DNA of 64,000 bases from Amphiscolops sp. MND2022 (Eukaryota): positions 36,210,001-36,274,000 of the forward strand of contig OZ076409.1 of assembly GCA_964187785.1 (NCBI GenBank), in the 5' to 3' direction. Of the stretch, positions 1 through 64,000 are shown piece after piece. The notes beneath the pieces were generated by a model, which was given only the letters and a program-made list of their open reading frames with translations, ran no database searches and was not told where the DNA came from. The first letter of the stretch is position 1. Each line of letters starts with the position of its first letter. A program made the position numbers and the translations under genes.

Positions 1-329
1 CTAAAAAAAATACTTTTTTCGAAAAAAAAAATTTTCAATATTTTTTTTGAAAAAAATTTTTCCAAATGTTTCCAATAGTTGTTCTTTGAATATTTTTGAG
101 CCTTAGATATGGCGCCGACTTGAGACGATCCCGTCTTGTTTTTTCGAAAATTTTTCCAAAAAAATTTTTTTAAATGTCTCCAAAGGGTCCCCCCTCAACT
201 TTTTTGATATTTTGCAACAGACTGGATTTTTAAAAAGTCGGAAGGGGTCCCCCCTTTAACAAATTCAAAAAAATAGTGCTTTTTTGAGCCTTAGATATAG
301 CGCCGACTTCAGACGTTCCCGTCTTGTTC
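1..329 (+). mobile_element. Two 3' ends of HINE/DINE-1-like (Helentron-associated) interspersed repeats
   Basis: Two copies of the family terminus gagccttagatat(g/a)gcgccgactt...cccgtcttgtt, ending at ~140 and ~329. The same terminus occurs at 12980-13022. Confidence 0.6.
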
Positions 330-769
330 TATCTTTGTTCGAGGGAATTTTAACCATGTTTTCAAACGTTTAAAACGTTTGTTTTGGTTAAAATTAATTT
401 AAAACTTAGAATGGCCAACCCTGTTGATATCTCCACAACAACGCATACCAGAGAAATGAACTAAGGCGCGCTGAAAAGGTATGATATTAGGCTTTCATTT
501 TGGTCTGGTGAGCCCCTGTCGTCAAACTGAACTTTCTCTAACCTTCAAGCTTGATGAACGTGCATTGCACTTTTGTCACCATTTAAAAACAGGAGCCAAT
601 TGGAACAAATATTGCAATCTACAATTAAAATTATAAATTTTGTGGTCATATTTAAGTTTAGTTCATGTTCCAAACTTCTTCAATTCTACTTCATTAAACT
701 CCAACAGAATTGTTCAGTCTAACTTTCGGACACACAGAGCGTGCATGTGATGAAAAGTGAAGGACTTAC

Positions 770-1019
770 CATGTTTTTCGAGGTACTTTTCGAACTCTAT
801 GATAGCGGGGGGTTTGGTAGATGAGAGATCATTGGTCATATTGTATATCTTCACCTTTGATCCACTGCTACCGGGTGCACCAGACGCCGACGCAGGGGAG
901 CCACGAGAGTTCACCACTGACGCTGATTGGCTCTGCTGTTGTTGAATATCCCATGCCTCTATTCTCCGCTCCAGTGCCGCCAGCTCGTGGTACAAAGACT
1001 TCTCGGCGTGCACGAACAG
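770..1019 (-). CDS. CCDC112: CCDC112-like coiled-coil protein, internal coding exon
   Basis: Acceptor tttAG at 1021-1020 and donor G|GTAAGT at 769. It translates LFVHAEKSLYHELAALERRIEAWD...PPAIIEFEKYLEKH, resembling CCDC112 (NELSAISRKIDTW...PEEVVDFEKFLQQTG). Phase 0 matches the upstream exon. Later exons were not found in the window. Confidence 0.75.
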
Positions 1020-1427
1020 CTAAATTAAACAGCAAACCCATCATTATTTCATCCAATGCTCCCTCTGAGATATACATGTAGTGTCTGTATTTCTTTACAC
1101 TACAATGTAGGGAACCATCAATCGAAGGTCCATTTAAATCATTACATTTGTCCGTCAGCCTTGAATTCAATTCAAATTATGAAAAGGAATGAAATTGAAA
1201 CACTAATGGAAAGCTTCCATGTGTAAAAATGTTTATCCTATATTGAACAGAAGATTATTGTTCGTTTACCACGTATAGTTGATATGCTTGCCTCAAAGTC
1301 ATGATGGAAACATATCAAGGTCAAGTTAAGAATTGATAACCACGACAACGTACAAATATATTAACTAAGAGGACTAATTGTTTATTTTCAACCTGATCAA
1401 ATGTAATCTGACTACAAATTATGTAGT

Positions 1428-1500
1428 CTGGCCACTCGACCTCAGTGGTTAGAGGGTGTGGCTGGGATGCAAGATCAATGTGAATACGAATCCGGGGGTT
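1428..1500 (+). other. Possible degenerate tRNA-derived SINE head
   Basis: An A-box-like ctcagtggttagag and a B-box-like tacgaatcc occur at tRNA-like spacing. There is no intact cloverleaf. Confidence 0.25.
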
Positions 1501-2230
1501 GAATACATTTGCTTGCGGGGCTAGTGTACTACTCCTTTAGTTTTTTTTCGATTTTTTCAGTTAGGAAAAAAGCCTTTCGAGCAGTGAATTGGATCGCTTG
1601 TAAGCGAAAGCGACGTAATATCGGAATAAGTACCGAAAGCGACGGCTGAAATTTGCGCTTATTTGATTGGAAATTTTTAGCAAATTTGTAAAAAAAAGTG
1701 CTCAGAACTTACAGTGGTAAGTTTTTTACCGCACATTTGACCCGACAGCGGTACAGTTGAAAGATGTCTTTTGTGGTGGTAGTCTGTTGAGAAAAGGGAG
1801 TAATCGACCTTCGGTTTTTCAGCATTGTGCGACTTTTCGAAACTTTTTTCAAATCATCAATCGGAATTTTTGAAGTTTCATTCAGGGAAAATGAAACATG
1901 AACGTGAAGAGTCCTCTTTGGGTACATTTCGGCTCTAAGATTCATGAATATTTTCCCAATAATTGTTCCTGAGCACTCATAAAAGACTTTGCTCTGTTTG
2001 AGCCTTACGGGGAACGCCGAGTTGGGCCGTTACACGTTTGTTTTAACGAAGTCTGAATAAACTTTGATCATTTAAATGCATTGGTCAATCAAATTATTGT
2101 GAAAACACCAGAGTATTCCAAAAACTTAATTTTTATCTACCATCAAGCAAAGCAAAGTATTCCAAGTGCATGGTTTTTTGAGTCTTCGGTTGAAAGCTTG
2201 AGAAAATTTTCGGCATTCTGATAATGTAGA

Positions 2231-3594
2231 AACAAGGCGGGAACGGCCCAAGTCGGCGCCATTTCTAAGGCTCAAAAAGACTCGAAAACGAAAACCACTT
2301 TTTCTACAACTGGAGACAACAAAAGCTCTCAAAAAACTAAAAATTGAGGAAAAAAACCCGAATTTTTTCGAATTTTTTTTGAAGTTTCCGGTAAGTCGCA
2401 TAGTGCCGAAAAATGTAAAAGGGGAGACGCTTTGGGATTTTTTGAACATTCATTCTGTTGCAAAATATCAAAAATTGATGGGAGGAACAATAAAAAAAAT
2501 CAGTCTCACTGTGCCGAAAAAAGGAGGAAAGTCATAGTGTCGAAAAAAGTGGACCCTTCTGCTTTAGAATGGCTTTTTATCGCATGTTAGAGGCTTTGGA
2601 TGCGTTGAAAATGAAGTACTAAGTACATATGGTTAAAGTTGGTAAATGTGCATTAATGCACAAAAAGTGGACGTTTCGCGTTGAACTGACGAAAAAAACT
2701 AGCCGACTAAAAAAATACAAACAAGTCGGGAACGGCCCAAGTCGGCGCCATATCTAAGGCTCAAAAAGACTCGAAAACCACTTTTTCTACAACTGGAGAC
2801 AACGAAAGCTCTCAAAAAACTAAAAATTGAGAAAAAAAATTTTTCCGAAATTTTTTTTGAAAATTTTTTTTGAACTCTCGGGTAAGTCGCATAGTGCCGA
2901 AAAATGTAAAAGGGGGACCCTTCGGGATTTTTAGAACATCGATTCTGTTGCAAAATACCAAAAAATTCATGGGGGAGCAATGAAAAAATTTGTGAAAAAA
3001 ATGAGGCTTTTGAACAGTGTCACAGTGCCGAAAAAAGGAGGAAAGTCATAGTGTCAAAAAAGTGGACCCTCCTGCTTTGGAATGGCTTTTTATCGCATGT
3101 TAGAGGCTTTGGATGCGTTGAAAATGAAGTACTAAGTACATATGGTTAAAGTTGGTAAATGTGCATTAATGCACAAAAAGTGGACGTTTCGCGTTGAACT
3201 GACGAAAAAAACTAGCCGACTAGAAAAATACAAACAAGCCGGGAACGGCCCAAGTCGGCGCCATATCTAAGGCTCAAAAAGACTCAAAAACCACTTTTTC
3301 TACAACTGGAGACAACAACTGGAGCTCTCAAAAAACTAAAAATTGAGAAAAAAAATTTCCGAATTTTTTTTCGAAGTTTCCGGTAAGTCGCATAGTGCCG
3401 AAAATGTAAAAAGGGGACGCTTTTTCTCATGCTAGACGCTTTGGATGCGTTGAAAATGAAGTATTAAGTACATATGGTAAAGTTGGTAAATGTGCATTAT
3501 AATGCACAAAAAGTGGAAGTTACGCGTTGAACTGACGAAAAAAAAACTAGCCACTGTAAGAGTCGGAATTTTCTTCGAAAACGCCGACTAAAAA
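2231..3594 (-). mobile_element. Head-to-tail array of three HINE/DINE-1-like units inside the CCDC112-like intron
   Basis: Units begin aacaag..gggaacggcccaagtcggcgcc at ~2231, ~2720 and ~3233. They have subterminal inverted motifs agtcggcg/cgccgact, a terminal hairpin agtcgg...ccgact and a T-run terminus. Confidence 0.7.
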
Positions 3595-4385
3595 TGGCTT
3601 TGTCCCAGTAATACTCATTCGAAAAAATTTCCTCGGTAGTAAAAACGCGAATGATATTAGTTCTCTTCAGTATAAAATATGGGCGGAAAATATATTAGCA
3701 TAAAATATGCAAAGGAAAATTTAAAAAAAACGTAAACGAGTTATTGACATTTTCCACTCAAGAAACAATTGAAAAACAAGGTGATTACAATGAGAACATA
3801 TTGTAAACCCCTCCAAACTCTCTGAAACAGGATTTGGTTATACATTTACAATCTCACTGTAATACTTTTTAAGAACAGCACGACGAATGTGCTCGTGGTA
3901 AAGTTACGCACGGTTGGTCAAATGGTAGAATTACCGCTGCACAATAACAATTGAGTAATACATGTAAGTTGCAGCACAAAAGGTTGAACAACTATGGTGG
4001 TTGAACAACAAAAAACAATAGTAAGGCCTGTTACGCTTGTTTTTAAAGTGGGATTCACAGGAAGTATGTTGATTTCATTTGAACACAGCAAATGTCTTCG
4101 ACTGAGTACAAAGGTGAATTGGGATCAATTTTTGCAAGAAGATAAAGGAACACGGCATAGACGTATAGTGGCTCCCAACTAATGATTGAACGTTTGGATC
4201 ATTGGATTTGCTTAGCAACTTAATCCACCTGTTGCAATTTTCAAATCGTTTTAAAAAAGCACGAAATAACTTTTTCATGGTATCTAATAGTTCTTCATAT
4301 TGGAAACATCACAGTTTTCATGACAACCCAAAATCATTTTTTCTTTCACAAATATTGAGTAATCAACAAATTGAGTAATATTAAC

Positions 4386-4823
4386 CTCGTAATTTTCTCT
4401 ATTGGCACTTTTGAATGAGTTTATGCTTGAGTCAATTTCTTCCACCTTTTCCTTCAGCTTTTCAACTGAGATTGGAGCCCCACTGGGCGAGAAGGTATTC
4501 TGATCACTAGCCCCTGTTTCCCTTTTGGCCCCAGGGACACCTGACCGCATATGAAGGACAGTACTGCGAAATGTTCGGACTACACCTCTAAGTCTATCTA
4601 AATCTTTTTTCATTTTGTTCATTTCCTCTTTTCTTTGTTCGTCAAACTTCAGGTTGATATCTTCAAGCTCGGAGTAAAAGGGCCTGAATTCGGATTTTTT
4701 GTTGAACATGGTGTTATTTCTTTCTCGCTCCAATGCTTTGGCTTTCTGCTGTACTTGAGACAATTCTCTGAGAAGACGGATTTTTTCATCTTGTGTTGAT
4801 GAGCTTTCGCTGGCATTTGGCAT
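4386..4823 (-). CDS. CCDC112: CCDC112-like coiled-coil protein, first recognisable coding exon
   Basis: Translates MPNASESS...KALERERNNTMFNKKSEFRPFYSELED...VEKLKEKVEEIDSSINSFKSANRENYE, then donor GAG|GTTAAT at 4385. An acceptor (ttttcAG at 4833-4832) lies just upstream of the ATG. It resembles the CCDC112 N-terminus and joins in frame to 770-1019. Confidence 0.75.
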
Positions 4824-7164
4824 AGCCCCGTCTGAAAATACAGGTTATCGCTTTCACACCATTTCGCAGATTGATTACACTAATTAAGTGGTAAAAGGCA
4901 AGAATACGGGCATCATAAAACGATTAGAGAAACATAGGTAACATGAACCGTGCAAAACTGTGGAACCAAGACTCAAGCCTAGCTTTTTCTTCACACAACA
5001 AACAAGAATGTCTTTTTAAGATTCACGAGCACTTGAAAAGCAAAATGAATTAGCTGAAGTTTACTATGATACTGTAGAACTCTTTCGAAACTTGACAAAA
5101 TGGTCATCTCTGAAATCCCCAAGCATGTTTTTTCAAAAACATACAATAAATCCAGTTTGATTAACTTACACATTCTTGTTTTCTTGAGGAAATAGACCTT
5201 TGCACACGAAAGTTGAAGCTTCATAACCCAAAGTCAGACAGGCATCCGAGAAACTTGATGCGCAAAACCAATTTCTTGAAGACCAATTTGAAAGACGTTG
5301 TGGATACGGATGAGAAGGCAGCAATATTGAGGCAAATAAACCAAGGGAGGAGAGTATTATTACCACAAACACGAACTATCAAGATACAACAGAGACACGT
5401 GGCTTTGCCTGACCTGCGTAACTTGTACCAGCAATCTCAGAATGGAAAGTTAGTTTTCCCCAGATAATTTTAATAAGACTAATAAAACTTTGTTCAAATT
5501 TTAATCTGCGATATTTGGAATTAGCTCTTGACGTAAATTTTCAACATCGAATAAAAGGATATGACGCTATAGTGATTACACTGAAACTGTTTCTGGAAAA
5601 TAAACTCATGATAGAAAGGAGATGGCACCCAGTAAAAGATAATGACCTGCAAAAAGCACGTCTTTGAATGTAATCAGAAAGCTCTCGTATTATTCTTGCT
5701 TTTCTGTCAATAATATCCATTCAATACTCAATTTTCATCTCACATTATGTACAGTAAAGATTAGCGAAAAAGCTCGACGGCGTATCAATAAAAAAGACAC
5801 CGGACCGGTTCCAAAGACCAAGAAATGTTGAAAATTGACGTTGTTTTTAGATCAAAGCACAACGAAGAAGTTGCACTTGAATATTGTCCGAAATGCTTCG
5901 ACAACCGGTGAGCTTGCAAGTATAACATTAACGAAATATTTCTTGATAGGAGAGAATTCAATGAAAACTTCCAAATTATTCTCTGTCCAACTCTAGCTGT
6001 TATTCACGAAAAGAAAAGTAACGCAATCGTTTGATGAATTTCAGAACTTCTACTCCAGCGTACCTTGAGAAAGTGAAGAGGCAAAGACAACAACGCATAC
6101 TGGACGAAATGCGATCGGCTGTGAAGCGAAACTTATTTGAGAACGAGATTCTTATGGAGAGACCCTACAGACAACTCACAGTGAGACTCAGAGGATATAG
6201 GTATTTTTCTGTCGATTATTCGGCGAATTCCCTAAGCACGAGTCATTTCAGAAGACGATCCTCCGTTTTCTCAATCCCCGCACTTTTCGATGCCACTTCA
6301 ATAGCAGAAGAAACAGAGGACAACGAATAGTATACAGAAGACATCAAAAACTTCAAAGAAGGAAATTTTAATCATACGTTCAATGCGATATCTTTCAGAC
6401 ATTTCATGCACTTCCACACCATCTTTGAAAAGATTATTTGGGTTTCTATTCATTCCTGTTCGAAAATCTGCTCAGTACATCAGAATCTTAACTCTGAATT
6501 TAAAACTCCATAAAGTTGATGAAGAACTATTTGATGGGAGGATTTAATTAGAACAAAATAGGCCCCCTGTGAGGAATAGTACATAGTCCTGTAGGTTACA
6601 ACGTTCAATAACCTCGACAGTGCTTTTGTCCCCAAATGAGGACAGCGATTTTATTCACAATCAATATAATATTACGAAACGCAAAAAGCTTATAGGAAAA
6701 CGAAGTTTTGTTTTTCTAATCAACAATCTATTGGACTACCTGGGGCGAGTTGTTATTTGTGTCAATATAGTTTGTTTTCCGAACCATCTGCAAAAAGGCA
6801 ACAAGAAAAAAGTGAAAATTTGCAAAAAGATACTTTTCAGAAAATTTAACTTTTTCTCTATAACAGCAACTGTTTGCTAAGTTACTGTCACTCTCTAGTA
6901 ACACAGTTTGCCACCATTGAAACCGCATATAGAAGTTTTTTTAATGAAGCTTCAGGGAAAAGTTCGAGTGTCATTTGAAAGGCCCGGCGAAGTGGCGCCA
7001 ACTTCCAGCCTAACTAGTGTCCATTTGAAAGCTTAGGTAAAGGGCTTTCAGGAGCAGAAAACCGATTTGAGCTGTCGCTATTATTCGTGGAGAAATTAGG
7101 CTTTGAAAATTTTTTTGCTATTTTTTGTCACTTTTTCAACTTCTCGGTGTACTGTCGAGGATAA

Positions 7165-8411
7165 TAACAAGCCGAAAATGGCATAAGTCGGCGCCCCGCT
7201 TGAGACTCAAAAATAGCAAAAGGACTTCAAAGTGTCAAGTATTCTCTTTTACAGTACCCGAAAAACCCAAAGGGGGACCCTCTTGGGCCTAAAGTTCAAG
7301 TTTGAATTTACTTCTGATAAACGTCAAAAATTTGGATGTAGCTTTTCGGATATAGCGCAATATTTTGGAACAGCCGCCTCCTTCTGAGTAGAACGTCAAA
7401 AGTTCGGAGATAGCGTGCTGGGCCAAATGGGAGCGCTTTCCTTCGAACCTCCTCCTTGGTAATACGCAATTTATTTCGGGCTTTCAATTGATTCCCGGCG
7501 TGCTAGGTTTTTTTGAAAAAAAGTTTGGTGGATGTGTATTGACAAAAGCTACTATTATTTCAACAGAAAATAAGAAGTTTGAAACAGTCTCATCGTGTCG
7601 AAAAATGTAAAAACTGGACCATTTTTAACATCCAATTTGTATCAAAACATCAAAAATTGAAGGGGAAAAAATTTCTGCCAAAAAACCGAAAGACCCTTCA
7701 GTCTCGTCTGGTTTTGTATGTTACGCTACAAATGGAACAACTATTATAATTCAGTTCCCTGGACCAAGTAGTCAAACTTGGGCCCTTAAATTTTGAAGAA
7801 CTTTTAATAGAAACTTTTTCGTTAGTTCGTGTGGATTGAAAACCAGAGCCGCATAAGCGGTAAAGGAGTCGACTTAGGTCTTTTCCTTCTGGTTCGCTCG
7901 AATCCCAGTCATAGGAATTTATTGAAATTGAACACATAGGACCATATTATGGTGTAGAATGACTGTAGAAAATTTCATTCGAATCGTATGGAGTTTTTGA
8001 GAAAATCGAAAAGTCGAAAAATGGCTGTTTTTTGTTAAATTTGGCTGTTTCTCACATCCCAGCCATAGGATTTTGATGCCATTGCCCAAATAGTACTCTA
8101 ATATGGAGTAGAATTAGAAAATTTCGTTCGAATCGTATGGCCATTTTTGGGCTAATTTCGGCTATGTTTCTGACATCCCAGTCATACGATTTTGATGCCT
8201 TTGCGCACGAAAAGGCCCCTTTGGGTGTAGAATGACTGCAAAATTTCATAAAAATCGTATGGACAGTTTTTGAGGAACTTGAATTTTCATAGAAAGGTCG
8301 GGAGAAAAAAAACGTCACGATTGCATAAGTAGTCGAAATTTTTCCCGACTCCTAAAAATTTAAAAGTCACGATTATAGTCACGTTTCACTTCATGAAGCC
8401 CTGACTAAAAA
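7165..8411 (-). mobile_element. Longer composite HINE-like repeat
   Basis: Begins aacaagccgaaaatggcataagtcggcgcc and ends ccctgactaaaaa. An internal hairpin-type end agtcgaaatttttcccgact lies near 8330. Confidence 0.45.
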
Positions 8412-9263
8412 TAGGCCCCTACGGGACACATTGTCCCTGCTTTTAGACTTTCATGTTCAATAGTAAAGCATATCTCAAAAAATACACTCCTGTTCAACCA
8501 TTATATAGCGCACAATAAATCACAGTACCAATTTACACCGCGTTGAATTCTTGAATTCTACTCGGACTAAGGAAAATATAACTGAATATATGAAGCTTCG
8601 TATTCACATTTGAATGCAGGTGAAGCTCTCTGCGAACAAATAATTAACACTCGCTAGCTTTATCTCAATAACTCGGCGTACGAAAGCATAATTACGAACA
8701 TTTGCTCGCTTCATCTCAATGAATTCGGTGTACTTTTTTCAGTAGGTACTATTATCTCTGAAATTGACTGGAAACATAGTTGCATAGCTCAGATTTCTAT
8801 ATTATTCCTGCTATCGCAGAAATAAAAACTAACTGTGGTCGGCAGCTTAAAGAAATTTAAACCCCATGGTAATACTCAATGCCGAACAGAATATCTGCAT
8901 CTTTTTCACTAGATAATTTTCATCGAAGACTCGTCAGAAAAAACTTCTAACAGGTGTACATTTTTTCCTGCTATTGCAGAAATAAACATCTGAAATAACT
9001 GTAGACCCCTGGTAATTCATTATATAACGCTCAACTAATCACTATACCAGTTTACACCGCCTTTGATTCTTCTCGGACTATAAGCTTTGTTACTTAAACA
9101 AAAAGATTACAACAACTAAGCGCATATGACGTTTCGTATTTGAATGCCTGCGATGCTCTCTGCGTTCGAGTGATTAACAGCCGTTCGCTTCATATGAAAA
9201 ACTGCCTAGGGAACTAACTTAGTTTTTAATATTTCACCAGTTGTTCTTTCGGTACTTCTTCGA

Positions 9264-9665
9264 TTGTTTTTCAGCGTCGAACCCAGCCGCTTCAGCACCA
9301 GAAGCACGAACCTCATCATTGGGACATCCAGAACAAAATATATACAATCAAAACTAGTCGGTGCCGCTATTCATTCTTACTTACGAGGAGCCACACTCAG
9401 CGAATTGTGCACGATCATTGAGAAATATCCCCGACAGAAGCTGAAAACTCACGTAATTATCGCAGGTTTTAACGACCATCGCACATCACCCCGCACATTT
9501 GCTGATCATTGGAAATACCTTGATACAATTAATCTTTTGAAAGTTCAAACACACCACAGCAGTGATTCCCAAAACCATTGCTACTTACAACAATCCTCAA
9601 TTGAATAAGAAAATCCGGTCCCTAAATTTTGCTCTAATCAACCTTTTGAATTCTTTGAATCCACC
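9264..9665 (+). pseudogene. SGNH/GDSL esterase-like ORF (LINE ORF1-type), frameshifted and truncated
   Basis: Shows blocks NLIIGTS (I), SYLRGATLSEL (II) and VIIAGFND (III). It continues in another frame (TAVIPKTIATYNNPQLNKKIRSLN). It is preceded by a 5'-UTR-like region with internal duplications (8480-9230). Confidence 0.6.
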
Positions 9666-9686
9666 ATATATGTGTAAAAAGTTCAA

Positions 9687-12383
9687 TTGTACAACATATA
9701 CATGACCTGCCAAGCCTTCCTTCAATTCCTCAACGAAATGTCGGATCAGAAAGATTGTAGCATTGGCAACAAATCATTTCGAAAACAAGTCGTATGGTGT
9801 TGCATTTGCGGCTACGTTCACGTGAAGTGTAGCGGTCTCTCGACGACACGTGAATGGACGCAGGATTTCGTATGCCAATACTGTATCCGTCCTTCCGAAA
9901 ACGGTACGACTCAACCTGGTGAAAATCAACGGACTGAGCCCAAAGCTCCTCTAGAAAATACCGATCCATCTCCAATGTATTTCTGGGGAAGAACAATAGA
10001 ACAGCACTGCCAGCCGCTGAAACGAATTTTCCTTGAAGTAGTTCACTGGAAGCCGAAATTTATCACTCCAAAAGGGAACAGTATTGTCATTGCAAAAAAA
10101 AATCAACAACAAAACCGTGATGGAAAAGCACCCCCACCGCAAGCAGCAGAGCAAAGCTACATAGATCGCTGGCAGGAAAACGGTCTAGCTTAATACTGCA
10201 GTATATTCGATCTGATAAGCGCTGGAACGGTCCGCAAAACCGCAATGACTACACAAGGCAGTCATGGACCATCTGGTGTTGATACCGACGAGTGGCACAG
10301 GTGGCTTTCAAATTTTGGACAGTCATCGACTATTCTGTGCCGCAACCTGGCATCATTTGCTCGAAGATTAGCAACTGAAAAAGTAAACGAAGAAGTTCTG
10401 CGACCATACAACGCCTGTAGATTGACCCCCATAGACAAGAACCCTGAAGTCAGACCAATCGGTGGAGGTAAAATCATACGACGAATCTTGGCGCGTGTCA
10501 TTTTAAAATGCATCAGCAACGACCTCAAAGCCTTAGGCGGAAACAGCAAATTATGTCTTGGTCAGAAAAGTGGCATAGATCACGCGATTCACCGGCTGAG
10601 GGAGAAGTTTGAACATGACAGCGAAGCAATACTTTCAATTGATGCAAAAATGCATTCAATAGTCTCAACAGAAGCTTAGCTCTCCAGGACATCGAACTCG
10701 TTCCCCTCCATAGTCACTGCTCTACGAAAGTTCTACGACTCTCCTTCAAACCTGAATGTGAACGACGAAATTCTATCACATGAAGGAACAACTCAAGACG
10801 ACCCATTAGCCATGTCGATGTGTGGACTCAGTTTTCTACCACTAATTAGACTGTTCGAAGACACAGAGATCATACATAGATGGTATGCCGACGACGGCAA
10901 TGCTGTGGGGAAGCTCGACGCAATTTAGGCTCTACAAAAAACAACATGGACCTGCTTTTGGATACCACATCACAAAATGCCACCTATTTACCAAATCAGA
11001 TTACAAAAAAGTGGCAATGACCTCGTTTGAAAACCTCGATGTCGAACTCGTAGATGGACATTGTGTACTAGGTTCCGTAATAGGCTCTTATTCCGCCTGC
11101 GAAAAATTCAGTTGAAAATGCAACTGAGTATTCGACACTGCTGAACAAACGTGCTGTTCATGCAAAAAATCGCCCCAAAATGCATACCACGCTTTGACAA
11201 AAGGGTACAGCATAAACTAACGTTTCTGTCACGCACTACACCCATTCTCACGGATGCTTTTGAAAATAGCGAGACGATATTTCGTGAGAAGTTAATACCC
11301 AACATGACTGGACAAAATCCACTGTCTTCACCGATGCGAGAATTGCTGGCTCTCCCACTGAGAAACGGAGGAAGAAACATCAAGACTCCTGACGTCTAAA
11401 TTAAGGCACTATCTGCGGGCGAATGTTGAGTCAAACTGACGATAGAACAAATGACCTCACATGGTCCAAAGAAGTCAGTCAACACCTCTCAGGAAAAAAT
11501 TGCTGCGAATATCGAATATGAACAAAAAAGCATTAAAATAAAAAAGGATGAAAAGATTGAAAACAAAAATTGACTCACTACAGATGACACTTGAAACAAA
11601 TCAACAATATTCCATGGCTCTGGCATCTCAAAAAGGTGCCTCCAGTTGGCATACAGCTCTAGGATTGAATGCTATGGTTTTGATCTGACAAAAACCGAAT
11701 TTCGTGACGGGCTATCTCTCAGGTACGGCCTTCAGCCAAACAATCTTCCCTTAAAATGTTCCTGTGGCGCAGACTTCAGAGTATCACACGCACTCCACTG
11801 TGGCAAAAAAGGCCATACTCAGATGCGTCACAAACAGATCCGTGGCACTTACGCCAAAATATTGAGAGACGTTTACGATGTCTAAAACGAGCCGAAACTT
11901 CGGACATCAGAAGGCGAGTCCTTCGAGTACAGAACCACATGCACTGAAGATGAAGCCGGCCCCGATGTCAAAGCTAGTGGACTCGGATTCCCGCTTTTGC
12001 CGTACTTTTTTTGACGTTAAGATCTTCAATCCTCACCCCGCATCTTATCCTGGAACATCAAAGATGCTTACAACACGTTAGTCAGAAAAAAACTGAAAAA
12101 CGAACAGAGAATCACAGATGTGGAACACAGCATCTTCAACCTCTAGATTTTGTCTGTACCGGAGCAGGACCGTCGGCTTCGAAAGTGATGTCAAGATTTG
12201 CGTTGAAAATCTCTGAGAAGGGATATGACAGCTATTCCGACGCAATTAGATTCATTCGTACAAAAATTTGCACTTCTACGGAGCTCGGTACTATGCCTGA
12301 GAGGATGTCGCGCCCTCAAGCGTCAAATAGACCATGTTGAGTCTTCCATTGCGGCAACAGTGCAGGAGGGAAGGCTGTCGTGA
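9687..12383 (+). mobile_element. Decayed CRE-like non-LTR retrotransposon (PHD finger, RT, restriction-like endonuclease)
   Basis: Motifs: PHD-like C..I..CCICGYVHVKC..FVCQYC; EVVHWK; GSHGPSG; ACRLTPIDKNPEVRPIG; EGTTQDDPL; WYADD; CSCG..HALHC..RH; TFFDVKIFNPH; RGCR at the C-terminus. It has many stops and frameshifts. Confidence 0.85.
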
Positions 12384-12642
12384 ATTATGACAATCCCAAG
12401 TGGGTTCATTTCCTGAATGTTTGACCATTTTAATATATTCTGGAGTTTTGCTTTGTAAATCTGTCCTCCACTTGTTGAGGTTTTCAGTATGTATATACGG
12501 GGACCGTTAGTGACACTGCAAGGAAGCTCTGCAGCTTGCAGCGATTCGGCACTATCTCATCTTTCAGTTATATAATTGCCCCTTTGAACTCTGGGCCATC
12601 ATTCCCGTCGCAGACCAACGTAGTTTCGCCTCGCACGGTTCC

Positions 12643-13022
12643 TTTTTAGTCGGCGTTTTCGAAGAAAATCCCGACTCTTACAGTGGCTAGTTTTTTTTCG
12701 TCAGTTCAAAGCGTAACGTCCACTTTTTGTGCATTAATGCAATTAATGCACATTTACCAACTCTTACCATATGTATTTAGTACTTCATTTTCAACGCATC
12801 CAAAGCGTCTAACATGAGATAAAAAGCGTCCCCCCTTTTACATTTTTCGGCACTATGCGACTTACCGGAAACTTCGAAAAAAAATTCAAAAAAAAATCGG
12901 AATTTTTTTCTCAATTTTTAGTTTTTTGAGAGCTTTTGTTGTCTCCAGTTGTAGAAAAAGTGGTTTTCGAGTCTTTTTGAGCCTTAGATATGGCGCCGAC
13001 TTGGGCCGTTCCCGGCTTGTTC
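12643..13022 (+). mobile_element. Complete short HINE/DINE-1-like element
   Basis: The 5' end is TTTTT-agtcggcg...ccgact (subTIR plus nearby inverted copy). The 3' end is cgccgact plus stem-loop gccgttcccggc plus ttgtt. It is highly similar to the units at 2231-3594. Confidence 0.7.
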
Positions 13023-13513
13023 TATTTGGAAAAGAGAAAAAAAAAAGAGGAGAAAGATCAAAGATATAGCAAAATAAGCAGAATAATTTAGCTTAAGATT
13101 CGGAGTAGCGCTGCTACTACAACTTTTTCACAAAACGGGTCAACTAATAGCTCTGAAAAAATCACATTTTCTGCTTCTATAACATTTCAGCTCATGCAGA
13201 AATATTAAAAATACATAATAAAAACGAATTACAGCCAGGAGGGCACAGTGAATCGTATCAATGTAGTTATCTGGTATTCATATATTTGAACCATGACCAA
13301 AAACGATACAGCATAACTTCTGATTCAAGCAATCTGTCGCATATACTACATCATTGTATTCCGATTTTCACTACAAACAGGCACATCATAGGCGATCCTG
13401 ACTGACAATTGTCAATTTTATGAAAATCAATTACTTATAAGACGTTTCAAGATCAGCTGAAATCAGAATACAGAATTGAAAAAACACCGAAGGGTTCCAA
13501 AAAAGTGCATCAC

Positions 13514-14164
13514 TCAGGTTTTAATGTTTTCTTTGTCTTTGAGTGAAAAATATAACTTCCAAGAAACATATGCATCTGTAGCTGCGTAACTAATTTGATC
13601 ACTGTTCAGGGAAAAATTACTCCAACGACTGCAACGTGTGACATGGTCTTTTGGTAATTGCTTTTGGAGAATGTGTTCACAGAGCCTATCCAAACTCCAT
13701 GTTTGACTGGAATTTAAAACATTATTCGCAAGTTCCGATAGCTCAATAAGATCGGTTCCATTGCTAGCGATATCAAATTGTCTCTGCAATCTGTGAATAT
13801 CGTTTCTAATGTTAACACCAGTTTTAAGAACTCGTGGATTCTCGACAAGGCCTTTTAGAGCTTTTGGGAGACAACCAATACTGGCGAGGTGAAAAAGGTA
13901 GACATCTGTCTCACTTGGGCAAATTTGAATCAAGTCAGTCTTTGTATCTTTGTTCGAATTGCTTCCCTGAACATCCCACTCTGAGTCAAATCCAATGACA
14001 AAATTCTCATCATCAAGCCTTTCTAGCATTTCGGTGCATATTAAATTAGCTTCACCCTCATTTTGAACTAGAACCACATTTCCCGTAAATATGCAAAGTT
14101 CCAATTCTTTCGACTTTCCTTTCACCCAAGACGGAAGCTTTCTTTTCTTGCTAATATTGGACAT
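13514..14164 (-). CDS. Stand-alone Werner-syndrome-type DEDDy 3'-5' exonuclease (WRNexo/WEX-like), single exon
   Basis: Intact 216-aa ORF with Exo I GFDSEW, Exo II NIRND and Exo III YAATDAY, plus the WRN-like segments LIQIC, LPKALKGLVENPRVLKTGV and RCSRW. The N-terminus carries RKLPSW. Confidence 0.9.
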   Translation of the reverse strand: MSNISKKRKLPSWVKGKSKELELCIFTGNVVLVQNEGEANLICTEMLERLDDENFVIGFDSEWDVQGSNSNKDTKTDLIQICPSETDVYLFHLASIGCLPKALKGLVENPRVLKTGVNIRNDIHRLQRQFDIASNGTDLIELSELANNVLNSSQTWSLDRLCEHILQKQLPKDHVTRCSRWSNFSLNSDQISYAATDAYVSWKLYFSLKDKENIKT

Positions 14165-14473
14165 GAATCTACCTCAAAAAAAGAACTTGAATTGACTAAG
14201 TTGAGTCAAAATCCAACTAGATCCGGGATCGAGTATCAAACACAAATTCGCTTTAAAATGTTATAATGATAATATATCTGATGAAAATCTGGATCGATTC
14301 TGCAACTATTCTGGATGGATAGATTTAGACTGGAGAACGTCTCCAGGTCTCGTGGCTTGGGTTTGCTGCAATAAAAGTTGAATGTTGAAACTGAGAACTA
14401 CTTCCTGACCTCTTTGGTTTTTTTTAATATCGCGGATATTTTTTCTGCTAAGACGATCGATTCAAATTTCATG

Positions 14474-14779
14474 TTAGAGGGTGCTGATCATGATGTTGAT
14501 GCCACATTCATTGATTGGCGTGGTCCTCATGATATTTTCCCTTTTGCCTCTCAAAGCTATGAGCGCTGTACGAATGATGGTAAAGGAGATCCGCTTTCGA
14601 ATGAGGATTGTTTTTTCACACAATTTTTCAGACAAAACTAAGTGAAGAGGAGTTGCCTCTTCACCTGTAGCGCCGTTAGTGCTAAAACGAGCTTCATCTA
14701 CCTCAACAAAGGTTATCAAGAAAAACTGGGGACCATTTTCGAACCCGGACAAATATCTTTGATCTGCAAATGATGGCAT
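14474..14779 (-). mobile_element. 3' fragment of a CRE-like retrotransposon (RLE C-terminus)
   Basis: FSTNGATGEEA...IRKRISFTIIRTALIALRGKR matches the C-terminal pattern of CRE-type RLE domains (FST.G.G.EA...R.RLSF.L.R..L.CLRG.R). Confidence 0.6.
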
Positions 14780-15358
14780 ATCTCAGGTACGGTTTGAAAC
14801 GGCTAAAGTTTGAATTTAAGAATCAGGAAAATCAAGTCATCATGAAGGAACTTGATGCAAAAAAATAGTGTAAAAACTTCCAACTGATTTATTCAACATA
14901 TGGAACGTGACATTCTTGCTATTTTCGATCTTACTTGTCTCTCATTATGAGAACAGTCTCAGACTTCGGTCTAAAATGAATCTAAGAAGAGTTAACTTTC
15001 GATTGAGACCACAGTCGAAACTGTTTTTTGAACAAAACTTTTGGGACACTTGTGTATTTATTGCCACTTTCGAAAATCTTTTCTTGACAACAGGCGAAAA
15101 TTTGACATTTCGACGATGAAGAAAAAATAGAATAATTTTTCCATATTTCGAAGCAAAACGTTACATGGGATTTCGCTTAACCCCCTGCCCAATTCTGATT
15201 GCAGTCTTTCTACTACTAAAAGACTTGAATTACCATATGATATACAGTGGTAAGACGAACTAAAGATTCAGCAGGCAACAAGTTTTACATGTGCATATCA
15301 AAAATTGGTTACATTTTGATAATGCACGAAAGAAGATTAGAGGCTAAAACGTCAAGTT

Positions 15359-17584
15359 TCAATTTGAATGTCGATGTTGGTTCGAAGACTGATATTCCAT
15401 GTACCTTTTCAAGCGATTAGCCATGATACAAGCACGTATTCGGAATTGCTCATCAGCTTTATTTAACCGGGATTCAGGTTTTTCGAAGAGACTCAGATTG
15501 TTTATTCGTAGATCTTGGGTTGAGGGCTGTTTGGTATTGATAATAGTTGAGACATCGACTTCATAGCGCTCGTTGAGGGTGGGCGGAAGTAGGTCGAAGG
15601 AACGGGATCGAAAATCAGAGTTAGTCCCCAGGTCGACATACCAAATTTTTGAATGGGATCGAAACAACTCGGATCGAAATTTTTATAACGTAGTCAGATA
15701 TGTTCACATACCCCTAGTGCCCTGAATGCAGGAGCGAAGCGGAACGACGTGCCATATGGCCATGCCTCAATGTTGCTACTTGCCGAAGTGAGCGAAGCGA
15801 CCGAGCCATACAACAAATACGATAAAATTCGACCGCATTCCATTCGATCCCTGCAATTCGATCAAAAGGTTCGACCTCTGTCCTTTCGACCAGAAAAATT
15901 CGACCTATTTACAGCCACCCGCTCGTTGAGAAGCTTGTTGAGAAATTTGGGGTCAGTCATCTGAAGTTGATAGGAGATGGGAAACAGCTTCAAAGCTGTA
16001 AGGCGTTGGTGATAATCTTTGATATCAAGTTTCCATTGAGTCGCTCGTTTCTGAAACGATTCTAACTTGTCAAGCAATTTTTGATTGGGATACCACCTCT
16101 GTGAATTATAGAGGAAACTAGACAGAAAAAAGGATTTAAGCAGAACCATTTCAATTTGGGATCCAACCGAGACTGGTAATTCACGTTTGAGCCAAATCAA
16201 AAGGCCGTTCAGTTGGCCCAGTTTTCTTTATAAGTGTTCATCCCAAGATAGTTCTGGTGTGGGATAGAGACCAAGATCTTTACAGACTTTAGATGTTGAT
16301 AGCCTGAATTCATTGAAGGATGTTTCGGCTTCACAGTAGGGAACTGAGAAAAAGACTGTTTTGTCAGTATTGAACATCATTTCGTTCTTTGAGGCCCAGT
16401 GTACAAGACTTTTTCCGTCTTGTTCTTGAGCTAAAATGTTGGTGTTTGATATTTTAGTATTGTCAGCAAACAGTCTAAGATAATTTGATTGAATTGAATC
16501 AGGGAGGTCATTTATGAAAAAGATAAACAGTAGTGGGCCCAAAACGGAGCCCTGGGGCACACCACTTGTTATTGGCAGAGCAGAGGATAACAGACCATGT
16601 ATCTTTACACATTGGTATCTTTCGGATAATTAAGACCTGAAGAATTGTAACAAATGTCCACAGACTCCGAAGCGATCGAGTTTTTCAACCAGGGTAGCAT
16701 GAGAGACTTTGTCAACTGCCTTTGCAAAATCCACGTATAGTGTGTACATAATTTCTTTATTTTCATTGCAGCGGTATGAATCCATCACAAAGTCGAGCAG
16801 TTGTAAAGTGGTTGATTTGCGTTACATGAAGCCAAACTGTTGAGAAGATCTTGCTTTTTTAACAAATCGATATAATTTATCGAACACTAAGCGCTCCAGT
16901 ACCAGAGAAAGCTTGCTGAGATTACTGATTGGACGATAGGAGGAAACACAATTTCCATTTCCTTTTTTTATAGAGCGGGGTAACATACGATTGTTTCCAT
17001 TGGTTAGGAAAGATGCCAGTTTTTAAAATGTGGTTGAATAAAACGGTCACAGAGCTCATTTGCCAGGCATTGGAGGAGTTTACCAGGAAATTGTTTGGAC
17101 CGTTCCCACTACTTGCATTTTTCAATGCAGAGGAGACTTCTTCCTGGGTGAATTCCAAAGAATCAAGTACATTTTCAACAGGTTTCTCGAAACTTTTCCG
17201 GTTCCTGTGTTTGTTGTAATTTGACACAAAATACAAATTGAACAAATTTTCAACTTGATCTTATCCACTCGCTGTGGCATCGTCCCATGTCACCTCCAGG
17301 GGAATGCTAGTACAGTTTGACAGGCTTTTTATTAGCTTGTAGCACGTGTTGAGACCAGTTTTGTTGTGAGATGTGAATGCCTCTAAGAAGACAACTGTAT
17401 CTAATTCAAGTGAGATTGATAGATTTTCTCGAAGACTGGATTCTACTCGATTATTCATGTCCTTTTTCTTTTGTAGAGTTCGAAGCTGGTTCAATGGGTG
17501 AATGCTGTGGTTGGAATAAAAAAGGGGATACTGTTGCCTGCGGGAACGTTTTTTAGGAATGAATTCATTAAGAATAGATAACAA
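15359..17584 (-). mobile_element. Decayed CR1/L2-like LINE ORF2 (RT and C-terminal region), interrupted by a MITE
   Basis: Motifs WKQSYVTPLYK, PQGSVLGPLLFIFFINDLP, LFADNTK, KDLGL and LESFQKRAT. The reading NKLLNER/LNERYEV is split by the 15577-15920 insertion. Confidence 0.85.
15577..15920. mobile_element. Mutator-like MITE with 9-bp TSD
   Basis: TSD gctcgttga at 15568-15576 and 15921-15929. Imperfect TIRs gggtgg..gtaggtcgaa / ttcgacctat..ccaccc. The arms are rich in tcgaa/ttcga motifs. Confidence 0.8.
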
Positions 17585-18553
17585 AATAAAAAGACAGCTT
17601 TCATTGGTAGTAACTGAGGATCATGTCCAGTCCGGCCGGAATCCGACTTTAATCAGTCCTGTTTGGCTGTACGGCCGGACAGAAATGATCATGTCCGTTG
17701 CACCACAATAAACAAACAAAGAAGTTTCCATAGAGCTGAAGTATGCTGTTTGATACTGTACAACGTCGCAAGCCCTATTATAACTGATCATGAAATGTAT
17801 TGATATAATTTTAGAAGTGTCAATCTATTTCAGAGGGTCATTGTATGAAATAAATGTTATATTGACACTGTTCCTACAAATAGAGGTTTCTCTATGATCT
17901 TCTATTCTAAATGGACGAACAACTCCAGCAATCTACAAATTCCTGCAAACAAGGAACATCTACCCTTCTCCCGTTGGTTCGTTCCTTTGCATCTCATTCC
18001 TAGCAAAGCCTGAACTGGATCTAAACTACAATTGTATCGCTCATGAAAATCACCTTGTAGTATCACGTGTCGTGTACTTCAAGCGTATTCTTTTTATCTG
18101 TCCTTAAAGTATCACGTATCGTGTACTTGAAATCCGTTCCTATATCTACCTTAGTAGCATCACGTATCGTTGCCCCAAGCAGAAAATCAACCAGTGAACG
18201 TGTCCGCCAGCCATGCTGGTGCTCAATTGGTCCATTGAAGGATGTACATAAGCCACGGGGGGTATTGAAGCGGCTCAAGCCTTCTAACTTTTCACAGTGC
18301 ACGGGTATTCACATACCACCGGCGCCTGTCAACAGGCAAAACCCGACCAGGGATTCCAAATAATTGGGTCAGCAAGTATTTGGTATTTGGTTATTTGGTT
18401 CGTTGCTATTTGGGTTTGGTATTGGGGTCTTCACCTTCACCAGTATTTGTAATTGGTATTTGTATTTCTCAAAAATCACTATTTGCAATTGGTATTTGGG
18501 TTGGGTCCGGGACGTTTCGTCGACAACTAATTTCGTCAATAGATTTGTCGAAT

Positions 18554-18960
18554 TGTAACGTCCGGCAAGCGGCGCACATCTAGGAAGAGGGAAAATGCCT
18601 AGGTTGCTTAAACAGGAGACCGTTGTCTTACTACATCTCTAGGCACTAGTTTTTGTTCCCAAAATGCTCTCCAAGGGGGACTTTTCTTTCGTCGAAAGAG
18701 GCTCCTCTAGTTAGAGCTCCGAGGCAACGCACCGGCACTCTCAAAGTCCGGACACTGCCCGCAAGACTGTAAAAACGAATCCAAAGGTTTCCCGCGAGTT
18801 CCTGCGACTCCTACATACTTCCGAGGTCCAAAAAAGTATTTAGTTGAAATTTATTATATTTTGGAAATAAGGACCAAAATGAAGACCTAGTAGAATAAAC
18901 ATCATCCAAATACTCCGTAAACGGTGATAAAGCACGGGGATAAGCCCCAACAACATTACA
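18554..18960. repeat. LTR (tgtaa...ttaca), probable 3' LTR of Gypsy element B or an independent LTR
   Basis: TGTAA/TTACA termini, with a homologous inverted copy at ~51075-51396. No TSD or clear PPT is visible. Confidence 0.65.
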
Positions 18961-19803
18961 GTTTAGGGTTGATCGTCAGTTTGGGTTCTGGCATGATTCA
19001 TCTTTGGGCACTTTCCCAGAGAGATGGCACATTCCGGGGTCTTTCGAACATCATTTCATTCTTCCTTGCATTTGTTTTTTCTGACCTTCTTTTTCTTCTG
19101 TCGTTCTTTTTTTTGCTCTGTCTCCGCGTAGCGTCTTTTTTTTTGTTCCTTTTCCCGCACCTGCTAGTTCAGCCACTTTTATTGAACAGTTTTGATGTCG
19201 CACATTTCGAACTTTTCATCAAAATTTCGTCATGCCAGTGGCTGACGTTACATCCTCCCCGGGCCGTAGTTTCTCGTCCTTGGCAAACGAGGGGGTGCTT
19301 GCACCCAGAGGGTATCTGCGAGGTTGAGGGCCAATTTGGCATCAGGGTTGGGTCTCATCAATATAGCATTATCCATTCGTAGCATCTTTTTCGCATCGAG
19401 ATTAATCAATTCAAAAGGCACATGAGAAAATTGGAAACAGGACAATCAGTTCAAGAACTCTTTTACAGTTTACTCAGTCTAAGTTAAAACCCCTTTTCTA
19501 AAATGTGCCCCAGCGCGGCTAGAGTAATATAACGGTTTGGTTTAGGTAACAGTATTGAGTTGTTGAATTTCAAACTGCAGCGGAAGGGCACCAACCCAGG
19601 ACCCGCCTATTGGGCATAATTAAACTAAACATTGCATGGATAATTTTAAAGTATAATACAAAATATGACGTATAGTACTAAACAAAGCAAAACAAGAACT
19701 TTTAATTGTAGCAGAGACTTCCATCAGCACCTTTTGGTCAACCGAAATTGGTTACAGTATCTTGATAAGTAGTTTTTTTGTTTTAGGGGGCTTTCGTTTG
19801 CTT

Positions 19804-22800
19804 TTATACTTCTGGCTGATCCGCTGGCAGATCTTGCATTGAAGTAATAGCCGCTGGCTCTAAATTTGTGACTGGGTCCGCCACCATGATAATAGACGGA
19901 TTGGGGTTGTCGAGAGTTAGGAGGTTGTTGAGTTCTGACTCGATGTCGGCAGCCTCCATCTGGGATATGAACATGTCGGCTTCGTCTTGGACAAGTGTGG
20001 CGGCACTGGACAGGGTAAAGTTATCATCAGTCATGGGCTCCTCGAGTGGCATGTCGGTAGACAAGTTTTCATGGTGATTTTCTGTTTGGGTCTCAGCTCT
20101 TTCAGGCAGGCTCCTTTCAGGGGGCGGCGAGTGAGAACTGCCAGGGGCAGTTGCATTTACTTCGCCAGTTGCGTTAGTCACACTCCCCTCAGGGAGTTCA
20201 GGTAGGTTGTCGGCCAGCTCTTGATGTCTATATCGCGCGAATAGGCTCTTGAAGGTCTGAATGCCTCAAGCATAGTCTTCGCTCACCAACTGTCCTGGCT
20301 TTTTTTGCCTGCTGTGTAATTCAAGGAATATTTCCATCGCGACTCGCGGGTTACTGGGGACCTATGCACTGATTGGCTGCGTCATCTGGTTGATTCTCGC
20401 GCCACGGAGGGCACTGTGGTTCTCAGGCGTTGGAATAGCTGGTGAACTGCCATACCTACTAGCTCCGGCCGCGACCAGCATGTGGTTGCGTCCAGGATGC
20501 GGGCAGTGTGGACGCGGGGCTCGGCCCGATTGCAGTACATTCGCGAAGTGTCACATACATACGGATAGTGCAGCCCACTGGGCGCTTCTCCCCAATTTTT
20601 GCAGCCTAATCTTTGCACTATCGTGGCTAAGATTCGCAGGATCACTGGTACATCCCATCCTGCAGAGGAATCTACCGCACCTGTGTGCGGATCTATGGGG
20701 ATATGCAACCATACAACCGGGTGGAATACCATGCGCATGGGGAGGGCGCATCGCGCAGGTGCCCGGATTATTGCTGCGAAATTATATTCCACCTATTTTG
20801 GGTCCTTAATCACCGTATAGGCCATGGGGGCCTGAGACAAGCAAAGTTTCTCACTGCAGTTCGGTAAGTAGGACCCCGCTGGTATCCATTTGTGCTTACA
20901 AAGTGCAAAATAGACAATATGGGGGCATGCGCAGTCACTAGTAAGGTTTGTGAGGGGTACCTTAGAGCCATGACGGCGCCGAAGATCGGCCAAATTCTGG
21001 GGGCGATTAGGGGATGAGGTCCTCAGTCTCTACTAGCATAAGGGTAGCCACTTGGGACGGGAAGAGAAAACCAGGGAGCTGCGTGGGCTCCCTATTGACT
21101 GCAGGGTTATTTTCCAGAGGATGCATGATCACAGCAGTGTTACCCCATATGGAATAAATCCATAAGAGGAGGATTTCAATGTGGAGGTCTAGCTGCGCTC
21201 TCAATTGCAGAGGACCCGCTGGGTCCAATGCATCCAAGATCGCGTACAGTCATTTTTTCTGCTTTTGTGCAAACACCAGGTAGCTAAAGAGGTATACACT
21301 TCCCTTGTCGTACACCAGTTTTTGCAGAAGACCGCAAGACCCTCGGTATACTGGGTACACTGCATGCAGGCCAACAGCCATTAGGTACGCCAGGATGTCA
21401 CCCATTGTAGCTCTTTCCATGGCTTCAACGTATAAGCGTAGTCGCTGTTCGTCTAGATCGTATTCCGCATGTACAAATTGGGAAACCAGAATGGGGAGAT
21501 GTTGTACAGGAGCACTGGGAATGATATGTATAGCCGCTCTGCGACTTGGTTCAGTGGTTCAGTTAGCAGCTGATGCCACGTCTGATACGTCAGCTTTGGC
21601 TCCTTTTCGATCTGACTGGCCCGGTCTTGAGCTAGCACTATTAATAGCGCTAGAGTGGAGGACGCCATTCCTGGCTGCGCATCTAGTGCCACGGCTGCCA
21701 CAGGGAACACCGTAGTGTTCATTCGGTCCCCTTTGATTGCTTCTAGAGTCTTGAACAAGGCCACTAGTTTTTTTTGGAGTTTCACCTCATGCGTCTTTTC
21801 GTCAAGCTTGGACTCGTTTCGTAGCTCGTACCACAGGTTATCCACTAGATTCTCACGTTCATGTCCATTTGGGTCGAGCACTTGGCCTACGCCGATTTCG
21901 TCCAAGGATCGGTGCGCCATTTGCATTCCGTAGTCGTACGCTGTTGCTTCGTCGATCAGGAGTTGCGAGTTGCCCTTATACCCGGTGTAAGCTTGTAGGG
22001 CTTTCGACACTTCCGCCAAGAATGCGGGGTAGGACGCTTCGCATGGGCGCCACGTTGTCGTGCTGATCCTCAGGTTTGGAGGCCTCTAGGTAGAAACTCA
22101 GATTCCTCGCGTATGCAGCCTCTAGCACTTGGTATAGGAACTGTTGTATGGGTCCTGGTAGGAACATGTAGCCTGGGGGCGACATGAAGACAGTTCCGGT
22201 GATAGATTTGATGCTCTTCATTGTCCTAGTGATGTTTGACAACGTCTCCACGTAGGATGTAACTTCATCAGTGACGGATCTTTCAGGGAATCTGGGGTGC
22301 TCTGTTTCGAAATATTTCAGTGTCCTCCGCAGATCGAGGTGATCGAGTACATTAGAATAGACTAGCATGGGAGGAAGAGGTCACAGCGAGATGGCAGAAA
22401 ATACCGACAGACTCTTCGCGCCAGCGGCGGCAGAAACGATACGGTATCGTTTCTGCCGCCGCTGGCGCGAAGATTCTGTCGGTAACTTCTGCCATCTCGC
22501 TGAGCAAGGTGCAGGGCATGTTCATCACCCGGACGTCCATCAAGGTTTTGTTGGTGTTGTATTACGACTTCATGGTTGAGTAGACGAAGTAGGATATTCT
22601 CGTCTTCTGCAACAGGTCCTTTCCGATGGGTAGCAAAATGATAAGGTCCCTCGCATAATTTTTGGTCTTCAGGCGTTGCTCGTCATACCGGCCTGGACGC
22701 TAGCGGTTGAATCAGTTCGTCGAATGCAGGGGCTGCAGATACGTAGAACGTTGCCAAGAATTTTGCTGATTCGAAGCTGCTGGCATTCGGTTGCTTGACG

Positions 22801-22810
22801 AAGAGTCCAT
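19804..22810 (-). pseudogene. ~1000-aa accessory ORF downstream of pol in element B, with an N-terminal SGNH-fold-like region
   Basis: A chain of same-strand fragments (22810-22444, 21976-22368, 21453-22019, 21007-21450, 20382-20993, 19804-20340) joined across stops and frameshifts. Confidence 0.6.
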
Positions 22811-23234
22811 CTTTGATAAATGAGATAGCACCGACGATAATTGAGGGGGTGAAGGCAGGATTGAATGATGGTGAATGGGTATATCAGGTGTATCGTGCCG
22901 TATGGAAAGGCCGCACAGAGGCGAGGCAACAGGAAAAAACTGGAAAGCAAGCAGCCGATGAGAATAAAAACAGTTGAGGACCGATTTAACCAACTAAACA
23001 AGATAACACACAAGACGTAAGACTAGGAGATCCATGCAGGTGTGATAAACAGTTTTTCACGACAATACATTGTAGTTAAAAATTTAGAATACGTTCTTTT
23101 GCTTACAACAAAGGGGGGAGAAAAGGGGGAAGGCCGCTGGCCTTTGGATCCCAGGGTAGCAACTCATTATGCGCTTCTGATGGTCGATGTCATCGATGCT
23201 ATGGAGACGTAAACTCTGTCGTGGAGAACTACTT

Positions 23235-26200
23235 CTAGGTTCTGATCCGTAAAGTGATCACGTAACGTAGCGTACCAAACCGGTACTGACTGATCGACCG
23301 TTCTGGATCATATATTGGCAAGTGGATCCGTGTGATTCGCTTTTGGTAAAGCTGGTACGTCAAAAGGGTGAGACACGCGTTGAACATTTCGGGCATCAAA
23401 GGGTGTTTATTGGATGCTCTAGTGCACAAAATAAACATTGCGTTGCTCCAATGTGCAGTTAGCGAGTGTACTAGGCGCACTGCCATGCCTACCGCCGGCC
23501 TTAAACGGAACATGTTTTCCTGTCCATATTCTCGGATAACGTAGCGAGCGGTCGCCGAGTAAGACACTAAATCCACGGGACAACACAACACTACCGTGCC
23601 GGGGGCCTGCAATAAATCCGTTGCGACGTAGGATATCCACACCAGGTAATTTTTGGTTGAGTTATTAGCCATTTGCCCGTAGCATTGCTATCATCGACAT
23701 TGGTTGAGGCGTCAAATGTTTCAAGATCGCTCTGCGATCTTGCCATACCGTGCTACCGTGCGACGCAAGGGCCTGTCGCCCATGTTGGTGCAGGACCGAT
23801 CATGCACTATGGAGAGTGCCTCGAGCACCGTTATTGGTTTTTTGGGGGTGAGGGTCTGCTGGTCCAGGACGTGTATATCTGCCTGTCGGCAGAAAACGAT
23901 TGCTTTTAGTTGAAGCCAATGTTGACTTAAGAACTCTCCGCGATAGAGATCTGCTAGATGGAAGCAGAGGGTCTCGTCAGCCTCCAACACGGTACGTAGG
24001 CTTTCCAGACACATCAGCTGCTTAATGGGGGATAGGGTCGTTGTTTCGTCTAGGGAGGTGACTAATATCCACCAACCTTGGATAGGCCGGTATATATCAC
24101 CCGGAGGGGAAGCAACATGGTATTTTCCCCGCAGCTGATGTGCGGTTATGCAGCGAATCATCTCAATTTTCTCTTGCTCACCGTTCATTTTGCCGAATTT
24201 TATGGATGGTGGCAAAGGGGGTAAGACGGCGGGTAGCGTGAATTCTAGACCGCACCGGTCATGCTGTGTCCATTCCTTGAAAGGGTAAGTGGGGCAGTCT
24301 GAGGGGGAAGTCTCGTGCATTGCTTCAAGCGTAACTTCTAGTGGTGGTACCACTCCTAGTTCTACGATGGTGTATGTTTTCTCTACAGTGATGATAATGT
24401 GTTGCACAGTCGGAGAGGGTTCGAGTTCTTGTCGTCGGGTCTTAACAGCTAGATTTCTTTGCAGAGGATGTTCTGGTGCGAGCGCCATCAGGAGTTCACG
24501 GGTGGGGATGGTTCGGTGGTTCGTTAGCCATTAGCTGTACGCAACTGCAGTTGCGGGAACCACAGGTTCCACACCTGTATCGTGGTGCCCTATTTGCTCT
24601 CAGCTGATAGCATGGCGCTTGTGAGAAGATACCCTTTTCAGTTCCAGGTTGATCCGGTGACAGGTCTTCTGAGATTTCTGGTAGTGTCCTGGCTCTGTCT
24701 AGAGTTCGGGGAGGAGCTCTAGTGCTGACTCTGGTCCGCGGGCCTCTTCTTGGCCGGGCGGTTGGCCCTCTGGAAGATGCTCTAGTCTTGCTTGAGGATG
24801 TTGTGTGGTTCCTCCTGCGATTGGGTGATCTGTCTCGAGGTCGTCCTCTTCTGTTTGAGGTGTTTGGCAGTGCAGGAAAATGGTTTGGATTTGGATTCTG
24901 GGTTTCACTCTCCCTCTCGGCTTCCTGTGGCTGTTCTGCTTCAATTAGGGGTTCTGGACCGCTAGAGTTCCCAGTCCGGAGACTGAACAAAGGGAAATTG
25001 CTTAGAGTATCCGTGAGGGATGAATTGGACAATAGTGGGGCAGATGTTCCTGAGGGTGGTGGTATCATTATTTTTGATGGTGCCTCTGGATGGATATCTT
25101 CTTGGTCTGAGAACAATGGCTCCAGGTCATCCAATTCAGGGAACACTAGATGCGGGACTGGTTCTACGATTAGTGGTTCAGTCATTTCTTGTTCTGACTC
25201 CGAGTGGGAGGGGTATCCAAAGTGACCAAATCGACGTTGTGGTATCCCTTGTTCGAGAGCCGTCTGTGTGCGGGTTTTGATGGTTCGCGGTGGAACCGGT
25301 CTGGTTGGTTCTAGTTCGAACGACGCTTATGATAGCTGCTCTGGTAAAAAAAAAGAGTCTCGGGAAATATCCGAAGCTATCTCTTGATGACTCTCTTCTA
25401 CGTATGGGTCAGCTATGGTGGCTACGTTCTGGTCTAGCCCAAAGGGCTGATGTGCTGCCCAATCCCAAGGGGCAGGTACATGCTTCTTTGATCTCTCAAA
25501 ATGAATTTTTTGACCCGTGTCTAGCACATAGAGGCGTCCGTCTTGTAGCACATCAGTTATCTTGTGAGGTCCGCGCCATGCACGAATCAGTTTGCGGGTG
25601 CCGCCTTTGGGTATATTGTGACAAAATACACAGACTGCGTCGCCAACAGCGTGTGCTTTGGCATTGAGGTGGCGGTCAAACTTCAGTTTCTGCCTCAATT
25701 GTGCTTGGTGAGTGTTTCTGCGAACTAGGTCGTGAATTTCTTGTTGTCTGAATAATAGGTGTTCTACAAACTCTTCCTTGGAGTCAAAATCTCGCGCTGC
25801 TAACTCAGGGTAGATGAATGATAATGGATTCGATATCTCTGCCCCATGTTGGAGCATATAGGGTGAAAACCCTGTATTTGCATGCCTGGTTGAGTTGTAC
25901 GCGGATAGGACTCCATCAATGTGTTCATCCCAGTCTTGCATCCTGCGCGACGTATAGACTCGGAGTAGGGTAAGCAACGTTCTTATTGTCTCTCCACGAA
26001 TCCATTGCCTCTGGGGTGCGCGGAGGTAGACGTAACTTTGGTTACCTGCGATGCTTTCATGAGTTCCTGTGCTATTTCCGCAGTGAAGTTCGTTGCATTA
26101 ACGGATTGCATCCTGGCTGGAGTGACGTGCCTTGCAAACCATTTATTTAGGATGATTTTTGCAATTGTCTGTGCATAGTACTTGTCGTGGGCGCATGGGA

Positions 26201-27920
26201 TATCTTCCGCAAACTTCGTGAAGTGGTCTATAATGACCAAGAGTCCTGTGTTACCTGATTCAGTCTTGCAGAGTTTCAGATGGTCAAACTGCACCAGGTC
26301 GTTGACGTTGCTACTGTTTGTACTTTGCAGGGGGTAACAGGGATTTCCTGCGGGGTGTTTGGTTTGTTGACACGTTAAGCAGTGCTTTATGTGATTCACC
26401 ACATCTCGCGTGATACCTGGCCAGGTGTGTCCCTCCCCTATCCTCGCCAACACTTTCCCCACGCCTTGATGTCCCGACTCGTCGTGTGCTCTGTACAGGA
26501 TTTCGTGTTGGTATAGTTGCGGCAAGACTATCATGCATGGTCGCACGTGCACTGGACGTTGTTGTGGGACAAAATTGACGCACAGTATGATGTCCGGATT
26601 TAGGAAGCGTTAGTATTTCTTTTGATTTTAGTATCGTTTCGCAAAATCCTTTACATCTTCTGGGAAGATGGCATCCTCCAAAGGTTCATCTTGCATGAGT
26701 CATTTCAAGCCAGAAGATGTATATCTCTGTTTTGTGCTAAGTTTTTCCGACCGCACTTTGTCAGGTGGTGTTCGTGTAATTCGGTTCCGATCGTTCTTGA
26801 GACATTTGCTTAGTTTTGACATACCACGGGCATCCCGTCTAGGGCAGGGTTGGGTTCCGCGGTATCTAAGCGTGCCGGTGGCACATTGGTGGTGATACTA
26901 AGAATGTGATTTGGTCTCTGGTCTTCATCAATGGTTGGTGTCGTTTCCCATTGAATCTGGGGGTACCAAGGGGTTCCACTCGCTGGTTCCTCGGCTGGCT
27001 TGTGCTTTGGCTCTTTCCGTAGGACGTACAACAGGGGTAGTTGGGCTCGAGTCTCCAGAGGAAGCTCTGGGTGATCTGATATGAGATGACCGTGCTTGTC
27101 GAAGTATGGTACGGTGGGGAGGTCTTCGTAGTTGGCTTTTGCAGCTTTATCGGGGGACATTCGTTTAGCACCTTCTTGGTGGGGAATAGCCTCTGGCTCT
27201 AACTCAATGCGATGTTTTGCTATTTTGCATCTACCTATGTCAGCTCTGTATTTCATGAAATGGGTCGTCGTACTCATTCAGCACACCCGCCAGTTGATCC
27301 CGCGCTCCTTCCCCCAAAAAGATAACACAGAGAAAAGGTCTGAACCTGGAACTGGCTTAAGCAATTGTGGGCTGGTCCTCTCACGCTTTTCATTTTCTGA
27401 CAACCCTTCCTCAGACATTTCAGTTGAAGATAAAAAAGTTTTGCGCAAACGAACTAAATTCAGAGCTAGACTCACTGAAGTCAATAGCATTAATATTATT
27501 ATTTCGATCAACAAAAAGTACAGAGGCTTCCCAAGTTTGCTCGATCGCAATTGGTTTAAACATAAAAATTGTTAGCTCCGCCTTGCCTAGGACAGTCTTA
27601 CTTTGGATTACTACGTTTTCAATGGACGTCGGCTCCTCACAGCCAAGAATACCGTGCCGTCGTGTCCGACAGAGGTTAGAGTGTCTTCTGAAACAAAGGA
27701 TCATCAGCTGTACACCCCACTGGGATGTATCACAAAGTTGCGGACAAGGTACTCATTTGGTTGTTGGGAAATGACTTGTGCCCTTACTAACTTGCGTTCA
27801 AATGGAATGAATACAACGTTCTCGGTGGAAACTACTAAGGATGGTTCTTGGTCACTAACCTCATGGACTAGTTTTAAGTAGCGTGGAGCTTCGGGGTCGC
27901 GAATGGTGACCCTCATGGAC
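23235..27920 (-). pseudogene. pol: Pol remnant of element B: dUTPase-like region, RT N-terminus, integrase, SH3/GPY-F, linker, Cys4 motif, two macrodomain-like regions
   Basis: ORF fragments 26810-27277, 25983-26552, 25327-25977, 24496-25185, 23721-24488 and 23235-23672 align by eye to element A Pol. Confidence 0.85.
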
Positions 27921-28985
27921 GCTAGGACTACCAGAACAAGGATGGTTGACCTTTTGATGGTCTTTTGATCCATCAAACCAGAACAATGATGGTCTTTTGA
28001 ACTTCATCGATCTCTAACAGAGAGCAACTGTTTCCAACAGAAATGAAGCCTCGCAACAGAAATGAAACTTCACATATCTTCCATAACATTACTTCACGGT
28101 GCTACAGCATTTTTCAAAATTGTAGTTTCACGTTGACGATTGGAGTTTTATTGGCCCAGATCCAAGCAATTCGAAGGAACACAAGCAAATATCTTGCTAA
28201 AGAATGCATCATAATGCTTTAAAAAATTTTTTCTGGAGAGAAATCTCACTTTAACTCTAGCAAGAAGAGTTCTCAGGCTTGCTCCAAACGGTAAGACAAC
28301 GCATTTCACTTCCAGTGAAGTTCTACGTGGTTCAACTTTAAGCGCTTAGGGTGTGTTTTTCTGAGAGAATATCTTTTTTCACTTTTTTCAAGCAGGGAAA
28401 AACGACTGACTTCTCAGCCGCATTTCTGCGCAAACCTCTCTTACCAGTAAATCGACATTGACAAATGTGCTTAGTTGCAATTACTTGAGATGGAATGCAA
28501 CAGGAGCTTTGGTACAGCGGTAATTTTTCCTAACTTTCAGTACAAAAGGCGTCAAGAAAAACAGACAAGTTCAAAAGTGTTTGAAAAAGACAAAACAACT
28601 AGAAAGGCTCAACAGATTTGTAACAAGTACATGTATTTATATAACTATGACAACGTTAAAGAGTTTTTCCACCTTCTCAGCTTGACAAGACCCCTTTCAA
28701 ACAAGACATCAAAAATTGGGACAGTCCGAGTTTTTCTGATATTTATTTCGAACATAGGTAACCGCGGTAACAAAAAAAAACAAATCGGTAAGAACCTTTC
28801 AATCAGTGTAGTCGTTTCAGGAATCTGTTGGAAAAAGAAAAAACATTCCGTTAAAATTACGTCTTTTCTTTGTTTGGGTGAGAAAACACTAAATAAAAAT
28901 GTGAAACAATGGAAAAATAAAAAGTTCAACATTTGCAAAATAGAATTTTATAGTTGTAGAACCATTTTTTAAAGATTCGCTTCTA

Positions 28986-29455
28986 TTTTTAGTCGGCGTT
29001 TTTTCGAAAACGTCTCTCACAATTTTTTTGAAGTTTTCTGTCAGGGATTTGTTTCCCGAGTCTTGATGTTACCTCTTTGTTATTTTTTAATCCTGTGTAA
29101 CTGATGAGTCTTCCTAATAATTTGTGGAGAAAATGCTTTCGCATCCACTTTTTCGACGCTGTGCGTCTTTTTCCCAAAATTTTATTTGGTCAAAGGGTAC
29201 CCCCACGCTGTCATAACTGATTGCGGCTTGTGGAAACTATATGATTTCTCCGAAAAAAGAATCGACAAAAATTATTTTTAGAAAAATGGATTTTTGTGTT
29301 TCGAAATGGGGAAAAGTGGTTTCCGAGTCTTCGGCGTATCCCTCATGCGTATCCCTTTTTCGGCAGTTAGAAATTGGTAAGAGTTTGAAATTAGTGTCCT
29401 TTTCATATTTAAGAAATTTGAGCGGGGCGACGTCTTGGGCCTGTCCCGGCTTGTT
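28986..29455 (+). mobile_element. HINE/DINE-1-like element (divergent subfamily)
   Basis: Starts tttttagtcggcg and ends cttgggcctgtcccggcttgtt. Confidence 0.55.
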
Positions 29456-32043
29456 TATCTTGCAATGATATCAAAGTTAATGCAAGCTATATCATGTTAT
29501 TACCTCAAGCAGGGCGTTGAATGCACTCAGAATAGAATCAAGTCTTATCAAAAAGATTTCCGAAACTGAAGATACACCACGGTCCCAAAAAGCTAAAGAC
29601 ACTTGATTTCAAACCTCAAATCGCAATAAACTTGTACATAATCAATAGAAACAAAAGCTCGAAAACGTTCTCAAATTTCAAATAGAAGTACTGGGGTAAT
29701 TTTGTTTTGAACTCACACAGAATTTACAAAAGTTATCAGATAGCAAAAGTCTTCGCTAATTTTTGACTTTTGTGTTTTTTGGAAGTTTATAAAACAATAT
29801 CTCCTGAACCGTGTTTGAGACAAACTTTGTAACTTTGATTCAACAGGTTTTTCTGCAAACGCCCCCCGTAAGAATTTATACGAAAAATTTACACAATCAA
29901 AAAATGCAGAATCGTCAATTTTTACTCCGTAAAAGATTTTTTTTCGACGAAATTACAAGTGTTTTTGGCTGTTCATTTTCAATAAAGAATTTTCAGAATA
30001 ATTTTTGAATATGAAAGGTAATATCGGTGTCACGGCGACAAAATTGACCGAAGCAGGTTTTTATTTTCACCAATTGTTTCTGAGATATTGCTTGATAAAG
30101 TTCAAAAAATTTTCCTCGAAACACAATGTGATATAATTTTTTAAAACTTTGATTCGATTTCAAAACAAAAAACACCTCTTTATTACTCATAAAAGTTCGA
30201 GTGACTTTTGCTTCTGAGATTTTTTGTAGAAGGAATATATTAAAAGATTTCGCTCTTTGAAAATTTCCGTTAGCCAAATCGACTTTTTTTTCACTTTTTT
30301 GGTACCATTGTGTAGCTGGTCATTATTCTTGAGAGATTCAATAAAATCGGAGGTTAAAATGGGAATTAAACAGTTTTAACTGCTTTTGTTTGCTTCGAAA
30401 TGTAACAATACATTAGCTTTCCGTGTAGCTCAGATTTTGGAATACCTGTAAGAATTTTCTGAGCACATATGAGATGCTATGAATTGAACCCTCAAGGTGA
30501 TATAAGGTCTCCATAGAATCCTTCCTTGTGACATCACTTTTGTTTTTAAGACTATGAAAGGCTACTTCTAAAGAGTCAATCACCTGAATGAGACCTTTTT
30601 GAATTGTCTCTCGTCATTTTACACGTCACAATGCTGTGAAATAATTCCCTATTGATTTAACATCAAATTCAAAAATCAATCTTTGTTCTTCAAAGCGTGT
30701 GAATTCGTTGACTTCGATGTTACTTCAAACTAATTTCAGGAACAGCAATTCAGTTCAACTTTACCGTATAATGTGTTTTTGTTCATAAAGTTGTTTATAG
30801 ACTTATTACAATTCAACAAAAAATAATACTCGAACATGTTCCAGACTTTTCATTAGAGCTTTTTGTTCTCTCATCTTCCTTGATAATGCAAAGCGTGTCG
30901 TTTGTAAATAGAGCTTCTTTGAAAAGTTTCAAAGAGCAACATTTGTGTTCCGATCTGTTGAATTTTACAGAAAACATGCAAAATCTGTTGTAATGACATG
31001 GAGCCAATAAACATTACAAATCTTATATCTTGAGAAATTTTCTTTTTCATTCTCAATTCAAGCAATGGACTCTCGAATAAGGGGAGTGATAGAAACCATT
31101 AAGTTTTCCATAAAACAAAATTGATTTTTTATTGGACGAACGCTCGATTGGAATTTCACATGACAAAGTGTAACTTTCTACAATACTCTATGCCGCATTT
31201 TAGGCGCCTCTTTGGTTATTTGATTTTCAAAATTCAATTTGCGCAAAATAGTCGCTAATGGAAAAATCTAATCCTAGCACCTAGCGTCAGCCTTCAAACA
31301 AAGCGAACAAAAGGTAAGATTGTCCTAATTTTTTGTAAAATTGACCTATATCACTATTCAACTATCAGTTTTGTTGTTCTGAATTTCTTATATCCGACCT
31401 TTAGTTCATTGGACCTTTTTACAGTTAATCGTTATTCTGAAACCAATCGAGAACTCTCCGATGTTTAATATTACTTTCAACTGGGGAAGTAGCAAAATGG
31501 AAAAAACTAGACTGTTGTATTAATCGCTGCCCTAAAGTCTAGAAGAAGAATGATAATAATAAGAAAAAACGTTTATTTCCCCAGATCGGGGCTGGACGCC
31601 GAATAACCAACTGCTTTTCTAAGTCTGCACACTAATCGGTACTATGACCTCATAGCAATCACCGTTGCCCTTTTATTTTGCTTTTCTCCGCCAAAAGAAA
31701 ATTGTCGATGACCATACCACCTAGGCATAAAGGACTTGCTTGAGTCCCAACAATTGTGAGTTGGGGGATATTAAAACCTGATACAGTACAAAACTTCAGG
31801 CGGCCCTCTATGCTCGCGAAACACTTTGTTTCTGCTGAAAATCATTCGGTTTGAAAAACTACAGGAAAAAAATCGCACAGTGTCGAAAAAACACAAAGGG
31901 GGACGCTTTGGTCTTCTGTTTTCTTTTGCTAGCATAAAAACTTTTCGTTTAATGAGAGGCTCGAACCCAAGTATCCCTCCTTCTTCTGAGACCTCGTTTT
32001 GAGGAAATCCGAGTGAAATTTTTAGGTCGAGTGGCAGTTACAA

Positions 32044-32815
32044 TGTAACGGCAAGCAGTTATCGGTCGCTTAACGCGTTAACAGAGGTGGAGGAACCTGC
32101 AGGAATGGGTGAATCGCTCGGGACAGGCGCCCATCGCCACAGATCCATTTTGCCTCCAGGGGTGAAATACGTCCCGGGGCCGCGGGTGCTTCGACGAATA
32201 CTGTCCAACCGGTCCTAGTCTTTGATTGCTAATAGTAACGGGCATCTTTCTGGCTCTCTAAAGACCACCGCTTAACTAGCATATAAAAACAATGCCAAGA
32301 ATAAGGTAAATTTCCAGTTCCAGGGTGACATGTGAATAAGATCTAAAATTGGGGAATAAGATCTAAACTAGCGCTAGCGCTACTGAATACAGCCAAAATC
32401 ACTGAAAATACATGAAAACAGGCACAAATATGGCAAACCACACAGCTACAAGCTGGGGCGCAGGGACTCCAAGCACCAAACAAGGATCTTTAGGCGAAAA
32501 GACTCATTTTTACGGTTTCCGCTACATAGGGTAGCATAATGCTGAAAATCAATAAAACCGGTGTTAGCACCTCAAAAAGAGTCTATTTTCGGATGTTCTT
32601 GCCGTCTCTGGCTTCTGTCATGGCGGCGCGCCCGTGTTTTTGCTCGTTCTTGCTCTTTGTTGTCGAAGTACCTGCCAATTTCGTGGAAACAGCGAAAAGA
32701 GCAATCACATGCTCAGTGCCACGTCACACATCGGATTAGAATTTTTGACAAAATTTCTGAACATGTCAAAGTTGCAAAATCGGTTGATATTGCTGTACCA
32801 GAGCTTGCCGTTACA
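32044..32815 (-). repeat. 3' LTR of element A
   Basis: Termini tgtaacggcaagc...gcttgccgttaca (13-bp perfect inverted termini). It is nearly identical to 46287-47058. Confidence 0.95.
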
Positions 32816-33924
32816 TCACTCCCCGGGCTTTATGCATGACGTCCCTGTCATGCGGAGAAGCTGGCATTGAATACATCGCCACATCATGAGTGCAATCCAC
32901 GGGGATCTCAAACTGGCGATGTTGCAACGGTCCAGTGGCACTGTCGTCTTTTGCTGATTGGGCAACCATGAGGTCTTGCTTCTTGCCATCCAGAGAACCT
33001 GCATCGTCCACAAACTGTTGAAACAGAGCTAGCTCGAGAGCTAGAAAACCAGTACTCAAAAATGCACCTTGAAATTGATCAAATCCAAGATTCCATACAT
33101 CAATCAAAAAAGCACAACTTTTTTAGTACGAGTTTTTTGCAAAAGTCTGAATAGGATACTGCTAGCACTTTGGTTTTTGGACGTCTAAAATTTCTTTTAC
33201 GGAGCGCTAACGCTCCAAAGCGCACGTGGTTCTCAGCAAAACATCTTTTCCAAGGCAATAAAATTTCAGTTTGCAGCACAGTTAAAATTTCTTTTCGCTA
33301 AAACTTCTTTTCGGCAGTAAAACCACTGTTTAAAAGGAAGACAAGCTGTTTCTTGGATACTTTTTTTACAGTTCGGCTTGGTTTGGGCAACACGCACTGA
33401 TGTGCAGCTCCATACCTGTATAGAGTTCAGTAGCATCGGTCAAGGAGCGCATCAGAAGCAAACTACGAACTGCTCGTAAGAGTGAGCACTGGAGTAAAGC
33501 AGACAAAGGTAGATCAAATCTCGCCATTTGCAGATCAGGAGCGCGCGCGCTCTTTATTTTTCCGGATATCACGTTGGAATCTGGAGGAAACTTCAGGAAA
33601 TCTTGAAAAAAAACAGAAATAGCACCTTTCGGGCGTAGCAATACATGTAGAGTTTTTGGGTTACTTATTGCACTGGAACTCCCCGGGCTTTAATCGTTGA
33701 GCACCTTCATTATTATTAAGATAGCAATGACTAACAAAAAATGCGAAAAAAAGCGAGAGGATGGATTGGGCGTTGAAGACACCCCTTCCCCCCTTGAAAA
33801 GAAGTGGAGTGTGGTTCTGGCAATGGATTTCAACGCACGCTACCACAAGGTAACCAGCAACGCGTATTAAGCATGAGATATCAGGATAGCAAATTGAAAC
33901 TTAACAAAAAAATTTACGTTGAAG

Positions 33925-36459
33925 CTAAGTGATGCCAGGAAATTGTTCAATACTGGCAATGGAGACATAGACGCGATCATGCAGAAATACAGTGATATCA
34001 GTTCCTGCCAAAACGTCCATGACACAATGATAAAAATTGTCCAAACTGCGAAGTGGGCGTTCAGGGTCCACTATGGGGAAGTGAATATCAGGGGTTTCGT
34101 TGGACAATAATGAAGCTTTCAAGTGCTCCAAGCATAAGAAAAAGTCATCGGTGATTTGTGGTGAACGCTGGGAGGGGCGTGTTATCATTAGGTGAATAAC
34201 TTGATTATCCATAAAAGACAATGAGGATGGGATAGTTAGGACTTCACCAACTGTTGGGCGAAGTTGGAATATTTTGTCGCAACCACACTCGCGAAGAATG
34301 TAGCGCAAGGCAGCAGAATTGGTATTAAGGTCTGCAGGGCAGCAAACTGCTACGTGGCCCTGCACCTGCAAGAAATCAGTTTGGTCGTAAACAATGTAGT
34401 CGACCAAATTTGGTCGTAGGGCACCAGGAAACACAATCTGACGTCCGGGACCTTTTTCATCAGCTGGGTCTATATGGTTCTGTCCACGAATAGCAGATAG
34501 ATCCTGCCATACGGACCTCGACAGAGACTGATTATCCACATTTGCTGTTGACCATGAATCCAGGGTACCAAGTGAAGTGTGGATCGTTACAGGCTCGTTA
34601 AAAGAATGGGTCCAATCATCCAAAAGGCGGATACGAGGGAAGCTGGCGAACAAAGTGATAATCAGCTCTAGCCACCATTGGAACCGTAGTTTTCCACAAT
34701 AAAGATCAAATATGTGGAAGTACAAAATGAGTTCCTCAGTGACAACAGTCCGCAATCTCTCTAGACAGCTCCGCAAGCTGTCAGGCTGGACCAAAGAGTG
34801 AGCATGTGGGGCAGTTACAAGCAACCACCAATATTGGGCTGGGAGATACACTTCACCAGGCTGACAGGTGATGCCGTATTTGTCAGATAAGAGGTCAGCG
34901 GTGATACAGCGAACCATTTGGATGGGTTCCCTCTCATAATTGAAAGGTCCAAATACAATGTTAGGAGTGACAGGAGGCACTGTGACGGCAAGTGTGAATT
35001 CCAATCCACGGAGATCGCTTGTCCACTCCTTGAAGCGAGGACAAGGTTCCTCAGCAATCTTGGATTTAGATAATTCTTCCAGCACGACGTCTACTGGGAA
35101 GATACATTCTCTTTCTAGTCCGGTGTATGTCTTCTCTGCGCGGATGACAACGCGACTGACAAGAAGCTTACCATTGTGGATAAAAGGTTGAGGCTTTGGA
35201 TCCACCGGAGCTTTCACAGGTCCAAGTGGGATAGTGGGCGATTTGTTCAGAGCCATGACACAAGTGCAATCGCGGAACCCACACGTTCCACATCGATATC
35301 GAGGTACTCGATTCCGGCGTAAGCCATAGTGTGGGTTAACCTGCGTTGCGCCTTGGTCTACATCGGATGTAAGCTGCGCGGTGGGCGCATCAGAGTCAGA
35401 ATCGGATGTAATTGATGGCTGTGTGTCACTTTCACGAGCTGTTTGCCGTGAAGAAATAGTGTGTCCTCGTGGCCTCCGAGGAGGTCGTCCTCGAGGACAT
35501 CCTCTGCGACTGGGAGTCCTTTGAGCGCGCACGCTCACGTTCTGCGACCGGGAATTTGTTGCTCGTGTCGAACAACGAGATAAAGCAGCTCGCGATCTGC
35601 CACTGCCACGCGTGCTAGGGACATTGTTCCGAGCAGTTGGCTCGTTGGTGTTGGATAACTCGGTGTCACGGGTTTCAGTGTTTTGGAGGTTGGAGGTACC
35701 ATTCTGCAATTGTGGAATACTAATAGGCACATCCGTCAATGTAGGATTCGTCAACAGAGGAGCAGGTGTACCCGCTAGTGATACTTCGGCTTCTCCAGTT
35801 GCAACGGGAATATCTTGCGATTGAGGTACTTCCGGAATAACTTCAGATTCGGATAAAAATGGAAGCTCGTAGTCATTGGCAGGTTCAAATGACCGAGGTT
35901 GTTCATCGGGAGGCATTGAGGCTTCGAATAGCGCCGGAGGTTCTGCCTGGGAATGATCTCGGGCATCTGACAGCAAGTCGTCAGAGCGCGAACGCTCTGG
36001 GTCGGAACTGAAATAGTCAAATTGCTGATAGTGGAGACGACTGCCTCCAGCTCGCATTCTAGTACGCAACCTGGTGTCCATCCAGTGGCGTCTCCTTGAT
36101 GGTAGCGATACATCTGATGCTTCAGAGAGCGGTTCTTCCTCGCGATATGAGGGTTGTGAGCAGTCATCTCGGATCTCCTCAGCAGAGTGCTCAGGCTCAG
36201 GATCCATGACAACGACCACTTCGCCACTCCCCGAGGGAAGCGCAACAAACTCCGTAGGGCCACCATGATGAGGTTTCAGCCGCTCAAAGTGCACTTTTTG
36301 TCCTGAGTCCAGGATATAGACGCGGCCATCTTGTAGTACATGGACAACCTTGTGCGGACCACGCCAAGCTCTCATCAACTTCGGTGATCTTTTTTGAGGT
36401 ACATAGCGGCAGATTACCCAAACGGGGTCTCCCATATTGTATGCGTTTGCACGAATAGC
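33925..36459 (-). pseudogene. Pol C-terminal extension of element A: SH3/GPY-F module, disordered linker, YxLR plus Cys4 motif, tandem TARG1-like macrodomains
   Basis: In frame with the integrase ORF across a single TGA (KYD*AIRANAYNMGDPVW; element B reads KFDRH here). Motifs WRGPHKV..VHFERLK; HYGLRRNRVPRYRCGTCGFRDCTC; MVRCITADL..PGEV..LRSCLERL; HVAVCCPADL..TVGEV..HLMITR..LEHLK..IHFP..DITVFLH. Confidence 0.8.
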
Positions 36460-39400
36460 TCAATCATATTTTAGCTTTTGACGTTGTTGCGCCTGATGCG
36501 TGTTTCTACGCACCAACTCATGAATCTCTTGCTGGCGAGCAAGAATATGCTCCACATAAGCTCCATGCGATTCAAATGATCTGGCTGCGAACTCCGGATA
36601 CAGATAGGTGAGAGGAATAGCCTTTTCGGTCCCTCGGGTCAGCATGTAGGGTGAAAACCCAGTCGTGGCATGGCGCGTTGAGTTATACGCTCCCATGACT
36701 TCATCCAAATGCTGGTCCCAATCTCTCATGCGACGCGAGCAAAATACCCGCAACAAAGTCAGCAAAGTCCGATTCTGTCGTTCAACCAGGCCTTGGGTGC
36801 GCGGATGACCCGCCGTAGAGGTACCTTTTGTGACCTGAGATGCCCTCATGAACTCATTGGATACCTCTGCAGTCAAGTTGGGGGCATTGTCTGATTGCAT
36901 CCGCGTAGGCGTGCCGTGTCTGGCAAACCATTTCTGCAAAAGCAACCTAGACGTGGTCACTGCATCGTAATCCTCATGGCTGCAGGGTACAGCCTCCGCA
37001 AACTTGGAGAAATGGTCAATTATCATCAATATGCCGGTGTTGTTGTTATCGGAGGGGCATATTTTCAGATGGTCATACTGGACTAACTCATTGAAATACC
37101 CACTTTGGATATTTTTCAAGTGAAATCGAACGTCACCCGGCCTGTCACGTACTTGCTGGCACGTGAGGCACTGACTCACGTACTGACCAACACTGCGGCG
37201 AATACCTGGACAGGTGTGGCGTTCTTGGATTCGCGAAACCACCTTTGCAATGCCTTGGTGGCCCATGGCATCATGAGCACGAAACAAAAATTCATGCTGG
37301 TACAATTGTGGCATAACAATCATGCACGGACGTTCGTGCAATGGACGTTGCTGAGGTGTATACTTAACACAAAGAATTCCATTTTTGTTCACAAACAGTT
37401 TTTTTTTCTGCTTGTAATAGTTACGCGTAAACGCACGCACGTCGTCAGGAAAAATGTCATGATCAATAGACTCTTGTGCTACCAACTTCTTTATGGCTAG
37501 AACATGCACATCACGATTCTGCGCCAAAAGCAGATCCTTGATGCCATGCACCGTGTTGGCATGTTTATGAAGTTCCGTGTCTATGTCTTTGATGGCTAGG
37601 GCAGCTTGCCTAGCCACCGTTGGAGCGGAAGCCATGGCTTGCTCCACTGTTTCGTCAAGGGCATATGTCATGCGTGAGGGGATATTTGCCACATGTGTAG
37701 GCAGCAAGTAATCTTGCCTAGCCTCTTCAGTGACGTCAATCCAGTCCTCAGGATAATCTGGATAGAAGTCCTCGTGAGTTTGCAATGTAGGCACTGGGGC
37801 CTCAGGTAGTGGAGCGCGTAGCGCCCTCTCCCTTTTCTCAGCGGCCTGACGGCGCTTACGCCGTCGTGCAACACGACAAACTGCATTTGTGGGGTCTGGT
37901 TTAGTGTTCCGCAAGTTTGCGGGCAATTGGGGGTGATTGGGTATCTCCCGACCATGCAAATCGAACCAAGGTGCAACGGGCAGCTGGTCAAACTCCTCTT
38001 GTGAGAGGAAATTCCATTTGTCCGTTACAGCTGGCAGCTTCTCGAGTTGCTTCTCTCGCCACCGATAATCATTGGTTCGTTTACTGAGGCCATCGGCATT
38101 CCTGTGCTGTGTCCTGGGACGATGCTCCACTTTGAAATGGTACTTCTCGAGTGCCATAACCCATCGACCAATCAAGGCCTGATCAGTGGAATACGTTTTG
38201 AGCCAAGAGAGAGCTTGATTGTCAACCCGAAGGATGAACTTTCTGGAGCAGAGATAACTGTGATTCTTCAAGATGAAATAATAAGCTGCGTACATTTCAA
38301 GCTTCGGAGCGCCATACTTCGCTTGAGTGGCATTCAACTTCTTGCTGCCATACGCAATTGGTCTCAGGCGCCTTTCGCCCGGAGGACCCTGCCACTGATG
38401 CAAAATGCCGGAAATTGCAACAGCACTGGCATCAGTGTCCAGCACAAATTCGCCCTCCGAGTCCGGTTGCGCCAAGGCAGTTGCCTCGATCAAAGCCAAT
38501 TTGACGGCGTTGAAAGCATGTTGCTGCTCATCCCCCCAGGCGAACGTTGGCCCAGTCCGGTAATAGCATGCAAGGGGGCCACAAGCTTGGCATGCCAAGG
38601 AATGAACTCTCGATAATAGTTGGCGAAGCCCAAAAAGCTTTGCATCTCTGTTTTGTTCTCCGGTACTTCCCAATCGCGTAGTTTTGCCACTGCTTTAGGA
38701 TCAGGTTTGATACCTTCGGCAGAGACCACACGTCCCAGGTACTTGATTTCCGACTTCATAAAGTCGCACTTAGTGAGTCTCATTTTGGAGCCAGCTTCGC
38801 GCAGACATTCAAATACCTCGCGTAAGCGTACCATGTGGTCCTCGACTGTCTCGGTAGCAATGACGAGGTCGTCAATGTACGCCATCACCATGCTTCCTTC
38901 CCGGTTCACAATTTTCCGTAGCGCTCGCGCTATGGCTCGCTGGAAAGTAGCTGAAGCGTTACACATCCCAAAGGGCATACGTCTCCGTTCAAACAAACCC
39001 AGCTCGCAAGCAAAGGCCGTTTTCTGCCTATCTGCTTTGCGGACTGGTATCTGCCAGAAAGCCCAGGCCAAATCAATGCTAGTGTAAATCTTGGCCTTAC
39101 CCAAGCGTGAAAGCCTTTCATCGATGCGTGGGAGGGGATATGCGTCCTTTATTGTGACAGCGTTGAGGGGGCGAAAGTCGCAGCAGAACCGCAACTCCCC
39201 ATTTTTCTTTTTTACCATCACAATTCCACTCGCCCAAGGTGACAGCGAAGGTTGGATCATGCCCAAAGCCAGGAGATTGCGTATCTCTTGATTGGCACGC
39301 TCAGCCTTTTCAGGGGACATCCTACGAGCACCTTTACGATACGGTACAGCCCCAGGCTCCAACTCAACAGGATGCTTTGCTATTGTGCAGCGACCAATGT

Positions 39401-40241
39401 CTGCTTTGTGCTTCATGAATAGGTCATCAAATTCCGTTGGGATGTTGTTCAGCGAGTCGCGGGCAGTCTGTCCCCACAACTTCTGTACCTCCTCTAACTG
39501 AGATTCGGGTCCAGGAATAGGGGCCAAGAGATCAGGGTCAGTGCGCTTTCTGATCTCGCGCTCTGACAACCCCTCCTCCGATGGGTCTGTAGAGGAGAGA
39601 AACTCGAACTCCGACGACGACGAACATTCTGAATGCGAGTTCAGGTCCATTTCAGAATAGACCCTGTTGACGAACTCATTTGGGGAGTCCGATTTTTCGT
39701 CACTCTCGCCTTTGTGCGCTAGCGCACATTGGGGAACTGCATGGTAGATTAGGCGTACTGGCGCAGCAGTACCAAGCATGGTGCCGCACTTCACTTTCTG
39801 GGCATTGCTTGTCAGATTGCCAACAGAGACATAGAACGAACCTGTCTCTCCAACAGTGGCTATAGTGTCCTCCACGAATATAGTGTTCTTCAGCAATCGG
39901 TTCGGTGTTGCAAAGTTAATCACCACATTTCTGAAAGCGAAAGCTTCCAAGTCCGAAGTGACCACCTTGGCACGTAGAACAGCACGCTCGAATGGCTGTA
40001 GCACATTGTCTTGATCCAAAATTACTGTACTGGATAAAGTTTCATCGCTCGTCTGGGGGTGTGCGTGATGCCACACGGGCTTAGCCGGGGCTCGCACCAC
40101 TATTTTCATGGAGGTCAGATCTACCAGCACGTTGTATGCTCGCAGAAAATTCCTACCCAGCAAGAAATCTTCCACGCCATGTGCGTCATCAACGACCACG
40201 AAATTTGTTTCGAGTTCATATCCACCAAGTTGGAAGCGCAC
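36460..40241 (-). pseudogene. pol: Pol core of element A: protease C-half, dUTPase-like region, RT, RNase H, integrase (frameshift near 38555)
   Basis: Motifs DFLLGRNFL; LRFCCDFRPLN; MPFGMCNA; YIDD; DTDASAVAISGIL; HDAMGH..CLTC; D-D-E residues in QYDHL, QSDNA and GLVERQN. Confidence 0.95.
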
Positions 40242-40262
40242 GCGCTCCGCTATTCCAAGCGT

Positions 40263-41117
40263 TTATATCGTCTTCCCATTAGCAGCATACAAGTCGATTC
40301 GATGAGGTTGTAGCGCTACACCTGTCCGCAAGGCTACACGGTTGAAAGCTGAGAAACTCATGATTGATACGCCTGACCCCGTGTCGACCATTCCTCTCAG
40401 TGGAATAGGGTTAGTATTTTGCACTGCGAAAGATACCACGAGCGACGCACGCTCATCTATGCGGGCCTCACCTGTGGGCTCTTGCTTGCTGACGCTATAG
40501 CAGCGTAATTCATGTGGCCCTAGACACACTCCTTGAGGGAACACATCTACTACCACGCTAGCATCAAATTTCATGTCCACGCCATCTATGTTGGCATGCA
40601 CAGGAACTGGGGTGTATGCCGTGCACGTACTAGCTTCGCCTTCAGTATACCATTCTTTTGGCAGTGGTAAGGAGATCTTTTTGACAGCCGAATTGCTAGC
40701 TAACTCCAGCTTCAATTTTTCCAAAGTCAAATGTGGGCGTATTTGTTCCGAGGCCAGCACTAGGTGTACAGACAATAAAGTCCGGCCACTAGGGTCAAAC
40801 GTTGTGGACTCCAAACTTGTCTGCACCTGTTTTGTGCCACAGGTGACAGTCAAGGGAGCATTTACAGTGGCTTGGTCAGCTGGACGTAGCATTAATACCC
40901 TGCCAGAGGCAGTAGACAGGGTTTGCGTTGCATCCGGTTTCTTCTTTTCTTCAGCCCTAGGGCTGGAAGTTTCTGACTGGATTGATAATGTTGGACAACC
41001 TGCAGAAACCTCAGTTGTGCACGATTTCACGGGGACAGCAGGCGCTGGAACCGCTGCTGCAGCTCCTTGCTGGGGCTCACTACGTGGGTCAAGAATATGC
41101 TCCGGGCGATGAACCAC
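40263..41117 (-). pseudogene. Pol N-terminus of element A: degenerate protease-like segment plus the aspartic protease active site
   Basis: Contains GMVDTGSGVSIM. An in-frame TAA at ~40263 separates it from the next ORF (GKTI*TLGIAERVRFQLG). Confidence 0.8.
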
Positions 41118-42238
41118 CAGCTTGCGTCTCGCTGCACGCAGGATTGCTCTAAGGTTGCGGTCTGTCTGTATTCAGGAGCTATGTGTACTGACGCAGCCGG
41201 CATCGGCAATCGCGTTTCATGCTGCAGCGATTCATGCTGCGGAGGCATTGGTGACCCCGGCACTTGGTCGCTCTGTAGGCACTGGTAAGGTACAGTCTCG
41301 GTGCACCCTGGGTCACGAGGCTGTTGTTGGTGACGACTCCTTTGGAGTTCCTGTACTGTGAACCGAAGTGACTCCACGGTAGGTGGGTCGGCTAAATACG
41401 CCTCTGTCGCAAACACCACCGTCAGTTCTCGTTGCAACACGGGTTCGCTGACCCCGTCCATGAACCGATGCAAGATTTCATAGCGTCGAGTAGTGATAGG
41501 CTCATCAGGAAAACCCTGACTCCTCAGACCCTCTAATGCATCTAGATACTGCATCAGGTCCTCTCTTTCAAGTTGACTTCGCAACCTGAAAGCCTGCCTC
41601 ACTGGCCAGCGGTTACTCCCAGTCCCAAATCTACTGGAGAGCAAGGTAGTCACCTTCTCGTGAGAATCCCGTTCGGACTCCGGTTTGTTGATTATGAAAC
41701 TTCGAGCTTCATCACCTAAGTGATCGATTATCGCCCAGGCCTTGTCGACAGGTGAAGCATTCGAATAAACTCGCTCCAAATACCGTTTCATCACGAGCAA
41801 CCACTCTTCAACAGTCCCGTCTTTCGAACCTCTGTATAAGGTTGGTCGAACAGCGGTTTGATCACGATTGGCAATCAAGGGAGCCAACTCTTTAGCTATA
41901 GTTTTGGATATCGCCTCCGTGAATTTCAACTGTTCGGGAGATATCAATTCATCTTTTGGGTCATCAGTACCATGATTGTCCTCGAGCAACCCGCCTCGAT
42001 CCATAGGCGACGTGTGAGCCATGCCCATGGTTGCGTTGTTCGAAGATATCGAGGCCGGTTCATCAATTGGTTGTGCTGCGCTGGTGCCCTCTCCCCCCTT
42101 CAAAAGGAAGCAGAGGCGTTGGAATTTTTCCGAAGGTTTCATTCCAGCGTTAGATGTAGTCCAGAGTGCGTCGCAGGCACTCAACACTGCTGACTTGCAC
42201 TGTTCAGGATCAAATTTCAAAGTTCCAGAGGAGTCCAA
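41027..42238 (-). CDS. gag: Gag (capsid-like) of element A
   Basis: Contains RPTLYRGSKDGTVEEWL..HLGDEARSF..LSSRFG..FRLRSQLEREDLMQYLDAL..FMDG, a typical retrotransposon capsid pattern, located upstream of the protease. Confidence 0.85.
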   Translation of the reverse strand: MDSSGTLKFDPEQCKSAVLSACDALWTTSNAGMKPSEKFQRLCFLLKGGEGTSAAQPIDEPASISSNNATMGMAHTSPMDRGGLLEDNHGTDDPKDELISPEQLKFTEAISKTIAKELAPLIANRDQTAVRPTLYRGSKDGTVEEWLLVMKRYLERVYSNASPVDKAWAIIDHLGDEARSFIINKPESERDSHEKVTTLLSSRFGTGSNRWPVRQAFRLRSQLEREDLMQYLDALEGLRSQGFPDEPITTRRYEILHRFMDGVSEPVLQRELTVVFATEAYLADPPTVESLRFTVQELQRSRHQQQPRDPGCTETVPYQCLQSDQVPGSPMPPQHESLQHETRLPMPAASVHIAPEYRQTATLEQSCVQRDASWWFIARSIFLTHVVSPSKELQQRFQRLLSP

Positions 42239-45200
42239 AATTTATGACCCCTGCAGGCAAGTTTTTTGAACCGTGGGATTTGCCTCGTTTGCGCCCAGGA
42301 AGGTCTTTTGGGTCCCTTCCGTTGGAAAATGAAGGCTTTTTGGGTTTGTCTCCTGTACAGCGGAAGTATTGAAGGTTTACACTGATAGTTTTTCTGGCGT
42401 TTTTTTGGAATTTTGTTCAAGACGTGTGTCTGAACTGAGTCAAATTCAGTTTTATCAATCGTACTGGGTAAAAAATGACACAGCACGTTTAGTCAGCCGC
42501 ACAAGTCAAAAAAATAACCTACCGTTGCTGATGATTGCCTCCAGCTCCAAGCTAGAGCCTTTTTCAACAATTTTTGGATTTTTCAACTGTTTTCGAAAAT
42601 CTCTCAAATGGCTTTTACAAGTGCTGGAAAAGTGGTATCGGGCTCAAAATTGGTCACGCGATCACACGTATAGCCAGCTACACTACAGTAACAACCAATG
42701 AGAATTCAGACCACTGGGCAAGATTTAGATCTGATACTGACGTTCCGTATCACCGTGTTTCGATTGACACTTTTTTTTACCTGCAATCAAAGACTCTCGT
42801 CCACAGTGCTGAGCTCTCGAGCTCACTTTTTTCAGCAACGGTGCACCAAATGACACTAATAAGAATAGTCCAGGGCAATGTAATTCCAACTTCCCAATAT
42901 GGTGCGCCGACAATTCCGAAAAAATGATCCAATTCGTTACAATACACAGGATATCACAACTTCAAGTAACAAAATGCTATGATCCAGCAAGACAGCCCAC
43001 TCGATACTGATCAAATATCACACGCACAGCAATGAACGAACTATTGGGAGTTCAAACTAGTGGTTTCCACTGGTTTCCAACACGTAGAAATGACTTTTTT
43101 CTCACTTTCCCAGTTTTCGTCTCGGTGAAACCTTAAACTGATACAATGACCATGCACGTCCAAGAAGAGTCAAAACCAGTTCCAAGGGTCGGAGTGTGCC
43201 GAAACGTATACAGCACTTCCAGATTGATGTACTGACCCAGAAAGTGAGTCCAGAATCGGGGTATTAGGATCCAGTCACAGGTCAGAAGTTTTTCAGGTAT
43301 TTTTTGGGTTTTTCAAATTCACTTGAAAAAAAACTCCAGAGGCTAGCGCTAACGGTAGAAACGCAGGATCGGCTTCAAAATCAACCACACAATTTCACGT
43401 ATGTTGAGGTACACGGGAAAAATAGCTGATTTGTGCTGAGATGACTAGGTGAAGTTTCAACACAGTATAGACTTTCGGTATCACTGTGTTCCAAGATGTA
43501 CTTGTTTTTCACGTGTCAACCCAGATTCTGGCGAACTGCTAAGAGCGCTCACGCTCGTTTTTTTTCGGCAACAACACGATAAATTTGCACTGGTTACGAT
43601 AGTCGGCAGCAATTTGGCCCCACTCTTTGAATAAGGTGTTCAGGCAATCCCACAAGACTTCGTAGAATTCGCCTTCTTGCGCACCTCCTTGTGCAGTTTG
43701 TTTTAGTCAATTTCTCAACAGATATAGTAGCAATTGACACCAAACTTGGCAGACGCTGTCAGTAGGCACCAATCACGCTGTTAGAGTAGTGAAATAGACG
43801 GTGGTAGGCTTGCAGGGGGTCTTCTCAAGGATTTGGACCTCTGTTCGTCTCGGTGAGGACTTAAGAAAATTGATGTTTTTTCAACGTCCAAGACTTCTGA
43901 AAACACGTTGTAAGGCTCGTAGGCTGTTCAAATTTGCACAGCGCTTTTCCACAACAAGCACACTGGGCCAGAAAATCAACCTGGTCTAGGGCAAAAAGTC
44001 TCCAGTCATCCACAGGAAGAATTTCAAAGAAGTTTTGGATTTTCGAAAAATCGCACCACAACACTTAAGAGGCTCCTGTGTGCGCTGGAAGCGCTGTATC
44101 AAGCCCAATATTGACCAGCAGATCTTAGGTACACGTAGGTTTACGAAAATGAATACAGTTTTGAGCTGCGCCCCTTCTACACAGTTTCACCTAGGTACAG
44201 ACGTGCGGTATCACTATGTACCGAAATGCACTGTTTTTCATGTCTTTTTCAAGATTGCGGTCCACTGGAAAGAGCTAGCAAGCTCAAAAGCTCTGCAACA
44301 ACGTAGGAACTAGCACAGGTTACAATGGTTGGCTGCAATATAGCCCCACCCGTCGGCTAAGGTGCCCGGGTTACTTGGAAAAACTAAGAAAAAACTGCCT
44401 TTTTGCGCACCTTTTTGGGTTCCACGTTTTTCTTATTTTCTCAACAAGTATCACACAGATCGGCACCAAACTTGGTAGTTTATGGCAGTGGGCACTTACA
44501 ATGCCACTAAAATGGTCGAATTGAAGCGCGAGCGCTTATTTTAGGTTTCGACCCACTATGTACGTTGTACACGAAAAAACACTGTTTTTGACGACTTTTT
44601 TTTACAAATTGACCAAGAGGATCACCTCAGAAAGTGATACGGCGGGCAAAATGGGACCAACGTGTTGCCCCACTATCCGTAGCACTGGGATAAACCCTCA
44701 ATTTGTGGTGCCCACTAGGTGTAAGGCACTGACAGTCCTGCAGTTTTGGATTTTTTCTGTCCTTTTACGCTTTTCTGAAGTCGAAACGTCAGAGAGCTTT
44801 TCTCGACTTTGGTGAGCGATACGCCCATTAAAATTTCGGCACTAACGTTAATTTTTGTGGTGATTACGAAAATGCAACCACTTTTTGGCTAGGGTTCAGG
44901 AATCGATGACCCGACCCTAGCTCAGAGACAGTCCGGTTTTGTGGAAAATTGATCAAATTCAGTGCGTTTTTCCACTTTTCTCAGCACTGAATGGGAGTTT
45001 TTACACGCGGTTTTCACCACCACGCGTTATTTTTACTATAAAAACAGAAAATGAGAGCGCGCGGGCTCCCAGGTCTCGAAAACACTGAGTGCCCCAGAGG
45101 TTTTAATGATGCACTCTGGCACTCCTGAAACTGGCCAAAAATCAAGGTTTTTCGACCTGTTCTCACCAAGAAAACGTTACAAACTCTCCTAAACTCTATT

Positions 45201-46286
45201 TTCGGTACTGTGGAGTGTGCCCCAAACTAATAGCAGCACGGAAGAGGCAATTACATCACAATCCAGCACTCTCCCAGTGGCATTTCATAGTGGTTTTTTG
45301 CCAATTTCGCCAAAAACCGGGTTTTTTCATGCAAAATGTGTTTCAAAAAGGACTCCAACGGCCTTTCTGGTTGTCGTTACATTATGTAGAATAACCCTCA
45401 AGGTTTTGGGCTGCTTTCTATTCATTTTTGCAACTGCTGTGGCTAATACTTCGAGCGCTCGCGCTCGTACCAAGAAAAGTACTCAAAAATGCCAAAAATC
45501 ACGTTTTTGCGACCTTGCACTAAAAATCGCACTTTTTTCACTGAAAACAGGTGCAAAAGCACAGACTCAGTTGCAACAGGGTAAAACTAGCATGCACAAA
45601 TGATTCCCCGTCAAAAAATACACAATCTAAAAATTTTTTCATACCATACTCCAAAAAACCGATTCTTGCGGAATGAGGGGTGGTACCTTCGCCGTCCTTT
45701 TTCTCAACAACCAGACCAGCCAGAGAGAAACGGTTTGAACCGTCGGCAACGTCAGTGTTTGTTCTAGCTTTCCACTAAAAACCGTGCTTCTAGCACGTCT
45801 CCACAGGAAATGGGAAAGGTGAGTCGGGAACACTCGTTTCAGCTCATCTATCGGTCAGATGGAACATGGCGCATCCATCAACTGAATACCTCGTACATAG
45901 CCAAAAACGCTGAAATGAGCTGTAAAACATCTGTTACCACATGCGTAACGGCTTTCTATCGGTTCGCTAAGCCATTACAAAGGTACCCGCTGATGGGAAC
46001 GTGCAATTTTAGAGGATACCTGTCAACAAATACCTGTTATCAAAACATACCAAAGGTACTCGGAAAAATCCCCCGAAATACAGGAAAAATACCAAAATAT
46101 AACGTCATATCATCTAAAAAATTTGGAAAAACTCTGGGTAAACGTCTCCTTCCAGAGTCCAATCGTTCTTGGCGTCCAATACCAGGGGGTCGGAAATTTC
46201 AAAACCATATAATAGGGCAGTAATCGGAAGCGATCCCTCTGTGGAAAATGACGCCAAAAAATCCCTCGCCAAAAAATGAGGTCTCA

Positions 46287-47058
46287 TGTAACGGCAAGCA
46301 GTTATCGGTCGCTTAACGCGTTAACAGAGGTGGAGGAACCTGCAGGAATGGGTGAATCGCTCGGGACAGGCGCCCATCGCCACAGATCCATTTTGCCTCC
46401 AGGGGTGAAATACGTCCCGGGGCCGCGGGTGCTTCGACGAATACTGTCCAACCGGTCCTAGTCTTTGATTGCTAATAGTAACGGGCATCTTTCTGGCTCT
46501 CTAAAGACCACCGCTTAACTAGCATATAAAAACAATGCCAAGAATAAGGTAAATTTCCAGTTCCAGGGTGACATGTGAATAAGATCTAAAATTGGGGAAT
46601 AAGATCTAAACTAGCGCTAGCGCTACTGAATACAGCCAAAATCACTGAAAATACATGAAAACAGGCACGAATATGGCAAACCACACAGCTACAAGCTGGG
46701 GCGCAGGGACTCCAAGCACCAAACAAGGATCTTTAGGCGAAAAGACTCATTTTTACGGTTTCCGCTACATAGGGTAGCATAATGCTGAAAATCAATAAAA
46801 CCGGTGTTAGCACCTCAAAAAGAGTCTATTTTCGGATGTTCTTGCCGTCTCTGGCTTCTGTCATGGCGGCGCGCCCGTGTTTTTGCTCGTTCTTGCTCTT
46901 TGTTGTCGAAGTACCTGCCAATTTCGTGGAAACAGCGAAAAGAGCAATCACATGCTCAGTGCCACGTCACACATCGGATTAGAATTTTTGACAAAATTTC
47001 TGAACATGTCAAAGTTGCAAAATCGGTTGATATTGCTGTACCAGAGCTTGCCGTTACA
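46287..47058 (-). repeat. 5' LTR of element A
   Basis: Direct repeat of 32044-32815. One substitution is visible by eye (ggcacAaata vs ggcacGaata). Confidence 0.95.
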
Positions 47059-47200
47059 CAAGTTAGTAACTTACAACTATTAGAAGGGCTTATAAAGTCT
47101 GCCAGTTCGAAGGTTTGAAAAAGCCATCTTCTTTTGACGGTTTTTTCTTCTCCGAAAACCGCTGACTAAAAATGAACGCTATGTAATAGAAGGATGTAGG

Positions 47201-47804
47201 TCTTGCCGTTATTTCTGCTTCCACTTTTTCTGGTGTGATGAAGCTAGATACAGTTTTGTGCGAAAAAACGATGGTAATCTTGTCGTTATTTCGGCTTCCA
47301 CTTTTTCCATTGTGATGAAGTTAAATACAGTTTTGTGCGAAAAAAAGGATCGTAATCTTGTCGTTATTTCTGCTTCCACTTTTTCCATTGTGATGAAGCT
47401 AGATACAGTTTTTTGCGAAGAAAAGGATGGTAATCTTGTCGTTATTTTGGTTTCCATTTTTTCCATTGTGATGAAGCTAGATACAGTTAGTGCGAAAAAA
47501 GGATGGTAATATTGTCGTTATATCTGCTTCCACTTTTTCCATTGTGATGAAGCTAAGTACAGTTTTGTGCGAAAAAAAGGATGGTAATCCTGTCGTTATT
47601 TCTGCTTCCACTTTTTCCATTGTGATGAAGCTAGATACAGTCTTGTGCGAAAAAAGGATGGTAATCTTGTCGTTATTTCTGCTTCCACTTTTTCCACTGT
47701 GATGAAGCTAAATACAGTTTTGTGCGACAAAAAGGATGGTAATCTTGTCCTTATTTCTTCCACTTTTTCCATTGTGATGAAGCCAGATACAGGTTTTTGC
47801 GAAA
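47201..47804. repeat. Minisatellite, ~78-bp unit, ~7.5 copies
   Basis: Unit gttatttctgcttccactttttccattgtgatgaagctagatacagttttgtgcgaaaaaaaggatggtaatcttgtc repeated in tandem with no unique spacers. Confidence 0.95.
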
Positions 47805-50345
47805 GGAAAGTCGCAAAGTTAATGTTTCACGTCAGTGTCTTGAGCACAAAGCACTGGTCACAAGGGTGTAAAAGATTTTATTGGAATATTATTTTTACCT
47901 AAAAACTAATTATTTTATTTTTATGGTGGAAAAAATAAATTATTTTCTTATATTTCTTGCTGAAATATTCATTTTTATTCTCAGCGAAAAACGGACATCA
48001 ACAAAAAAATTAACATTCAAAGTCTAGATTTGAAGTAAGATTGCAACGCAAGAATATAATGATTAAGTGAACAATTTATAGACTCAAACTTTTAAAGCTA
48101 AATGTCTGCATGAAAGAAGTCGTCAGTCCCAGTTTTTGATGTATCAGTTCAGAGCATCGGATTGGTTTCATTGCCTTGATTTTATCAATATCCAGAAATT
48201 GGGAGTCTAAAGCTTATTTTTTAAAATGAGTTTGATTTTCATTGCATATAGTGTCTGATGAATGATGAAATGTGACTTGTAGTTATTACGATCTTGTGAA
48301 AATTCGATACCAAAATTCAAATATTCTATGCCACCGTTACAGTGAATAAGCAACCAGCAAAAGCTTCAACGAACAGTGCTATACAATATAACGAAACTCC
48401 ATTGCTGCAAAATCAGAATTTAAATCCTATTAAATCGGAGAATCTGAAATATAGTTTCATCATTTGAAGTTGAGGAAAAACTAAAGACAAAATTGTTTTC
48501 CAAAATCAAGGAGTTGATGTGCGGTGGCATTAAACAAGTCAAAATCTGAACGGCCAAAAACTTTTTCCGTTTATACCACTTGTGTTTAGCATGCCAGCCT
48601 TTCACACAACCATAAAAAACTCAAAGTTCCGTAACCTCTAGACTAGTTCAAAGTCGGCTTCTAATGCTGAGTGTCTGAAAGGAAGTTCGGAACCACGCTT
48701 GAATGATGTTGGAGAATGTTGTGAATGATATTCAGAAGCAGATCATTCATTGCATGAATTGATGCGACAGAATTGAAAAGAATATTAAACAAAGTGAGAA
48801 GACGCGATTTTAAGCTATTTATCAAACTGACAATGGCCTGAGAGGCACCGCCCGCAAATTTGTTATCAATCCTTGAGAAGAGCACCATACGCTGCTATTC
48901 TATACTGTAGATACAACTATGGTCACATCAGAATCTATATCTGAGGAACGCGGAAATATCGATTTTTGGAGCTTGAAAAGACCTTTCCTGGAAAGTTTTT
49001 GTTTCTCCAGAAACTTGCATTCGCTTTTGCCGACGCGTTCATCTTTGTTTCGACAAAAGACTGAAAATTTTTCTGAAGCTATTCCGGTAATTTGCAACAT
49101 ATAATTTTCATCCTTCAATTTAAAAAACGTCATGAATGAGATTAATGATGAAGTCTTTGAACTAAATTCATGAAATTCACGAATAACCTCTCGGGAATAT
49201 CGTCTGAAGAGATAATTTTCAAAATTCAATGTCTCAAGATAGGGAATGAGCATGACTTGTCTTTGGACATGAACTCTGTAACAAAGAATGGTAAGTTTCG
49301 GGAAGTGGTTCATCAAATTAGTGCGAATTAAACATGAAGGAATGAATATTTTGGTTTTGCGTGTGACTTGTCGCCTCTGCAGTCGCCGTGCTGATGACGT
49401 TTCAACTTTTGGGTTATATTTTTCTTGAAGTTGTTTCGTTTGGTGAGAATTATTTTGCTGAGATATGTTCTTTCATTTTCCCGAAAAAAAAAAGAAAGAA
49501 GTATTTAAAAAGCTGTTGATCACTGAACGTTATGGTTGGTCGGTCAAAAATTCGCTCATGCCATTTCCTTAATGCATCGCTGCAGACCCGGTTGAGTGTA
49601 AAGGAAATTGAACTTTAAGGTTGTATTAAACATGGTTTTAACGATTTAAAACAAACAATCATGAACTGAAAATCTGAAGTTAGCTGCTAATTTAGTGTTC
49701 GCAAAAATGCACGGGCGTTTGCAGTATGGACTTTTTAGAGACTAGCAAGATGGTAGACTTTAACGAATTTCTATAGCACGTATCACTTGGCCTTTTTTGA
49801 ATCCAGGGGTACTCGTTTAATTTGTTTGATGTTTTAGGAAAGACAAACAGAGTTTTGCGAACCTTAAAGTGTTTTGACACTGTACGAGTTCTTCCAAATA
49901 ATTTTTGGGGGCAAATTCCAAGAATTTAGTTTCCGATATTTTTTAGTTAAGTTGAAGCAATTTTCGAGCCTGAAAGGTCTTTTTAAAAAAATATGAAACT
50001 GTGAGAACGATGAGAACTTTCTCAGCAGTTGTTCTTGAACATGCTTGGGAAACGTTGCTCTATTTGCACCCTTAGCAGTGCACCATTTTGGATTGTCCAT
50101 GGCTTGTTTATAGTTTAATGGATGTGACTACTAAATTATCTTCCAAGCTCAAAGGAATCCTAGTGACACAAGCGGCCGCTTGCGATGGTAATTCTTAGTT
50201 TATACCAGCCGAGGGAGACACGTATATACCGCATCCTGGAACCCTACAATTATAGTAGACCTTATGACCACCGAGGCTACGTCCAGTTCTTCGAAGTTTT
50301 CATTAAAATTTAACTCTGTTTTGCACTTTTTGTAAATTATAGTAC

Positions 50346-50743
50346 GGGGAATTCCCAAACAGCCGAAATCCCAAACAGCCGAAAATGAAAAATTGGTCTC
50401 AAACAGCAGAATATTTCTCTATGCTGCTATCTGATTGACAGTAATTCGAAATCGAATTAAACTCACTAAGCCTCAGATTTTGTCGGAAATATTACTATAA
50501 CGTAGTCAGCTATGTTCACATACCCCTAGTGCTCTAAATGCAGGAGCGAATATGCCATATGGCGATGCCTCAATGTTGCTACTTGGCGAAGGGGGCGAAG
50601 GCAGCGAAGCGACCGAGCCATACAACAAACTTTTTCGAATAAATCAAGCTCCAACATTATGACTGCAACAGCACTAAAAGCTAGTAATTTTAATTCTGCT
50701 GTATGGGACCAAATTTTCAATTTCTGCTGTATGAAAAGGCACC
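50346..50743. mobile_element. MITE with 8-bp TSD
   Basis: TSD tatagtac at 50338-50345 and 50744-50751. The arms carry inverted cccaaacagc(c/a)gaa and ttctgctgtatg motifs. Confidence 0.65.
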
Positions 50744-51074
50744 TATAGTACATTTCATCTTTATAAAAACTAATACAGCGTTGTACTGCGGTCGTTAATG
50801 TGAATAAGTAATAGTCAACAAGTTAACTCTCAGGTAACTCTCTCTTCTGATTGGCACTTCAGCTACCTTCCCAGATCACCCGTTTCAATGGAATTGGCTG
50901 CAACTTATAAAAATGAACTTTCCGCACTTCAGCATAAAGCAACAACATAGCAAAAATGTAGAGATGAAGAAATAGTTTTTTAATTTCTTGAAGTATTCAC
51001 GGGATTCAGTTTCATCGCCGTTTGACACTTTCGTAACATCGATCACATATCGTTTTACAGCGACTCTTTTTCGA

Positions 51075-51396
51075 CACCTCCATTTTAGATCTTATTCACT
51101 CAATAAAATTTACTTTAGCTAAACACCTGTTTTGGACCTCCTGAGTATGTAAGAAGTCGCAGGAACCTTAGGATACGTTTTGCAGGCTTGTGGAGCGTGT
51201 CCGGACTTTGAGAGTGCCGGCACGTCGCCTCAGAGCTCTAACTGAGGAACCTCCTTTGACGTATGAAAAGTCCCCTTAGGAGACCATTTTGGGAGAAAAA
51301 CTAATGTCTGGGGCTGTAGTATGACAACGGTCTCCTGTTTAAGCACCCTAGGCATTGTCCCACTTCTAGGATGTACGCTACTAGCTGGACATTACA
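51075..51396. repeat. Partial solo LTR related to 18554-18960, inverted
   Basis: Shared segments ccggactttgagagtgccgg and acaacggtctcctgtttaagca. It ends ggacattaca. The left boundary is uncertain. Confidence 0.75.
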
Positions 51397-51765
51397 CTAG
51401 GTTATACTAAAATATCGTCTAAACATACAAATTTCTAAGCTTTTATAAACCTCAGGTACATCAAATATTCGGATTTCGTTAGGTATTACCGCAGGTGCAT
51501 CAAAACTTGGGAGTCGCTAAAACTTGTGATATTTTTACCGACTGTTTAAAAACTACAGTGTCATTCCGTTATTCCATTTATTAGAATATGTCCATTTGCA
51601 ACGTCTATCAACAAACAGCAGGCATTAACCATACTTTGGGAAACCATTTCAGCCACAATATCTATGAGTTTAACCAGTTTTAGTATTTTGCATTTTCTCT
51701 AGTGACTTTTTTGCACTTACATCCAGAGGAGTTTCGAAAATTCGATTTTCTGCCCAGTTATTACT

Positions 51766-52340
51766 ATAACGGCAGGCAGTGATAGGTCGCTTAACACAAT
51801 ATAGAGGTTTGAAAAATAGGCACAGAAATGTACGATTTCCGGGACTGACCGCTTCGACGTACATACTTTATCTATTTTAACTCCTAAGGATACCGGGGTC
51901 CCGAGAAGGGGTAATCGTCTTCTTGGAAGCTCTCCAACCTTAGTCCGGTCTTTTACTGCTATTGAATACGGGCATTTGCACTGCCGTAAGAATAGCTTTC
52001 AAAAACGTTCCAATAGCAAACAGTCGAAATTTCCATTTCCAAGGTGACCTCGGAATAAAATTGCGTCTAAAATTGCGTCTAAACGTCTAAAATTGCAAAA
52101 ACTAGTTCTCGGGCTAGTAAATACAGCTAAAAACAAAAAAAAATTACATCAAAGCACACATAGATATGTCATACCATACATCTAAACGCTGGGGCGCAGG
52201 GGCTCCAAGTAACAAACAAGGATATGATCTTTACTAAAAAAACTCATTTCTCCTAATCTCGCTACATAGGGTAGCATAATGCTGAAAATCGATGAAACGG
52301 GTGTTAGCCCTAAAAAAGTGTGTTTCGCGAGGTTTTCACA
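51766..52340 (-). repeat. Old truncated LTR of the element A family
   Basis: Starts ataacggcaggcag and shares gctggggcgcaggg and gctacatagggtagcataatgctgaaaatc with the A LTR. Confidence 0.7.
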
Positions 52341-52799
52341 GTGATTGATTGTCAGTTCATGATTTTCAGTTCATGATTGTTTAATACAACCTTTCGAATA
52401 ATGTTGCAGCTTCCCTATTCAATTGCTCTAGCAGAATTAAAGGATTTTAATGATCTTTCTATGATGTTTTAGCATTTTCTTTCATTTCAGTTTCTATGTT
52501 GGAACTGGCTCCATTTCTTAGAAAATAGCCAAATACGGTTGGCTCTGATTATCTCCAGTCCGGTGCTACTGACACAGTTGCTTTTGATGTCGTCACGTCT
52601 ACTACTTATGCGTACGCATTGTATGAGAGAAACTCATGAGATGCTTATTGTAATCTATTTGTTCGAGATAGTGGATGAAAGATTGCTCTTTGAAAGACAA
52701 TTTCTGGATGTCCAGTGTCGATAATTGCTTTGAGATATTAGCTCGAGGTCGAGAGCAGACCGAGCGAGAACACCCTAGAACGAAATAGCCTAAGTGCCC

Positions 52800-53348
52800 A
52801 TAGAGACTGTGAAAACCTCGCTAAAACTCTTTTTTAGTGCTAACACCTGGTTTCATTGGTTTTCAGCATTATACTACCCTAAGTAGCGAAAACCAGAAAA
52901 ATGATTCTTTTTTTGACTAAAGATCCTTCTTTGGTACTTGGAGCCCCTGTGCCCTAGCTTTTAGCTTTGTGGTCTGCCATGTTTATGCTGGATTTGATGT
53001 ATTTGCACTGTTATTTGCTGTATTCAGTAGCTAGTTTTTGCAACTTTAGACGTTATTCCCATGTCACACTGAAATTGGAAAATTACTGTACTCTTGGCAT
53101 TGTTTTTATGTGCTAGTTATGCGGTGGTCTTTAGAGAGTCAAGAAGATGCTCGTTACTATTTGCAATCAAAGACTAGGACCGGTTGGACGGTATTTGTCG
53201 AAGCACCCACGTCCACGGGACGTATTTCACACCTGGAGGCAAAGCGGATCTGTGGCGATGGGCGCCTGTCCCGAGCGATACACCAATTTCTACTGGTTTG
53301 TCCACGTCGGTCAACGCGTTAAGCGACCTGTCGCTGCTTGCCGCTACA
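52800..53348 (+). repeat. Diverged partial LTR of the element A family, opposite orientation
   Basis: Colinear with 57620-58161 and ends gcttgccgctaca. Confidence 0.75.
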
Positions 53349-55620
53349 AGTTTTAACAGGCACATTCTTTGCGATTATTTTTGATTATTCTTTGTGGCAT
53401 TTTTTCAAAGCGGTGGGGAAACTTTTTGTTACTGCAGTTTTCTAGACATCCAGCAATATTTTGTGACAAACGGAATTTTTTATATTTGAAGCCTTATGGC
53501 TTATGATATTACGCTTTTGCTAGCGAACCAATAATTGCTCAACTCGGACTCACTCATCAGAAGTAGATGAGAGCTTTCGTAGCCGTGTCCAGAGGTGCCC
53601 CAACGATGAAATCTAAACTCTCTCGGGTTTCAGAAACTGATATTTTGAATTTATTTGACACGGAATTTGGTGCAATTTTGTTGTTTTTTGTGACAATCAA
53701 ATTGTTTTCTCAAAAAAATCCTTCATTTTGCTTCATTTTTAAATGAAAACATCTTTTGTTCCCATTATATTTTCATTGAAAAATGTTCGACCTCGAGATT
53801 TCCTTTGACAATTTTTGTGGAATATTTCAGCCAACTTATCACCCAAGAGTGCTGCTGCTACTACTACAGCAGCTTTAGACCAAATTTTGACGCAATTTCA
53901 TATTTTCATTAGTTTAAAAGAAAAATTAGGGGAAATTGCTGGTGGTCACTTTAGACAGGTACGCACAGGTATGCTTGTTTCGCAAACACATGAATTTTAA
54001 TCATATTCTGTGCTTTTTGTTCCTGTGGGAATTGTTCGCCAGATTTGCGGCAGCTTCCTGAAAGTCTCCTCAGGGTGTTTGTGTGTTGGGTATAGAATGA
54101 CCAGTAAGTATCCGGGACCAAATGACGTTAGCTTGACTCTAGTGCTTAAGATCGTATACTGCTCAAGACTAGACGAAACCATGGTTACTCATCGTTGACG
54201 TTTATTCCCCTTTCACTTGAGCTATTTTCCTTTTCGGCCTTCTGGGAAGAAAATTTTATGGGATAATTACCCTGAATTATTGCAACCTTCCAGCGGTGTG
54301 ACGTTTGTTCTGCGTTTTTTGTCGCATCTTTTGTAAGTTGTGAATCTTATTTTTCCAACTCCTTTGAGTCTAATTTGTTTTAATGGCCTGTGAATGAAAA
54401 CCGGATGAATTGCAGGAGCAGAAATAGAAAAAAGATAAAAAAGATGTTCCTGTCGGCCTTTGAGATAGCAAGCAACTTACTTACTTTCTGTGCTTGGGAG
54501 AAAATTTGGTAAATACTCTTTGCGAGCTTTTCAAATAAAAGGAGGGCTAAAGTTCAAAGATATGTTCAGTGATATGGCGGCCGCGGGCATTTGTATTATG
54601 TGTTTTTGTGGGGAGCTGAAAAGTGCTGAAATGAGGAGATAACCAACTTCAGTTATCGTTACCCAATTCACAGTTCATTGTTTGCGTCACTACTGCTGAA
54701 TCTTTGGGCAAACAACGATGTTCATCGATGCTATTCACATTTGGGTTGCTTCTTCTCATTTTAGTTGCCAAGTTCGATTGAACTTTTTAGAACAGGAAAT
54801 TGAGGAAAGATTCCTTGGAGTTCGGTTATATTGGGAAAATTATTTAATATTTTTCGTTTTTATGGAGAATTTTTCAAAGAAAAACTTCCCAAAATATTCT
54901 ATTTGAAACTATTGGAGCTACTGACAGTCGTCGACAACTACCATTTTTTGAACCTAAAGGGTCCTTCTTTCGTGTGCAACGTTTTTGAAATAAAAAATTT
55001 CACCAAAGAGACTCATCTTTTGAAGTTTGTAGGCACGAGAAAATTTGCTTCAGTTTCAACGGTCCTCCTTTTGAGTTGTTCAGCATTGTACGGTTTTCAA
55101 AAAATGTTTTCCTACTGAAGAAGAATCCTTTAAACACTTGAAGCGAAATGCCCTGACTAAAAATGAGATAATCGAAAGAGTTAAACTATCCAACAGAAAG
55201 TTGCATAGTGTAACAAAACCTTAGGGGGAACCTTCGGTCCCATATGCTTTCGAGAGTACGATTAATATTTTATCTTTGGGCTATCAATAAGAGGGTACGT
55301 AGAACTATTAATACTATTTGGTCTCTTTGGGTACGCCATAGACCTAAGGCGTAGAATCTGCAAAAATTGTCTCTTTTAGGGTGAGCTCTGTGGTCTGGAG
55401 GAATCGATCTTGTCCCCATAATAAATACTCGGGCTTCTTTTCAAATGAAATACGCTGACTAAATATAGGCTTTTTTCAACTAATAAGAATATTACTGAAT
55501 GTGTTAGTTATTGCCAGGGCGAATACAAAGAAAACACTAATTTTTGAATTATTATTTTCCGCACTGATAAATAAATTTGAGTAGAGGGGAAAATGCGCCA
55601 TCTGTATTGCGTTTCTAACA

Positions 55621-57448
55621 AAATTTTGCCAAAAATTCAATTTGCCATACAATCCGTTCAATTTAGTCACGTCTGCAAGTCAGTAGGTAGTGGGTTCGAG
55701 CTCGGGGTGGAGCCTGAAGTTTTTCTACATTCCCAGGCAGTACGTCGCCTTGCTTTTTTGGCTTATTTGAAAAGTGTGGTGGCTTTTGAGTCTCACTTTC
55801 ACCATACGTTTTTTGCAAGACGTGTGTGGCGGAAAATATACCGGTGCTTATCGAGCGTCCTGTTGTGGAACTCTTTGTGCATGTTGTATGAGCGAACTAT
55901 TTCTCAGAATAGTGGAGATATTTTCAGTCTAAATTTTATTCATTGTTTTCTTTGTCAAACAAAAGATGGTAGAAGCTGTTCGATATTTTGAAAGGACTGA
56001 TGTAACGGAAGCCTGTGGTACGACGAGTTTTCAGAAAAAGTCGACCAAAAATTCGTTCAAATCTGACGTGGAAAATTGAGCATGTTTTGGCCAAAGTACC
56101 TGTCAAAAAAGTTGTTCAGCAGACAAAGCAAGCCGCCCGCGGAGACGACCGAACGGGAACACGGAGAGCATAAGCCCGAGCGGTTAGAAAACTCATAAAT
56201 AGACACTTTTTAGGTGCTAACCCCGGTTTTTACCGATTTGCAGGGTTATGCTACCCAATGTAGCAAGAACCGGAAAAATGCGTCTTTTCGCTTAATTATC
56301 CTTGTTTGGTGCTTGGAATCCCTGCGCCCCAGCTTGTAGCTGTGTGGTTGGCCATATTCATACCTGTTTTCCTGAATGTTCACTTGTTTTAGCTAGCTCG
56401 AGCGCTAGTTTTGCAGTTTAGATCTTATTCCCCATTTTAGACCTTTTTCCCATGTCACCCTGGAATTTCACCCTGTGTAACGGCAAGCTCTGGTACAGCA
56501 ATATCAACCGATTTTGGAACTTTGGCATGTTCAGAAATTTTGCCAAAAATTCAATTTGCCATACAATCCGTTCAATTTAGTCACGTCTGCAAGTCAGTAG
56601 GTAGTGGGTTCGAGCTCGGGGTGGAGCCTGAAGTTTTTCTACATTCCCAGGCAGTACGTCGCCTTGCTTTTTTGGCTTATTTGAAAAGTGTGGTGGCTTT
56701 TGAGTCTCACTTTCACCATACGTTTTTTGCAAGACGTGTGTGGCGGAAAATATACCGGTGCTTATCGAGCGTCCTGTTGTGGAACTCTTTGTGCATGTTG
56801 TATGAGCGAACTATTTCTCAGAATAGTGGAGATATTTTCAGTCTAAATTTTATTCATTGTTTTCTTTGTCAAACAAAAGATGGTAGAAGCTGTTCGATAT
56901 TTTGAAAGGACTGATGTAACGGAAGCCTGTGGTACGACGAGTTTTCAGAAAAAGTCGACCAAAAATTCGTTCAAATCTGACGTGGAAAATTGAGCATGTT
57001 TTGGCCAAAGTACCTGTCAAAAAAGTTGTTCAGCAGACAAAGCAAGCCGCCCGCGGAGACGACCGAACGGGAACACGGAGAGCATAAGCCCGAGCGGTTA
57101 GAAAACTCATAAATAGACACTTTTTAGGTGCTAACCCCGGTTTTTACCGATTTGCAGGGTTATGCTACCCAATGTAGCAAGAACCGGAAAAATGCGTCTT
57201 TTCGCTTAATTATCCTTGTTTGGTGCTTGGAATCCCTGCGCCCCAGCTTGTAGCTGTGTGGTTGGCCATATTCATACCTGTTTTCCTGAATGTTCACTTG
57301 TTTTAGCTAGCTCGAGCGCTAGTTTTGCAGTTTAGATCTTATTCCCCATTTTAGACCTTTTTCCCATGTCACCCTGGAATTTCACCCTGTGTAACGGCAA
57401 GCTCTGGTACAGCAATATCAACCGATTTTGGAACTTTGGCATGTTCAG
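55621..57448. repeat. 914-bp tandem duplication
   Basis: 55621-56534 matches 56535-57448. Identical ORFs end at 55991 and 56905. Confidence 0.9.
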
Positions 57449-58441
57449 AAATTTTGTCAACAATTCTAATCCGATGTGTGACGTGGTACTAAGCATGTGA
57501 TTGCTCTTTTCGCTGTTTCTACGAAATTGGCAGGTACTTCGACAACAAAGAGCAAGAACGAGCAAAAACACGGGCGCGCCGCCATGACAGAAGCCAGAGA
57601 CGGCAAGAACATCCGAAAATAGACTCTTTTTGAGGTGCTAACCCCGGTTTTATCGATTTTCAGCATTATGCTACCCTATGTAGCGGAAACCGTAAAAATG
57701 AGTCTTTTCGCCTAAAGATCTTTGTTTGGTGCTTGGAGCTCCTGCGCCCCAGCTTGTAGCTGTGTGGTTTGCCATATTCGTGCCTGTTTTCATGTGTTTT
57801 CAGTGATTTTGGCTGTATTCAGTAGCGCTAGCGCTAGTTTAGATCTTATTCCCCAATTTTAGATCTTATTCACATGCCACCCTGGAAATGGAAATTTACC
57901 TTATTCTTGGCATTGTTTTTATATGCTAGTTAAGCGGTGGTCTTTAGAGAGTCAGAAAGATGCCCGTTACTATTAGCAATCAAAGACTAGGACCGGTTGG
58001 ACAGTATTCGTCGAAGCACCCGCGGCCCCGGGACGTATTTCACCCCTGGGGGCAAAATGGATCTGTGGCGATGGGCGCTTGTCCCGAGCGATTCACCCAC
58101 TCCTGCAGGTTCCTCCACCTCTGTTAACGCGTTAAGCGACCGATAACAGCTTGCCGTTACACTGGAATTGGAAATTTACACTGTTTTTCCTTGGCATTGT
58201 TTTTAAAAGCTGTCTAGACGGTAGTTGTGAAGAGAAAAAGCATAGTGCCCGTTATTCTCAGCAGTTACAGACTGGAACAGGCCGGAGAGCATCCTTTAAG
58301 ACGGTTCCCCCTCCTCGGGACCGGCTATCCCCAGGATGACAAAGTGAGCTGATATCATGGTGGTTTGTCCCGGACCATATCCATGGTACCAGTTCTTCCA
58401 CTCCAATGTTGCGATACCATCGCTTAGCGCTTGCCGTTACA
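56915..58441 (+). repeat. Older related 3' LTR hosting a nested solo LTR
   Basis: Termini tgtaacggaagc (56915) and gcttgccgttaca (58441), preceded by the purine-rich gaaaggactga. Its central part is homologous to the A LTR. Confidence 0.7.
57390..58161 (+). mobile_element. Solo LTR of the element A family
   Basis: Full 772-bp reverse-complement copy of 32044-32815 with few substitutions, flanked by ctg/ctg. Confidence 0.92.
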
Positions 58442-58559
58442 TATCACAGAAAAAAGGGAAAATGTTGCAGTGCCAATGCGTCTTTTACTCAAGTAAAGTT
58501 CTTATTCTCTCATTTTTTTCAAGAGCTCAGCCCTCTCTGTTTTCCAATCCACTTCTTAG

Positions 58560-60460
58560 GCGCACACATTTTTTTTCATCTAAGAAATTATACACTCAAG
58601 GCCAAGTGAGTACTGCTAAAGCCCAACGCAAACTCAACAATGAACCAGAGACACCCGAGCTTTTTCCGGGTTTCCAACAAGTAGCACAGTGTAGAGCATT
58701 TGGGTGCCATTTGGAACCATATAGAGTCGGCAAGAAATGGCTTTTCAAGTTCATTTGAAGTCAAGTTTTTTCCTTCACTTCGATAAAAATTTGATAAAAT
58801 CATTTGATGCATTTAGTCGATTTTTTAATGACTGTGGTATGAACACTGTTTTATGTCTATTCGTACTACGTAGAAAATCATGTAGTTTTCAACCAACATT
58901 ACCACTCTTACATAATGCAAAGAACGCAAGTCATAACCTTCCATGTTGTCTATGTGTATGCCTGTGTAGAACCTGCGTTCTTATTAAGAGATGTATTTTC
59001 TTTGGTAGTTCTACAATTCCTTTATTTTAACGCCGTATGTTTTTATACTGATTGTTTAGTCACATTTCCATCAACATTATCTAAAAAGATTATTGTGTTC
59101 ACTCAGTAAAATATTCTTTCATATAACTTGTAAGGTTCTTCTCACATGGCATATGGTTGTAATTCACCAGGTATTTAATTATAGAAATCTCTTAATATCC
59201 GTTTGATATGAAGGATTGACCTGAATGTTTCAACAAAGGTTAATTTTTTGATCACAAAGTTATAATTTGTTGGAACATGTGTTGAAAGTTAATCTCACGA
59301 AGTTCCTTCAAACCGTACGAGAAGATCTAGATTCTAAATACCTGATAAATCATAGCCATATGCGATATTGAACATGTTTGTGTGAACTAAAGTGTTGTCA
59401 AATTCAAAGCATGGTTGAATTTTTGTCCAGTTTTCGCTCTTGCTAGATTATTTTGTCCACTTTATACGACTTGCGACTTAATAATACAACAATCAGCATT
59501 TGAAACCCACGCAAAGACTATGGTATTCTAATGTTTCCACGCGAAGCAATTCACCTCAAAGGAAATTGAAAAACTGAAATTGAAAAACCGAAAAAGACTA
59601 AAAAACGCGAAGCGCTTCTTGTGACTCTACTCCGAAACAAAAAATATGGCTAAAACGTGGTTACCAATCTTTCGAATTCCATGAAAGCTGTTAGGAAGAG
59701 TTCAAATGGCAAAGTAACAACCGACGTAGTTTCGTTAAACATTAGCGTCCACAAAATTTCACGAATGCTCCTTTTCCGGTTTACCACTGTGCGAAAGGAG
59801 TTGAATATATAACTTAAACTCCGATTGCGCGTGAATTGTTGGTGCCAAGCATTTGTTCTGTTTTTTCACGAGAGGTAACCAATATTACCATTGGAAAAAT
59901 TGATTGAAAATGTATCATTAATTAAACAGTGTATCCTGTCTTGCATTTCTTCCATGGAAGATCAAACCTAAGCGCCATGATGAATAAAAGAATGAAGCTA
60001 TTGAAGTTCGTTTTTGCTTTGATAGCCAAAAACTGGCTCGGTCATTCCAGACATGGCGCTTTTTCCCAAGGACAAGCTTTGAACAGAAGATATTCATACT
60101 AATTTTTCTAACTCCAAATCAAAACTGGCTCGCTTTTGAGCCAAAATGATTTTTTAATATTTGTTTTGCATTTTTTGTTTACTTCCGAAGCTTTTTTCAT
60201 TGCATTTTAATTGCCATTGAGTGGAAACCTTGTCGGGATTGTGATATACATTGTACTGAAAATTTGGAAATTGGATTCACTTAAAATGTTGCTCTTAGGA
60301 AAACTAAATTCCTCAAAGTTTCCAGAGAAGATTTTTAAAATTTGGAGCACATGTGCAATTTCTAGTTTGTTGTGTTCAGCATGTTCCAAAAAGTCCTCGT
60401 AGCATGCGTCAGCCTCGTACCTTTGAAGTTCTAGTTTCACAGAAAGACAACCGTATGGCA
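58560..60460 (-). pseudogene. Possible decayed class A GPCR (LRR-GPCR-like) sequence
   Basis: Minus-strand fragment TSVVTLPFELFLTAFMEFERLVTTF*PYF..SRFLVFFGFSISVF (~59570-59730) resembles TM3 with an ER motif plus TM4. Another hydrophobic segment lies at ~58590-58660. The region is heavily disrupted. Confidence 0.3.
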
Positions 60461-60831
60461 ATTTTTTGAAAGGTCGAAAAAAGCGTGTCTTCAGAGCTAG
60501 TTTGGGTTTGAGTTACTCTATCTTTGTGGAACTCTTTACTTTGGCACGAAAAGTGTGCCGTTCAAAAAGAATGGATAAAAAACAATTAATTGCAAGAGCC
60601 GTGGTTTTTTTTCCGGAAACGTCCACTGTATGAAAACTTAGTAACTGTAACATGCAGGTTCTTTTGCTCCTAAAGCGCCATTTGTCTAAGAAAGGAAACG
60701 TTCACCTGTGATTTTGTCTGTTTGTGTTGTGTCTCTCTCTAGAAGGAAAAATGGACAAAAAACTCTCCAGTGCCCGTGTTGGTCACTTTTAGTGTTTTTT
60801 GACAAAAAAAGTTTTCTTTTCGTTTGATGTA

Positions 60832-61015
60832 TTTCTTGCAAGAATCTGACAGAAAAAGTATTTCTTGCAAGAATCTTGCAAGATTCTTGCAACAAATATT
60901 TTTTCTGTCAGGTTCTTGCAAGAAATGTATTTTCTGCCAGAATCTTACAAGAGTTGCATTTTTTGTCAAGATCTTGCAAGAATCTTGCAAGAATTGTATT
61001 TGTTTTCAACCAGGG
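60832..61015. mobile_element. Truncated MITE-like end with repeated tcttgcaaga palindromes
   Basis: About 8 exact or near copies of the palindromic decamer tcttgcaaga, ending in ttcaaccaggg. The partner end was not seen. Confidence 0.5.
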
Positions 61016-62150
61016 CAATGTCAATTTAAGATTTTGGATGAAAAGTTCAAAATTATACAGAAAATTTGTGTTTTTACAAACACTGTGCAAATGAATATAG
61101 TACCATTTGAAATCCTTTGCAACGTTGCTCAAAATTCCATAAAATCCTTTTTTGCTATTAAAAGGAAATTCAAATACTTTAATGCAGCTGCTAAAAACAC
61201 TGTTAACAGCAATCTTATTTTCACAAAAATGGAATTACGAAAACACTTATGATGAGAATCGAAAATTATTTCGTAAGTTGTTTGTTGCAATAGGAAACGA
61301 TACAGCTCAATTTGATAATACCTCAGAGTAAAACCGTTTTTAGTGTCACACCGGAAAACAGGAGCATCTTATTTTTATTAAACTTCAATATAAGATGTAA
61401 GAAATACGACTTCTGAAAATGGGAATATCATCTTCAGGCACAGCATAAATCCAATTTAGCTTCGAAGGTAAATTATCCTTTATGAGGTTTCCTTCTATTT
61501 TGTCCTCAAAAACTGATGTACACTACTGACTTTGTTTTAATCTTGAAATGCCTCAGATTTCACTTTCAGCGTCTAATAGCGGAAATGCTTGGAAGCTGTT
61601 CAGAAGTACTTTGTGAAATCAAATTCGCGCTTTCCACATTTCGTTGATTTCGGTCGCTCAATTTCCCTCTTATATATCTCTCACTGCAAGATGAAAATAT
61701 AAGAAGGATGAGTCAATTTGTTCGTAAATACAACTCAAATATTACATCAAGTCACTGATAATTGCCTCAATAAAGATTTTTGCCTCTAAATAATTCATCT
61801 ATATAATCATCCTGATAATTCAACGAGTATCGCCAATTGATCAGAAAAAATTAAGAATTATGAATAGGAAACACTGGACTTGAAAAATATGTGTTTGTGT
61901 AGTAGAGGTCAACGTTTGTAAACATGTGTACGAATTAATGCTAACAATAATGATATACCTGTCAAAAGACAACATTAGATAGAATCATTTGAGCAAAAGA
62001 CTGAATTAGCTACAATACGTACCGAATCAATTCAACATTCAATTCATCATTGTTTTCTACTGAGTTAATCCCAATTGCTCTATAACACAAAATGATTCTG
62101 CAACTGCGCAAAATGATTCGGCAACTGCGTCAACTTCGTTATCTCATTTC

Positions 62151-64000
62151 GTGGGATTGCCAGTTTATTGCCACGATGCGAATGCCACACCATCGATGGA
62201 ATGGGAGAAGTGGCTTGACTTGTTCCAAGTCGCCTATTATAGCGAAGTATTCAATTTCCATCAGATTTCCATCACGGAGATGACCAGAGAAGTCACAGAG
62301 CAGCAATTGAGAGTGCATTCATTGATGGGAGATTCAGATGAAGATCCTGCCAATAAAAAGGTGGTAAGCACGATGTATTTATCCCTTGGCGAAGCTGCCA
62401 GAAAACAGTTTACTGACAAATTTCCTCATGCAATATTGTGGGCATTGGAAGCGAGTGAATTAATTCAAATATGCAACTATTGTTGTCTGAAGAAAAAGAA
62501 CCGGACGCTCGACAGACACCAATTTTTCGCGAGGATGCAACAACCGGGAGAGACGCTGTACCAAATCTGGCACGAGTTGAGTGGCCTAACAGCTACATGC
62601 ATCTTCGGAGAATTTACGTTGACTTTGGTATTGAACAAGTTTATCATCCAAATGACCAAAAAAAACGTTCAAGAAAAACTTTGCAACGAACCCAAGGATC
62701 CTGAGCAGGCCTTGGAATATGCATTTGCCTTTGAAGAAGGCATGAAGCGACCAAAGTTCTATGAGATGCAAAATGCTGAATTGTCAAAGTCGACTGTAAA
62801 AAGTGAGCCCGTATTTGCAGTGGAGAAGAGTAACACGAGGGAGTGCTTCAGATGTGGGGAGTCGAATTTCACCATGGACCACATAAAGAACTGTAATGAA
62901 AGCAACTACAAACGTAAATAGTGTAATTTAGTGGGGCATATGGAGATTTGCTGCAACAAGAAATCCCCCCACAGACGTAAAGCAATGGTGCAAAGGTTAA
63001 AATATTTGACCAACAAATGCGAAGAGCAAATTCTATTGATGGAGACGACTCTGAAGAAAAAACAGATGATGTTGATGATGAAGAGCAATTAGTGTTGCGC
63101 GTCGATGGAAAGGACCAAAAGCCGTTTTACATGGAAGACCTAATTTATGGGAAGCAGTTCAAAGCCATCATTGACATCGGATTGCTTGTATCGATTTTCA
63201 CAAAAACAAACCTTCGACAAATCATCGGAGAACGGAAAGTAGTTATTAGAGAGGTGATAATAAAGGACCGTTGAAATTGTTGCGGGTATCAATTCGTTCG
63301 TCTAGAAGTTGCAGGGGTGACGGCATCAAAGGTTCGAGCTCTTGAAGCTTCAAGTTCTAGCAAGTCCAAAGTGGGACGCGATTGGCTAATTGTTCTTCGC
63401 TATCAAGTCAAGCAGCCATTAGAAAGCGGTGAGTGTGAACAAAGTGGTAAAATTGTGAATTTTGACAAAACAATAACTAATGTATATATTTAAGACAATA
63501 CAAATCCCGAGGTTCAGCAATTATTGAGAGATTTCCCAATTTTCTTCAGCAGACAAAGTCAAGCAGAAAATTACGAAATTAAAATTGTTGTGAATGAAAA
63601 TGCAAACCGTTTGCAACAAAAACGCCACAGAGTACCATTTCAATTACAAAATCAATTTGATAAAGAAATCTGAAAATTGCTAAAAGAGGACCACATTGAA
63701 CGTGTAGAGAAAATCCAAGACGACGTATTTATCTAACCAACCATAATTACAGTGAAAAAGGACAAATTGGTCAAGATAGCCATAAATGCCAGAGCAATGA
63801 ACTAGTCAATATCCAAAGGCAAATACTAATGCCGAATACAGAAATTCTAAACGATAAGATAGCTGAAAAGCTAGACAAAAGCGAAGAGGAAGCATGGTAT
63901 TCGTCGGTGGACATAACTTATGCACATCGACAAGAACCATTGCATGAATTAAACAAAACGCATTGCAACTTTCAAATAGTGGGAAAAAAATCCAACTGAA
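62151..64000 (+). mobile_element. Decayed Ty3/Gypsy gag-pol start (Mag-like), running off the window
   Basis: Gag WEKWLDLF..RHQFFARMQQPGET; knuckles CFRCG..H...C and C..VGH...C; protease remnant AIIDIG..VSIF; RT start RVPFQLQ..ITVKKDKLVKIAINAR. There are multiple stops. Confidence 0.85.

Follow-up and report, generated by a model that had tools for sequence, protein, structure and literature searches.

The window, by which we mean the whole 64,000-nt stretch of DNA from Amphiscolops sp. MND2022 analysed here (contig OZ076409.1), carries on its minus strand a Gypsy (Ty3) LTR retrotransposon whose Pol protein runs far beyond integrase. Its features, together with those of two neighbors, are as follows, in window coordinates.

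46287..47058, minus strand: 5′ LTR, with TG...CA ends, a 12-nt terminal inverted repeat and a PBS-like site
41030..42241, minus strand: gag region, broken in the window copy, matching the N-terminal part of an unbroken copy
40139..40400, minus strand: aspartic protease region, limits approximate (PF13975 in the unbroken copy, mapped by tblastn)
40263-40265, minus strand: in-frame stop within the protease region, in the reading frame of the window copy
38733..39215, minus strand: reverse transcriptase (RT; PF00078, E 1e-33)
38140..38538, minus strand: RNase H (PF17919/PF17917), in a different frame from RT in the window copy
36673..37311, minus strand: integrase (IN) zinc finger and catalytic core (PF17921, PF00665, PF13683)
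36460..36462, minus strand: in-frame stop of the window copy, open in 10/10 long-frame copies
36265..36445, minus strand: integrase C-terminal domain, which we take to be SH3-like (blastp E 2.9e-4 to an L095 stretch with PF22938, Integrase_p58_C)
35482..35493, minus strand: RGRP, presumably an AT-hook-like motif, in a low-complexity linker; present in 10/10 Pol copies from five subfamilies
35260..35292, minus strand: CxxC-x4-CxC cysteine cluster, read from the sequence and also present in proteins of the subfamilies
34615..34971, minus strand: D1, a degenerate TARG1/ALC1-class macrodomain by predicted fold, with Ala or Ser at the Lys84 position
33973..34404, minus strand: D2, a TARG1-class macrodomain by predicted fold and profile
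34375-34377, minus strand: Asp197 of D2
34177-34179, minus strand: Arg at the Lys84 position of D2
from 34068, minus strand: D-P-E-R-P of D2, in place of GCGLD
33925..33927, minus strand: Pol stop codon
32044..32815, minus strand: 3′ LTR, with a purine-rich tract just before it; a 3-bp duplication (TTG) lies on either side of the element
23191..24407, minus strand: D1-D2 region of another element, which is degraded and belongs to a related subfamily (tblastn, 37-52% identity)
57390..58161, plus strand: solo LTR of the same family as the window element, with a 3-bp duplication, CTG

The LTRs of the window element are 99.87% identical over 773 nt. Pfam matches in the window and in an unbroken copy give the order gag-protease-RT-RNase H-integrase, which is that of Gypsy (Ty3), and the paired LTRs with TG...CA ends and the PBS-like and purine tracts are likewise those of a Gypsy LTR element. 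No env was detected in it, no Chromo domain was among the Pfam matches (E<=0.01) of an unbroken copy, and no tRNA was found within the 64-kb window.

The minus-strand frame 33928-36459 encodes 844 aa and is in phase with the RNase H-integrase frame (36463-38694) that precedes it, the single stop at 36460-36462 separating the two. A first-pass annotation of this DNA had described a Pol tail with one interruption. The stop and all the motifs that it quoted were found, although the tail frame starts at 36459 rather than 36435, and ‘interrupted only by one’ stop holds just for the stretch from integrase to tail; the window copy breaks further upstream, in gag, in protease and at the RT/RNase H junction, and is thus a dead copy.

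Copies, subfamilies and selection

The last 346 aa of Pol yielded 4338 candidates in the 1.07-Gb genome, which macroH2A and tankyrase genes mark as that of an animal; the 117 that were scored are 94-100% identical, and about 100 of these, counted by eye, have no stop in this region. Searches with diverged relatives revealed five subfamilies with single open frames of ∼3052, 3192, 3292, 3220 and 3116 aa; each of these frames ends in the D1-D2 region. In ten other copies from the five subfamilies, picked for long open frames, the frame extends 794-854 aa beyond the site of the window's stop (10/10), and the domains are in frame with integrase in every one, as the first-pass reading needed. A large, high-copy Gypsy family is thereby confirmed to carry D1 and D2 in frame with integrase in five subfamilies. 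Its single gag-pol frame ends with the integrase core, the SH3-like domain, the linker with its AT-hook-like motif and cysteine cluster, D1 and D2.

Selection was measured between natural copies, not from a consensus. In two pairs of copies drawn from two sister subfamilies dN/dS was 0.06-0.07 for D1 and 0.12 for D2; the linker gave 0.20-0.29, and RT and integrase gave 0.01-0.02. When the window subfamily is compared with the others, dS is mostly saturated; pN was 0.24-0.38 for D1 (pS 0.78-0.88) and 0.31-0.43 for D2, and for the integrase C-terminal domain it was 0-0.22 between subfamilies. Thirty close copies gave pN/pS of 0.11 (D1) and 0.23 (D2), with pN biased downwards since they were the top protein matches; for D2 a single pair of older copies reached 0.78. 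The unsaturated pairs answer the suspicion of neutral evolution, and purifying selection on both D1 and D2 is confirmed.

Integration by this family leaves short target-site duplications. Of the 15 solo-type LTRs among the 25 LTR ends parsed in 30 loci, 11 have a flanking duplication of exactly 3 bp, one has 4 bp, in an A run, and 3 have none. The duplication is also 3 bp for the window element, the window's solo LTR and two of three other full copies, and for the LTR pair of one other subfamily (one of three reached), there inside an A run. The 16 three-base duplications show no obvious sequence preference. Gypsy duplications are usually 4-6 bp, although this length does not define the family. 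We found no relevant report of 3-bp Gypsy duplications in the literature; the length points to an unusual integrase.

Two macro folds with altered pockets

The last 346 aa were modeled with AlphaFold2 from a 33-sequence alignment. In the model, which has a mean pLDDT of 64, a linker of low confidence connects two compact alpha/beta domains. In Foldseek, ranks 1-8 for this model are all human TARG1 (E 5.9e-10 to 1.2e-8, TM(target) 0.74-0.84), and in a wide structure search with VIA-align the match falls on D2 (residues 188-331). By VIA-align the predicted D2 matches TARG1 with Z 17.9 and an rmsd of 2.3 Å over 136 residues, followed by DarG (Z 16.2) and Poa1p (Z 14.0); Foldseek superposes it on TARG1 at 2.1-2.9 Å. 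D1 folded alone reaches a pLDDT of 75 overall and 83-97 in most core blocks. Its Foldseek ranks 1-8 are again TARG1 (E 1.0e-5 to 6.2e-5), and by VIA-align its predicted model scores alike with Bacteroides Q8A8B0 (2afc; Z 11.7), TARG1 (11.6) and DarG (11.4), at 2.7-3.1 Å over 115-117 residues for 2afc and TARG1.

Profiles add to this for D2. Compared with the intact Gypsy macrodomains described below, D2 reached probabilities of 92.6 and 95.0, with scores of 47-52 where shuffle maxima were ∼20. The D1 match is unstable, with a probability of 39.7 from 9 sequences and 5.0 from 24, the latter within column shuffles, so the identity of D1 rests on its predicted fold; the comparison of D1 with D2 is weak too (probability 19.9). 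Homology of the pair is therefore supported by fold and, for D2 only, by profile.

Other sequence searches gave little. The 33-sequence family profile found only human TARG1 among 177,635 PDB sequences (E 0.55-0.77), a single-sequence PDB search with the window's domains found nothing, and neither Pfam nor NCBIfam gave them a macro match. Macro clusters in the ESM Atlas came at 0.88-0.89, below its 0.9 mark, and serve as leads only. The largest protein library returned 396 matches at E<=0.001, of which the 150 listed are unnamed, so that they neither link the pair to named macrodomains nor indicate its taxonomic range. Sequence evidence alone for macrodomain identity is weak; the predicted models confirm a minimal macro fold in both domains. 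The first-pass annotation, which saw two tandem TARG1-type macrodomains at the integrase C-terminus and proposed AlphaFold and Foldseek on the last ∼350 aa, is borne out by the TARG1 fold recovered from 346 aa for the two-domain model and for D1.

Residues are numbered as in TARG1 from PDB alignments, cross-checked against those named in the excerpts used of PMC7050489 and PMC5928194; residue 125 is Glu125 in the former, a review, and Asp in the PDB sequence. The TARG1 mutant K84A is inactive, and Lys84 is essential in TARG1 and DarG (PMC8501950, excerpt). At the Lys84 position the 33 aligned sequences have Arg in 30 and Lys in none for D2, and Ala (24) or Ser (9) for D1. The Asp125 column of GCGLD holds Pro (24) or Ser (9) in D2, and D1 has no Asp there in either possible register. 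The equivalents of both catalytic residues are thus gone from both domains, as the first pass had noted for the Lys and the CGLD Asp.

The pocket has changed as well. In the diphosphate loop of D2, D-P-E-R-P replaces G-C-G-L-D, placing Asp at Gly121, Pro at Cys122 and mostly Glu at Gly123 (Glu 29, Gly 2, Lys 1, Gln 1); Gly123 is mapped here from a weak HMMER alignment (E 0.55), and an alignment at E 0.019 gives the same register. In TARG1, G123E abolishes ADP-ribose binding, catalysis and recruitment to DNA damage while RNA binding is kept (PMC5928194, excerpt). For D1 the loop register is ambiguous by two residues, so that the Gly123 position is either the invariant Gly91 or the invariant Tyr89; the loop has Asp and Tyr, and ∼16 residues of the Gly43/Ile44 loop region are missing.

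The Asp of the N-terminal GD motif contacts adenine in macrodomains. D1 has no clear equivalent, and in D2 Asp197 aligns with GDLF and is kept in 33/33. Also kept in D2 are Gln200 and Arg303 (invariant), Arg263 (30/33) and the Arg of the new loop (33/33). D2 is net acidic in four of five subfamilies, which makes D2 itself a less likely binder of nucleic acid. For D2, then, the residues of catalysis are lost, and ADP-ribose binding has probably gone with them, to judge from the loop. A loop pattern common to D1 and D2, F-x-I-x-D-x-x-R, suggests that the two may have arisen by duplication after divergence from TARG1.

Intact relatives and host PARPs

A Pfam Macro search of the genome turned up another Gypsy lineage, in which integrase is followed by a canonical TARG1 domain (E 1.2e-27 to TARG1). 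Searching with this domain gave 1443 candidates, of which 150 were scored, and 21 loci with long frames were sampled from distinct score groups. The domain lies after integrase in 14, between RNase H and integrase in 1, between protease and RT in 2, and at the end of a gag-protease frame in 4; no RT or integrase was found within the 9.9-kb loci of these four. Both Lys and Asp are kept in 19 of the 21 domains. RGRP occurs in ORFs of at least 250 aa at these other loci only at gag-side positions. A long-protein search with an intact Gypsy domain, limited by its word matching, found 3 non-Gypsy-looking proteins among 199 candidates.

In an RT tree of elements from this genome only, the four RT-bearing lineages are distant (19-34% RT identity). 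The macro tree, built without D1 and D2 as too divergent, groups the RNase H-integrase and gag-protease domains together (98/95). With this grouping, and with the base of the macro tree open, the macrodomains may, but need not, have been captured independently. The first-pass annotation had read the C-terminal position as a clue to targeting. The position itself is as described, but it is weak evidence: in this genome intact TARG1 domains also occur at two further places in Pol and in elements that lack integrase.

In the host, 32 of 41 candidates match PARP. Ten were fetched and eight scanned, of which five are SF1 RNA helicase-PARP fusions in a single frame, two of the five with a ZNFX1-domain match. 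RNA viruses use macrodomains against host ADP-ribosylation (PMC7050489, excerpt), and ADP-ribosylation by SIRT6 silences L1 (PMC4695847, excerpt). The intact TARG1 domains in other jumping genes hint that the host may use ADP-ribose tags against mobile DNA. On a broader view, which we hold tentatively and would not bet on, host ADP-ribosylation would restrain retrotransposons, plausibly through an expanded set of helicase-PARPs; several distant Gypsy lineages would answer with TARG1 erasers placed at different points of Pol, and D1-D2 would block or exploit the host system as a pseudo-enzyme, without catalysis. The idea of countering a PARP-based defense, also raised in the first pass, gains circumstantial support mainly for the intact relatives.

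The intact domains and the helicase-PARP fusions make a putative PARP-retrotransposon conflict testable. One genome offers a natural series: intact-looking domains at three Pol positions and in gag-protease elements, the dead pair, and candidate host writers, each of them a domain small enough for assay on its own. The question addressed is whether ADP-ribosylation limits LTR retrotransposons enough to shape their proteins; if so, the dead pair on integrase would be the next step after an eraser stage in that conflict.

Explanations for the pair and known systems

Our leading explanation, to which we give a probability of roughly 45%, is that D1-D2 is a pair of pseudo-macrodomains put to a new use, tethering integrase to a host partner together with the AT-hook-like motif. 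The pair would derive from a TARG1-class ADP-ribosyl hydrolase of the kind still intact in other Gypsy lineages here. An ancestral counter-defense enzyme may have been duplicated and have lost catalysis and the canonical ADP-ribose pocket, the pair being kept as a binding scaffold much like the coronavirus SARS-unique domain (SUD). Staying on integrase, it would act with the AT-hook motif to keep the integration complex attached to nucleic acid or to a chromatin protein of the host, a role that may correspond to that of chromodomains at the integrase C-terminus; chromodomain tethering by a Gypsy element is described in bioRxiv 10.1101/2021.11.30.470311 (excerpt). The protease of the element could detach the pair from integrase, which would count against a tether.

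Invariant Asp197 and the loop Arg of D2 could instead mark a remodeled nucleotide pocket, one that still binds ADP-ribose or PAR, so that the pair would read these marks and direct integration to PARylated chromatin, or would soak up or shield them. The conserved Gln200, Arg263 and Arg303 and the close superposition on TARG1 fit such a reader, and the ALC1 class does include readers (PMC7050489, excerpt). The loop speaks against it, with Asp, Pro and Glu at Gly121, Cys122 and Gly123 and with G123E blocking both ADP-ribose binding and damage-site recruitment in TARG1 (PMC5928194, excerpt), and D1 lacks the first loop region altogether. On account of the G123E-type loop, the ‘ADP-ribose reader’ proposed in the first pass is doubtful.

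Alternatively the pair, on or off integrase, could work in counter-defense as a pseudo-enzyme, a decoy or inhibitor of a host ADP-ribosyl transferase or its partner, and so carry on an ancestral anti-PARP function non-catalytically. The intact catalytic residues of its relatives, 4 gag-protease elements among them, the host's helicase-PARP fusions and the viral precedent (PMC7050489, excerpt) are in keeping with this. But D1 and D2 show no sign of rapid evolution at dN/dS 0.06-0.12, and the helicase-PARPs may target viruses only; we think it unlikely. That D2 is a non-canonical hydrolase using other residues seems improbable. SCO6735 is an ALC1-class hydrolase although it lacks both catalytic residues, and DarG keeps only the Lys (PMC7050489, excerpt), yet that Lys is essential in DarG as in TARG1 (PMC8501950, excerpt), and the substrate loop of D2 is changed too. 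Decay of D1 and D2 as passengers, for which the lost active sites, the lack of a Pfam match and the older-copy D2 value might speak, is largely refuted and scarcely credible, since dN/dS between subfamilies is far below 1 and the reading frame of the pair is kept in five subfamilies with mostly saturated synonymous sites.

Macro domains in LTR retroelements were known before. Poa1p-like macrodomains are annotated in databases for insect Gypsy Pol. In the openly accessible literature, as distinct from subscription papers, Repbase and preprint supplements, we came across no account of tandem TARG1-like domains on integrase; a term search in PMC4408406 gave no mention of macro. Fish epsilon-like endogenous retroviruses, which carry macro-domain ORFs (Basta et al. 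2009, cited in an excerpt of PMC4977317), are likewise LTR retroelements with a captured macro domain. The element here differs in being a Gypsy without detected env whose integrase ends in two degenerate TARG1-class domains in tandem, the fish domains being known to us by citation only.

Human TARG1 (OARD1, C6orf130; 4J5Q, 4J5R, 2LGR) is a minimal macro fold with the same motif order and the best Foldseek match of D1 and D2. It belongs to the ALC1-like class alongside DarG and Poa1p, D1 being tied by Z with 2afc and DarG. In D1 and D2 its Lys84, Asp125 and GCG loop are replaced, D1 is ∼20-30 residues shorter, and both are fused to integrase. The AlkB-carrying Gypsy elements of orchids also have a fixed eraser of a host modification, read as counter-defense (PMC9289625, excerpt); there the mark is m6A rather than ADP-ribose, the gene is a separate ORF and activity is shown.

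Chromoviruses (e.g. MAGGY) also have an additional folded domain, placed beyond a linker and the integrase C-terminal domain; the terminal domains here are macro folds and not a chromodomain. The closest functional analogy would be with SUD-N/M of coronavirus nsp3 (6YXJ, 8UFM), a tandem pair in which ADP-ribose binding has been lost: the two SARS-CoV macrodomains bind G-quadruplexes and not ADP-ribose (PMC2674928, abstract). They are of another macro class, in an RNA virus, and match D1/D2 with a Z of only about 8, so we claim no shared ancestry. Depending on which likeness holds, the dead pair would tether integrase in a new way or stand as the retroelement equivalent of the SARS-unique domain.

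TARG1 domains in other elements and proteins

Outside the double-macro family, TARG1 macrodomains in other Gypsy lineages of the same genome lie after the integrase, in the gap between RNase H and integrase, or in that between protease and reverse transcriptase (loci L049:2439-8213, L082-L094, L095, L096 and L099). Catalytic Lys and Asp are both lost in two sampled C-terminal domains (L082 and L088), a degeneration separate from that of the double-macro family. The single-TARG1 lineage (L049:2439-8213) has a weak dUTPase match (E 0.003) at residues 214-294, between protease and reverse transcriptase.

Multi-copy elements of ~4.9 kb (loci L097:1219-3720, L098, L100:6272-8776 and L101) encode gag, protease and TARG1 as a single frame of 834-845 aa, in which the TARG1 domain retains the catalytic Lys and GCGLD; reverse transcriptase and integrase were not found in these elements.

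Intact TARG1 domains are also carried by the unnamed metagenome proteins P0295, P0296 and P0297, one of which contains a viral methyltransferase domain (Pfam). By eye, another resembles a further RNA-virus replicase, and the remaining one is non-LTR retrotransposon-like, with its macro domain N-terminal.

Candidate ADP-ribosyl writers of the host

In host proteins of 1829-2080 aa, each encoded in a single frame, an SF1 helicase (ZNFX1/UPF1-like) is fused to one PARP domain or two (loci L166, L167, L169, L171 and L172; L168 is similar by eye). These proteins are candidate immune ADP-ribosyl writers.

The window copy and its surroundings

Features of the window

20385-22380, short frames without explanation, downstream of the degraded element
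23191-27436, a further element, degraded, from a related double-macro subfamily
32041-32043 and 47059-47061, 3-bp duplication flanking the window element
32044-47058, minus strand, window element
37400-38100, 230-aa spacer separating RNase H from integrase
40450-40620, segment upstream of the protease
42250-46280, 5′ untranslated region, ~4 kb
43453-43769 versus 44183-44495, internal duplications in that region
47185-47804, tandem array (77-78-bp unit) adjoining the element's 5′ LTR
52027-53363 and 56169-57379, several partial, diverged LTR-like copies
57390-58161, solo LTR of the double-macro family

The two LTRs of the window element differ by one base, and its coding region, broken in at least four places, is ~95% identical to other copies. 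Probably a template that was defective beforehand gave rise to this copy by mobilisation in trans, or else homogenisation made the copy's LTRs alike. The spacer is conserved (dN/dS 0.06-0.14), and a family search with it gave no convincing match. The segment upstream of the protease resembles, by eye, another protease-like segment in degenerate form; protein P0029 has such a segment too.

LTR ends and target-site duplications

Observations on the double-macro family come from the window element, the solo LTR and loci L139-L165 and L178/L179. Its LTR ends are formed by 12-nt inverted repeats, and a PBS-like TGGCG, preceded by a T run, lies ~15 nt inside. At 3 bp, the target-site duplications in 11 of the 15 solo-type LTRs fall short of the 4-6 bp that is usual.
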